Position numbers and translations under genes: made by a program
The notes under the pieces: generated by a model
The model's input: the letters and a program-made list of their open reading frames with translations, nothing else
The model's database searches: none
What the model was told of the DNA's origin: nothing
Assembly (NCBI GenBank): GCA_010909165.1
Contig: MU008171.1
Location: forward strand, 868,001 to 932,000
Direction of reading: 5' to 3'
Source of the DNA: Anthoceros angustus
Lineage: Eukaryota; Plantae; Anthocerotophyta
Length of the DNA: 64,000 nucleotides
In this document: positions 1 through 64,000 of the stretch, piece after piece
Position numbering within the stretch: the stretch's first letter is position 1
How the letters are laid out: every line of letters starts with the position of its first letter

Positions 1-27
1 GCAACGCGCTCGAGGAGGAAAAGGAGA

Positions 28-1482
28 TTGCCACCAAGAAGAAGAGAAAAGCCGGAGAGGCGTAGGCTCAAGGAAGAAGGCGAAGGTGGACGCACCACTG
101 TGTCAAGAAGGGCGCCCAGAGAAAAGCTTAAGAAAATGAGGGCCAAACGGCAGATTGATTCGGCGGAGGAGGAGGCGCGATCCGAGGAAGAAAATTTTGC
201 TGACCTAGATGCAGATGACGAACCGACCCCGGAAGGATTAGGGTTGACCTCAACAGCGGACCCCTCCTCGGGATGGGAAGAGATTTTCCAGGGAACTCCA
301 TTGGCAACAGAGGTCGACGCGGCAGAATTGGTTAGAGTGCGCACCCTACTGGGAAGGAAGGTGCTCGACATGGGAATGGCGTCCAAAGCGGGGCCTCCTC
401 AACAGGTGGATTTGTAGGAGCTAACCACATCTATGATCCGGGCCCAGTCAGATTTGTTGGACCAAGCTGCGTTAGCCCTCACATGGCTCAGCGTGCAAGG
501 GCGGCGAGAGGAAGTGGTGAGGGCCCGATTTGAGGAGGAGGAGGCTAAGCGAAAGCAGCTGGAGGAGGATAAGCGGACCCTGGAGGAGATGAGGGTAAAA
601 ATTCAGGAGGATTTGTGCAGGGCCCAAGAGGAGTTGCAGTCCATGACGAGTCAGCAGGAAGCGCTCATGGCCCAGATCAAGGATGCCCACGAGGCGAATC
701 AAGAAATGCAAGGGGAATTGTTGCGAGCCCAAGAACAAGAGGCAGCCTTTGTGGAGAAGGCCCATAAGTTGGCGGACCGGTACAAGCGAGATGAGAGGCA
801 CGTGGCCGAGCCGAAGGAGAAGGGAAAGGGAAGCAAGCAGTCCACACGGGGTAGTGGAAGGGACTATCAAGGAAAGGAAGGAGCAACCGAGGTAGCCGAA
901 ACACCTACCAGAGTCGCCGAACAGACGATGGTCGTAGAGTCCACTACTGCGGTAGCAAAAATGGCTACCGACACCGGGGAGCCCAACTCTGAAGCGGCCA
1001 CGAGCGGCGCAACTCGACGCAACGTAACATCTTGCGAGGGCATGGATCAGGCAACCAGGGGTAGCCCACGGGAGGAGGGGGTAAGCACCTCAGCTACAGT
1101 AGGGGGTCCTATTATGTTGCGGCACATGGATGAGGAAACTTATGTTCCTGGTCTATATGTGAATGGGGAACGCGTGCTTAACCTCACTGTCCATGTGCGT
1201 GTGGAAATAGGAGGGATCAGGGCCTATCTTCTGCAAGTGAGGACCCGAAGTGGATACTTCTTCCACCGCTCGAGTGTGGGGATTGGCCCCCTATTATGCG
1301 GAGGCGATTTTGGAGGAGCTGACGGAAGAAGAAGTCCAGGCATGGGTGGACGAAGAGCCTGTAATAATCCTCAAAGAATAAAGGCGACAGGCCGGAGTGA
1401 GTGGGAGCTCAAGGAGATACCCCGATTAGGGACGCCCACTCAGCGAGTAGTGAGGTGGAGGTCTTATGGGAGGACCCGCTGA
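28..1482 (+). other. GC-rich ORFs (129 aa, 349 aa) with charged/coiled-coil-like segments; probably a retroelement accessory region, product unknown
   Basis: Long open frames rich in E/K/R/Q heptad-like runs. No recognisable domain. Lies in a TE nest and is partly duplicated in tandem. Confidence 0.25.
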
Positions 1483-2975
1483 TCGGGCGGTGAGGGCTCG
1501 AGGCGGCGGAGGACTAAGGACCAGGCGACCAAGTCGGGAAGGGCGAGATAGCGAGGGCAATAGGTGATAGCATCCTAGGAATGGAATTTGGTTGGGGATG
1601 CCACATCGACCTAAGATCGCTGGAATTGTAGGCGCTCTTCAAGGAGCAGTCGCTTTTAGAACCGAAAACTGGGGCTATGACGCCCCACCGATGTGGCCAA
1701 AAGGGGCCACCAGCCCGCCACAATGACACTTCCGTTGAGATCCCCACGCCTGTGGGTTGCTGAGACGTCCGATTGATGTAGGCGAGCGCGACGCCTCCTG
1801 GGTGGTGGAGGAGGATAAGCGGACCCTAGAGGATGAGGGTAAAAATTCGGAGGATTTGTGCAGGCCCAAGAGGAGTTCTGGGTCCATGGCCGGGCAGTGA
1901 GGCTCCGAGATCAAGGATGCCTACGAGGCTAATCAATCAAGGGGTGTTGCGAGCCCAAGAACAAGGCGTGCTTTGTGGAAGGCCCATAGGTTGGCGGACC
2001 GGGCAAGCGAGGAGGCGGGATGAGGCACGTGGCGAGCCGAGGAAGGAGAGGGAAAGGGCGGCGGGTCCACGGTGGGGTAGTGGAAGGGACTCTAGAGAGG
2101 AAGGAGCAACCGAGTGGCAGGAAACACCTACCGAGTCGCCCGAGACATGGTCGTGAGTCCACTCTGCGGTAGCAAAAATGGCTCTGAGCAGAGCCTCGGC
2201 GCCACGGCGGCGGGGCGCAACCGACGCCTATCTCGAGGGCATGGATCGGCAACCGGGGGTAGCCCGGTGAGGAGGGGTAAGCACCTCGGCTCTGAGGGGG
2301 TCCTATTATGTTCGGCACATGGATGAAACTTATGTTCTGGTCTATATGTGAATGGGGCAACGTGCCTCACACTCCGTATGCGTGTGGAAATAGGAGGGAT
2401 CGAGGCCTATCTTCTACAAGTGAGGACCAGTGGATACTTCTTTCCCGCCCAGTGTGGGATTGGCCCCTATTATGCGGAGGCGATTTTGGAGGAGCGGAAG
2501 AAGAAGTCAGGCATGGGTGGACAAGAGCACCTTAATAATCTCGGCCAATAGGCGAAGTGAGTGGAGGGAGCTCAAGGCGAGATACCCCCGATTAGGACGT
2601 CCACTAGCGATAGTGAGGTGGAGGTCTTATGGGAGGACACTGTCGGATCGAGTGGCGGGAGGGCTCGGTGGCCAGCGGTGGGGCGAAGGCCAGGCGACCA
2701 AGTCGGGGAAGGGCGCGTAGATAGCGTAGGCAAATAGGTGATAGCATCCTAGGAATGGAATTTGGTTGGGGATGCCACACTGGACCTAAGATCGCTCGGA
2801 ATTGTAGGCGTCTCTTGATAGGTATTTTAGGACTCGAAAAACTGGGGCTATGGCGCCCCGGTGATGTACAAAGGGGCCAATTGTACCGCCATGACAGATA
2901 ATTTCCGGTTGAGATCCCCACGCTGCTGTGGCGGTTGGAGACGTCCAGATTGGCGAGGCGTGCGCGAGGCGGCTC
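562..2975 (+). repeat. Tandem duplication, unit ~1.25 kb
   Basis: ggaggaggataagcggaccct... occurs at ~562 and ~1807. ataggtgatagcatcctaggaatggaatttgg occurs at ~1560 and ~2733. Copies differ largely by small indels. Confidence 0.85.
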
Positions 2976-3810
2976 ACGTGGTCGAGCTTGCTCCGCAACT
3001 GAGGGAGGAAGGATGATAGAGCAATCCCGCTGACAAAGGAGGAGGAAATCAAGGGATTGGCGCGGGGCGGGTCTGGAGCTTGCTTGTAACGCCTGCTGTG
3101 ACGCCCGAGGGTTCTTCTTTCCTTCACCTTTGATCCTGATAGTTGTGTTCCGAAATCGGAAGAGTGTTGAGTGGTAGGTTGGAAGCTTGTGTGTGCATCA
3201 AGAAAGAGGAGGAGAGAAAGAGAGAGAAGAGATCGGGCGAAGGGGAGGTCGAGCACTGTATGCGATGCGAGGTGTGAGATCGAAAGTGGAGTAAGGAGGA
3301 GAACAAATTGTGAAAGTTGACAGTGGGAAATTGATGTGAGTGGATTGTGAAACTCAAACCGGTGCTGGCAGTGGAAAGTGCACAAGGGAAACAGCATTCC
3401 TGATGGAAATCGTGTGGCGTGGCGCCTTTTTGTGTGTGGATGTGTGTGTGGAGCGGGTGTGGGGTGTCCTAGGAACTCCCGTTCCTAGAAATCGGTGAGC
3501 ATGAAGAGTGAAGTGTAGAATAAAACCTGATCCGGAAGCAGGGGTCGCGGCCCGTGACAGGGATCCGCGGCGCCGTGCGCCCGAATTAAGTCGCTAGGGT
3601 TTGGTGTGGGACCCACCTCGGTAGTCGTAGCAACCACTCCGAGGTGAGAACCGCTGTAGTAGCCCGGAACTGGTCTCGGAGTGGATTGGCGGTGTGGAAT
3701 AGATCCGGGGTAGTAGTAGAGAGGGTAGGAAGAGTAGCGATGGCAGGTGCAGTCCCAACTTGGGCAAAGGTCAGTAGTGATAGAAGTTAGCGTCTCTTGG
3801 CACAAACCAT

Positions 3811-4256
3811 TGTCATGTCATAGTCCTTACACATCGGGTAATTGCTAATTACAACTAAAGAGCATATAGATAAGCATGGTTGTTAGGTAGAGAGCCTGTT
3901 GTGATGAATAAGCAAATGCAGCTTATTCATAATTAGGGTTAGAAGACGTGTGTCGAAATCGCTGCACTCGACCATGGACGGAGGAGCAAGATGAGCATCA
4001 TGATGTGAATCGCATGCGCTGGAGCTTGGACCGACGATAAAAGCGCAGGAGAGCAAGGCGATAGGTGGTTGTTAGAGTCTTCGTGCGCAAGCTAGTTATG
4101 GTAGCCACAATGAATCACATCAACTTTTGAGACAATCTGAGTTTGCTGCTATGCTTGAGTCACCACTTGAAAGCGATCGCTGGCGTTGCTTGCTGTGACG
4201 ATGAACTGCCAACCCCAAACGAGACTCAGCTGAGAATCGTATTACAGAGACTCGTG
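3811..4256 (+). repeat. Terminal repeat X1 (matches 12865-13302)
   Basis: gtcatgtc(c)atagtccttacacatcgggtaattg ... gactc/cctcgtg is shared with X2 over ~440 bp. Confidence 0.92.
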
Positions 4257-4295
4257 TTGTGATCCGATCCTTTGTTTTGTTTCGACCTACCTTTT

Positions 4296-4311
4296 ACTCT
4301 AACAACCACCT
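4296..4311 (+). promoter_or_regulatory. Candidate self-priming site: exact reverse complement of 4063-4078
   Basis: ACTCTAACAACCACCT (4296-4311) pairs with AGGTGGTTGTTAGAGT (4063-4078), which lies ~27 bp downstream of a TATA-like GATAAAAG (4036-4043). No convincing TGG-type tRNA PBS follows X1. Confidence 0.5.
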
Positions 4312-4959
4312 CGCACTGAGAGGGAGGCTAATTACGTGGTTTGTTTCCCGGTGGAGTTTGGCGCTGGTGTTTCGCGAGGACGGCATTGCTGGTTGACGCT
4401 TGATCAACTCGATCCCGGTTGCCCAGCGGCGGTGTCGAAATACGACTTACTTCGAATCTTCTGGTCAGGTGCTTGGATCGACTGCTGGTTGCATGTTGGA
4501 CTGAGGTTGATGTACTCTAGGGATTGAGCACTAGAGCTTACGGTGCTTGACACTTCCTTGGAGAGAAAGCTGAATTGTCTGAAAACCGAATTGGCCGTTC
4601 TGGAGGCGATGAGCCGAATCTTGATCGGCTGTTGAATTAGAGCACAAGGTTGAGCCGCCTCTGCTGAATTCGACACTTGGCACACTTGGTGATGCATGTT
4701 GATGAGGGAGTGGGGAATCGCACCGCTTGAGATCGAGAGTGGTGAGATCGCCGCCGACGGAGGAATTTTCACAGACGAGCGACAATTGTTGTGAAGCCTG
4801 GGTTGCAAGCTATTGAGGCAAGTGCAGTCTGCGGGAGAGCTCACTTCTAATCAGAGGGATTATGCGCTCGACTTGGTGATGCCGGTTGGTCTCCATTCTC
4901 GCTATTTTGCAAGAAGAAGAGGCTTGTGGACGATCACAGAGTCTAGTGGATCAGACGAC

Positions 4960-5920
4960 ATGGCCGAGCCAGGGTCATCGACATCCAGGGCAGAAAAGTT
5001 CTCGGGCAGACCTGGTACTCAGACTCTGCGTGATTTCAAGCTTTACTTCAATTTTCTAACCAGCCGGGTCAAGTTCAAACATGGCGCAGCCTTTACAATC
5101 GGTATATGTTTGAGCAACTCCCGGATACATGGCTGATGAAGCTTTGGATCTGTATGAGGCTCATTGTGAGAGACTGCTGAGTAGCACGCTTGCACCTAAT
5201 CCGCCTTTCGAAGCTTTGCGTGGCAATGCTTGTATGCTTTCAGCTGTTGCCACATCGTCGGGTATTGCCGGGACTATTTCTCCTACTAACCACCTACGGT
5301 GATTACCATGACGCCTCAAGAGAGGGCTGGCTATGGGGATTGCTGAAGTTATGGAGGTGCGCATGTGTTAATCTGTGAGGAGTTCTTCATCATCTTGGAG
5401 AAAGCTTTTCCATTCAAGACACGAGAAGATAGCGAGCTTGCCGCCTTCACTCTAAGAAAGGAGAGACGGTTCAGATGGATGGCCGAGGTCAAAAGTTACG
5501 GAAGGGACAGAATGCTTACGGATCGTGAGGTCGCATGTAAGTTTCTTAGTGCTTTGGAGACGAGCGTTGTTCCACTTTCGCTTGTTTACATCTTTAGTGG
5601 ATAAATACGGGACCAATATATGCTTGATCAAGTCTTCCAGAAGCGTAACGGAAGGCGGCATTCTCAGCATATGCTTATAAGCATACTAAGTCTTATGCAC
5701 ATTACCAACATATGTTTGCTAGCAAGAGTGTTGTGCTAGCTTGGTACATCTAAGCGTAACTCATGTGTTGAAGCCTAAGCTCGCCAAGGCGTTTCCAGAT
5801 CACTTTTTCACCCATCCGAATCATGGGGGAGTCTGAGCATCTCGCCAACAAGTGCTCTTGAGGCACTTTATTGCACACATTGCCACAAGACGGACATGTA
5901 GTTACCGCTTGTTTTTTCGT
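4960..5920 (+). pseudogene. gag: Ty3/gypsy gag (frameshifted) with CCHC zinc knuckle
   Basis: ATG 4960 MAEPGSSTSRAEKFSGRPGTQTLRDFK. Knuckle C-T-H-C-H-K-T-x-H-V-V-T-A-C at ~5874-5913. Confidence 0.7.
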
Positions 5921-7960
5921 AAACATCTTGAACGTCGTTATCAAAAGCATGGAGGTGGAGAAGCCGAGGTTGTCACTTCCACTCGCGCAACAGTGCACGG
6001 GCCGCCTTCACTGCTAGTCTGAAGGCCCCACTAAGAGCAAGCTTCGACGTGAGAAGGAGAAACGCAAAATTGCGGCCTCGAGAAGATGTCGACTTGAGAC
6101 GCCATGTCGGCCTCACTACTCGATGAGTGTGTTGACAAAGTTTGGCGCTAAGCCCCGGGCGATTGAGCTAATGCCTGTGATGCGGTGAGGAAGAAGACTA
6201 TGGAAGTCCTGTCCTGGTGTGTGCAGTACAGAAGATGCCAGAGGCATCCGAGGTGGTTACCGTAGTCGCACACAAGCGGACAACGGTGTTGCCCAAGCCA
6301 GCTACACGAATGCAGGCTGCCAGAGCTGTGATGCCACAATCTTTCGTTCCTTTGCCGCTAGGGACAGCTGCTTCATTGAGAGGGGCAGATCACCTGCCAC
6401 TTACAAACGAGCTGGAGGAACATAGCTCGAAGCCACAGGAGATGTTACACTTGGCTTCAACTTCGTGGCGGAAGGGAGACCTTGTTCAAAAGCTGATTCA
6501 CGCTCCATTATTCACTTTGGATGAGCTGGGGGTGGGATTGACTCAGGTTCATTCCATGCTTCAAGACGTGTTGGCCCCACGGCTGGCTCTAGAGAAGTCG
6601 GTCATGATGCCGATGTGCTAATGTGTTATCTTGTCAACCTCCGTAATCAACATGGGTTGACCAATTGACATCGCCCGGGCTGATGGCTTCCAGCTAAAAC
6701 ATGTCAAGGGCATCCGATGGTACAGCCTACCAATCGGTTGCAGATGCTGGTTAATCACACATTAGTGGATAATCGTGAAGGCCATGTCACTGTCAATGGA
6801 GTCGCTCCTAGAGTCGTTCTGTTAGACACAGGGGCCCAACCTGTCATCATAGGGCAAACATTGGCTGCTAGACTGCAGCTCATGGGCTCTGCTCTCAAGA
6901 GCTCAACCTGGAATATTCGTATCGCAATCCGTTGAGGCACTTTATTGCACACATTGCCACAAGGCCAGGACATGTAGTTCGTTTGTTTTGAAACATCTGA
7001 GCGTCGTTATCAAAAGCATGGAGGTGGAGAAGCCGAGGTTGTCACTTCCACTGCGCAGCGGTGCAGCTGCGTCTTGAGACTCTGTTAGTGCAGGCGGCTC
7101 CCACTAAGAGCAAGCTCGACGTGAGAAGGAGCAAAAGTGCGGTGGTCTTGAGAAGATGTCGGCAGGCGCCATGTCGGCTCTCACTACTCAGATGAGTGTG
7201 TTGACAGCAAGTTTGGCGGCTAAGCCAGCCGGGGCAGTTGAGCTAATATCTGTTCAGGACAGCGGTGAGGAAGAAGACTATGGAAGTCCTGTCCAGGTGT
7301 GTGCAGTGCAGAAGATGCCAGAGGCATCCGAGGTGGTTACCATAGCCGCAGCACACAAGCGGACAACGGTGTTGCCCAAGCCAGCTACGAATGCGGTGCC
7401 CGGTGATGCCACAATCTTTCGTTCCTTTGCCGCTAGACAGCTTCATTGAGAGGGGCAGATCACCGCCACTTACAAATGAGTGGAGGAACATAGCTCGAAG
7501 CCACGGAGATGTTACACTTGGCTTCAACCGTGGCGGAAGGAGACCTTGTTCAAAAGGCGATTCACGCTCCATTATTCACTTTGGATGAGCTGGGGTGGGA
7601 TTGACTCGAGTTCATTCCATGCTTCAAGGCGTGTTGGCCCCACGGTGCTCAGTCGGTCATGATCTTTGTGATGCGGGCTAATGTGTTATCTTGTCAACCT
7701 CCGAATCAACATGGGTTGACCAATTGACATCGGCCCAAGGGCTGGCTTCCGATTAACAAACATGTCACGAGGCATCCGATGGTACTGACCTACCAATCGG
7801 TTCTGCGATCTTGATTAATCACACATTAGTGGATAATCGTGAAGGCCATGTCATCCTGGAGTTGCTCCTAGAGTCGTTACATTGACACAGGGCCCAACCG
7901 TCATCATAGGGCAAACATTGGCTGCTGCAACTCATGGGCTCTCAAGAGCTCAACTGGAAT
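5858..7960 (+). repeat. Tandem duplication of the gag knuckle-to-protease segment, unit ~1.07 kb
   Basis: ttgaggcactttattgcacacattgccacaag occurs at ~5858 and ~6932. The protease DTG region is present twice (~6826, ~7883). Confidence 0.85.
6717..6935 (+). CDS. Retroviral-type aspartic protease (pol segment)
   Basis: RVVLLDTGAQPVIIG motif. Confidence 0.8.
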   Translation: MVQPTNRLQMLVNHTLVDNREGHVTVNGVAPRVVLLDTGAQPVIIGQTLAARLQLMGSALKSSTWNIRIAIR

Positions 7961-8555
7961 ATCGTCTGGCGGGGCCGTTGAGCCGGTCGAGGAGAAACAA
8001 TTTATCCCGTAGTTATTGCTTTACGACCGGGTTCTGCCGATGCTGTCACCATGGAGGTACACTGTCTCGTTTCCGCAGCCACCAGCTATGACATTCGCCG
8101 GGCGAGTTCATGTTTCTCCTGTAGTAGATAATCGGACAATAAAGCTTTATCTACCGACCGGGCGTGGAGGGCGCTGGCCTACATTCCTTGATCTTCATCA
8201 CCGCACTGCTGATGCCCATGTGATGACGGTGAGGCACGTTTGTGCAGCTCGGATCTAGCCAGTTTTGCCTAAGGATGACAGCCGGGTATCCTGGCTCTTT
8301 GAAGAGGAAGGCGAAGCACTCTCAAATACTGTGGTCGCCGATGAAGCATTGACTGCCAGCTTTTCAGCTACAATCCCTGAGGTTTTGAAGCCTGATGCAA
8401 CTTGGATGGATGCAGCTCGGGCTCATGTCATTTTTGCCATGGAACAATTTCACAAGGGGGCGGGTGCTGACGATAGCACACTGCCGATTGTAGTTATGCA
8501 TTCGGCATTGGAGCCACTTCACCGACAAGCGATTCGTGGACTACCCTTGTGATGG

Positions 8556-9450
8556 ATGTGTGTTGGTGGAGCTTTTGCGTGCATTGCTCGGTTGGAGGTA
8601 GCATTACGGCTGCCTATCAAAAAGTATATCTATCGTGATGTTGCTCACAGCGATAGCCATCTTCCGCTACAGCTTGAACAATTTCCAGCACTTTTGTCTC
8701 AGGATGCTTTCACCGCTTTGCCTCAAGACATTTTGCTGGTTCAGCCTTGTCACATTCGCCAATTAGCACATGTGGACCTGGTAGTGGCTGGCTGGGAATG
8801 TCAGGGTTTTTCTAGAGCTGGTGGAGGCGCTGGTTTGCAACACCCAGGAACTGGACTGTTTACTTCATTGGTTCAAGTGATGAGATGGATTCAGAATGCA
8901 TATCCCAGGGCTCTTTATGTGTTCGAAAATACGCCAGCTCATTTAGACCCGCGAGCTCAAGTTAAGCAGGATGCTGCTATCGTGCAGCATGTACTTGGAC
9001 CTCCTTTTGTTATGGACGCTGCACAAGTTGGCAGCTATGCTCATCGTTTGAGGAGTTATTGGACCAATTGGGCCCCTACAGCAGTGCTTCAACTGGCCTT
9101 GCGACATACCCAGAATCCTCGCCACCGCAGGATGTGCTTGACCCCAAGCATGTTCCGCGACCACTGCGTGGCCCGGAGCGAGCTCCTTGGTTCCCTACCA
9201 ATCACGTGGGTGAGCCGCGTCGTACGTTGCCTACACTGGTTAGTTTTTCTCCATCCTATGCGTATAGGGGGAATGGTCCAGGTTTGTTATTCAACACAGA
9301 TACTCACTGTTGGGAGGAGCCGTCCATCGCAGAGCGTGAACGCATCATGGGGTTTTCAACTCATGCCACTGCGGCTGCTGGGGTTTCTATTTCTGAACGT
9401 TGTGCTGCTGTTGGGCGAGCTATGGACTTGTTTGCTCTCACCTGGTTAGT
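8556..9450 (+). CDS. DNA (cytosine-5)-methyltransferase catalytic domain, DNMT3-like, embedded in pol (frameshifted in this sequence)
   Basis: Motif I remnant VLVEL(F)xG..GLEVALR (~8558-8610). Motif IV DLVVAGWECQGFSRAG (Cys codon 8799-8801). Motif VI YVFENT (8916-8933). Motif VIII DAAQVGSYAHRLRSYWTN (~9014-9068). Motifs IX/X ERERIMGF...VGRAMD (~9330-9428). All are in canonical order. Confidence 0.9.
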
Positions 9451-9649
9451 GAGCATTTGTCTCATGTTTCAAGTCTTGGCTCGACCGAATTTTTGTGGCA
9501 TGGCGAACAGGAGCCTTCCTAATCGCTATCCGATGCTACACTTGCCTTTTCCCTTGGATCAGACTTTTCAGACGGTAGGGGAACATGCAGCATGGAAACC
9601 CAAGCTCGCTTTTTCGGCTGAAGCTGATGCTGCTGATCCATTGTCGGCA

Positions 9650-12480
9650 GCTTCTGCTGATCGCCCTTCTATTGAGACTTTTCCGTGGTGCATGGGTCCG
9701 CAGTTGACTAACGATCAGCGGCAACGAATGATACGGTTGTTGGTTCGGTACCAGGACTGTTTTGCTTTTTCGATGAAAGAGCTGGAGTCCTGCAATGTTA
9801 TGCAGTTTCGCATTCCTTTGACCTCTTCTGAGCCTATCTATCGGCGTCGGTATCGGTTAAGTCCCGCAGAATGGGCTATTGTGGATGCTGTTGCCGAGAA
9901 GCGTATGAAATTTGGTCTTATCTGACCTTCTACATCGATTATCTGCAGCCGGTTTTGCCACCAAAGAAGGAGCGGCCGAGTGTGGATGGAGAAGCGTATG
10001 TGCGGTGACTATCGGCCCATTAACGCATCACTTTCAAGATCGTTATCCTATGCCTACGCCAAGAACTGCTCACCAAATAGAATGATGCATATTTTTCGGC
10101 TGGATTTACGTCAAGGGTTCAATCAAGTTCCTATTGCGGAAGAGGATATCAAGAAGACAGCATTTCACGGCTCTCAACAGCTGTGGGAATGGCTGTTTAT
10201 GCCTTTTGGGTTCCGTAATGCACCAGTGATTTTCCAACGTATTATGGACAAGGTATTGTCCGGTGCTGCACATCTACTCTGTTACATTGACAATGTGTTG
10301 GTGCATAGCAAGGATTTTGAGTTGCATCTTGTGCACTTGGAAGACTGTTCTGCAGGTTGCGGCTTCGGTTCGTTGCCACCCACCAAATGTGAACTAGGCA
10401 TGGACACTGTAGCATATTTGGGACATCGCATCGTTCCTAATGGCATTATGCCTCATGCTGCTAAGGTTCAGGCCTATTCTGGAGGTGGCTGAACCTACTA
10501 ATTTGTCTTCTTTACGCGCATATTTAGGACTGTGCAATTATTACAGAGTCTACATACAAGATTTCAGTAGCATTGCTAAGCCTTTGAATCAGTTGTTGCG
10601 CAAGGATGTGACATGGGACTGGACAGAGGCCTGCCAAAAGGCATTCGAGATGCTAAAAACAAAACTTACAGAATTACCAGTTATGGCTTTCGTTCTTCAT
10701 ACTGATTGGAGTCAACTCGGGCTTGGTGCTGTGTTGGCTCAGGTAGATGATGCAGGCCATGAACGAGTTATTGCATATGCTTCACGCAGTAACAATCGAG
10801 CTGAGTCTAACTATCCCAGCTATGAGGGAGAGTGTTTAGCTGCAGTTTGGGGGGTCTGTCATTTTAGGCCGTACCTCTATGGCAAGCGCTTTACATTGGT
10901 TACAGATCATCAGCCACTTAAGTGGCTGATGACGAACAATACTTTGAGTGGTAAGGTGGCTCGGTGGGCGATGACGCTGCAAGATTACGACTTTGAAGTG
11001 GTACACCGGCCTGGAAGTTGTCATCAGAATGCTGATCTGTTGTCACGTCATCCTATGGCCAGCAGCGAGGATCTCACAGAGGCTAGGCAAGACCATGAAG
11101 ATGATGTGGTGGCTACATCTGTTGCAGCCATGTTGGTCGCACTTTGTGAGATCAAGACCACACATGCTACTATTCGGCATGCTCCAAGTCGGGATATCTG
11201 GGAAGATGAGGCAACCATGCGATACTTGCAGACTGGGCTGTATCCCACCGGTTGTCCTATTGATCAGCAAGACCGCATCAAGCACCGTGCTTCCAGGTAT
11301 TACTGGCGGGATGGATATCTGGTGAGAAAATTAGTCTCTGGAGCTCAGCGTTTGGTGCCACCTCCTCAGGATCGGGTAGCCTTAGTCATGCGAGCTCACG
11401 CTGATTTGGGGCATTTTGGCATCAAGCGGACATACAGTCTGCTGGTACCTCATTTTCATTGGTACGGCATGTATGGTCAAGTGCGAGATGTGGTAGCATG
11501 TTGTGAGCAATGCGATCGGGTCAAGGCATCTTTCAGCATCAAGCCATCACATTTGCAACCACTACCTATCATGGGACTGTTCTTTAGGTGGTCTTGTGAC
11601 CTTATTGGGGAGTTGCCACGCACACCACGGGGAAATGTTTATGTCATGGTGATGGTCGAACACTTCTCTAAGTGGGCTGAGATCGTTGCATTGCTTGACA
11701 AGACTTCCAGAAGTACGTCTCAAGCTTTCCTGCAGCATGTGTTAGGCAGGTTTGGTAGTTGTGCAGAATGCTTGATGGACCAGGGTTCTGAGTTCCGAGG
11801 AGAATTTCAGGATTTGCTGGATTCGGCATTCATTGATCATCGGTGGACCAGCAGGGACCATCCACAGGCTGATGGACTTGCTGAGCGTTTGGTTCAAACG
11901 ATCAAACAAGGATTGAGGAAGTTACTTTTGCAGATGCCCAAGAGTGATTGGGACCTGGCGTTGCCATACGTGGCTATGGGCTATCGCATGAGTAAACATG
12001 CTTCTTTGGCACATTTTTCACCATATTTTTTACTCTTTGGTCGTGATCCAGTGCCACCAGTGGCTATTGCTAAGGATATGCAACAGGTGGTAGACCTGGA
12101 CAATCCCGCTGTATGGGCTAAGGTGGTTGGTGAACGTGCTGCTTTATTTCAGAGCTATGCCCATGGCTATGGCCAATCTCAGAATTGCACAGCATAGGGA
12201 TTCGCTTCGTTATGCTTACACACGTAGTGGCAATTTTCGGCCCAAGCTACGCAAATTTCATGTGGGAGATTATGTGTATCTGCAGCGACAGACAACCGAT
12301 ACATTGGAGACGTCAGCTAATCGCTATGTGCTGCGCATCAAGGAAATACTTGATAGTGGTATTCTGGTGCTTCAGGGTAAGGATGGGCGCACTCTGAAAG
12401 ATCACATGACCAATTGCGCACCTTGCCATTTGCCAAATCTAGATTCCACAATTGTGACTGCAAACTGGATCCCGCCAAGT
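9650..12480 (+). CDS. pol: Ty3/gypsy pol: reverse transcriptase, RNase H, integrase (frameshifted)
   Basis: RT: RMCGDYRPIN, LDLRQGFNQVPI, MPFGFRNAPVIFQR, YIDN. RNase H: LHTDWS..LGAVLAQ, YEGECLAAVWGV, TDHQPL. Integrase: H-x4-H/C-x2-C, WSCDL, DQGSEF, GLAER; GPY/F-like FHVGDYVYL. Confidence 0.95.
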
Positions 12481-12489
12481 GATTACCCA

Positions 12490-12624
12490 TGCCAACTTTG
12501 TCAACGTATAGATGACCCAGAGCTGATGCTGCTGTGCGATGGTTGCAATGGCGGATTCCACTTATTTTGCCTCACTCCTCCACTGACAGATGTGCCGGAA
12601 GGGCTGTGGTATTGTCCTCGGTGA
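12490..12624 (+). CDS. PHD finger at the integrase C-terminus
   Basis: CQLCQRIDDPELMLLCDGCNGGFHLFCLTPPLTDVPEGLWYCPR fits C4HC3. The position of the last Cys reads TGA (stop or 1-bp indel). Confidence 0.92.
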   Translation, partial: CQLCQRIDDPELMLLCDGCNGGFHLFCLTPPLTDVPEGLWYCPR

Positions 12625-12694
12625 GGCTTGCCCGGTGGGCCTAGTGACTAATCGTGGGTAGTCAAGCACAATCTTTGGGCTCAATCTTTGGGGG

Positions 12695-12862
12695 ATGATG
12701 TAGACTTGCTTTTCTCTTGGGATGCCAACATTGAGCTCCATTTTATGTGAGAATTGGTTGAAGATCGGTGTGTGTCTGTTGAACTAGCATGATAGTATTC
12801 CCAGAATCAATGTGACAAGAGTGTAGAGGTGAGAGTTTTGGTCAACTGGTTGTTTTCCACGA
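12695..12862 (+). repeat. Repeat Y1 (matches 13303-13480), preceded by the purine run GGGGG (PPT-like, 12690-12694)
   Basis: atgatgtagacttgctttt ... ggttgttttccacga is present twice. Confidence 0.92.
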
Positions 12863-12864
12863 TA

Positions 12865-13302
12865 GTCATGTCCATAGTCCTTACACATCGGGTAATTGCC
12901 AATTACAATGAAAGCATATAGATAAGCATGGTTGTTAGGTAGAGCTTCTGTGATGAATAAGCAAATGACTTATTCACAATTAGGGTTAGAAGACGTGTAG
13001 TCAGAAATCGCTGCACTCAGTCATGGACGTGGGAGCGGGAAGCAAGATGAGCGATCATGATGTGATCGCATGCGCGGGAGCTTGGACCGACGATAAAAGC
13101 GCAGGAGAGCAAGGCGATAGGTGGTTGTTAGAGTCTTCGCGTTGCGCAATGTAGTTATGGTAGCCACAATGAATCACATCAACTTTTGAGACAATCCGAG
13201 TTCTTGCTATGCTTGAGTCACCACTTGAAAGCGATCTGCGTTTCCGACGATGAACGCCAACCCCAAACGAGACTCACCGAGAATCGGTTTGTAGACCTCG
13301 TG
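12865..13302 (+). repeat. Repeat X2 (matches 3811-4256)
   Basis: Direct sequence match to X1. Confidence 0.92.
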
Positions 13303-13480
13303 ATGATGTAGACTTGCTTTTTCCCTTGAGATGCCAACATTGAGTTCCATTTTATGTGAGAATTGGTTGAAGACTGGCTGAAGTGTGCTGTTGAACTAGC
13401 ATGATAGTATTCCTGCAGAACTGTTGTATGACAAGAGTGTAGAGGTGAGGGTTTTGGTCAGCTGGTTGTTTTCCACGACA
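13303..13480 (+). repeat. Repeat Y2, forming the right terminus (...TTCCACGACA)
   Basis: Direct match to Y1. Ends in CA followed by CCAT. Confidence 0.92.
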
Positions 13481-13559
13481 CCATTCCCTTGGGAGCAAAT
13501 CCTAGGACTACAACGACATTGAGGGTGAATGTGGACCTCATGGAGGACTTGATGAAGAT

Positions 13560-16500
13560 GAAGAACGTGCCCTGCATCACACTTGAATACAACTGAACCG
13601 ACACCTGCTATGGGTAGGTTGTGATCATCTCAGGATGATCGATGTCCTGGTGGTGAGTAAGACTCAAAAGAGTTTGTTGTAACAAATATGTGAAGTAGCT
13701 CCACTGCCTAAGTACCATGAGGTATTGGAGGGCTTGGAAGAAGCCAAGCACACAGTGAGCACTGGAGTTGAGGAAGATTGTTTCTTCACGCAATGTTAGC
13801 TCCTGTGGGGCCTCCTCCGAGGTTCCCATTCTTCTTCACGACAATCCTTTTCCATGTGATTTGGGATTCGCACCAATTACATATAATCCCATCTTGTTAC
13901 CTCTTGCGGTGTTGAAGAAGATGCCTCCATCATGGAAAGTATGCGTGATATGGGGTCGGAAAGTAGAACCTCGGCCTCCCGTCTCTTCCTCTACCTTTGT
14001 GAATACATCACCGCCGCTTGTTGGAGGAGGTGATGATGCTGCCTCCTCCTCGTAGCAATGCTCCAATAAGTTCGAAACACGATGTCCGGCTCTTCATTTG
14101 GATCTTCATCGCCTTTTCCGACATTACAATTTTGAGTTGTAATGAAAGCCCTATAAGAAGGTGGCAATGAAGATAAGAGAATGACGTAAGCCTCCATCTC
14201 GAGATAGGTACGCTTGAAGATTCCAAATGGGATCGTGCCAATCAAAATGCATTAACATGATGTTCGATGGTGTGGACTCCTTCATTGAGAGGTTGCGGAA
14301 GTTACGTGAAGCAACAATACTCATTACATCTCGAGATGAATATAATTGAGCAAGGTGAGTCCACATATCCTTGGAGGTCTTTGCGCAGCGACATGTCTCA
14401 CCATATGTTGAGAAAGTCCACCGACCAATAAATCTTGTGCCTTCTCCCGCGGCCCTGTGAAGGTTGAAGTTCACGTTCAAATCGGGCGTGTGGCCTTGGA
14501 ATTGATCCATCGACGATGCCCCAAAGGTCTCTTTGCCGCAAAGCTCCTCGCATTCTCAATGACCGATGTCATAATCCCTTCCATTGAATCATCTTTCTTT
14601 GAATCACCATAATGATAATGCAATGAAGTGTTAGCATTATCATTACCCAATGGGGAATTAGGAATGCTTTGTTCTTCATCATTGATCACTCCAGCCATTG
14701 TAGGTGATTTAGAGGACTAGGCCTCACGATGCCTCTCATCTTCTCTATTGCATGCAAACTCTTCTCTTGCATCATAATCGATTCGGATGATGATAGCATG
14801 CTCTCAAATCTCGCATTATCAACCTTAGAGAGAATAGACAATTTTGTCCTTAATTCAGATAATTCTCCTTAAGATCAAAGGATTGGATTCTAAGAGTTGC
14901 TAATTGACTATCAATTTCTTGAAATCTAAGAGTTTCTATGCTATTTTGTCTTGAGACTAGAAGATAAAGGAGTACTAATACCAGATTCAAATTTGGGATA
15001 TGTTGGAGAGCTAATTCTAATGCCTTGACGTGAATTGAAAAAACTTCTAGCAAATCACGCCTAGCTAGCTTGATAAACTTCCTTGATCCGTTTAGAAATT
15101 AAAATAGATGCAATAAAGTTTGCTATACAAGAGGAGGTTTCTTCTATCTCTCCTCTATAGCTTGTTGTCTTCTATTGCTTCTATGTTGGACTCCTAATTT
15201 GTTCTTGTTGTCTTGCAGACTACTCTCTTCTTAACTCTATGCCTCTCCTTCTAAGGGAACACAAATCCATGGAGGAAGGACAAAGAATTAGTGCATAAAA
15301 GCATTGTTAGAAGAGAAAGATTAGCATAAAAGAATGCATGCAAAGATAGCAATTCTAGGATAAACACAATCCATCTAGGCAAAAACACAATCCATCTAGG
15401 CAAATGCTAGATTAGAAAGTGTCTCCTAGATAAGCTACTTAGATGCATGAGGATGACAAGCAAACAAAGAGCACGTGGTGCTCGGATACTACATGATGAG
15501 AATCATACACAAGCTCGCCAACTCAGAGCTGCATGTGTTGGGCTCCTAATTTGTTCTTGTTGTCTTGACTACTTCTCTTCTTAACTCTATGCCTTCTCCT
15601 TCTAAGGGAACACAAATCCATGGAGGAAGACAAAGAATTAGTGCATAAAAGCATTGTTAGAAGAGAAATGTTAGCATAAAAGAATGCATGCAAAGATAGC
15701 AATTCTAGGATAAACACAATCCATCTAGGCAAATGCTAGATTAGAAAGTGTCTCCTAGATAAGCTACTTAGATGCATGAGGATGCAAGCAAACAAAGAGC
15801 AAGTGTGCTCGATACCATGATGAGAATCATACACAAGCTCTAGCAATATGTGTTGCATTACATTCATAATAGAAAGTACATGCCTTTATGTAGGCAAGGT
15901 AGTTGTAACCAATAAGTGGTTGTAATAACTAACCAATTAAATAACTACTAAAGAAACTACCTAGAGCCCTAAGGACTAAATTAATTATTAAGTCCTAGGT
16001 GCCCTAGTGAAGAGTGCCCTAATAGTAAGCTATTTTATGAAGTCCAACAACTCATTGTGAGTCGCTGCATCATTTCATGGATAGCCTCCTTCCCAGCACT
16101 ACCTGCAGTTAGAATTGTATAAGCATGGTGGCCCGTGCCCAGAAGCACTCTGCTGAAGCACCTTGCTAATGGCCCACTGGTAGCCCATACCACCGGCTCT
16201 CCAAGGCCCAACGCATTGCTCTTTTGCCTCGTGGACTGGACTTTCCGCTGTTGCTCCGGTGTATACTGTGATTGTGGAAGAAGGATATGAGGGAGAAACG
16301 AAAAGTGACGTGGACTGAAGACCCAGCTGTACAAGTCGAGAGGAAGCAGCCTCGAAAGGGCCCTCAGTGGCAAGCATGGTCAAGATAGTACACCGCCTGT
16401 GGGGGTCGAGATCACCGGGAAGTTGTGGCTGCATTCCAAGACGGAAATAGCAACCTCAAGAGACCTTCTTCATGTACCATAGTAGAGGTGGCAGCCAGCC

Positions 16501-17640
16501 GTAGAAGCAATGGACAAAGGTATAAGGCTCCCTCCCAAGACACCTCCAACATCCTTGAGCTCCTCAAGATCACGCCTCAAAATGTGTCTTGAGTGAGTTG
16601 TATACTACTTCTCTTCTTAACTCTATGCCTTCTCCTTCTAAGGAACACAAATCCATGGAGGAAGGACAAAGAATTAGTGCATAAAAGCATTGTTAGAAGA
16701 GAAATGTTAGCATAAAAGAATGCATGCAAAGATAGCAATTCTAGGATAAACACAATCCATCTAGGCAAATGCTAGATTAGAAAGTGTCTCCTAGATAAGC
16801 TAGTTAGATGCATGAGGATGCACAAGCAAACAAAGAGCACGTGTGCTCTGATACCATGATGAGAATCATACACAAGCTCAAGCAATATGTGTTGCATTGA
16901 TTCATAATAGAAAGTACATACATTTATATAGGCAAGGTTGTTGTAACCGTTAAGTGGTTGTAATAACTAACCAATTAAATAACTACTAGAAGAAACTACT
17001 TAGTGCCCTAAGGACTAAATTAATTATTAAGTTCTAGGTGTCCTAGTGAAGAGTGCCCTAATAGTAAGCTATTTTATGAAGTCCACCAACATTGTGAGTC
17101 AGTGCATCATTTCATGGATAGCTCCTCCTTCCGGCACTACTGTGTTAGAATTGTATGGTGGCATTTGCCCAGGCCTAGAAGCACTCTGCTGAATGGGTCA
17201 TGGTTACCGCTATGCCCATGTAGCCCACTGCTCCAAGGCCCAACGCATTGGCCGCTTTTGCCTCGTGCCAGCAGCGATTTCCTGCTGCTCCTGTATACCT
17301 GTGGATTGTGGAAGAAGGATATGAGGGAGAAACGAAAAGTGACGAAGGACCCAGCTGGTGGCCAAGGTCACCATGTCGAGGAAGCAGCCCGAAAGGGCCC
17401 TAGTGGGCGATGGCAAGATAGTACCGCCTGTGGGTCGACACCGGGTAGTTGTGGCCGATTCCAAGACGGAATAGCAACTCAAGAGACCTTCATGTACCTG
17501 AGTAGAGGGTGGAAGACTCCGTAGAAGCAATGGACAAAGGCCCCTCCCAAGACACCTCCAACATCCTTGAGCTCCTCAAGATCACGCCTCAAAATGGTCT
17601 TAGTGAGTTGTCTACTTCTGGCCAATGGGAGCGCATACAA
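13560..17640 (-). mobile_element. Truncated Ty1/copia element (5' LTR, PBS, gag with CCHC)
   Basis: Reverse-complement tRNA-Met PBS (gctctgatacca, ~16846-16857). gag fragments KTSKDMWTHLAQLY and VILLSSLPPSYRAF. CNWC...HMEKDC knuckle at ~13840-13890. Confidence 0.75.
15190..17620. repeat. Tandem duplication of the copia LTR/PBS/leader block (two ~1.05 kb copies plus one partial)
   Basis: catgatgagaatcatacacaagctc occurs at ~15492, ~15817 and ~16855. ORFs 15523-15732 and 16577-16768 are near-identical. Confidence 0.85.
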
Positions 17641-17689
17641 TCCCGTGTCGTTGTAGTAAGGAGTCCGCTCCCAAGAGAATGATAAGCTG

Positions 17690-20600
17690 GCTTGTCAGCG
17701 TTCGATTCTCACCTCACCTTTGTGGCGCATTTTAACACACACATTCGTTATTGCAGGAGACGCCCCGACTCCAACAAATTTCACTGCCCACATGGCAGGC
17801 CCGAACTCGGGCCGAATCAAGAAAAGAAGGCCACCCGCCAACGCAAAGACCTCAAAGCGGTGCTCAGGTTTTGCCCCGCCCACTGAGTGGCAAGAGGTCA
17901 AGAGGCGTGAGAAGAGCAGTAAAGGGACGCCGCCCAAGGAGGAGGTCACCGGAGAACTTCACCCGTGAGCAACCCCACTGCTGGAGCCGGGCCCCTTGAC
18001 TGACCTTGAGAGGCAAGGGGTCAGCCGCCCGACCCCTCACCCTCCTCCGAGCCCCAGGGACGAAGAGGGCGAATTATGGCAGTCCAAGGCCAAGAGGGCC
18101 AAGTGAGGGTGAAGCTCCCACCGGCAATCAGTGTGACTCTAAGGGACCTGATTAGTCCGGAGGAACCCAAACCGGGACGACTCTGTTCGGATCGCGTGTG
18201 AGGTCCCATGACCGTGAGATGCCCGCTCCTCTACGGACTTTTGGGGGCCTCACCAGTGGCCGTGGAAGAGACACGGTCACGGCTACCGTCATGGACGGTA
18301 TGCTCTGGGGTCTCTGTGGGGAGAAGACCTTGTGAAGTAGGTAGGCCACCAGAGGCGAGAGATGGTGCCCTCCAGAGCACTGAGGCGCCCGTGGAGGCGA
18401 GGAGGAAGCGCGTAAGCCCGGCCATCAAGAAGGGAACGGAGGCCGAAGGGAAGTTTGGTCCATTCATAGATCGATTAAATTCCTTCACCGGTGAGCAACA
18501 AGGTGCATGAGGCCCAAGCGGGTCAAGACCTCCAAAGTGGAGAGGGGTAGCGCAGCAGAGGAGGCCCGGGCGCAAGGCAGAAGGCTCGCGACTGGCCGAG
18601 GCGGCCCGACCAACCAAGTCCAAAGCCTGTGTGAAGGCGAGGGAGGCGGAAGCCGCCGCTAAGATCGGACCACATCATCGTATGCGGATCGGAACTGTGG
18701 AGGGAGGTAGGGCGGGGCTGGCAAGCAACTCAAGACGGGAGCAGGAGGCGGAAGTGGCGGGGCCAGCCCATGCCGAGAGAAGGAAGCCCGCTTCAAGGAG
18801 ATGGAGGATTCCACCCGCTGGCGCGAGGTGGAGCAAAGCCGCGTGAGATGGAAGACCGCAAAGAGACTCGAGTCAGCCCAAGTTACCATTGAGAGGAATG
18901 GTATCTGGTGGCGTGATCACGATTAACGAGATAGAGCGGCTCCACCGCTGGCGGACGGAGGAGGCGGCATGGAACAAGGAGCAGTGACGCCGAAATGGAG
19001 AAGGACTGGCGAAGTTAACGGGCAAGCGTAGTTGCCCGACCGCCCTGGAGAGGGAGATGGCGGAGCTAACGGCCGTTAAACGGGAGCGAGAGCACCGGAC
19101 GCAAAAGAAGCCGCCGTCCGCTTAAAGGCGGAAGGGAGCGCCGCGCTATGGCTGTAAGTCGCGCAGAGCGAAACGACGAGCCGGAGCAAGGAGCAACAGT
19201 TGCAGGAGGTGACCGAGGCGGCCCTGTGGCCTCCGAGATTCGCCCGCCCACCAACGAACTCGGGGAGATGGTCCAAAGAAGCACAGACGCCGCCTCCGAG
19301 CACCAATGAAAGGAGTATCGGTGCCCGCACATGTGGAAGAGGCAATCCAAAGAAATTGACTCGGATTTTGCCTACTACCACGCCGAGCTCCTTAAGGCAT
19401 TGAAGCCTCTCCACAAATGGACGGACTCAAGGCCTGTAAGGGATGAAGGCATGGGGACAAAGACGGGACCCTAGTGGCCCCTGCTTGGAGACGACGGCAA
19501 TGGAGAAGAGCCTCAGGAGCAGGACGCGCCAATACAACGGATCTCGTGGTAAGTCCACCGCAACCGCCGGGAGGATAGAGGCGGGCCCCGAAGGGGCGCT
19601 GAAGGAGGAAGCCAACCCGACCCAAGACAAGGGCCTGGGTGGGGATGAGGGCCTAGCAAGAAGAGGTCCGCAGACAAGGGGTCCGAGCGGGACCGGACTG
19701 GATAAGTTCACCGAGGTCCGAACCCCAGAGATGAGACCGACCCGCAGACCGACTCAGAATAAGGCAGACTCAAGTCTGCAGAGTCGAGACCGACCTCGAG
19801 GTCCTGACTCGTGAAGCAAGGAGGAGTCCCTCCGACTTACCGGGGAGCGCCACGGTATTCTACCGAGGGGACCCACCGGGGCGGGGACGACGTTGTGGTA
19901 ACGGCGGTCGCCGACCGCCGCCGAGCCCAACCCGGCTGTGATTCCGGAAGAGGAAGGGGCCCGCGGATCATCCGATTGGGTGCGCCCGCAACCGCCAGAC
20001 GGGAGATTGACCACCAACCGAGACGGAACCTGTGACCTTCCTGTGCCCACCGCCGACGTAAGGAGATAGGAGGGAGGAATAGGATGGTAGGCGGCCGACA
20101 TGCATCGAAATGGCCACCAGCTCGTAATAGGGTGTAATAAAGACGCCGACTCTGGGCGTAGTATAAGAGGGCCGAGGCGCCAATAAATCATCTTCTTGGT
20201 GTTGATGCCGCTTGCACCTTGTGTGTCTTCATGTTAACGTGAGTCCCGAGTCATCGAAAGGTGCACGGCGCCCGAGAGAGATCGATCAAGGTCCCGTGAC
20301 GACCCTAACGTGGTGGTGTGTGCAGGAAGAGCGACTGGGGACCCGTGTTCGCCTAGAAAGGCCGCCCAAAGGCCGAGCGGACCGAACGGGTGAGCTTGAG
20401 GAACTCCGGAGGCGGGCAGAGCCCGACGAGAGGCCCGGTTGAGCAACGAGGAGGTCCGGATCGTAGCCACTTCATGCTTCTTTTCCAAGGTTGATGAGCG
20501 AGGAGAGTGAGAGGAACGACTAAAGGGACGAGTGACGGCGGAACGATACACGGACGCAAACGGTCTCAAACGCTTACACACCGGCCCTGTTTCGTGAACG

Positions 20601-21600
20601 TTATGAGTAGTTAGGACGAAACGACGATTATGCGCGCGTGCTGAGCGGAAAAGTAAATGGTCAAACGCCGTAAACGGAGCTATCATTCTCCTCGAAAATC
20701 ACTTACTACAACGCCGGAATCAATTTGTGTACCCTTGACCACCGTGAAGAAAAACCAAGTAGTGATCCGCCATATGATCCAGCCTTGGCGTCGTCACAAA
20801 AGTCGCCACTACGCAGATAATGCAGTTGGCGAGTCACCCATCCATTGTTCACCTCACTTCCCAGTTTCATGAGCGCTACCGCAGCCTCGTATCTTCTTCC
20901 TGGGGTCAATTACCAAGCTTCCATCCTCCGATGCTTGATACATCGCCTCAAAGAGTCCCAAATCCCGCTTATGGCCTCTTCCTCGGCCGCCTCTTGACCG
21001 TTCTCAATTGTCAAGACTCTTGCACCAATGTCAGAACACCATTTCATCTCCATAAATTCCACCCACCCCCGCACAAAGCTGCCCGCTCACCTTCCAAAGG
21101 GTCCATGTTGGGCCACGATGGTGGGATTTCATTGCAATGCGCCATCTCCTTTCTCCTTGTTTCTTCGTGAAAAGAACCCAACACCCTCGCAAACCGGGTC
21201 GAAAAGGGAACACCACCGCCGTGACGCCTCCTACTCCGTCACCGGGCGCCTTGTCTCCTTCTCACCGTTTCTTCCTGCCGCCGCGCCTGCTCCGACCGAC
21301 GACACGCGTCCTCCGCATGGCCAATGTAGACCGGCCCAGCGCAGCTTGTATGCGCGCCTACCAGCCTTGCCCGCCCGACGCCCCTGCCCGAAATTACTCG
21401 TGCGGTGGTGTGTCCGGCTCCCCGCGCCCGATCGTCGCAACCCCGCCTCCGCCACTAGGGTTGTAACCCCCGGGCCCGCTCCTTCGCCACTGGTGGAACT
21501 GCCACCCCTTGACGAATCGAGGTGGTAGTCAATACATATATAGACACTTTCTATTTCTAAAATCACCAAAACCCAAGGACTTATTTCCGACCTACCTATC
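17690..21600. mobile_element. GC-rich retroelement-associated region (possible Tat/Athila-type accessory region and an LTR-like segment ~19435-20264)
   Basis: Adjacent to the 3' end of a gypsy pol. TG-starting segment at 19435 and a PBS-like cggcgcccga at ~20266. No recognisable protein domains. Confidence 0.3.
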
Positions 21601-21899
21601 CCGGTCGAAAACCTAAGGTCAAAAATAAAATAAATTATTATCACCAAGGGCCAAGGACCATTCTCGTGATAAAAGACCTTACCCAGCGATTCTCAAAGCA
21701 CTTTGCTACAAACACACTCCAAAACAAAAAATCGCTCATCCCGACTTCGTAGAGGGTTAGTGTACATGTGGTCTTCCACATACTCCTTCTCATTTGTTAC
21801 GCCCCGCCAACTTATTGGTAATATTTTTAACTCGCCAACCGCTGACTTAGCTGGTGGGTGATCCATTCAATCGGGAATTGATAGATCCGCTTGTCGAAA

Positions 21900-24800
21900 A
21901 CCTCCAAACTTTGTAGGTCCCATCCACCTTAGAAATGTAACTTACCGAAAATGCATGTATTTGCTATCATACAATAAGCCGTGTCCCTGTGAACAACATA
22001 CTGGCGCCTACCGCTTATCATGCCATTCCTTCCTCCTCTCGTCAACATCCCGCATAACTTGTAGCCTGCTCTCCTCCCAGGTGTCATTTAATCCAACCAA
22101 CCTCCAATTGGCTTTCCTCCACAGATTCACTTGTTTCGATCAGGGTGGGTTAATCTATTGGCATGACGGGTGAGTGTCCATGTAAGGTAATACGGGTTCG
22201 GTGGTTGTCACCTTTTCCGCTGTTCGATGCCCAAAGTGCGTCAATGCGCTTCATATCCTATATGCATAATCGATTGAGCTTGGTTAGATCTTGCACAACA
22301 AGCCATTTGTTTTCGTCACCCATTGGCCTTTGGGTTGTGGGAGTGGACTCATGAGCAACGTTGAAGTGCTGGTCATATTAGAGATTACCCGATTGACGAA
22401 ATGCGGCCTCTATCACCAGCTCCAATGGGCGCCCATATCTAGGTGATGATTTGCTCAAAGAATCGCCACCACGCCGCCGAATCCACTCTAGCTTGGCGCC
22501 CACCATCCGAGAATTGTGGCTACCAGGATGTATTGGTTTTGTGTCTTGGTTTTAATGGATGGGCCCGACAAAATCGATCCCCATTTCTAATGGTGCCGCA
22601 AGTATGGGGACAAGGGCCAGGTTGTTGGCTTGTCGACTCTTTGGCAAGCCGGCCACACGACTCCTTGGCATCCTTGTACCAGGCCACCAATAGCCTCCAA
22701 TTTTCCCCGAAGTGACATGCGCTGCATAATGGCCCGCCTCCTCCTCGTGTAATGAGCTCAGACTGGCTTGCTGATTGGTGTGCCCATAACCGCCTCCCCG
22801 CCATCGGACCTACCTGATAAGTCTGCAGTGCCGGTAAGTGGTCTTGAGTAGGACTAGCTCGCTTGCTTGAAAGATGTGGAGGAATTTGGCCCGCGTGATA
22901 ATCATAGATCTCCGATATGTTGGTCGAAACCTCCTCCCTTCTCAATCGATGGCTCTCCACCCTTATTTCCTTCCGAATCGGTCTTCATCGTTTTTCGAAA
23001 CAAAATGTCTCATCGGAAAATCATCTTCCCGTTTCGCTCCACCGGCCCCTGCTTTCAAGCGGATATGAAGTCGGTATGACATGCTTCCCGCTCTCGCTCT
23101 CATCGTGAAGAAAACTCAAGCAAGAGATCCAACGCTATCCGTCGAAAGGTCGTTTATTCACAAGGTGTTTCAAGGCAAAGTGATCAACGTGGAAACACAA
23201 ATCATATGAGAGGAGGTAGTGTCCAATTTCCGACCGAGTAAATCATTCCCTGCTGCTTCGCCTCCGTGGTGGTATACTGCTCAAGGCCTCGCTAGTTGTC
23301 CGCCATAGTAGATCGGGAAATCCTTCTTCTTCTCATCCTACTGCTAAGGATCACCACTGCAAATGTCAAAACATCAACGAAAACGTGGAATTTCTTACTC
23401 GCCTCTTAGCGTGAGCTCGTGGGCGCAGTCTTGAATGCTTCGCTCCATCGCCCATTCCCACCCCGGTCCTTCCTCAACAAGCTCGTTAGTGGGGCACCCG
23501 CAAAATTTGGGACGAAAACGTCCTGTAATACCCGACCATTCCTGTGAACCCACCTGAGTTCTTTAGTTGTTGGCGCCTAAGGGTGGCTATGACCTTTACC
23601 TTGTCCGGATCGACCTTCTATGCCTCCGCTTGAACCATGCCCCAACAATCCCTTCCGACATGCCAAAGTAGCACTTTTTGGGATGCAGGCATAATTGCGT
23701 GGTTCGACACCGCCCTGCAGACACTTTCGAGGTGCGACAAATGGTCCTTGATAGCCCAACACGCAAGTCGCCCAAGAAAACTTCCATAAAGTCCCTAAGG
23801 AAGTCCTTGAAGATCTTGACATGGTTCGCATGAAAGGACCCAGTGCCCTGTTAACCCAATGCGCTCGCCAGGGTAGGCATTCCCCAAATTACAAAGCCAC
23901 AATGCCAATCGCTTTCCCTAAGGTGCAGCTGGTTATAACCAGAGTACCCATCTAAGAATGAATACGACCATCCTGCCTGCGACCAGATCTAGGATATTAT
24001 CGATGAAGGGCAACGGAAAGTGATCCTTCTTGGTGACTTTATTCAACCTCCGCCAGTCCTGGCAGACCCGGATTTTGCCCGGCTGTCTCTTAGGTACTAC
24101 CACGATTGGAGCCACCCATTCGGTATTGACTATAGGATAGATCATCCGCCTTGAGATACAGCTCCAACTGATCCTTGACCTTGAGGGAGTTTTGATTTAA
24201 CTTGTCTGGAATCTCACCGGGATTGCTCCCGCCCGTGTCAATCCTATGTTCTCGCCCACTCCTTGGGAATACCCTTCATGTGGTTACTCAAGGCGAAAAC
24301 ATCGATGAATTCTCGCAAGCTGTTGCTTCATGCCTTCCAACGCAGATCCATTGTTCGGAGAATTTGAGTACTTTCCTCGGGAGAACCTCAACATCCTTGA
24401 CTTCATCCGCCTGTACTCCACTCACGCCCATCAGTCGATGCCAATCCTTCTTCTCGCTCCCGCTCCTCTTCTCTCATGCCCCACTCTAAACAGATCCTCC
24501 GAGGTGAAACGTGATGCCTGCTTTTCCTCCCATCCGCTGTTCCCGCTTTGCTTTTCCCCTCCCATGTAAGCGGCCTATGGTTACCCATAGCCCACCGATT
24601 GATCGTGGGCGAATCTCTCGCGATAATCCTGCTCTCGCCGACCATGAGATGTGTGCGAAAGGAAATTTGTCTTCTTGTTCCGCTTCCGACGTGTCTCTCC
24701 TGAGGTGTATCCTTCCGCTTGGGTTTCGCCAACAGACATGTCCTTACTCCAAAGTTAGCAAATCCTACCTTCCTGGTCTTGGATCCCATTCCGTGGTTTG

Positions 24801-25750
24801 AACTGACTTCTTTCTTCCATTTGAGTGTGCATTGAGATCCATACATCCATGTTCACCAATTAAGACGCTTATACCCCGGCCACTTGTGCTTGATGACTAC
24901 GTAATCCATTAGATAGGAATGGTCCCAATGATCGCTAGCACGCCCGCCCCTCCCACGGCACCATTACGACATATCCGCCAACCGCAAAACCTTAGGTATG
25001 TTCGATTCCAACCCCAATTTTCAAAGTTTCTCCTCATATGATATTCACCCGACCCCTGTGATCGAGAGGTACTTTTATGATGCACCCTTGATCTCTCACC
25101 AGTTCATTGGTCCTTGGTCAACCATGGATACTAGGTTGACAGCAAGTGGTCTTGGACCCGGTTTAGGAAGGCGTCGGTTTCTCTTGGGCTGGGGTTCCTT
25201 CAAAGCCCTCCTGATCTGCTGCCTATACCGTGGGTTGTCTCGAAGGAGTTGTCCAAACGTGATCATGAAATGCTGATCCATGATGGCCTCTGCTAAGTTA
25301 AAGGAAGCACCTTCTTGCTGCTTGCCTCCGCCAGTGTTTACGTTGGGTGTAGACCGCCTGCTAGGCTTGATGCGGTGGCTTCTGTGTGGGGCATGGACTG
25401 CAGTGGGGCAAGATTGAGAGCCCAAGCATCTCCGCCTGCATCTGTGACCTTCTTGCCTCCTCCCGCGCCTAGGGGGTCGGGTTAATGAAAGAAAGGACTG
25501 GAGACCCTGTAGATGAGGGGCAACAGACACTAGAGGTCAGATGGCACTCACCTCCGGGTTGACGGGAAGGAAGACGACGACGCCCAGCGATGATGGTCAA
25601 TGACTCTTTCGGAGAGACAGATGAAGAACGCCTTAGAACGTCACCCTAGTTCCCGATAGTGAGGCTTTGTGTGTAGTTGAATCTTCGGACCGTGACTTCC
25701 TTAGGTGGCTAAAACGTTTTCATGTTCCCGACGTATGTCATATGGTCATT
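21900..25750 (-). mobile_element. Degenerate Ty3/gypsy (Athila/Tat-like non-chromovirus) gag-pol
   Basis: RT IYPIVNTEWVAPIVVVPKRQPGKIRVCQDWRRLNKVTKKDHFPLPFIDNILD (23933-24145). RNase H remnants at ~23100-23450. Integrase remnants at ~22000-22800. gag-like MDQHFMITFGQLLRDNPRYR (~25200-25280). Confidence 0.85.
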
Positions 25751-26228
25751 GCCTTTGGAGTTGATGACATGCCGGATCTTCTAGTAGGAACTTGTTATAT
25801 GTCTGGCCCTGAGGCCGTTTTTCAATATACCTGAACGGACGTACTCTACTTATAACTGAGCATTGCCGCTTGGGAGGAGCATCCCCACCTTGCACCTTCA
25901 TTTCAAACACCTTGATACAAAATTGTAATCGAATGATTATGCATGGGCTTAGCATGTGCTTTCAAGAGCCGTGTTTGTCGTGAATTAGTAATCAAGAAAA
26001 GTACCAAGCGGCGCGTAATTTTTTCATAACCGCTTACATTATTCTCCAGTATGAATATTATCTTTCCTCGTAATTGATTGAATTGCATTGAGTCCCACCA
26101 AGCCTGCACCCACCAGCCGCCGCCTTCCGTATAGGCATAAGTAGATCACAGCAGATCTCACCTTGGTCGCCTCCCGCACAACAAAAATTTTAGCAAGAAA
26201 ACTTGCAAAACTCGCAATCACCTCAGCC

Positions 26229-28720
26229 ATGGCCAATCCTGCCCCTAATCCTACCTCCACGGTGATTAACACCACCAAAGTAGAATTTAGAGACTGCGAT
26301 CGCTTCACAGGAAGCGATTACGATATCTGGCAAATGAGAATAACAGCCCTGCTAGAGGCACATGATCTGATGTTAGTCACGGACGGCACCTCGCCACAGC
26401 CTTCTCTCACCTCTAATCCACCAGCTACTGCCGACCACATAGCCGCATGGAACAAGAAGGACAAGAGGGCTCGTAACATCCTAATATTTGCCATCGACAA
26501 AACAATGCTTCAGCACACCCAAGGTTAAACGACCTCACATGATGTGTGGAAGGCATTTAACGACATGTTCCAGGCACAAAGCTCGATGTCTCTTATAAAC
26601 GCCACAAGACAATTCTACTCCCTTAAGATGAGGGATGAGGCGTCGGCGGACGTAAATGTGTTGTCCCCTGCGAGCCAAGCTCTCGGCATTGATCAATGAG
26701 CCCGGCCCAGGTAGGAGCGGGCGAAACCGAAAGTAGAGAGCCCCGAGCTCGATACCATGAAGACAAGATATCCAAGAAAGAATGAATTTACTGATACACT
26801 GATACATGTCTTATACTTCTACATACTAAGCTAACGATAGTCGTTAAGTGTCTAAGTAACTTGATTAACTTAGCGAGCTATTATTTAAAACTGTTTATGG
26901 GCGAAACGTGCCCTAAAGCTAGGTCCTGATCTGACGGCGCCTAAACCCTATCGTTCGCTCCAACAACGAAGGCACTGAGTGGCGAGCCTCTATGGATCGA
27001 GAGTTCAACTCTCTTATTGCTAATAAAACTTGGACTCTCGTAGACCCTCCTCCTGGCAGAAGTATCGTGACCAGCAAATGGATATTAAAGAAGAAATATA
27101 ATGCTAGTGGAAGTCTTTCCAAGTACAAAGCCAGACTTGTCGCACGGGGTTTTACCCAAAAGGATGGCTTAGATTATCAAAAGGAAAGCACCTTCAGTCC
27201 AGTTGTGAAGCTTACCTCCCTTCGGATCATGCTTGCTCTCTCTGCCATCCACAACCTTCATGTACATCAAATGGATGTACAAACGGCCTTCCTGAATGGC
27301 GTCCTTCGAGAAGAAATCTATCTACAACAACCGGAGGGCTATATCAAATCTGGTGAAGCCCACAAAGTCTGCAAACTCCACAAGACCTTATACGGATAAA
27401 AACAATCGCCTCGTGGCTAGTATGAGAGATTGCAAATCTTTCTCCTTAGCAAGGGCGGCTTCATCAAGTCCTATGCAGATTCAAGTGTCTTCATAAGAAG
27501 ACAAGGTAACTCGTACCTTATATTGGGTCTTTATGTTGACGACCTTGTTCTTTGTTCCAATGACCTTGGCTTTCTCAACTTGATCAAAAGTGAACTCAGC
27601 AAGGAGTTTCTGATGACTGATAATGGGGTCATCAAGTTTCTACTTGGAGTACAGGTTATCATTAACGCAAATAGCATTAGTCTTCATCAAGAGAGGTACA
27701 TTATAGACATGCTAGAAAAGTATCAGATGTAGAATTGTAAACATGTTGACACCCCTATGCAAATTGGCGAAAGGCTACGTTCCTCTATGTGCCCAAGCAC
27801 TCCTGCAGAGATAGAAGAAATGAAGGGTATACCCTATAAAGGCAGTATACAGTACTTGGTTCAGAATGCCAGACTTGATGTTGCTTGTGCATGTAATCAC
27901 ATTGCTTAGTTTCAAGCCTCCCCTGGGAAGCCACATTGGGTGGCTGCAAAGCGCATCCTTCGATATCTTCAAAAGACAAAGACATCAGGCATCACTTATA
28001 CTGGTGGTGAGGGTGCATAAGACAAGCTTCTAGGATGGACAGACTCAGATTGGGCCGGTGATCCGGACTCTAGAAAGTCGACATCAGGTTATGTCTTCAC
28101 TCTTGCTGGCGGTGCTGTCAGTTGGAAGTCCAAGAAGCAAGCTTGTGTTGCTCAAAGCTCAGCAGAATCCGAGTATATTGTTGCAGCTGTTGCCGCTAAA
28201 GAAACCATTTGGCTTGTTCAACTCCTACAAGATCCCGGTTACCCTCACTCCGGGCCTGTTGAAATTAAGTGTGATAATCAGGCTGCCATCTCTCTTTCTC
28301 GAGATCAGCGATTTCATGATCGCTCTAAGCACATCGAATTGCGATATCATTATTTATGAGAGAAGGTGGAATCTCAACAGCTACTGCTCACTTATGTCCC
28401 GACATCGGAACAAGCTGCACATATTCTTACGAAGCCCGTGTCGCGCCCTATACTCGAGCCTTGCTGCGAGATGTTGGGCTTGTTCTCAATACCTTGAGAG
28501 CGATTATCCTTCCTAGGATTAAGGGGGTGTGTGAATACCATTAATTAGAGTTAGTTCTAACCTAGGTAGTTAATCCTAGTTAGGGTTCTCGCTTGAACCG
28601 TTACACCTTTTCTAAGAGGCACATCCTTGAACATTAAGGATACACCTACATTGTAAACAATCAATCAATTCTATTCAATCTTGATAGCTTTGTGTTCTCT
28701 GATCATGTAGTAACATTTCA
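26229..28720 (+). mobile_element. Internally deleted Ty1/copia (gag, RT, RNase H, PPT, 3' LTR ~28530-28720)
   Basis: gag FTGSDYDIWQMRITALLEAHDL. RT SKWILKKK..KYKARLVARGFTQ, HQMDVQTAFLNG, LYVDDL. RH DSDWAGD..SRKSTSGY. PPT aaggggg at 28521. Protease and integrase are absent. Confidence 0.9.
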
Positions 28721-28721
28721 A

Positions 28722-30826
28722 GAGTTGTTAACGTGTGACAAAGCACATCACGCCCTGTGGTGCGAAGCCCATGTGGGATTTGGTCCGAAGTGACCAAGGA
28801 CTCACGCTGAATTCACCGTCTTTGTATAATTGCCGTGACTTCCGCACCAAGCCTTGCACACACTTGGTGAGAGGAGAGAGGAAAAAGTTTGAACCATGCA
28901 AACAATTAGCGCCCACAAGCTTGCGGGGTGGTGATGCATCGTCAAGATGTGGTCATGTTCACGAGCCCTAGATAGATGAGGTGCCCGGGCCCTGTGGTCG
29001 ACGTTGCCACCTTGGTTCTAGCTGAGTATGTAGTCCGCTCGAGTCCATCAGCATGCAAAGTGGGTTCTTGTTGTTCCTGGTTTTGTTCATCATCTTTTCT
29101 TTCCAAGTACCAATTGTTTCTAGTTTATGTTCCTTTTTCTAGTTTCCTAGTGGGTTGTTGAAACTTTCCACGCATCGCAATTGCAACCCTCTCGCCGTTG
29201 ATGATTCCGATAATGGGTGGGACCAAATACTATTAGATAAACCGAGTGGTGCATTCTCGTTCACACCGAAGTGTCTGGCGGTTACTCATGGCCATTATCC
29301 GCACTTGAAAAGGAAACGCAAGCCTCGATGAGGTCGATTTGAGCCCGCCTCAACGAGGCAACCAGCCCTACCGAGCTCCCTTGATGCGGATAATGGCCCC
29401 ACCGGCAGATCGCCATTGCAACGACTCGAACTTGTGTATTTTGAGGAGACAGCCGGTGGCCGGAACGATCACGCCAAGTTTTGAAGCCGGTGTTGGAAGA
29501 GGGTTCCATGATGGGACGACCCGCTACAACCCGGCGCCCGATAGAAGTCTCACCCACAAAATTACATGTAGACACACTTCAAACTCCAAACTCGCATTCC
29601 TGCTTTGATAAAGGATAATTCCAAACTTATTATTCGAGCGGTTTGCTTTGCCGGATATCACATCACACTCCGACACTGTGTCATTTCACCCGCGCGAGAC
29701 GATGGTATACCTAGGATCGTGGAGAAGCAAAGCAAAATGCCAGCATCGTATCGTATAGTATCGTATCGTGGAGAAGCAAAGGCAACATGCCAGCATCCAG
29801 CATCGTATCGTATAGTATCATATCGTGGAGACAAACTCGCCAGACTCCTAGAAACATATCATATACTTGAGAAGGAAAAAGGGCACGAGACCACCAATGT
29901 ATTTATCATTGAAAAATAAACCACGAAACCATAAGCACACTGTTGTACAATGGCAAAGAAAAAACTCATCAGCAGTCTTTTTTTTTTTGAAGTGTAGATT
30001 CGCATTTCAAGATCGCAGTATGTTGAGGTCCGAAGACCTGAGAATGAACCGGCAAGGACCTGAAACTACTCTACTCAGACGGCAAAACAAAAGTGGCCAT
30101 CCCTAGCTTCCATGGGCTCCCTCATCTACCACTCTACCTTGCAGAGGGACTAGTCAAGTATACTCCGAAGGCATGGGCCGAATCTCCAAAGGAAGGTATT
30201 CCCTTCTCTACATCTGATGCAGGGCATCACGCCAGCGCCCAGTGAAAGACGTGGTGGCCTTTTCGATGAGCGAATGGTTAATCCAGTTTGCAATCGACGC
30301 CCACAAAGGTTCTGGCAGCAGGTGAGAAAGCTGAATAAGGAACATGTTCCCGCCTTCTCCATGTACCATCACAGAAAGGTCAAATTCAAGGAAAGATGTG
30401 GGCTGTACTCCTACGTCTAACACACTGCGCGTAAGGGTACCATACATGGCTGCAGCTCCTCCCCACGACCAGGTCTCCAAGAGGTGGACCTCTTCCCCAC
30501 CTTCGGTTGTTCATACGCCACGCCAAGCCGCATATGGCTCCCCGGATGGCTCGAACAGCCCGCAAGCTGCTAGCCAGGAAAGGTCCGCTAGTGCTCGCCG
30601 GACATCGACTTGATGCAAGTTTTGTATACGCCACAATCATCTCGGGAGAGAAGTGGCATGAAGGAAGTTGAGGCGCACTTCCTGCATACATGCCACCTAA
30701 TGAAACTCTTCACCAGCAACCATCACGAAGAAAGCTCGCCATGCATGCCATCGACCCGATTAGCTGTATTTATCATCTGCTATGGAACAATGAGTTGAAG
30801 CCAAACACCATAGATGAAGATACGTA
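28722..30826 (+). repeat. ~2.1 kb segment, inverted paralogue of 39618-41733
   Basis: Shared translated stretch DLVRSDQGLTLNSPSLYNCRDFRTKPCTHLVRG and (GTATC/GTATA)n runs. Common end gatgaagatacgta. Confidence 0.9.
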
Positions 30827-31581
30827 AGCCTCTTGATGAATCACATAATGAATCACATAAGCCTAATCAATCTAATGAATCACATAAGCCTCTAATACAA
30901 TATTACTATTTTTAGGTATCCTTCACGTTCGCAAACTAGTATCCGTTTAGGCCATTGTTCCCGAAGAGACATGAACTAGTCAATCAATACTTTGCATATG
31001 ATCAGCAGAATGAATCTTTCCAACTATATGTATACCCTCCTCCCCTCAACAAAAATTGCATTTCCTATGTATACCATGTTACTCCAATACTTTTGCATAA
31101 AATTAAAAATTCTTAAACCTTATAAAAAATTAATGAAAATCAGTGTGTGACTGCAATATGAGTGCAGGATGGAAATCCAAATTGTCCTCCAAATTTTGGA
31201 AACCCAAATCTGTGTTCAATATTAACAATTTATCACCATCCATACTCTCCACTCTAAATTACAACGATATCATGGCGTGTATTCTTGGTATCCTTCCTGT
31301 TCTAATAATGGTATGAGACAAATAGCCACAAGGAACTATGGATAGGGTGAAAGATACTCATATGTTTGGTCATTTTTTAGAGGATTCTTAAAATTTTGTA
31401 TTTTGGTGATGTGAAGTATTTATCACTCTGTAAAATTAAAAAATTACATAAAAGATCATAATAAAATTATTCTTAACTTGAAAAGTGGATAATTCTAACA
31501 TGTTTTACGATATAATTTATACTAAAAATAATATAATATGTAATGAGGTCATGTTTCATGTGTTGATCTCGTATACTATGC

Positions 31582-32094
31582 CTATCTATGCAAAGTACTG
31601 TCTAAATTTTCCGGAGGGCCTGGAACAAATGGACAACTATCTAATATACCTCTAGTAGAAAAACGAAAATAGCAATCATAAACAAGTATCCATCCTTCAC
31701 TTGGCATGCCATCACAAAGATGGTCTAAAAGACTATTCTTCACTGCGATTAGACATACATAACATTCTTTCCAATTACGCATACTAACATTGTTTTTGTA
31801 ACAAGTAACCACACCCCAAAATGTAGGTCCATTTGGTAATGTTGGAGTCCTATATGATCTATAAAGTGGAGTTACTCCAAGATTAAATATATTATCTCCA
31901 TGTTCGGCGAAGTCCTGAATCATTTGATAAGATGCTTGTTTTATAAATACAAATATGGTTGGTGAAATAACAGATGGCATACCACATTTTTTGTTCAATA
32001 AGGTGACGTTAGGATCTCCACAAACAAACAAAATAGAAGAACAAATAATTACCATTGATGTTCTTATGCATTTTGATAGTAGCCTATTTGACAT
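31582..32094 (-). CDS. Secreted single DUF26 (Gnk2-like / stress-antifungal) cysteine-rich protein
   Basis: Intact 170-aa ORF. Hydrophobic signal ending ..FVCG/DPN. TC-x11-CYVC and C...G.ILVYDCYFRFS match the DUF26 Cys pattern, with a longer spacer than the usual C-x8-C-x2-C. Confidence 0.75.
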   Translation of the reverse strand: MSNRLLSKCIRTSMVIICSSILFVCGDPNVTLLNKKCGMPSVISPTIFVFIKQASYQMIQDFAEHGDNIFNLGVTPLYRSYRTPTLPNGPTFWGVVTCYKNNVSMRNWKECYVCLIAVKNSLLDHLCDGMPSEGWILVYDCYFRFSTRGILDSCPFVPGPPENLDSTLHR

Positions 32095-33194
32095 TATTGT
32101 AGTCCTATTTTAAACTCTATCTCAGAAAACGTATTAAAGTTAGTTATCCATATTTCTACTTGTAACAAAGTCCATTTTATATCGACAATATTGACGCATG
32201 TACAAGATTATTATCCTCTTCCTTTAAGTGAATGAAGGATTTACGATTTTTTATTCATTTATAAACAAAGATACCATATAACTCTTGAAAAATCTTTTAA
32301 CATAAATGATTATATATGTTTTATAAAAGACCTCTATTTTATGAATTGAGCTAAGTATATACACATCTAGAAATTATTGTTTATAATACTTGAAATATTC
32401 TGCTAATCTAGATAAACGTGTTGGCACATATATCACAAAATTCTTAACTCTTGATATGTTGAATGTAGATATATATTCGTATTGAGAAAGATTCTTTGGT
32501 CATCATAGAAGATAATAATTATTGTTGTACGTACTTAATAAAATAATAATATTAAATAATTAATTTATATATTAAAGGTTCACAATCATACAGAGAATGT
32601 AAAGCCACAGGAGGGCTTCCCCAGGGAAAAGAAAAAGATTCTGGTAGATGAAAACTATCTAAATTGAGCTAGAGATTCCACCACTCAAAGGCACCATGTT
32701 GCTTGTTGTTGTGTTTAAATTGAGTTGAATGGAAACTTAGGCTGCGGCAGTTTCTCATCTCTTTAACAGAAGAAGAAGAATTTATTATTAAAAAAATGAA
32801 AAAATCCATCCACTCCAAAAACAAATGAGAAAAATCCCAACAAAGGGCACCATGCCTGGAGGATTAGCCCCGACTATAACCACTATCTCTTTTAACACCA
32901 TACATGGCTTTTGGATAGGTTTCTTGGCTTGAGGGTTGGCCGAAATTTCGAGTTCTAGTTACCAGTGTTCGGCCCATGTGGTAATTAGGCCTTTTCACAT
33001 CCTCACCACGAAATTCTTCAGGCGTAGGTAGTTTCGACATTAGCGATCGCGGGGTTAGTCCCCTTCGCATGGTGCCCTTAGTTGGGTTGTTCTCCCTGTG
33101 TTTTCTTGGGTGGATGGGATTTTCATCTCCCCTGCTACTGCAGACCGATTCATCAGACGCAACAGGAACCATTTCATCATCGTGCGTAAGGCTG

Positions 33195-33380
33195 TTTAAT
33201 CCATTGCAACCCGTGCACATTTGCAGATTGCAGTTCCACCTTTCCTTCGGCAATTTCTTCCTCCCAGTTTAGAAGTGCTTTTGTCCTGAATTCCAGCTAC
33301 TGAAAACTGTGCACAACGTACATCAGCAAGACACTTATGAGGATACATCTGTGACAAGGAAATCATAACCAACTTCTGAG
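33195..33380 (+). pseudogene. Highly decayed germin-like exon 4 remnant
   Basis: Acceptor context aatccattgcaacccgtgcacatttgcag|attgca. Terminal caaggaaatcataaccaacttctga resembles the germin caaggacatcaccacctccttctga. Confidence 0.5.
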
Positions 33381-33487
33381 GGCCGCACATTTTCAGGTAC
33401 TTGTTGATACTTCAAATCTGTTTCTGGATGCAGTTTATGTTTTTGATGGGTTACTGCATAATTTAGTATGATGGAATGTGTTGATAG

Positions 33488-36400
33488 TGTTAGAAGTGAT
33501 TTATTACAACATATCAAAATATGTTATGAAGAGTGCCCTAAAAGCAGGTTATGAAGAGTGCCCTAAAATAACAAACTTGAAAGTCATGCATCTTTTAGAA
33601 AGTATCTTCTAGAAAGTCCAAAAGTAAAGGGCAAGTCAAGTAACCAATAGAATTCAAGGTCAAGTGACCAATAGGATTCAAGGCTAGGACTATATAAGCC
33701 AAGCCCACCTATTGTAAGGTGTGGTGTGCAAGTGTCCTTGTGTGCTTGTGTGCTAGTTTTTAGTGTGCCTAGTGCATATAACCCATATTGTATGGGAGTG
33801 TTGTGTTCCCTCTCTATAAAAGCTCAGCTCTTTTCCTAACATGATATTAGAGCCATGCTCAAGAGCCTTGTAGAATGCTCCTTGCATTGTTGTTTGAGTC
33901 AAGTCCTGTTGCATAGTTCTTAGCCTAGAGCTTGAGAGAACTCAGTGGAAAGAAGCTTAGTCAACTTGAGAGAACTTGTGTGCAATTGGAAAGGCTTAGA
34001 GATGAGAAATCAGGCTTGTGTGCAATGGACTCATAGTCTTAGCCTAGAACAGAGAACTTCATTGGAATAGTTCTTAGCCTAGAGCTTGAGAACTTGTGAA
34101 TTGGAAAGGTCTTGATCATCTGTAGTGCATGTGAGTGAGGTGCTTTGGTCTTCAAGATCAATTGTAGGAAACTAGGCATGGCGTCAACAAGCATGGAGAC
34201 ACGTCTAGTGGAAGTTTGGAGGCACGAACTTCACATTGTGGAAGTTGAAGATGAAGATGCTTCTCATCGAGGACTATGGAAGTTTGTCAATGGCCTCGAG
34301 AAACACCCACCGGCGGACACCGAAAGATGGAAGCGACACGATTCTCCTCAATGTGTCCGATGACATACTCTCTCAATTGAGTGAGTGTGCAACATCAAAA
34401 GCGGCGGACGACCCTCCGCAACACGTATGAGAAGAAGAGCTTGGTGAATGAGATGTTGGAGCAACACCGCCAACTTCAAGATGGTCGAGGGTGACACCAT
34501 TCAACAACACGTCAAGTTGAAGAACTTGGTGGATCAAATGAAGGCGGCGGACGTCAAACCTTGAAAGAAAGGTTATCGTGGTGTTGCTAAGTAGCTTACC
34601 ATCCGTACAAGCAATTTGTGTTGGCCTTGAACGCGGTAGCGAGTCAAGCGACCAACCACCAACGTTGGATGAGGTGGTTGCTCCTACAAGAGGAGCTGGA
34701 GAATTCCTTCAAGAAAGAAGAGAATGGAGACTCGGTGCTCTTCTCAAAGAAGGGAACAACACGTGGGAAGACTTCACAAGCCAACTCAAGAAGGATCAAG
34801 GAGAAAGGTTAAGAAAAGGTGTGGGTACTTGCCATTATTGCAAAAGCCTAATCACTATGCCAAGGATTGTAGGACAAGGTTGGTGACTTGAAGAAGAAGG
34901 GAAAGGAGTCACAAGCCAATCAAGTGAGTGAGAAGGAAGAACATCTTTCTGTCTCAACCAGAAAGAGTACAGCCCCATCAAAGAAGGATGAGAGTTTGTA
35001 CCTCGACTGGAGCATCTCAACACTTCACCTACAATCGGCCTTGGTTCTCAAGCTATGAAGAAATGCGGGGCATAAAGTGGCGCTTGGAGACAATAGGTCA
35101 CACGAGATCAAAGGAAGAGGTGTGATTAAAGTTCAACTCCTGGAGGACCATCCAAAGGTACAATCAAGGATGTGCACCATGTGCCGGTCTAAGAATCTTC
35201 TTTCGAGCAAGAATCACCCGACAGGAATGAGATTGTTCAACTCGAGGATGTCGCATCCAACCCGAGCAACCGTAATCACCTAATGTCAAGGTGATAGCTC
35301 GAGGTGTTCGGAAGGCAATCTTGTGTGCTTCCGTAGGTGATCAACAAGCTTGCACATTTGTGTCAAGCTAAGAGCACGGGTCAATAGATTTGTGGCATCA
35401 ACGCTACACTGGAGTGGACAACATCAAGATGATGAAGAATCAACAAATGGTGACCGCTTGGATTTGAAAGATAGGAGCGATTGTGCCAAGGGTGCATGAT
35501 GGGAAAGCTTCACCGAACCAAGTTCCCAAGGATTGGAGCGCGTCGAGCGGCAAAGGCGTTGGAGCTTGTCCACGCCGATGTGTGTGGACCAATGAAGAGT
35601 CTTACCCATAGAGGAGCCCGCTGCATTCTAGTATTTGTGGATGACTTCACAAGGAGGAGTTGGACATATCTTTTGAAGGAGAATTCCGAAGTGTTCAAGA
35701 CATTTAAGTTTTGGAAAGCCTTGGTGGAGAACGAAAGTGGAGAATGCCTCAAGACACTTAGGAGTGACAATGGAGGAGAATACATCTCTTCTCAATTCAA
35801 AAGCTTTAGCAAGGAGCATGGCATTCGGAGGCAACTAACAATTCCTCACACCGGAGCAAAATGGAGGGAGCTGAAGGAGCCTAGTGGAGGCGGCCAAGTG
35901 CATGCTCCATCAAAGTGGGTTGGAGGTACGCTTTTGGGAGAGGTCTACAAGAACTCATGTTTTGAATAGAGTTCCAACCACAGACTGGAATGACCGAGGA
36001 GGCATGGTCCGTGTGTCAAACCTAACGTGAGTCATTTTAGGATCTTTGGTTCGAGGTTTATGCTCATGTTCCAAAGCAAAACCGAACCAAGTGGGATCCT
36101 AAAGGCATCCAGCATCATGCTTGGGTTCGATGAGGTAAAGGGTATAGATTATACAACCCTACAACCAAGAAAATCATTTTCGAGGATGTTGTTTTTCATG
36201 AGGTTGTGGAACCTAACAAAGGAGTGGGAGCAACGCAAGTTGTCATCAAGGAGTTGAAGGAGAAGAAGCACAAGACTTGGTTCTTGAGCAACCTACTCTT
36301 GAGCATGCTCAACTGTTCTCGAGCATGAGCAACCTCTACCACAAGGTGATATAGAAGGTGGAGAAGCGGATATCGAGGATGATGAAGAGGAGCGAGATCA

Positions 36401-38367
36401 AGAATCCAAGAGGAGCCGACCCGATCGGGAGATCATCAAGGCGATGGAAACCTTCGCAGAAAATTTTGGAGTCCATGAATGCATGCAAGTAAGAAGAGGC
36501 TATGTTGGCGACGATGAGCCAAAGCTTGAAGGAAGCCTTGGAAGGGCCAAAGGCGAAGGAGTGGAAAGAAGGATAGTGAGTATAACTCACTTATCAAGAA
36601 CAAGACTTGGGAAATCACTCCTCTACCCCAAGGAAGGAAGTGCATAGGATCCAAATGGGTGTTCAAGATCAAGCACACCGATGGGAGCATAGAGCGATAC
36701 AAAGCAAGGCTGGTGGGAAGGGATATACAAGTGCCGTATTGACTACACCGACACTTTCTCCCTTGCTAAGATAACATCCATTCGTATACTCTTAGCAATA
36801 GCTACCATATGGATCCGGAGATACATCACATGGATGTCCAAACTGCTTTCTCAATGGAGATTTGGAAGAAGAGATCTACATGAACCAACGAAGGGTATGA
36901 AGTGCCGGGGGAAAGTGAGGTATGTAAATTGCTAAAGGCACTCTATGGTCTTAAGCAACTGCACTTACCGGTATGTTAAGATTGACAAGTTCTTCCAAGC
37001 TAGAGGTTTCAAGAAAACCAATGGAGATTGGAACATCTATGTGAAGAGAGTGGGAGAGTCCATGATGATCATTGTCTATGTGGATGATCTAATCCTTGTT
37101 TGCAATGATTTGGAGCTCTTAGAGAGTGAAGAAGAGTCTTAATGATAGTTTTGATATGAGGGATCTAGGTGAACTTCATTACTTTCTAGGATAGAAGTAA
37201 TGAGAGAGCTAACAAGAAGATCTCTTTGAGCCAAAGGACATATGTTGAGAATGTCAAGCGCTTTGGAATGCAAGAGTGCAAGCTGTGAAGACACCAATGG
37301 TGCTTAATGAGAAGCTCTCAAAGGAGATGAGTCCTACAATCAAGAAGAGAAGGAGAAGGTAGATAAAACTCTCTATCGTTGTGATGCCTCACCTATTTAT
37401 CTAGGGACAAGGCCGACATTGCAGAGGCGTGGAGTTGCAAGTCAATTTATGGCTAACCTCGGACAATGTTTCAAGCCGTGAAGAGGATAATGAGGTACTT
37501 GAGTGGTACAAAGCATTGGAATTTGGTGTATCAGGAGCATCAGGAAGTCCGAGTGGTAGGATATTGTGATTCGATCGGAGATGTTGATAGTCGCAAGTCT
37601 ACGACGGATATGCGTTTATGCTGAATGGGGAGCCATTTCATGGAATAGTAGGAGACAACCATCGTGGCTCTATCCTCTGAAGGAATATATGGCAACATGC
37701 TCGGTCATGGAGGCGATATGGTTGCGTAACTTGCTAGAGGAGATGGGATTCAAGCAAGGAAGCAACAACAATCTTCAACGACAATCAAGGTTGCATCTTC
37801 TTAGCCAAGAATGCAACTTTTCATGAACCACATCAAGTGAAACATCACTTATAAGAGAGAAGGTAAAGTCAAAAGAGGTAAAGCTAGAGTATTGTCCAAC
37901 AGGAGACATGCCGGCAGATATTTTGACCAAAGCCTTGACTTTAGAAAAACATGCTAGGTTTAGCAAGATGCTAGGCCTAAGGGAATAATTTTGATATGTT
38001 GAGTGGGAGTGTTAGAAGTGATTTATTACAACATATCAAAATATGTTATGAAGAGTGCCCTAAAAGCAGGTTATGAAGTGTGCCCTAAAATAACAAACTT
38101 GAAAGTCATGCATCTTCTAGAAAGTATCTTCTAGAAAGTCCAAAAGTAAAGGGCAAGTCAAGTAACCAATAGGATTCAAGGTCAAGTGACCAATAGGATT
38201 CAAGGCTAGGACTATATAAGGCCAAGCCCACCTACTTGTAAGGGGTGGTGTGTGCAAGTGTCCTTGTGTGCTTGTGTGCTAGTTTCTAGTGTGCCTAGTG
38301 CATATAACCCATATTGTATGGGAGTGTTGTGTTCCCTCTCTATAAAGGCTCAGCTCTTTTCTTAACA
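33488..38367 (+). mobile_element. Full-length Ty1/copia retrotransposon (frameshifted ORFs)
   Basis: LTRs 33488-33841 and 38010-38367 (TGTTAG...TAACA). PBS tgatattagagcc. PPT gagtgggag. Near-TSD gatag/aatag. gag CCHC; integrase ALELVHADVCGP, LRSDNGGEY; RT and RNase H remnants. Confidence 0.95.
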
Positions 38368-38400
38368 AATAGTAGGTTATGCCTAGCAGGAGGAAATAGT

Positions 38401-39110
38401 GGTCACTTGCTTAGCGTCCAGTCGACCACCGCCGTGAAGGGTTGAGCTTCACAAGACCCTTGGTCACTCGCTTAGCGTCCAGTCGACCACCGCCGTGAAG
38501 GGTTGAGCTTCACAAGACCCTTGTCATTGTTGCTCTCCTAGATGGAGCAATACAAATTCTTGGCTTCTGGAGCACCGCCGTGAAGGGTTGAGCTTCACAA
38601 GACCCTTGGTCACCATGAAGGCCCAATGACCACCCCGTGAAGGGTTGAGCTTTTACACAGACCCTTGTCATTGTTGCTCTCCTAGATGGAGCAATACAAA
38701 TTCTTGGCTTCTGGAGCATTCTCGCTTCATCCGGAGCAATGACAGCAAACAATGATTGGGAAAGTGTGAGTAGCACTGAATTGAGCAGACACGCCTTGAG
38801 AGCCCACTTATAAAACGAAAGTGCCACAAAATTGCACAAGCACGTCGTACTCATGATGCGAAACAATGATTGGGAAAGTGTGAGTAATCAATTGAGCGTA
38901 CACGCCTTGAGAGCCCACTTATAAAACGAGTGCCACAAAATTGTAATGTACATGTCAGTACTCATGACGAAACAATGATTGGGAAAGTGTAGCATCAATT
39001 GACACGCCTTGAGAGCCCACTTATAAAACGAGTGCCACAAAAATTGCACAAGCATGCTGTACTCACGCAAACACGATAGTTGCATGCTCGAATATTCTAT
39101 GATTCAGAGT
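38401..39110 (+). repeat. Internally repetitive block homologous to 46420-46850 (3' flank of minus-strand germin copies)
   Basis: cttgtcattgttgctctcctagatggagcaatacaaattcttggcttc occurs at ~38520, ~38664 and ~46466. There are ~61-bp tandem copies of gcttagcgtccagtcgaccaccgccgtgaagggttgagcttcacaagaccc. Confidence 0.8.
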
Positions 39111-39231
39111 CATGCTATCTGCTACTACTGTAGAATGCATCATGAATCTGGAAAACAAAAACAAGGGCGTAGTTTATGGTTTTCAGTATAAGTGCACAAC
39201 AAAGTGCGGTTTGAAGAACTTGGCCGAGATA

Positions 39232-39450
39232 GCTCAGAAGTCGGTAGTGATGTCCTGGCCGGGATGCGTCATGATCCTCCTGATGTCTGCAGAATCGAGC
39301 GGTAGTCGCCCGCGGATTTTCTCCGAAAGTCTTGGGTGGGCGGTTCAAGGCCCACAAACCGGGCAGAGGGCAAGCAGAATGTAGCTTACCTGCAATCGCA
39401 CACACCGTTAACGTTGTCATGGATGAGCATGAGCTGCAATCTGCACGTTT
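39232..39450 (-). pseudogene. Germin-like exon 4 remnant
   Basis: ctcagaagtcggtagtgatgtcctggccgggatgc matches the germin C-terminus (GCIPGQDITTDF*). Intron-3 acceptor context is at ~39435-39470. Confidence 0.75.
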
Positions 39451-39617
39451 ACACATGGGTTGCAACGGATAAACATGGCGCGATCAATTCGCAATTTGCG
39501 CGATGGATTGCCACTCCAGTTCGCAATTTGGGCGCCAAGTTGTAGCTTTTACCTCTTCTTCCTAGTGATCTTTACCTTTAGTGCTTGTCTTGTCAGGAAC
39601 GCTTGATCAGCGGGAGA

Positions 39618-41733
39618 TACGTATCTTCATCTACGGTGTTTGGCTTCAACTCATTGTTCCGTAGCAGATGATAAATACAGTTGATCGGGTCGACGGCATG
39701 CATGGCGAGCTTTCTTCGCGATGGTTGCTGGTGAAGAGTTTCGTCAGGTGGCATGTATGCAGGAAGTGCTCCTCCACTTCCTTCATCGGAGCCACTTCTC
39801 CCAGGATGATTGTGACGCCTTCTGCAAAACTTTCCTGCATCAAGTCGATGTCCGGCGAGCACTAGCGGACCTTTCCTGGCTGGCAGCTTGCAGGTCCACC
39901 TCTTGGAGACCTGGTCATGGGGAGGAGCTGTAGCCATGTATGGTACCCTCAGGCACAGTGTGTTAGACGTAGGAGTACAGCCCACATCTTTCCTTGAATT
40001 TGACCTTTCTGTGATGGTACATGGAGAAGAAGGAACATGTTCCTATTCGCCTTTCTCACCCCGCCGAACCCTTGTGGGCGTGATTGCGAATCGCCAACCA
40101 TTCGCTCATCGAAAAGGCCACCAAGTCTTTCGCTAGACGCTGGCGTGATGCCCTGCATCAGATGCAGAGAAGGGAATACCTTCCTTTGGAGATTCGGCCT
40201 ATGCCTTCGGAGTGTACTTGACTAGTCCCTCTGCAAGGTAGAGTGGTAGATGAGGGACCCCATGGAAGCTAGGGATGGCCACTTTTGTTTTTCCGTCTGA
40301 GTAGAGTAGTTTCCGAGTCCTTGCCAGTCTGTTCGACTCCTTTGTAGGTCTGTTCAGACCTCAACTTGTACACAGTCCTGAGAAATGCGAATCTACACTA
40401 AAAAAAAAGACTGCTGATGAGTTTTTTCTTTGCCATTGTACAACAATGTGCTTATGGTTTCGAGGTTTATTTTTCGATGATAAATACATTGGTGGTCTCG
40501 TGCCCTTTTTCCTTCTCCAGTATATGATATATTTCTAGGAGTCTGGCGAGTTTGTCTCCACGATACGATACTATACGATACGATGCTGGATGCTGGCATG
40601 TTGCCTTTGCTTCTCCACGATACGATGCTATACGATACGATGCTGGCATTTGTTTTGCTTCTCCACGATCCTAGGTATACCATACTGGTCTCTCGCGCCA
40701 GGTGAAATGACACAGGGGTCGCTGGAGTGTGATGTACGTATCCGGCAAAGCAAACCCGCGCTTCTGAATAATAAGTTTGGAATTATCCTTTATCAAAACA
40801 GAGAGAGGAACAGAGTTTGGAGTTTGAAGTGTGTCTGCATGTAATTTTGTGGGTGAGACTTCTATCGGGCGCCGGGTTGTAGCGGGTCGTCCCATCATGG
40901 AACCCTCTTCCAACACCGGCTTCAAAACTTGACGTGATCGTTCCGGCCACCAGTCTGTCTCCTCAAAATACACAAGTTCGAATTCGTTGCGATGGCGATC
41001 GCTGCAGCTGGGGCCATTATCCTGCGTCAAGCGAGCTCCAGCCGGAGGCTGGTTGCCTCGTCGGAGTGGGGCTCCGTCAGCCTCATCGAGGCTTGCGTTT
41101 CCTTTTCAAGTGCAGGATAATGGCCATGGGTTGTAACCGCCGTACACTTCGGCGAGTGTGAGGCCTGAGAATGCGCCACTCAGTCTATCTAATAGTATCT
41201 GGTCCCACCCAGCTATCGGAATCATCAACGGCAGAGAGGGTTGCAGTTGCAGTGCGTGGAAAGTTTCAACAACCCACTAGGAAACTAAAAAAAGGAACAT
41301 AAACTAGAAACAATTGGTACTTGGAAAGGAAAAGATGATGAACAAAAACCAGGAACAACAGCAACCCACTTTGCACACTGATGGACTCCAGAAGCGGACT
41401 GCATACTCCAGTTGCTAGAACCAAGGTGGCAACGTCGACCCTGGGGCCTGGGCACCTCATCTATCTAGGGGCTCAGGGAACATGACCACATCTTGACGCA
41501 TGCATCAATTACCCTGCAAGCTGCCTGCAACGCCCAAGCCAGGCGCTAATTGTTTGCATGGTTCAAACTCTGTCCTCTGTCCTCTCACCAAGTGTGTGCA
41601 AGGCTTGGTGCGGAAGTCACGGCAATTATACAAAGACGGTGAATTCAGCGTGAGTCCCTGGTCGCTTCGGACCAAATCCCACGTGGGCCTGGCACCACAG
41701 GGAGTGATGTGCTTTGCCACACGTCGACGACTC
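39618..41733 (-). repeat. ~2.1 kb segment, inverted paralogue of 28722-30826
   Basis: See partner feature. Confidence 0.9.
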
Positions 41734-41979
41734 TGGGCGTCGATAGTGCCCATTGGCCAAGAGTGCGGGCCTCATCAGCTGCGCGCGCAGGTGTCGGCTC
41801 ATTTCTGGGAACACAGCAGATTCTAGTCAGTGCCTGGAGCCTGGAGTCAAGCTAAAAAATGGCGTGTCCCACAAACCAATTCTTTGGACTCCGGTCACAG
41901 GTGCAAGCAAGCGACTGCAAAATAGGTCATAGACGTGGGACCGACACCTTCGCCCACCCACTACCTGCGCTCTTGGGCA

Positions 41980-41986
41980 TATAAAT
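41980..41986 (+). promoter_or_regulatory. TATA box candidate for the germin-like gene at 42184
   Basis: TATAAAT ~200 bp upstream of the ATG. Confidence 0.4.
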
Positions 41987-42183
41987 GCAGTTGTGAGGCC
42001 CGTTCATGGGCATCCACAGCTTGGGCTCCTCACCAAGTCGATCACACCACCTCATCTCCAACACCAGGAGAACAGCCAACACAGCTCCAAGTGCATCGCT
42101 CGGTCGCAGACCGTTCATTGTCCCCAGACTCTTTCTCAGAGACAAGTGCGTAGTTTCGTACTCAGCTACAGCGCTCGACAAGT

Positions 42184-43277
42184 ATGCCCACCGCGATGGC
42201 ACCCCGGTCTGCCGCGCTGCTCCTTGTGGGCTGTGTGCTTTACAGCGTCATGACTGCTCCCAGTGCGCGGGCGGATCCTGACCCTCTCACCGACTTCCAG
42301 GCCGGAGTGGAGGAGTTCGTGTTTCGCGATTTGTACAAAAACACGGGTGTGAAGGGACCCGGCGGCATCCGCGCTGACCTCCCTGTCGCCAAGTTCCCTG
42401 CCCTCCAGTATGTTTCCCACAATTCCCTGCATTTCGTGTTTGATGGAATTACGGCATGTGGACGGATCGCGCGACCTGGTGGCAGATCTGCTAGTACTCA
42501 GAACCAACATAATATTTGCTGTATTATGTGTGTTATGCAGGTCACAGGGAATCACCGTTGTCAGATTCAAGCTGGTCCCGTGCGGTGAGAACTTGCCGCA
42601 CACGCACCCTCGGGCAACAGAGCTTCTCACTTTGTTGTCGGGTGGACCACTCCAAGTTGGCTTTGTCGACACCAATGGTGCGCACATTTGCATTGGCTTT
42701 CGTGTACATCTCTGTTGATCATGGATCAATCAATGGTAGTATGCATGTGCGCACGATTTCCAGTCTGCTCATATGGGTCATGCATGAATTCCCGTGGCAG
42801 GAACGGCTCACATCAGCATCCTGAATCCTGGCGACGTCGCCCTCTTCCCTCGGGGATTGCTGCATTTTGAGTTGAATGTGGGAACCGAGGAGGCAGAATT
42901 CATTTCGTCACTCAACAGCCAGAACCCTGGCTCTCTGGTAGGAAATCTTCCATAACCTTCAGGGCTGCGCCTCACCTTTCTCACTTGCGCACACTAGTTT
43001 GTACAGTTTGAGATGGGTGTGAGTTCAGATTTGGTACCAACGACGTCTAGCTCGTTCCTGACCGCTGCTTTTCCGTCCATTGAATCCGGTGTGTGTGCAG
43101 ATCGCAGCTCAGGCTCTGTTCCAGTTGCCTTCTCGCAGCCTGGCCGTTGCCCTGAACCAGCCAGCCCACACTTTGAAGAAGATCAATAACACACTGTACG
43201 ACTACCATGCTCCAGCTGTGCAGACCTCCAGCAAGTCCGGCTGCGTGCCTGGCAAGGACATCACCACCTCCTTCTGA
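42184..43277 (+). CDS. Germin-like protein (cupin_1), intact 4-exon gene: 42184-42407, 42541-42677, 42801-42937, 43101-43277
   Basis: Signal peptide + DPDPLTDF. Germin box 1 PCGENLPHTHPRATE and box 2 GDVALFPRGLLHFELN. GT-AG introns keep the frame. Confidence 0.93.
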
Positions 43278-44376
43278 GTGACGTGAACACGCGGAGCATT
43301 TCACTCTCAGGTAGTATGTACATGTGCTGCGAACAGTCGCTACAGCTCTATGGACCTGTGGAGTAAGTGAGCTTCTACATATGCACCCATGTATGCATAG
43401 GCGTTTTCCTGCGTCAGGATTCCAATAATATTCTTTTCTTCAATGTTTGCCCACCTGTGTACTAGTAGCACATACGCAGCTGTAAGTAGGTTGCAAAATG
43501 CCAATGCAATTTATATAAAGCTGGGCACTCAATTGAGCAGCCGGGCCTAGGCCACACCTTTCCAATCTGGAAATTTAGTACGATAAGATGAAATTCACAA
43601 CACAACATACCCACTGCACTGTACCCAGCTAGATACAGCTCTAGCCAGTTCCCGTATCTCTTTGTGGTGCCATTGCTTGGCATTGAGGCCATCAGAAAAG
43701 CACGCAGGATTTGTAGATGATAGGGTTCTTACAACAACCAATTAATGCTCGGCTTTCATTCCAATGTTGTGTTGTGCACATTTGCATTGGCATTCGTGTC
43801 TATGCTGTTGGTCAAGTATGACTACATGCAAGCGGGCAAGTATGTCATTCTTGCAGATTGTGGGAGCGATGAAGGTGAGGATCAGGAAAACAGATTTTCT
43901 TTCCCGGAGCCGAGGGAGGCTCCGGTCAAGGCTTTAATAAACGACCTGACGGAGGTGCAGGTGTTCAAAGACGGAACCTAAATTAGGGGAGGCAGTTCTG
44001 GGAGACCAAACTGGAGGAATGTGTCAGCCTAATCAAAATGCTGTATCTGCTTGGTCTCAAGACTGCCATTTCGTGTGCATTTCTTTTTCTTGTAAGTAAG
44101 TACTTTCTCAGGTCTGACCAGTCTTATTTCATACCTGAGGGGAATGATAATTAGTTGAACTGCCTTTGCTACATACATGTATAGCGAACCCATGACAACA
44201 TTTTGTGCAGGGTGTGTAGCCCAAAAACATCCAAGCCATGACATTCACCACGCCAGACAGGCGCACACACGATGGCTGGCTGACTCCAGATGGGGAACAA
44301 AAGGCGAACCGAGCCTAAAAAACAGAAGTTATTCGCGATTCAGTTGCAGTTTAAAGAATTGTCGGCAAAACGTGTC

Positions 44377-45416
44377 TCAGAAGTCGGTCGTAATGTCCTG
44401 GCCGGGAATGCAGCCAGACTTGCTGGATGTCTGCAGAACTGGAGCATGGTAATCGTACAGTGTCTTGCGAAGTTCCCGCAGAGCCTTGGGGTTTTGGTTC
44501 AGGGCAACAGCCAAACTGCGGGAGGGCAGCTGGAACAGAGCTTGAGCTGCAATCTGCACGTTTACACACGGGTTGTAACGGATAAGCATGCGGTGAAAGA
44601 TGTGAACTCAAGTTCGCAGCAAGCCTATCAAAGAATTTTCAATTGCAAACCGTCAATTTACGCCCGTTGCCTCTGTCTGCAAACCTACCAAAGAGCCAGG
44701 GTTCTCGCTGTTGAGGGAAGAAATGAACTCAGCATCCTCGGATCCCACATTCAACTCAAAATGCAGCAATCCACGAGGGAAGACGGTCACGTCGCCCGGT
44801 CTGAGGATGTTGATGTGCGCAGTTCCTGCCACACACATTCATCCAGCTTCATTATGACGAGCAGGTGGGAATTCGTGCGCACCAAAATTCATGAACAAAC
44901 GCTGTCACCAAGGCTTGCAAAATTGAGGTGCATACCATTGGTGTCGACAAATCCAACTTGGAGCGGCCCGCCCGACAACATGGTGAGGACCTCCGTTGCC
45001 CTCGGGTGCGTGTGCGGCAAGTTCTCACCGCACGGGAACAGCTTGAATCTCACTACCGTGATTCCTTGTGACCTACATTCAACACACACATGAATTCATT
45101 TCACGCATTTAGCTTCAGTACCAGGCTCAGGCTTACTGCTGCGGACCAGAATGGTGCCAAACAGCGGATTGTCAATGGCAATGTGCGCGATGCAGCAAAC
45201 GTACTTGAGGGCAGGGAACTTGGCGACGGGGAGGTCAGCGCGGATGCCACCCGGCCCCTGCACGCCGTTGTTTTTGAACACGTCCCGGAAAACAAATTCC
45301 TCCACCCCAGCTTCGAAGTCGGTGAGAGGGTCGGGATCGGCGCGCACGCCAGGAACAATGGCGAGGCTGTAGAGCAAACAACCAAGAAGGAAGAGCGCGG
45401 CATCCCGGGACGCCAT
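44377..45416 (-). CDS. Germin-like protein, intact 4-exon gene: 45416-45205, 45072-44936, 44825-44689, 44553-44377
   Basis: MASRDAALFLLG...ADPDPLTDF. GENLPHTHPRATE and PRGLLHFELNVG. GT-AG introns. Confidence 0.93.
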
Positions 45417-46102
45417 GCCCTCAGTTGTCTGTCTCTGTACTTTACACAAGTACTGTCTTCCGCGATGTTGCTGTGTGCATTCGCCACAGGAGTCACTGCT
45501 GTTGTACGTGAGATGGAGCGAAGTGCAAGTCGGGAGGGACTGCCAATGGACGATGGATGGCATGAAGCTCCTTGCCTTCCATTCTATACGTAGCTGCAGC
45601 CCAATCGCCGCTGCTGCAGCCTGTTTCTTCTTCATTCCCGTTGCCGTCGTTGACGACTGACTTGGGCTGCTCCGTACACGCGGTTTCGCTTTTTCTTTGA
45701 CTCGTAGTTTGAACGTTTGAACAGGGCGTTGGAGTCTATCTCAATTTCACAACGGACGTGCTTCCGTTTCGAATTTGAGTCCTGGGCCATTGATAGGTGC
45801 TGTTATGACCGGCATGTTGCTTCTCGGAACTTCTCAACAGCAACATAGTGGTATGACACACTGTGTCGATTGCAGGTTATGCCATCATCAAAAGAAAATA
45901 ATGTCATTACCCATCGCACGCTCACAGCTGAAGCCTTGAGCTCAACCACGTCTGGATGAAGGATGAAGGATGAAGGATTCCTGAGAAGAACGCACCTTTG
46001 GAGGATGTACTGCTTCACAGCAAAGGAAGAAAGCACCATATTAGACCCTCTTCTTGGGTGCTTTGACATCCCAAAGGATCACTACGAATCAGGTCTGGCG
46101 GT

Positions 46103-46290
46103 CTCATGAATACGTATGCCAAGTTAAGTGTCTGTCCAGAAGTATGGTGAATGCACAGTGTCTTTGGCTCCTTGTCCCAGAGGAATGTTGTATGCTGGAA
46201 TGCCATATTTGTTAGGTACGATGAGCAAGAGCAGGGTGGCTTAAGGTTTAGGGCTGAATCAGCTGGTACGAAACCGGATGACTTCACATG
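46103..46290 (+). pseudogene. PLS-class pentatricopeptide repeat (PPR) gene fragment
   Basis: LMNTYAK...HSVFGSLSQRNVVCWNAI..Y.EQEQ...GTKPDDFT follows the MYAKCG/VF..RNVVSWNAMI/G.KPD..T consensus. Confidence 0.7.
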
Positions 46291-46870
46291 TATGGAGGGG
46301 AGGCATCTATCCCTAAGCATTGCACCAAGGCTGGATACAGCTGAGTGTCACACCGTGACTGTGTGGAATAGGGGGAGTGGCAAACGTCTACATGCTCGTG
46401 GTGGATGGGGATCAGGAAGCTTAGCGTCCAGCCGTCCTCGCTGAAGGGCCGGGCCTCCCAAGAGCCTTGTCATTGTTGCTCTCCTAGATGGAGCAATACA
46501 AATTCTTGGCTTCGGGAGCATTCTGGCTTCATCCGGAGCAATGTGGCCAGGAGCAGCGGCAGCCTGTGCAGCAGGCAATGATGTGGGAAAGTGTCAAGGG
46601 GAACTGGTGACAATGGGCCCTGATTGGGCCTTGTTTTCAAAATATTGATCTCACTACATTCTGGGCAGGTTGTCTCCAAGGCTGCTGCTCAATCATAGCA
46701 ACACTAAGCCTCGATTGAATAGCCAAGCCTTGAGTGCCCACTCATAAAACAAGTGCCAAAAAACTTGCACAAGCATGGTGCGTGTCTGTACACCGCAAAC
46801 ACGATGGTTGCATGCTCGCATATTCTGTGATTCAGAGTCATGCTATCCGCTACTACTCGGCCGATATGGC

Positions 46871-47218
46871 TCAGAAGTCGGTTGTGATGTCCTGCCGGGG
46901 GATGCAGCCAGACTTGTTGGATGTCTGCAGAACTGGAGCGTGGTAGTCTTCGAGTGTCTTGCGGATTTTCTGCAAAGCCTTGGGTGGCTGGTTCAGGGCC
47001 ACAGCCAAACTGCGGGAGGGCAGCTGGAACAGAACTTGAGCTGCAATCTGCATAGTGCACGCACCCGCGGGTTGTAAGGGATGAGCATGGGGAAACAAAC
47101 TCCTCCACGCCAGCCTTGAAGTCTGTGAGAGGGTCGGGATCCGAGCGCACGCCGGGAGCATCACGAGGCTGTAATGCAAACAGCCCAGACGGAGCAGCGC
47201 GGCACCCTGAGACGCCAT
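46871..47218 (-). pseudogene. Germin-like pseudogene lacking exons 2-3 (all metal ligands lost)
   Basis: Partial exon 1 (SDPDPLTDFKAGVEEFV) is joined directly to the end of intron 3 and exon 4 (IAAQVLFQLPSRSL...ITTDF*). Confidence 0.85.
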
Positions 47219-47289
47219 TTCTTTAATTGGCAAGTTGAATGTGTGTAGTTCTACCAGTACTGTCTCTCAAATTGCACGTCTGCTATGGG

Positions 47290-48020
47290 CAGCTGCCCAC
47301 TCCAATCCACGCCGCTTGTAGGCCAGACTCTTGGTTTCGAGACAAGGAAGTGCTAGCTTTTGATGTGGAGTTTGTGGCAGCGTCTCGGATGGATCCGCTG
47401 GCAGGATTGAGAGCAACGGCGGGGTCTACCGTGCTCACAGCAAATTCCGCATCTACGATCTTGAGGCGGCGTGGAAGTGTGCCAGCTCCTTGAAATGGAT
47501 CCTCTTCTGGGTCGACTCCAATCACCAAGACACCATCCGCAACCTGCTCATTTTCGTACTGGGCTTGCGAAAGCGAACGTTCGATGACACATTCCAGGAC
47601 TCCGCCGACAAGTCCCAGACCCTGCGCATCACGAGCATCTTCGGCGGGCACTCCAATGATACCAAGAACGACCTGGGCCTGAAATTCCCGTCCCACGGGC
47701 CTTACCGCGACTTCATCCGCTCCTACTTCAATAACAGCCAAGTGCCCAGCTTCATGGTACCGGTAAGAAGTCGAGAAATCTGACAGAGTACGCCAAAGAG
47801 GCGGAATCCGCAGCCAGCTTCTGGGCTCAAGAATTGGACACTGGTGGAGAAGACAAGGTGAGGCCAGGGTTGTGCTTCGCACCACTGTGGCTTCGGCCGG
47901 CCAGTCCAGGCACATGGCCGCCAACCCACACGAAATGGAAGCCTATGACGAACTTCTGGTTGATTGCTTCCGGGATCCCACTCCAAGTGGTGGACGCCTA
48001 CGACCTGACATTCCCTTGAC
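47290..48020 (+). CDS. Unidentified, frameshifted coding sequence (possible 3'-5' exonuclease-like)
   Basis: A frame with C/G-ending codons runs DGSAGRIESNGGVY...LKWILFWVDSNHQDTIRNLLIFVLG...FGGHSNDTKNDLGLKF. The upstream VLAFDVEF resembles an ExoI DxE motif. Confidence 0.35.
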
Positions 48021-48189
48021 ACTTCGACAACAACTGCAGCGATGGAGGACACTAGGGCAGACCTCCTGCTCTCAAACCCTGGTTTGGACAAAGGGCCATC
48101 AGTAATTTGTCGATGTAATGCTTGCTCACATCCTGCTCAACGTTGCCTGCCCGCAGCAAAACACGATGGAAAGGGTTGTGTACCATGGA

Positions 48190-48600
48190 ATTCAGTCGGG
48201 GTATTGGTCCTCCAATTCGGACTGGTTGGGATTGTGACGGCTGCTTTCCATTGCAGCAAGTTTGACCAGGGTCTAATTCCGGCTGGTTGGAGAGCAAAGG
48301 CCTGTCCATTGCTGACGAGATTTCAAGACTGGAGTAACTTCGAATTCCGACTGGTTGAAATTGTGACCTTTGCTCTCCATTGCTGCAAGTTTCACCGGGG
48401 TCTTCCAATCCGACAGTACTGGTTGGAATTGTGAACGTTGCTTTCCATTGCTGACGAGTTTCACTGGGGTCCTCCAAGATTGATTGGTGGAATCGTGACC
48501 CGCTGCTTTACATTGCGAATAAGTTTCATCCAAGCTCTTCAAGTCGGACGGGTTGGAACTGTGACCGGTGCTTTCCATTGTTGTGCCATCCGCCTTATTC
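48190..48600. repeat. Minisatellite, about 6 copies of ~62-68 bp
   Basis: Core ctggttggaattgtga...gctttccattgc recurs at ~48221, 48282, 48350, 48418, 48481 and 48548. Confidence 0.8.
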
Positions 48601-49260
48601 GTAAAGCCCAAAGTGCTTATCCTTGAGCAGGACAGTGTCAGGCGATATGGATGCTGCTTGGGAGAAGCGATGGTTGGGGAATTGAACGGGTGGTTTGTGT
48701 TACGACATGGGAAAGCAGGCGTTCGCAGGCCTGGAGGAGATTATGAAGATTTCTGTTGCCCAGACTTCAAGCTTGAGCTCATTCCTGGTTTCCTGGTTAC
48801 AAGTAGTAACCTCTTCCCAGCCCACATATGTGATAGTGCACAGCAGGAGACTCAGGAACAAGCTCAGGCTGCTGGAATGGAAATTTTTTTTTTTTTTTTG
48901 GGGGTTTTGGGGGTTTAAGAGAGCTTGTTGCAACAATTCTAGGCGGAGACGTAGAAGGCGAGGAAGCACTCTAACCGAACTTGGAAAGTTTGCAGTGGCC
49001 GGACATCAAAGTGAGAAGCACAAGATTCGATAGGCTTCACATGGAAAGAACTTGTAAGATTATTGGACAGGCTGAGAAACGTGTCAACATTCGACAGGCT
49101 TCTCATGGAAAGCACTTGTAAGATCATCGGACAGGCTGAGAAACACTTGATCCAGGCCTAGGATTTGAAGCACTGAATGAGGTTACGTAGTAGAATTCTC
49201 ACTTGACAATGTAGGACGAAGGCAACATGCACATGATGTATTGGCAGCACATCTCATCAT

Positions 49261-50168
49261 CTAATGCAACTTGTTGGTACGAACCCACTTGGTGCTGAAC
49301 TTCCATTCGAACAGCCTGTAGGTTCCCTGGTCGGTGACAGGCACCCTCGACGAGAATCCAACATACGACTTGTCATTCACGTAATCGGAAAGCTTCAAGC
49401 CCGAGTACTGGAGGCAGAGCTTGGCCTGCTTCTTGTCGGGCTGGCCGTCCGCAGTGAGGTTCTGGAATCGCACAGCCAGGTACTCCTGTCTGGCGTCGTA
49501 GTCGATGAACACGGCGATCTTGGTGTCGATGAAGGAGGCTTCGTCCCACAGGAACTGGTCGACCACGGAATCCACGCTGTTGATGTCTAGGCCCACATGC
49601 GGGATGGCGGGATCCCAGTCGTAGGCCCGGGACGTGTCGATCTCCACAGCCACGGTCTTGGTCTTATCTCCGCGGAGCGACTTGCCGGTCGCGGTGTCGA
49701 TCTCGAACAGGCCCAGGCTCTCGGATCCGCTGGCGCCCACGTTCTGGTCGGGCGTGATGGCGAATGCCCAGCCCCGCCGAAGAGGCGCTTCACGCTCCGC
49801 TCGCTGTCGCGGTCGAAGTCGATGACGAACTCCGAGGAGAAGGAGGCCGCGTACTGGCTCTTCTTCTGGTACAGCTGCACCTTCTTGTTGTAGGCGTATC
49901 GCACCGAGGCCACGTCGTTGTCGTAGGAAGACGATCTGGCCGGCCGGGTCGGACGGCGTGCAGATGGCTGTCGCGGGCGAGTCGATGGAGCCGCCGTAGC
50001 TGCAGTTGAGCGCTGAGGTGAATGGCGGGTAGAGAGGCTCACTCCCTTGGGCAGGTGCGCATCCTGACCAGCTCCAAGCCTCGTGGCTGCCGCTGGTACT
50101 GGGAAGCTACTGCTCGCCAGAACAAGCAGCGCCAGCAGGAGCAGCTGCGTCGCCCGAGCTACTGCCAT
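49261..50168 (-). CDS. Secreted legume (L-type) lectin, no TM or kinase domain; frameshifted here
   Basis: Signal MAVARATQLLLLALLVLA. ASFSSEFVI, VAVEIDT, PHVGLDINSVDS, YVGFSS and FEWKF match legume-lectin motifs. Confidence 0.88.
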
Positions 50169-51790
50169 GGTTCGTTCAATTCGGAACCCAGAATCGGAAA
50201 TCGAAATCGGACGGCGGATGTGGTGGCACTGCGTGGAGGGCAGAGGAAGCAATGAGCAGAAGATGAGGTGAGGTTGTGCCCTGTTGTTGGCTCATATAAA
50301 GGGGTGGAATGCGGCGAGGGCAGGAGCCAGGGAAGGTTCATTCTGCTTGGAACCACACCTGTCCGCGGGTCGTCGTCGTTTGCAGCTGTACAAGTAGCAA
50401 CAACAGAGAAGGTTCATCCGCATACCTGCTCTCATCAGTCCTACAGGTGGATTTCCGACCACCTGCCACAGGACTTTCAAATGAGCAGGACTCTTTTGCA
50501 TTTGGTGGTGACTGTTTGATTATTGGTGTGGGTAGTCTGAAATTTCTGCCAGACGTCCTGCCAGAGCACCTAGTGACTAGTTAGTTAGTTGGATATATAT
50601 TGGTGGTATGTCACATTGGCAGGCCTGTCGCAATTCTTTCCGCAAATCCTTGCTTCACACTTGTCCACGACTACGTGCCAAGTTAATCGAATATAAAATC
50701 AAGTAAACCAGTTATATAATTTAGTGTGAATAGTTTCAAGATCTCAACGATTCTTGAGGTTTTAAGTTAAATTAGCACTCTAAGATTAAGCTTACATTTG
50801 GCTTAAAAGTTTTTCAAGTATTCACGAGTTATGTCATTATTGATGGTTGAGGGTCTTTTGAGGTATTTATGGGCTATAACTGGTTCTGGTTCTGCAACCT
50901 CTAGGTTGAGGTGAGACATGATCAAGAGTCTCATCATCTCAATTGACATTCATGCCATGCAGTTCATGGACCTTCGGGACAATGGGCTAGATACTAGTTT
51001 GCCAACGTGAAAAGAGCTAAACACAAGAATATTGTGTTAGAGGGTTATATCATTTATTAGATATGGAAAATCCAAGTGCACAAAGCTCTTTATGCTTTTA
51101 CTACCAAGTTATCTATTTCACCTCCACATCCCACTCATATCTTAGTTCTAGATGTTGTTATTTGGCATGATTGTCATGCATGTCTTGTGTGGAGTATGCG
51201 AATGCCTATGTGTAGTGTATAGTAGCATGACTTGGTTTTTAATGTCTTAAATTATATTATACTATATATATATATTCATAAATATATTAATTTATCAATT
51301 ATAATATATTCAAAAATATATCATAAATCTATTTAATGAATTTGAATAATTAATACATTTAATAAAACTAACTATAATTACCTGCATTTTGCGGAGTCTG
51401 GAGAAATGGAGAGGATGTGTCCTAATTCGGATTATGCTTGGCCCTGCTCTGAAAGTACTAAAAGTTTGGGAAGCTTTCCTAGGGCTGCTCATTCTGGGAA
51501 TACTCCTTCTATGAGGCAGACTACCACTCAGTTGAGCTAATTGTCCCTTGAGTGCCATTCTCAAAGACGTGACAAATAAACTGCGTCGGCATTTTGCCTG
51601 TCCATGCACATTTCACGATGGCTGCGTGCTTGCATATTCCCTCATTCAAAATCATGCTAGGCAGTAGCTGTTACTGTGGGATGCATCAGAGAAGACTCCT
51701 GAAAACAAGGGCGTGGTGAGCCTGAAAGGATGCAGCTTCTAGTATTCATCGTAGGTGCACTGTACAGTTGAAAAGGCCGGCAGAAGTTGC

Positions 51791-52815
51791 TCAGAAATCG
51801 ATTGTGATGTCCTGGCCGGGAACGCAGCCTGACTTTGTGGACGTCTGCAGAACTGGAGCATGGTAGTCGTACAGTGTCTTGCTGATTTTGCGCAGAGTCT
51901 TGCGTGGCTGGTTCAGGGCAACAGCCAAACTGCGGAAGGCAGCTGAAACAGAGCTTGAGCTGCAATCTGCACAAAACGGGTTGTAATGGATGAGCATGGC
52001 AGCGGTCAGACATGGTATTCATCACAGCAAACTGTTTAGACTAACAGTACTAGAACGGCAGAGATATGAGCTGTGTGTCTCTCATCAGAGAGGCTTACCA
52101 AAGAGCCAGGGTTCTCGCTGTTGAGTGAAGAAATGAACTCAGCATCCTCGGCTCCACATTGAGCTCAAAATGCAGCAATCCACGAGGGAAGACGGTCACG
52201 TCGCCCGGTCTGAGGATGTTGATGTGCGCGGTTCCTGCCACACATTCATCCACCATCATTATGACGAGCAGGTGGAATTGGTGCGCACCAAAATTCATGA
52301 ACAAACGCTGTCACCAAGGCTTGCAAGATTCAGGTGCCTACCATTGGTGTCGACAAATCCAACTTGGAGCGGCCCGCCCGACAACATGGTGAGAACCTCC
52401 GTTGCCCTCAGGTGCGTGTGCGGCAAGTTCTCACCGCACGGGAACAGCTTGAATCTCACCACCGTGATTCCTGTGACCTGCACCGCCACACACATTCAAC
52501 AATGCAGTTTCAGTGCCAGGCTTGGCTGCTGCTGCAAATTTAAAGCTCAACACTTGCAAACAGACGCGGTTCATGAGTTGCAAGCGGCGCATTGCTGCAA
52601 ACGTACTTGAGGGCAGGAACTTGGCGACGGGGAGGTCAGCGCGGATGCCACCCGGTCCCTGCACGCCGTTGTTTTGAACACGTCCCGGAAAACGAATTCC
52701 TCCACCCCAGCTTCGAAGTCGGTGAGAGGGTCGGGATCGCGCGCACGCCAGGAACAATGGCGAGGCTGTAGAGCAAACAACCCAGAAGGAAGAGCGCGGC
52801 ACCCCGGGACGCCAT
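51791..52815 (-). pseudogene. Germin-like gene, near-copy of 44377-45416, with frameshifts (pseudogene or sequencing error)
   Basis: Same 4-exon layout. GENLPHTHLRATE and PRGLLHFELNV. The upstream region 52820-53420 also matches 45420-46020. Confidence 0.85.
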
Positions 52816-53423
52816 GCCCTCGCTTGTCTGTCTCGTCACTCTACACTCGTACTGTCTTCGGCCTTGTCTTCTGCTAGGACTGTCTTCCGCGATGGTGCTG
52901 TGCATCTGCCACTGGAGTCACTGCTGTTGTGGATGAGATGGAGCGAATTGCAAGTCGGGAAGGACTGCCGATGGACGATGGATGACATGAAGCTCCTCGC
53001 CTTCCATTTTATGCGTAGCTGCAGCCGCAATCGCCGCTGCTGCCTGCCACGGCCATTCCGTTGCCGTCGTTGACGACTGACTTGGGCTGCCCCGTACACG
53101 CGGTTTCGCTTTTCCTTGACTCCGGTTGCAGTTCGAACTCGGCGTTGTAGCGCATCCCAGTTTCAAAACGGAACGTGCTTCCAGCTTCCATCTTAATTTT
53201 TGAGTCCTCGGCCAGTGATCGCTGCTGCTATGACCGCCTTGTTGCTTCGCGGAACCTCTCAACAGCAACACAGTAGTAGGACGCAGTGTGTCGATTGCAG
53301 GTTATGCCCATCATCATGGGAAGCTTAAGAAAATAATGTCATTACTCATCACAGGCTCACAGCTGACGTCTGGATGAAGGATTCAGACATTCGTGAGAAG
53401 GACGCACCTTTGTAGGCATATAC

Positions 53424-53612
53424 TGTTAAAATAGCCATGTCTAGTATGCTTACATTAGGGCACGCTTCAGTTCGTGAAGCGAAACGCTGCTTCAGGCTCC
53501 GAGACCGTTACCACCTCGTACCGCTTCGTCCCAGCATAAGAACCCTGTCTGTACATTCCATGAGCGTAATGCAATTCTGAACGATCCATGAATTATCTCA
53601 TGGTATCAGAGC
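53424..53612 (+). mobile_element. LTR (53424-53600) with tRNA-Met PBS; start of an unclassified LTR element
   Basis: TG...CA followed by tggtatcagagc (53601-53612). Interrupts homology to the germin upstream region exactly at 53424. Confidence 0.7.
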
Positions 53613-56600
53613 AGGACAATTCTCATGCCTAATCTGCGGCGCAGGCAACGCCTTCAGAGGCGCGCCGCCAGACAAGCTCATATGCTTCAATTGCAGAGAC
53701 AGCACCGAGAAAACTCCTACCTAAAAGAAGCACAGGAAATCTATGGCATTATGCCTGGATTAGAACTACCTCAATCCTCCTACTCATAGGAGGAGATTCT
53801 ACTTCGTGGGTGCTGCGACCCACGCGATTATGACTGGGCGTATGTGCATTGTTCCTTTCTCTACACATAACGTAAAGTCGCGGCCTCGTCTGGGGCCTCG
53901 ACGCGCCCAGTTGGTTTTTTTTCGGGGCCAAAAGGGTAAAACGAAGAGAGAGAATTTTTCAATTGGTAAAATTTTTTACTGAATAAGGTGGAAATTGTAA
54001 CAATAGAGTAGAAAGCATAGACTGATGGATGGAAACATTTTACCATCCAAGTCAAAACTAGAACAGGAGGGTAAAGAATGGATCAACCAAGTGAATATAG
54101 AGTAAGAAACGTAGACTGATGAATGGAAACATTTTACCATCCAAATCAAAACTAGAACAACAGGGTAAAGAATGATCAGCCAAGTGAATAGCAAGTGCAG
54201 CCTGAAATACCATGGTAGATTGTAATCTGTGAGGCCTAGTAATTCCAACACAATCGCTAACTGGCAAGAAAACATCTTCGTTATACCATTCATGCGGATC
54301 CGGGATATACAAAAACCAACAAAGAAATATCATCTTTGCAAAGTTTCATATCCGTAATTGCATGAATTCAAAATAACAGAAAATAGAGAAAATACCAGAA
54401 TAGTTGATCCTCCTTATTCGAAATTACAAATCTACATATACAAAGTAAATTAGGCTTGTAACCAATTAGACTGATTCGGGAATAGACGCAAAGAAAAAGT
54501 TCATTAGAAAAGATTCCCACCTTATTTTGGAAAATTGACTATAATTGTAGAGATTGAAGACATAGTTTCCAAGACCACTTGGTTTAACTGGGCAACTTGT
54601 CCAACATTATCATAGTTGCCGGTTGATGAACTGGGGCTTTGGAGAAATTCTTCATCTTCACGAAAGTTGAGAACCTAATCAAACATTACCGTCTTAGTCT
54701 ACTAAAGTAAAATTAGCGATCAAAATCAAGGGAACAATTAAATCAACTTACGACTTATATGGTTTTCCATGGATGGAAGTGGGCGCTGGAGTACTGTAAC
54801 ATTGTCAATAGTTTGCTTCACGCCTTTCCCACGCAATCTTCGCATTTCTGTTGCTCCTTCTGCTTTGTTTGAGTTTTTCCTGTTTGAAATACTCTTGCCT
54901 CCTTTCGACATTTTTCTCCTTTGGATCTCCAAAGCTTTCTCTCTTGCTTGGAAACTCGGTTATGCACCTTGCGCCTCTGCTCAATCAATGATTCTAAATC
55001 ATTTGCCGTTGAAATTCCCTTTTTAGATTCTCCCTCATTCTCCCTTTCTCGGGTAATCTCAAAGACGCTCAAACCCGCTTGAACCACCCTTCTCAACCCC
55101 ATCTTTGCTCTACCATATCCAAAGCTATAGGCGTGTCTCCACAATCCTTCCTGTTGCACTTCCAGGTTCAAGTCTCACCACAATGACTTGGCACACAGGC
55201 CTCCAATCGAGGAGGCATCACCTCCACCACACTCGGGGCACCATCAATGTTGAAATGAGGAACCAAATGCTCAAACTAGTGGTGGGGCTAATACTCGCCA
55301 AAGAAACATAGAATCGAGACAAACACAATAAGAGAATGAAGGATGAAACTTAAACCACCTTTACACTTAACCTTTTCAACATGTCGATGTTGAATACACC
55401 CGATAGTTGGTCTCGTTGTCAATCAAGATCTTTAACACTACTTTGCACTTGACACTTCAAAGCTTCCAAAGCGCTACGGAGGGAAGCTTCGTTCCGTTCG
55501 ATCATTAATGTTAGGCACGTTTCGATGCGTCGTAGAAGAATGTTTTAGTTGCCGGGACGGTTCCGTTCGTTACCTTTCACACTTAACGGATGCGTTACAG
55601 CATCGAGACACTATAATCTGACGTTCGGACTTAATCAATCACTCATCGCTCACCTATCGCATCTTGCACCCGCTTTATGGTATCGAGCCGAAGGCCAAGC
55701 GCCGTTGCATCGCCACGCCGCTACGCTGGTGTCACAGCTTCCCAATGGCTGCCGGAAGAACGCAACAATCGCAAGAAGATCCTAAAACTGCAAGATGCCT
55801 AGAAAGCGTACCGCTTCTTCCTCTCCAGGTAGAGCGCCTCCCGTGCGGATCATTTGCGGGGCGCATCAAAGAGATGAGACGCACCTTCAACATTAGGCCG
55901 CTCACGCATCGCCACGCCCATCGAACCGACCACACGGGACTTCACTCTTCCACCACGCTCTCCCGGCGATGTTTTGCTAACCGCATGTCTGCAGAAGGCG
56001 CTTCAGATTCCACCAAGCCAACTCGTTCTCTACTAGTCATCACCCATCAAGATCTCAAGAACAAATCACGAATTGAACTCACAAATCGAGTCACTTCACT
56101 TGCATTAGAGAAAATTTATCTCGGATTAGATACTAGTGCGATAGCTCACCTCATGCGTAGCAGCTATATATGCTCGCCTTTGATCCCTTAACAACCACAA
56201 AGAAATACTAAGAAGCAAACAATCATGGGAACATGTGAACACCAAACACGATAATTTTTGAAGGGGATATCTTTGACCCCCTTGAACAACACCTTGTCAC
56301 GAAGAACACCTTTCCTAGACGACATATGTGCCCTACTTTGATAATGCACACACCCTTTCTGAGGTCATACCTTTGATAAAAGACGCACTTTCAAGTCTAC
56401 ACCCGAGAACTGGAGCACAGTAGGGTGTGGGCCCGTCTGCGTTTTTGTAGAATGCATAGAGGGCTGCCATTTTCATATGTTTATTACAACCGAAAACTTT
56501 TACTTTCAAGTGGTGGAACACAATGAAAACAATCCTGTACTAGCGGGAGTCTTATTTCAATGGTCGTGAGAACATTGCAACAAACAACTGCTAAAGGAAG

Positions 56601-57099
56601 AAGTGGTCATCAGCATCGACAATAGTCATTCAAGAGTGCGGCCCGACGACTCATCCATGCCTTTGCGCGGCGGAGTCAAGTACCACCGCCATATTCGAGG
56701 CGGTCCATATCCTCCGCCTCGAAGTTGTCGTTCTCCTCCATTGCTTGCTCGTCTTCAATAGTACCATTCTTGGGCCCGGTCCGGCGGTGTCGGCGCCACA
56801 TCTAGCATCTGTGACCCTCATCCAAAAGGTCGCGTCGTGGTCTTCAACCTTCCGCACTCAATGCAACCACTTGGGCTTTAAGGCAATGCTAGCGTCCTTA
56901 AAATGAACAAAGTTAGTTGCCCATGCGCCCATGCAAGCATCCTTAAAATCAACAAAATTGAGTTGTTAGGAAGATACGGGTTTTGAACACGCAACCTATT
57001 CATTACTACACTTATTTCCCAAACACTTGACCAACAATCCCAAGTTGCAACTCTCTTGAGGCGCTAAATATATATTTTCTTGAAGACAGCCTATGAGGA

Positions 57100-57452
57100 G
57101 CCCATGGGGGCGCCGGCCGGCCGGCGCCCATGGGTGGGGCAGGGTGTGCTAGGGGAGGGCGCCGGCCGCGCCCATGGGCAGGCAGGGCGTGTGGGGGCCG
57201 GCCGGCGCCCATGGTGTGCTAGGGGAGGCGCCGGCCGGTGCCCATGGGCGGTGTGCTAGGGGAGGCGCGGCCGGCGCCCATGGGCGGTGTGCTAGGGGAG
57301 GGCGCGGCGGCCGGCCCATGGGCGGTGTGCTAGGGGAGGCGCCGGCCGGCGCCATGGGCGTGTGCTAGGGGCGGCCGGCGCCATGGGCGTGTGCTAGGGG
57401 AGGCGCCGGCCGGCGCCCATGGGCAGTGTGCTAGGGGCGGCCGGCGCCCATG
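57100..57452. repeat. GC-rich palindromic tandem repeat (8 copies of a GTGTGCTAGGGG core, unit ~30-38 bp)
   Basis: Repeating ggcgcccatgggcggtgtgctaggggaggcgc(c)ggcc. Confidence 0.92.
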
Positions 57453-57770
57453 GCGAGCATCTTTGGGGGCGCCGGTCGGTGGCGCCCTCCTGCCCACCAT
57501 CCTACGGTGCATGCGGGTGAAGCTAGGGGGACAAGAAGGGCAGCGGTATCCTATCACCGATGGAAGGTGTGGCCCATTTGCGGGAAGGGTTAAAAGATTT
57601 GCGTCCATAAGTGGTATTGAAGAGTACAAGTGGTGGGAAGCCTTTTGGGTGGACGGAAGGAGATTGCTATCATTGTGGAGAATAACATTGGGCTAGTGCT
57701 ACACGTCCTTGGAAGTGGTTTTCACGTGTAGAAGTGGATCATACTGACCACTTCAAGTGCGGATGAAGCT

Positions 57771-58286
57771 TTGCTAGATGAGGCATTATTGAGGGACCTC
57801 CCACAGCGTGATATGTACTTGGGGGCATATCAAAATGCGGGAAGGCAACTGTGGGAAATGGCACGGATGAATGGGGACATAACGGAAATCCGAGAGGGGA
57901 TGTTTCTGGCAGTGCCGTGCAATACGGACACGCATACTAGGCCATTCTGGATTGGGGAGGTCATTGACGTGAAGCTAAACGCACCACGACCTCACTTTCT
58001 TATCCACTGGTATCGGACCGAGCACACAGATGCGTATGAAGGGAGATATGTGCAGGAATACATAGTCCGCCAGAGTGGTAACCCATCTGGTCCAATGCCG
58101 AGGAAAAAAGGGAATAAGGTCCATTACCTGAAAAACATACAGGAGGTATTTGTGAATGAAACATATCCCAGATTATGGGTTTGTGTTGAGCATGCGGAAA
58201 CATCTGTATGTGGACAAAAAGCGATAAGGGATAAGCTCTGCGAGTTGCGTGGCTTCATACAACTGCGAGTCAAAGTGTCAAGATAG
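57771..58286 (+). CDS. Hypothetical protein with a BAH/SH3-barrel-like segment
   Basis: IREGMFLAVP...RPFWIGEVIDV...FLIHWYRT resembles the BAH pattern G(D)xVxV...P(Y/F)IxxI...VxWY(R). Confidence 0.4.
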   Translation: MLDEALLRDLPQRDMYLGAYQNAGRQLWEMARMNGDITEIREGMFLAVPCNTDTHTRPFWIGEVIDVKLNAPRPHFLIHWYRTEHTDAYEGRYVQEYIVRQSGNPSGPMPRKKGNKVHYLKNIQEVFVNETYPRLWVCVEHAETSVCGQKAIRDKLCELRGFIQLRVKVSR

Positions 58287-59380
58287 TGATGACAATGGAG
58301 GAGAAGCTGGACCAAGTGATGACGATGGATTGAACTCGGGATGAGTGGCGAAATCTCGTTTTCGGGGTCCCGAGTTAATGTTGTAAGTCCGGTTCTTGAT
58401 GTTTACGTGTTAGGAAATACCGTCTGGCTTTTGTGGTGTCATAACAAAACCACATTTCCATCCCAAAATCGAGTTTATTCCGCCCGGCAGGAACGGCCTT
58501 CCTCACCGTTCCTACTTTGCATCATTCCCCTAGGTTCGAGTTTGCGACCACCATTCGACACAAACATTGCTGGATGGAAAGTAGTAACTTTCTTGGTGAC
58601 ACCCTTTTTTCGAGTCGCTTTTTCCGAATGCCTTCAAAACGCTGCTTTAGGGCCCATCAAAACCCCTTGAGATTATTTGGAAAACCCCTTGAGATTATTA
58701 ACCTTCAAAATTATCGTACCACAAAATCGAATCGGACCGAGACCGGTTTAACGGAATCGATTTCATGATGTGGAAGATGAGAGTCACTGCTCAAGAGCAT
58801 GACCGATGGAGATTGTCGACGGCACACTCCCGTGGACCCAACACCAACCTGTTGGAACATCCGACTTAATTGCGGCTTGGAACAAGAGAGACAAGCGCCA
58901 CGCAATCTCCTCATATCGCACTTGATAAAAGTATGCTTGACACACAGTACCAAAGATGCTCACGATCCGGAAGATATTTAACGATATGTTCCAAGCCCAA
59001 GACTCCATGTCACTAGTGAGCGCCACGAGATTGTTTTACCACTCGGGATGAAGGACACGGAGAGTGTTGAGCGACACGTCGGCAATTTCCAAGCGAAGAG
59101 CGCGACTAGCCGCCCGCACCACGATCACGGAACACCAAGCTGTAATCCGACATCCCCGCATCTTACGGGACTTTCGTCGGCTCGAATTCCATCATCGGAC
59201 AATCAGCGGTGCGGTGGAGGTGCCAAGCGGACACGTTCTCCGAAATCGTTGGAGCTTTACTTGAGGAGGAATCGAGCCGTGGCTCCAATTCAAGAAGCGG
59301 CCAAGGTAGCACCAATCACGCACTCTTCACTTCGAGGCCGAGGCGGTCGAAGGCGGAGGGCGGTAATTTTCAAACCGCCG

Positions 59381-60955
59381 CTACGACTCACATGCATGCA
59401 CCGAGGCTACAACAAAAACAATCGAATGGTCGAAAAGGACCAGCAAAGGACCACCTGGTCGGATCCGGGCCATTTGATGAATGCGAAGAAACAATCGGAG
59501 AACCTCGCCGTGACTCACCCGAAGCAGTCGAACACCGCTAATGACTCCCAAGCCCCCAGTGAATTCAATCTTAGTTTATCTGATCTTGATGTGGGGCCGA
59601 TTGTCGATGGTTCCTGGATTCGAGCAACTACTCACATTTGCGGAGCGAGGATATGTTCACATCCTATCATAATGTCCTCTTCGACCATGTCACCTTGGTG
59701 ACGACTCACTCCACATCCAAGGCACCGTGAAGTTGCATTGAGACTCTCTAATGGCGAATCCCTCATCATCAATGGAGTGCTTCACGCACTGCAATGACCA
59801 AGAACACGCTATCGGTGAGGAAATTGGCCACGAGCACGACCTCATAATTACTTTTCAAGGCAACCCGCACAATTCATGATTCAAGGATAAACATCGATCG
59901 CACTTGCACACGGCCTACCTTACAACGACACTGTCTGCTGAACATACGGTCTTCTTCATCACTTGTCGACGACTCATCATCGATTTCTCACAGCTGCTAT
60001 GGCATTGCAAGGCATATAAATCCAGCGTTATTTGGAAGCCTTTGCCAACCCCGCCTTGTACAAGGATCCGGTCAACATTAAATCCAGAAGGATTTCTTAC
60101 GTGAGATCTGCAAGTACTCCAAGTTGACCCAACTCCCTTTTAAAGATCCTTCACCAACAAGAGCTCGACGACTTACGACTCACATGCATGCACCGAGGCT
60201 ACAAAAACAATCGGAATGGTCGAAAAGGACCAGCAAAGGACCTGGCGTGCGGATCCGGGCCATTTCGATGCAATGCGGGGAAGAAACAATCGGAGAACCT
60301 GCCGTGACTCACCCGAAGCAGTCGAACGCTAATGACTCCCAAGCCCCACCACCATTCAATCTTATCTGCTTGATCTTGACCGGGGTGACGATTGTCGATG
60401 GTTCCTGGATTCGAGCAACTACTCACATTTGCGGAGGCGGATATGTTCACATCCTATCATAATGTCCTCTTGACCGGCATGTCACCTTGGTGACGACTCA
60501 CTCCCTGTCAAGGCACCGTGAAGTTGCATTGAGACTCTCTAATGGCGAATCCCTCATCATCAATGGAGTGCTTCACGCACTGCAATGACCAAGAACACCT
60601 GCTATCGGTGAAATTGGCCACGAGCACGACCTCATAATTACTTTTCAAGGCAACCCGCACAATTCATGATTCAAGGATAAACATCGCACTTGCACACGGC
60701 CTACCTTACAACGACATTCTGCTGAACATACGGTCTTCTTCATCACTTGTCGCCGACTCATCATCATCTCACGGCCACTGCTATGGCATTGCAGGCAGCC
60801 ATATAAATCCAGCGTTATTTGGAAGCCTTTGCCAACCCCGCCTTGTACAAGGATCCAGTCAACATTAAATCCGGTAAGGATTTCTTCGTGAGATCTGCAA
60901 GTACTCCAAGTTGACCCAACTCCCTTTTAAAGATCCTTCACCAACAAGAGCTCGG
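59381..60955 (+). repeat. Tandem duplication, unit ~0.79 kb (copia gag knuckle/protease/GAG-pre-integrase region)
   Basis: acgactcacatgcatgcaccgaggctac at ~59383 and ~60175. gtgagatctgcaagtactccaagttgacc at ~60101 and ~60888. Confidence 0.88.
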
Positions 60956-63900
60956 CGACTTGAGATACACTCAGACATCTGCGCCCAATGAGCATAGCAG
61001 TTTGGGGCCACTCTTACTTCCTTACTTTTATGGACGAATGGGCGGTACTCCACATTTATTTCTTGCGCCACAAGGATGAGGCCCTCACCGGTTCCAAGAG
61101 TTTGTGTTAGCGGTGAGCGACAAAGGTTTTCAAGTGCACTCTCCGCGACAATGGTGGAGAATACACAAGTGCGACTTTTAATGAGTTCTGCCGATCCAAA
61201 GGGATCCTCCGCCAACTTCATGCCATACTCCTTCTCGAACCCCTATGCGGAGCGACTCAATAGATCACTTCTTGAGATTTCTCGCTCCATTCAAGCTCTC
61301 CTGCCTCTCTCGAGGCTCTTGGGCCAGCGTAGCTTCACTACCTTAAAAGCAGCTTCCTACTAAAGAGCTGCCAGCACTACACCTTTTGAATGGACGTAAC
61401 AAACCTAGAATCTCCCATCTTCGCATCTTGGTAGTCCCGCTTTTGCCCATATACCAGATGCCACCCGTAAGAAATGGGACGACAAAAGTCGCAAGCTTCT
61501 CTTCATTGGCTACTCAGATCAAGTAAAAGCCTACCGTCTAATCAACCCAGCTACTAGAGAGGTAATCCTTTCCCGCAGTGTTCATTTCCATGAATCCCAT
61601 GTCCTCAACACCTATCTTACCTCCCTGTCTACCTCTCTTCCCCACCGTATCTCGGCCTCCTACCTTCTAATTTTCCCTTGCCCTTGAGGGGCCACATCTC
61701 ACTACGAAGAAGAAGAAGACGATATGCAAGCTCAAGAGGAAACTCACCATTCACCCGTTCTGGCCCACTACTCAAGCACCTCCTGTTATACCGGATATAC
61801 CGGCTATTCCACTATCCAAGCCCCACCACTATCCCAGCTCGTATTACCACCGATGACCTCGAGGTGCATCCTTCCTCCACAACCAGCAGGATAATGAGGT
61901 ACACATCCCCGAACTGAACCACCACCTCTTAGGCGATCTACTCGCCATAGACCACCTAGCCATCAATGGAGACATCCACCCCTTGTCCCTAGAGACTCCT
62001 TTTCGCCAAGAGCCTATTCCACTCTGAGCACTAGTTCCCGCTCAAGCCCAGCGACAATAATCGACCAGATGTTGCATTGCATCAAGCCACAGAATTGAGA
62101 TGCAGGATGTACCGCAAGCATAGAAGAAGCCCTTAGCATACAGAATGGAAGGCTTCCGTTCAATCAATATGACTCCTAATTGCCAACAAAACTTGGAAAC
62201 TTCGACCTCATGGGCGCAAGCCGTTTCCGCAAATGGACCTTGAGGAAACTCAACCACGATGGGAATGTTTCAGATACAAGTCTAAAGTAGTAGCCCGAGG
62301 TTTCACCTGTGCAGTTTCACTATGAAGAAAGCAGTTGTTTAGTCCGTTGTCAAGGCAACTTCGATAAGGATACTACTAGCTTTTGCGCTCACCACCACCT
62401 GTATATACACCGTAGATAAGGCGCTTTTCTTTACGGAACCCTACATGAGGACATCTACATGTTACACCACGTGGTTTGTTAAAGATGACAAGGTGTAAAT
62501 TGCTCAAATCCATCTATGGATTAAAGCAATCGGCACAAGTGTGGAATGAGACGGTGGGCGATACACGAAGAAGTGTGGCTTTGCCTCTCATCTCGACACC
62601 GGTGTTTACATCCGAGAACCAACAACGGTGCAATTGTCACCTTATATGAGCGATAATTTCATTTTCGGCAACGGAAGTAATACAATATGTGAAAGATCAT
62701 TATCAAAGTACGACGTTGTTGACATGGGACCTCGCTATGCTCTCGAGTACGCTTTGAATTCAAGGAAGAAGATCACACCTTTTCATCCACCAAGAGCATT
62801 ATGTCATACAACTCTGGAAAGGTTCAACTGAAGGGCGCCAAGCCGTTCCACGCCAATTGCCTCGAGAAAAGGTATCGGTGAGACGGTCCCGGCCTCAAGA
62901 AGTGCAGATGAGGAGCATCCCCTACGGTGAGGTCAGCCGGAAGTTTACTTTATTTATCGATCTGGACAAGGCGGACATATCACAAGCGTGAATATAGTGT
63001 CCGGATATCTCTCTAATCCGGAAGGCGCATTGGACTGCGTCAAGAGGATTCTCCGTTATTTGAAAAGACAAAATCATACGGGCGCTATATAGGTGACCAC
63101 TTATTCTTACCTCCTTTTGATGCAGTTAGGCGGCGACCCGGCGCCGGAGATCAAGCTGCTGCCTCGTATGATTATCAGCGGTGCCTTTGTCTCGTGGGCT
63201 GCAAGAAGATCGGACCATTTGCACTTCATCCATCAAGCAGTATGCGCCGACCTTAGCGACCAAGGAGATACTTTGGATTCGTCAATTCCTACAAGACATT
63301 CATGAGAAGCGGGATGAGGCAACTCGGTGTATTGCGACAACCCGAGAATAGCTATGACACACAATCCGATTTTGCGAGGACCAAGCACGTGGACATTCAA
63401 AGATCATTTTATCCGGCAAGTGGTGGCGAACAATCAAATCTCATTATGCTACATAAGTACAAGCGACAACACGCAGACACGACAAAGGGACTTCCCAAGG
63501 CACTTCACGACAAGCATGTCGAAGGTATCGGGTGTGAATAGAGAAAGCGTGTCGGGCATCGGTGATCGGAAGAAGGGAGCCCCTAGTCACTTCAAAGACC
63601 CACCAAAGACGAACTCCTTGTTCCAATGCTGTTTCGATCCGCTCACAACTTCGACTTTTCACCACTCCGTTCTTGTGTACTCCTTTTTGCTTGAGACTTT
63701 CAATCGCTTATAATCACCTTTCGGATTATGTGACTGCAAGTTTGGAAACCACCGGAGATTAGATACGCTGCTGAAGGCCAAGTTGAGACCACGGTGGCGA
63801 TGAGGCAATCGGATGCAAGCGGTGAATCCGCGGCGAGGGGAGTGTTGGAGCCATAGCGCTACGGAGGAAGCTTCGTTCCCGTTCGATCATTAATGTTAGC

Positions 63901-64000
63901 ACGTTTCGTGCGTGCGTGAAAGAATGTTTTAGTTGCGGGGCCGGTTCCGTTCGTTACCTTTCACACTTATGTCGCGGTTACAACCGCCGAGACACTATAA

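What the first reader, a model, noticed from the sequence alone, without database searches (positions are those of the whole stretch)
8556..9925. Ty3/gypsy retrotransposon encoding its own DNA cytosine-5 methyltransferase inside pol
Seen: a full set of C5-MTase motifs (I, IV, VI, VIII, IX, X) lies between the protease and RT. ORF 9059-9925 carries motifs IX/X in the same frame as the RT N-terminus, so the MTase is part of the polyprotein rather than a neighbouring gene. Known: the motif VIII AHRxRxYWxN and the motif X context resemble DNMT3-type de novo enzymes. MTase-carrying retrotransposons have been reported in dinoflagellates and charophyte algae (de Mendoza et al. 2018, cited from memory; verify). 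Inference: a copy in an apparent land-plant genome could methylate its own cDNA inside the particle or its integration site. This could help it evade or co-opt host silencing and makes it a mobile source of de novo methylation.
Basis: partly seen in the sequence, partly recalled or inferred. Interest (0 to 1): 0.92.

Follow-up and report, generated by a model that had tools for sequence, protein, structure and literature searches.

The report
Dead methyltransferase-carrying Gypsy retrotransposon copy
This is a complete but broken copy of a plant jumping gene (Ty3/Gypsy type) that carries its own DNMT3-type DNA-methylating enzyme; papers describe this design for the alga Klebsormidium and dinoflagellates, and here I trace it to liverworts, including intact copies in the lab model Marchantia.

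Summary
Between protease and RT lies a C5-MTase domain (Pfam PF00145 just above cut-off; family profile E 9e-67 and 1e-44). Motifs IX/X share a frame with the RT N-terminus.

The element spans 3811-13480 and has a 4-bp target duplication (CCAT). Order: gag?-PR-MTase-RT-RNaseH-integrase-PHD, bounded by split direct repeats (A-internal-B-A-B).

This copy is dead: a stop in motif I, a frameshift inside the MTase, two more frameshifts and a stop in pol, and a tandem duplication through PR.

It is not a one-off capture. Klebsormidium nitens, Calypogeia fissa and Marchantia polymorpha carry the same domain order, repeat layout and termini (TGTCAYG...CACGACA). The Marchantia copy is intact, with 99-100% identical repeats. 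So did 39 of 46 related metagenome loci.

The domain is DNMT3-type by profile (DNMT3A E 9e-29; DRM2 1e-14) and by predicted fold. In two intact relatives its dN/dS is 0.16.

Catalytic activity is unproven. The Klebsormidium domain gave no methylation in yeast, and most family members have E-C, not P-C, in motif IV.

Verdict: a new member of a known kind (KnitGypsy-Dnmt3). I found no paper describing it in land plants. This scan had already met the family elsewhere in this genome (s1-253331, s1-267830, s1-300096, s1-258076).

The parts
3807..3810 (+). Left copy of the 4-bp target-site duplication, CCAT
   Evidence: Same 4 bases at 13481-13484. Liverwort copies also have 4-bp duplications: GGTT in Marchantia, AGTG in Calypogeia.
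3811..4256 (+). Repeat A1 (5' terminal repeat), starts TGTCATG
   Evidence: blastn 3806-4239 against 12859-13286, 88-90%. Alignment A1. 92.3% identity without gaps. The terminus is shared with Klebsormidium, Calypogeia and Marchantia.
4257..6700 (+). Decayed gag-like leader region; no zinc knuckle left
   Evidence: No Pfam hit. Only a weak match to the Calypogeia gag ORF at 4972-5094. No CCHC pattern, whereas Marchantia ORF1 has one.
5858..7965 (+). Internal tandem duplication (5858-6920 and 6932-7965) that splits the protease
   Evidence: blastn 85% over 1104 columns; 88.3% without gaps. PR profile positions 8-61 lie at 6762-6923 and positions 71-103 at 7997-8095.
6762..8095 (+). Aspartyl protease, in two pieces (6762-6923 and 7997-8095)
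   Evidence: Pfam gag-asp_proteas and Asp_protease_2 in ORF 6717-6935; family profile.
8505..9134 (+). DNMT3-type C5-MTase, motifs I-VIII; stop at 8553-8555 in motif I
   Evidence: tblastn to Calypogeia 47%, to Klebsormidium 42%.
9128..9493 (+). C5-MTase motifs IX-X, in the next frame (frameshift at about 9128-9134), same frame as the RT N-terminus
9674..10474 (+). Reverse transcriptase; in-frame stop at 9923-9925
   Evidence: Pfam RVT_1 E 4e-20. tblastn of Marchantia ORF2 aa 15-293. Translation.
10485..12152 (+). RNase H (10605-11009) and integrase (H2C2 zinc finger plus DDE core, 11340-11879); frameshift against RT at about 10474-10485
   Evidence: Pfam RT_RNaseH, Integrase_H2C2 and rve. Frames. 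Profile hits.
12136..12621 (+). C-terminal extension with PHD finger (12472-12621); a further frameshift at about 12136-12152
   Evidence: Pfam PHD E 1.6e-12. 70% identical to the Calypogeia tail. Frames.
12686..12693 (+). G-run just upstream of B1 (polypurine-tract-like)
   Evidence: ctttGGGG before B1 here. GGGGGG, GGGGGGGGG and GGGGGGG stand at the same place in Marchantia, Calypogeia and Klebsormidium. The function is inferred.
12694..12862 (+). Repeat B1
   Evidence: blastn against 13302-13478, 88.7%; alignment A2.
12865..13301 (+). Repeat A2
13302..13480 (+). Repeat B2 (3' end of the element), ends CACGACA
13481..13484 (+). Right copy of the target-site duplication, CCAT

Best explanation
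Window 3811-13480 is one old, dead, full-length insertion of a Ty3/Gypsy lineage. That lineage has carried a DNMT3-derived cytosine-5 methyltransferase domain between protease and reverse transcriptase since before Klebsormidium and land plants diverged. It also carries a PHD finger after the integrase and unusual split direct repeats (A-internal-B-A-B).

Shown:
- The domain order, and DNMT3 affinity by sequence and by fold.
- Integrase-type insertion: 4-bp duplication and TG...CA ends.
- Homology of the whole element, including its termini, with copies in Klebsormidium nitens, Calypogeia fissa and Marchantia polymorpha.
- Purifying selection on the MTase in intact relatives.
- Several disabling lesions in this copy.

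Inferred, for working copies:
- The MTase is translated as part of Gag-PR-MTase(-Pol). In the Marchantia sub-lineage a conserved in-frame stop after the MTase would make Gag-PR-MTase the abundant product and Pol a read-through product.
- The protease releases the MTase, which travels with the particle or the pre-integration complex.
- It methylates the element's own new DNA. The PHD finger steers the integrase to particular chromatin, the role a chromodomain plays in chromoviruses.

My odds are about even that the domain is a working DNA methyltransferase in vivo. The copy in the window does nothing.
For: - Domains and order.
- Family size: 710 hits, many of them 1,000-3,500-aa polyproteins. 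Intact single ORFs exist with gag-PR-MTase-RT-RH-IN (P0128) and with PHD added (P0299).
- Same order in Calypogeia fissa L002 and Klebsormidium nitens L003 and in Marchantia L084.
- 39 of 46 related metagenome loci with enough upstream DNA hold the MTase between PR and RT.
- DNMT3 type by profile against PDB: DNMT3A 9e-29, DNMT3B/3C about 1e-27, DRM2 1.5e-14, M.HhaI 5e-10.
- DNMT3 type by fold: an AlphaFold model of the intact relative L007 (pLDDT 88) has DNMT3A/B/C as all of its top 50 Foldseek hits, TM about 0.8 by target.
- Trees: window and Calypogeia are sisters in both the MTase tree (95*) and the RT-RH-IN tree (99*). They lie in a clade with Klebsormidium and Closterium (96*).
- Element ends: TSD CCAT, termini TGTCATG...CACGACA, and a G-run before B1 are shared from Klebsormidium to liverworts. 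The two liverworts and Klebsormidium also share a GC spacer between B1 and A2.
- Selection: dN/dS of the MTase between L005 and L007 is 0.16, PR 0.19, Pol 0.06. The catalytic Cys, the ENV Glu and RxR are invariant in 33 sequences.
- Lesions in this copy.
Against: - Activity was never shown for this family. The KnitGypsy-Dnmt3 domain gave no methylation in yeast (PMC5890265).
- About 70% of family members, including the window and Calypogeia, have Glu instead of the near-universal Pro before the catalytic Cys.
- CpG depletion of the element (observed/expected 0.72) does not differ from the window average (0.76).
- No sequencing run was listed, so expression could not be tested.
- The host species is not verified.
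- Neither tree has an outgroup, so the direction of change is open.
Confidence: 0.9

Rival explanations
1. The MTase-like domain of this family no longer methylates DNA. It is kept for a non-catalytic job: DNMT3L-like binding, or decoying or recruiting host DNMT3/DRM, or simple DNA or chromatin binding in the particle.
For: - Motif IV is E-C-Q, not P-C-Q or P-C-N, in about 70% of members.
- The Klebsormidium domain was inactive in yeast.
- DNMT3 enzymes work as oligomers with inactive partners (DNMT3L), as the structures found show.
Against: - The catalytic Cys, the motif VI Glu, the motif VIII RxR, motif I glycines and motif IX/X residues are invariant or nearly so across very divergent copies.
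- DNMT3L-type inactive relatives usually lose these residues (my own knowledge).
- A minority keeps P-C-Q, including Klebsormidium.
- The yeast result was inconclusive, because human DNMT3B also failed there.
Confidence: 0.2
2. One-off event: a host DNMT3 gene fragment was captured by, or mis-assembled into, this single Gypsy copy, or it sits there as an independent insertion.
For: The Pfam score is only marginal (23.6 against 22 bits), and the domain is frameshifted.
Against: - The same domain stands at the same place in Klebsormidium, Calypogeia and Marchantia, and in 39 of 46 related loci.
- Relatives have uninterrupted ORFs across PR-MTase-RT.
- The MTase and Pol trees agree.
- No repeats or duplication flank the MTase segment. 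The TSD flanks the whole element.
Confidence: 0.02
3. The land-plant copies came by horizontal transfer of the element (for example alga to bryophyte, or between bryophytes), not by vertical descent from the streptophyte ancestor.
For: - At least two distinct sub-lineages coexist in Calypogeia (L002 against P0024).
- Close relatives abound in environmental contigs of unknown hosts.
- Retrotransposon trees often disagree with host trees.
Against: - Divergence is deep: 42-47% amino-acid identity for the MTase between the window, Calypogeia and Klebsormidium.
- Window and liverwort group together, apart from the algae.
- No near-identical cross-phylum pairs were seen.
Confidence: 0.15

Closest known systems
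KnitGypsy-Dnmt3 of Klebsormidium nitens (de Mendoza et al. 2018, PMC5890265)
   Same: - A Gypsy pol with an intronless DNMT3-type domain.
- DIRS-like split repeats A-internal-B-A-B.
- In the K. nitens locus I fetched (L003): MTase-RT-RH-IN-PHD order, a G-run before B1, CACGACA-GC-TGTCACG at the B1/A2 junction and a CACGACA 3' end.
- Same MTase clade.
   Different: - The host is a land plant, not an alga.
- MTase identity is only about 40%.
- Motif IV is E-C-Q here and P-C-Q in K. nitens.
- This copy is dead.
SymbioDIRS-Dnmt3 of Symbiodinium (same paper)
   Same: A DNMT3-type domain inside a retrotransposon Pol, and split direct repeats.
   Different: - Those elements use a tyrosine recombinase; this one has a DDE integrase with a 4-bp TSD.
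- Their activity (de novo CG methylation) was shown in yeast; that of the Gypsy family was not.
Chromoviruses (chromodomain Ty3/Gypsy)
   Same: Ty3/Gypsy elements with a chromatin-reader module fused to the C-terminus of the integrase.
   Different: The element adds a DNA methyltransferase and lacks ordinary LTRs.
Animal DNMT3A/3B/3C and plant DNMT3/DRM
   Same: Catalytic-domain motifs in the normal order. Best sequence and fold match is DNMT3A/B/C.
   Different: - No ADD or PWWP domain.
- Not circularly permuted as DRM is.
- Glu replaces Pro in motif IV.
- About 100 extra residues in the target-recognition region.
EpiLTRs and DAM-LTRs (bioRxiv 10.64898/2026.05.21.726589)
   Same: LTR retrotransposons that carry DNA methyltransferases together with a chromatin reader.
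   Different: Those carry adenine methyltransferases and a DNMT4-like domain with chromodomains. That paper lists 'streptophytes (Gypsy-DNMT3)' as a separate, earlier-known case.

Membership tests
Ty3/Gypsy (Metaviridae) retrotransposon | pol order PR-RT-RNase H-IN, with a DDE integrase carrying an H2C2 zinc finger | tested here: met
   Pfam RVT_1, RT_RNaseH, Integrase_H2C2, rve and Asp_protease, in that order.
Ty3/Gypsy (Metaviridae) retrotransposon | Short target-site duplication and TG...CA termini | tested here: met
   CCAT at 3807-3810 and at 13481-13484; ends TGTCATG...CACGACA.
Ty3/Gypsy (Metaviridae) retrotransposon | Two identical long terminal repeats flanking the internal region | tested here: not met
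   The repeats are split: A1-internal-B1-A2-B2. The same holds in Calypogeia and Marchantia; Klebsormidium shows the 3' B-A-B.
KnitGypsy-Dnmt3 lineage | A DNMT3-type domain inside the Gypsy pol ORF | tested here: met
   Motifs IX-X share an ORF with the RT N-terminus.
KnitGypsy-Dnmt3 lineage | DIRS-like repeat layout combined with Gypsy domains | tested here: met
   described in the legend of Fig. 4c of PMC5890265.
KnitGypsy-Dnmt3 lineage | Common descent with the K. nitens element (MTase and Pol) | tested here: met
   A 34-row MTase clade (SH-aLRT 96) holds the window, Calypogeia, Klebsormidium and Closterium. Termini and junction are shared. The trees are unrooted.
KnitGypsy-Dnmt3 lineage | MTase under purifying selection, with conserved key residues | tested here: inconclusive
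   At family level: dN/dS 0.16 between L005 and L007 and invariant catalytic residues. This copy has a stop and a frameshift.
DNMT3-type C5 DNA methyltransferase | Motifs I-X in canonical (unpermuted) order, with the closest profile match to DNMT3 | tested here: met
   DNMT3A 9e-29 against DRM2 1.5e-14 and M.HhaI 5e-10. Alignment.
DNMT3-type C5 DNA methyltransferase | DNMT3 catalytic-domain fold | tested here: met
   Tested on the intact relative L007, not on the broken window copy: pLDDT 88.4, and all top 50 PDB hits are DNMT3A/B/C.
DNMT3-type C5 DNA methyltransferase | Pro-Cys dipeptide in motif IV | tested here: not met
   W-E-C-Q in the window, in Calypogeia and in about 70% of the family; P-C-Q in about 20%, including K. 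nitens.
DNMT3-type C5 DNA methyltransferase | De novo cytosine methylation activity | not testable with these tools
   The only published test on this family (yeast) was negative but inconclusive.
DRM (domains rearranged methyltransferase) | Circular permutation of the motifs (VI-X before I-V) | tested here: not met
   The motif order is I, IV, VI, VIII, IX, X.
DIRS/Ngaro retrotransposons | A tyrosine recombinase instead of a DDE integrase | tested here: not met
   A DDE integrase (rve) is present, together with a 4-bp TSD.

The most novel reading that the evidence does not exclude
The family is alive in land plants, and its DNMT3 domain is a working enzyme. In the Marchantia sub-lineage a conserved stop codon places it at the end of the abundant Gag-PR-MTase protein, so it is packed into the particle and methylates the element's own cDNA or its integration site. 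That would make it a mobile de novo methylation source in bryophyte genomes. The unusual E-C motif IV would then be a functional variant of the universal P-C catalytic loop.
Probability: 0.25. Interest if true: 0.8.

Novelty: new member of a known kind. Interest (0 to 1): 0.5.

Why it matters
Retrotransposons that carry a cytosine methyltransferase overturn the usual picture of methylation as a host weapon against transposons. The Gypsy-Dnmt3 kind has been described only from one alga, and its activity could not be shown there.

The whole element, down to its termini, also exists in land plants. Intact copies with 99-100% identical repeats sit in Marchantia polymorpha, a genetically tractable model. 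That makes the open question testable: does the element methylate itself, and to what end?

The copy in this window adds little function. It is a clean, complete fossil with its target duplication, and it documents the family in a further (reportedly hornwort) genome.

Tried and rejected
- phmmer of the two window MTase pieces against PDB sequences found nothing useful. Only the family profile did.
- Rfam found nothing in the window.
- Ten long ORFs outside the element had no Pfam hit, so the host could not be named. The atlas search only says the lectin ORF is a streptophyte-type legume lectin.
- The look-up of sequencing runs listed no run. Expression and read support could therefore not be tested, and read laying was not used.
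- CpG depletion as a mark of self-methylation: the element (0.72) does not differ from the window as a whole (0.76) or from neighbouring repeats (0.50-0.64). I rejected it as evidence either way.
- I found no proven MTase-less close relatives to root the Pol tree, because the first protein search was limited to proteins of at most 1,023 aa. Gain versus loss, and which of the two domain orders came first, stay open.
- No tRNA-type primer binding site was evident after A1; I did not pursue it.
- I did not build a consensus or repaired copy. Natural intact copies make it unnecessary.
- Complex prediction was not used; no binding claim is made.
Full report
**Observation**

Three-frame translation and Pfam show a C5-MTase between an aspartyl protease and RT, RNase H, integrase and PHD. 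The Pfam hit is marginal (PF00145, 23.6 bits against a cut-off of 22). A profile of 33 relatives hits 8559-9134 (E 8.6e-67) and 9128-9493 (E 1.2e-44).

Motifs IV (AGWECQGFS), VI (FENT), VIII (AHRLRSYWTN), IX (ERERIMGF) and X (VGRAMD) are readable. Motif I is decayed and holds a stop at 8553-8555.

**Anatomy of the element**

blastn of the region against the window and alignments give repeats A (3811-4256 and 12865-13301) and B (12694-12862 and 13302-13480). The layout is A-internal-B-A-B.

The element starts TGTCATG and ends CACGACA. It is flanked by CCAT on both sides, so the whole unit was inserted by a DDE integrase.

Identity between the repeat copies is 92% for A and 88% for B, so the insertion is old.

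Lesions:
- a stop in motif I of the MTase;
- a frameshift at about 9128-9134, inside the MTase;
- a stop at 9923-9925 in RT;
- frameshifts at about 10474-10485 and about 12136-12152;
- a 1.07-kb tandem duplication (5858-6920 and 6932-7965) that splits the protease;
- a gag region with no zinc knuckle left.

**Not a one-off**

phmmer of the N-terminal MTase piece against 1.84 billion representatives finds 710 proteins, many of them polyproteins of 1,000-3,500 aa. Intact single ORFs exist with gag-PR-MTase-RT-RH-IN (P0128) and with PHD added (P0299).

The closest named RH-IN relatives come from Calypogeia fissa, Riccia sorocarpa, Klebsormidium nitens and Closterium.

I fetched loci from three named organisms:
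- C. fissa (L002) has PR-MTase-RT-RH-IN-PHD.
- K. nitens (L003) has the same order from MTase through PHD.
- Marchantia polymorpha (L084) has the full order and two intact ORFs. Its A repeats are 99.0% identical and its B repeats 100%.

At least ten annotated Marchantia 'hypothetical proteins' belong to the family.

In 80 related metagenome loci, 39 of the 46 with enough upstream DNA hold the MTase between PR and RT.

**Shared element ends**

Calypogeia and Marchantia have the A-internal-B-A-B layout and 4-bp target duplications. Klebsormidium, whose 5' end runs off its contig, shows the 3' B-A-B.

All three have TGTCAYG...CACGACA termini, a G-run just before B1 and a GC spacer between B1 and A2. 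The window shares the termini and the G-run; its B1/A2 junction is degraded (TA where the others have GC).

This matches the published description of KnitGypsy-Dnmt3: 'repeats as in DIRS, domains as in Gypsy'.

**Type of methyltransferase**

The family profile matches DNMT3A best (9e-29). DNMT3B and 3C score about 1e-27, DRM2 1.5e-14, M.HhaI 5e-10 and DNMT2 2e-7.

An AlphaFold model of the intact L007 domain (pLDDT 88.4) has only DNMT3A/B/C among its 50 best PDB matches. The motif order is unpermuted, so it is not DRM-like.

**Phylogeny**

In the MTase tree (136 rows) the window is sister to Calypogeia (SH-aLRT 95). Both lie in a 34-row clade (96) with Klebsormidium and Closterium, and nearly all elements of PR-MTase-RT order.

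A second, larger group has the order RT-RH-MTase-IN-PHD. Pfam confirms this order on P0138 and P0164, and the Monoraphidium protein P0321 belongs there. In the RT-RH-IN tree this second group is one clade (support 100). The window again joins Calypogeia L002 and the metagenome protein P0001 (99).

Both trees are unrooted.

**Selection and function**

Between the two intact relatives L005 and L007, dN/dS is 0.16 for the MTase, 0.19 for PR and 0.06 for Pol, with dS about 1.2. The catalytic Cys, the motif VI Glu and the RxR of motif VIII are invariant.

Three facts argue for caution:
- The family mostly has E-C where C5-MTases have P-C.
- The K. nitens domain was inactive in yeast, a result the authors called inconclusive.
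- CpG depletion of this copy is unremarkable.

In Marchantia, L005 and L007, one conserved in-frame stop separates Gag-PR-MTase from RT-RH-IN-PHD. I read this as programmed read-through; that is inference. The window copy and P0128/P0299 lack that stop.

**Host**

The window holds germin-like exons and a legume-lectin ORF and Copia fragments. Earlier notes of this scan call the genome a hornwort. I could not verify the species, and no sequencing run was listed.

**Literature**

The 2018 paper describes the kind in K. nitens. Later papers speak of 'streptophytes (Gypsy-DNMT3)' without describing land-plant copies. Six further searches found no such description.

**Earlier notes of this scan**

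The family was already reported on other DNA of this genome (s1-253331, s1-267830, s1-300096, s1-258076), including the Marchantia lead, which I re-tested and confirm.

**Verdict**

It belongs to a published kind and is dead in this copy. Its value lies in extending that kind to land plants and in pointing to a testable model.

Noticed in passing
window 17106-17186 (+): A short second fragment of the same MTase family (motif I region, ...PPSGTTVLELYGGICPGLEAL*), 3.6 kb downstream of the element. Family profile E 4e-4; tblastn to the Calypogeia ORF 46%.
   Followed up: partly
window 15279-17090: A repeat of about 1.04 kb present twice (blocks 15629-16051 and 16665-17090, 93-99% identical), AT-rich and of unknown nature.
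   Followed up: no
window 42184-47150 and 49261-50252: Several germin-like first exons (ADPDPLTDF...) on both strands, and a legume-lectin-domain ORF with a probable frameshift or intron. These are host plant genes.
   Followed up: partly
window 23656-24121 (-), 26992-27399 (+), 35481-35969 (+): Pieces of other retrotransposons: a distant Gypsy RT, and a Copia-like RT and integrase.
   Followed up: no
L084 11835-11837 (Marchantia); L007 5083-5085; L005 4661-4663: One conserved in-frame stop codon between the MTase and RT in otherwise intact elements, in a similar context (...D*Q.. / ..S*QQ). This suggests programmed read-through, with the MTase on the Gag-PR side.
   Followed up: partly
proteins P0134, P0138, P0164, P0321 and about 80 more: A second architecture of the same MTase in related PHD-Gypsy elements: RT-RNase H-MTase-IN-PHD. 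It is one clade in both trees and includes Monoraphidium neglectum. I did not find it described in the papers I searched.
   Followed up: partly
proteins P0206, P0225, P0247: A third arrangement, with the MTase directly after RT and no RNase H detected between them. These sit on long branches inside the PR-MTase-RT clade.
   Followed up: no
alignments A3/A4, motif IV: Glu replaces the near-universal Pro before the catalytic Cys in about 70% of this family. Pro is kept in about 20%, including K. nitens.
   Followed up: partly
L084 15246-15248; L002 12143-12146; L003 6105-6108; window 12862-12865: The B1/A2 junction reads ...CACGACA-GC-TGTCAYG... in Marchantia, Calypogeia and Klebsormidium. It looks like an end-to-end (circle-type) junction of the element's two termini, and a G-run precedes B1. 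The window's junction is degraded (...CACGA-TA-GTCATG...). This may bear on how the split repeats are regenerated.
   Followed up: partly
protein P0334: A eukaryotic MTase-Gypsy polyprotein is annotated in NCBI as coming from a 'Minisyncoccia bacterium' MAG. This is probably a binning error.
   Followed up: no
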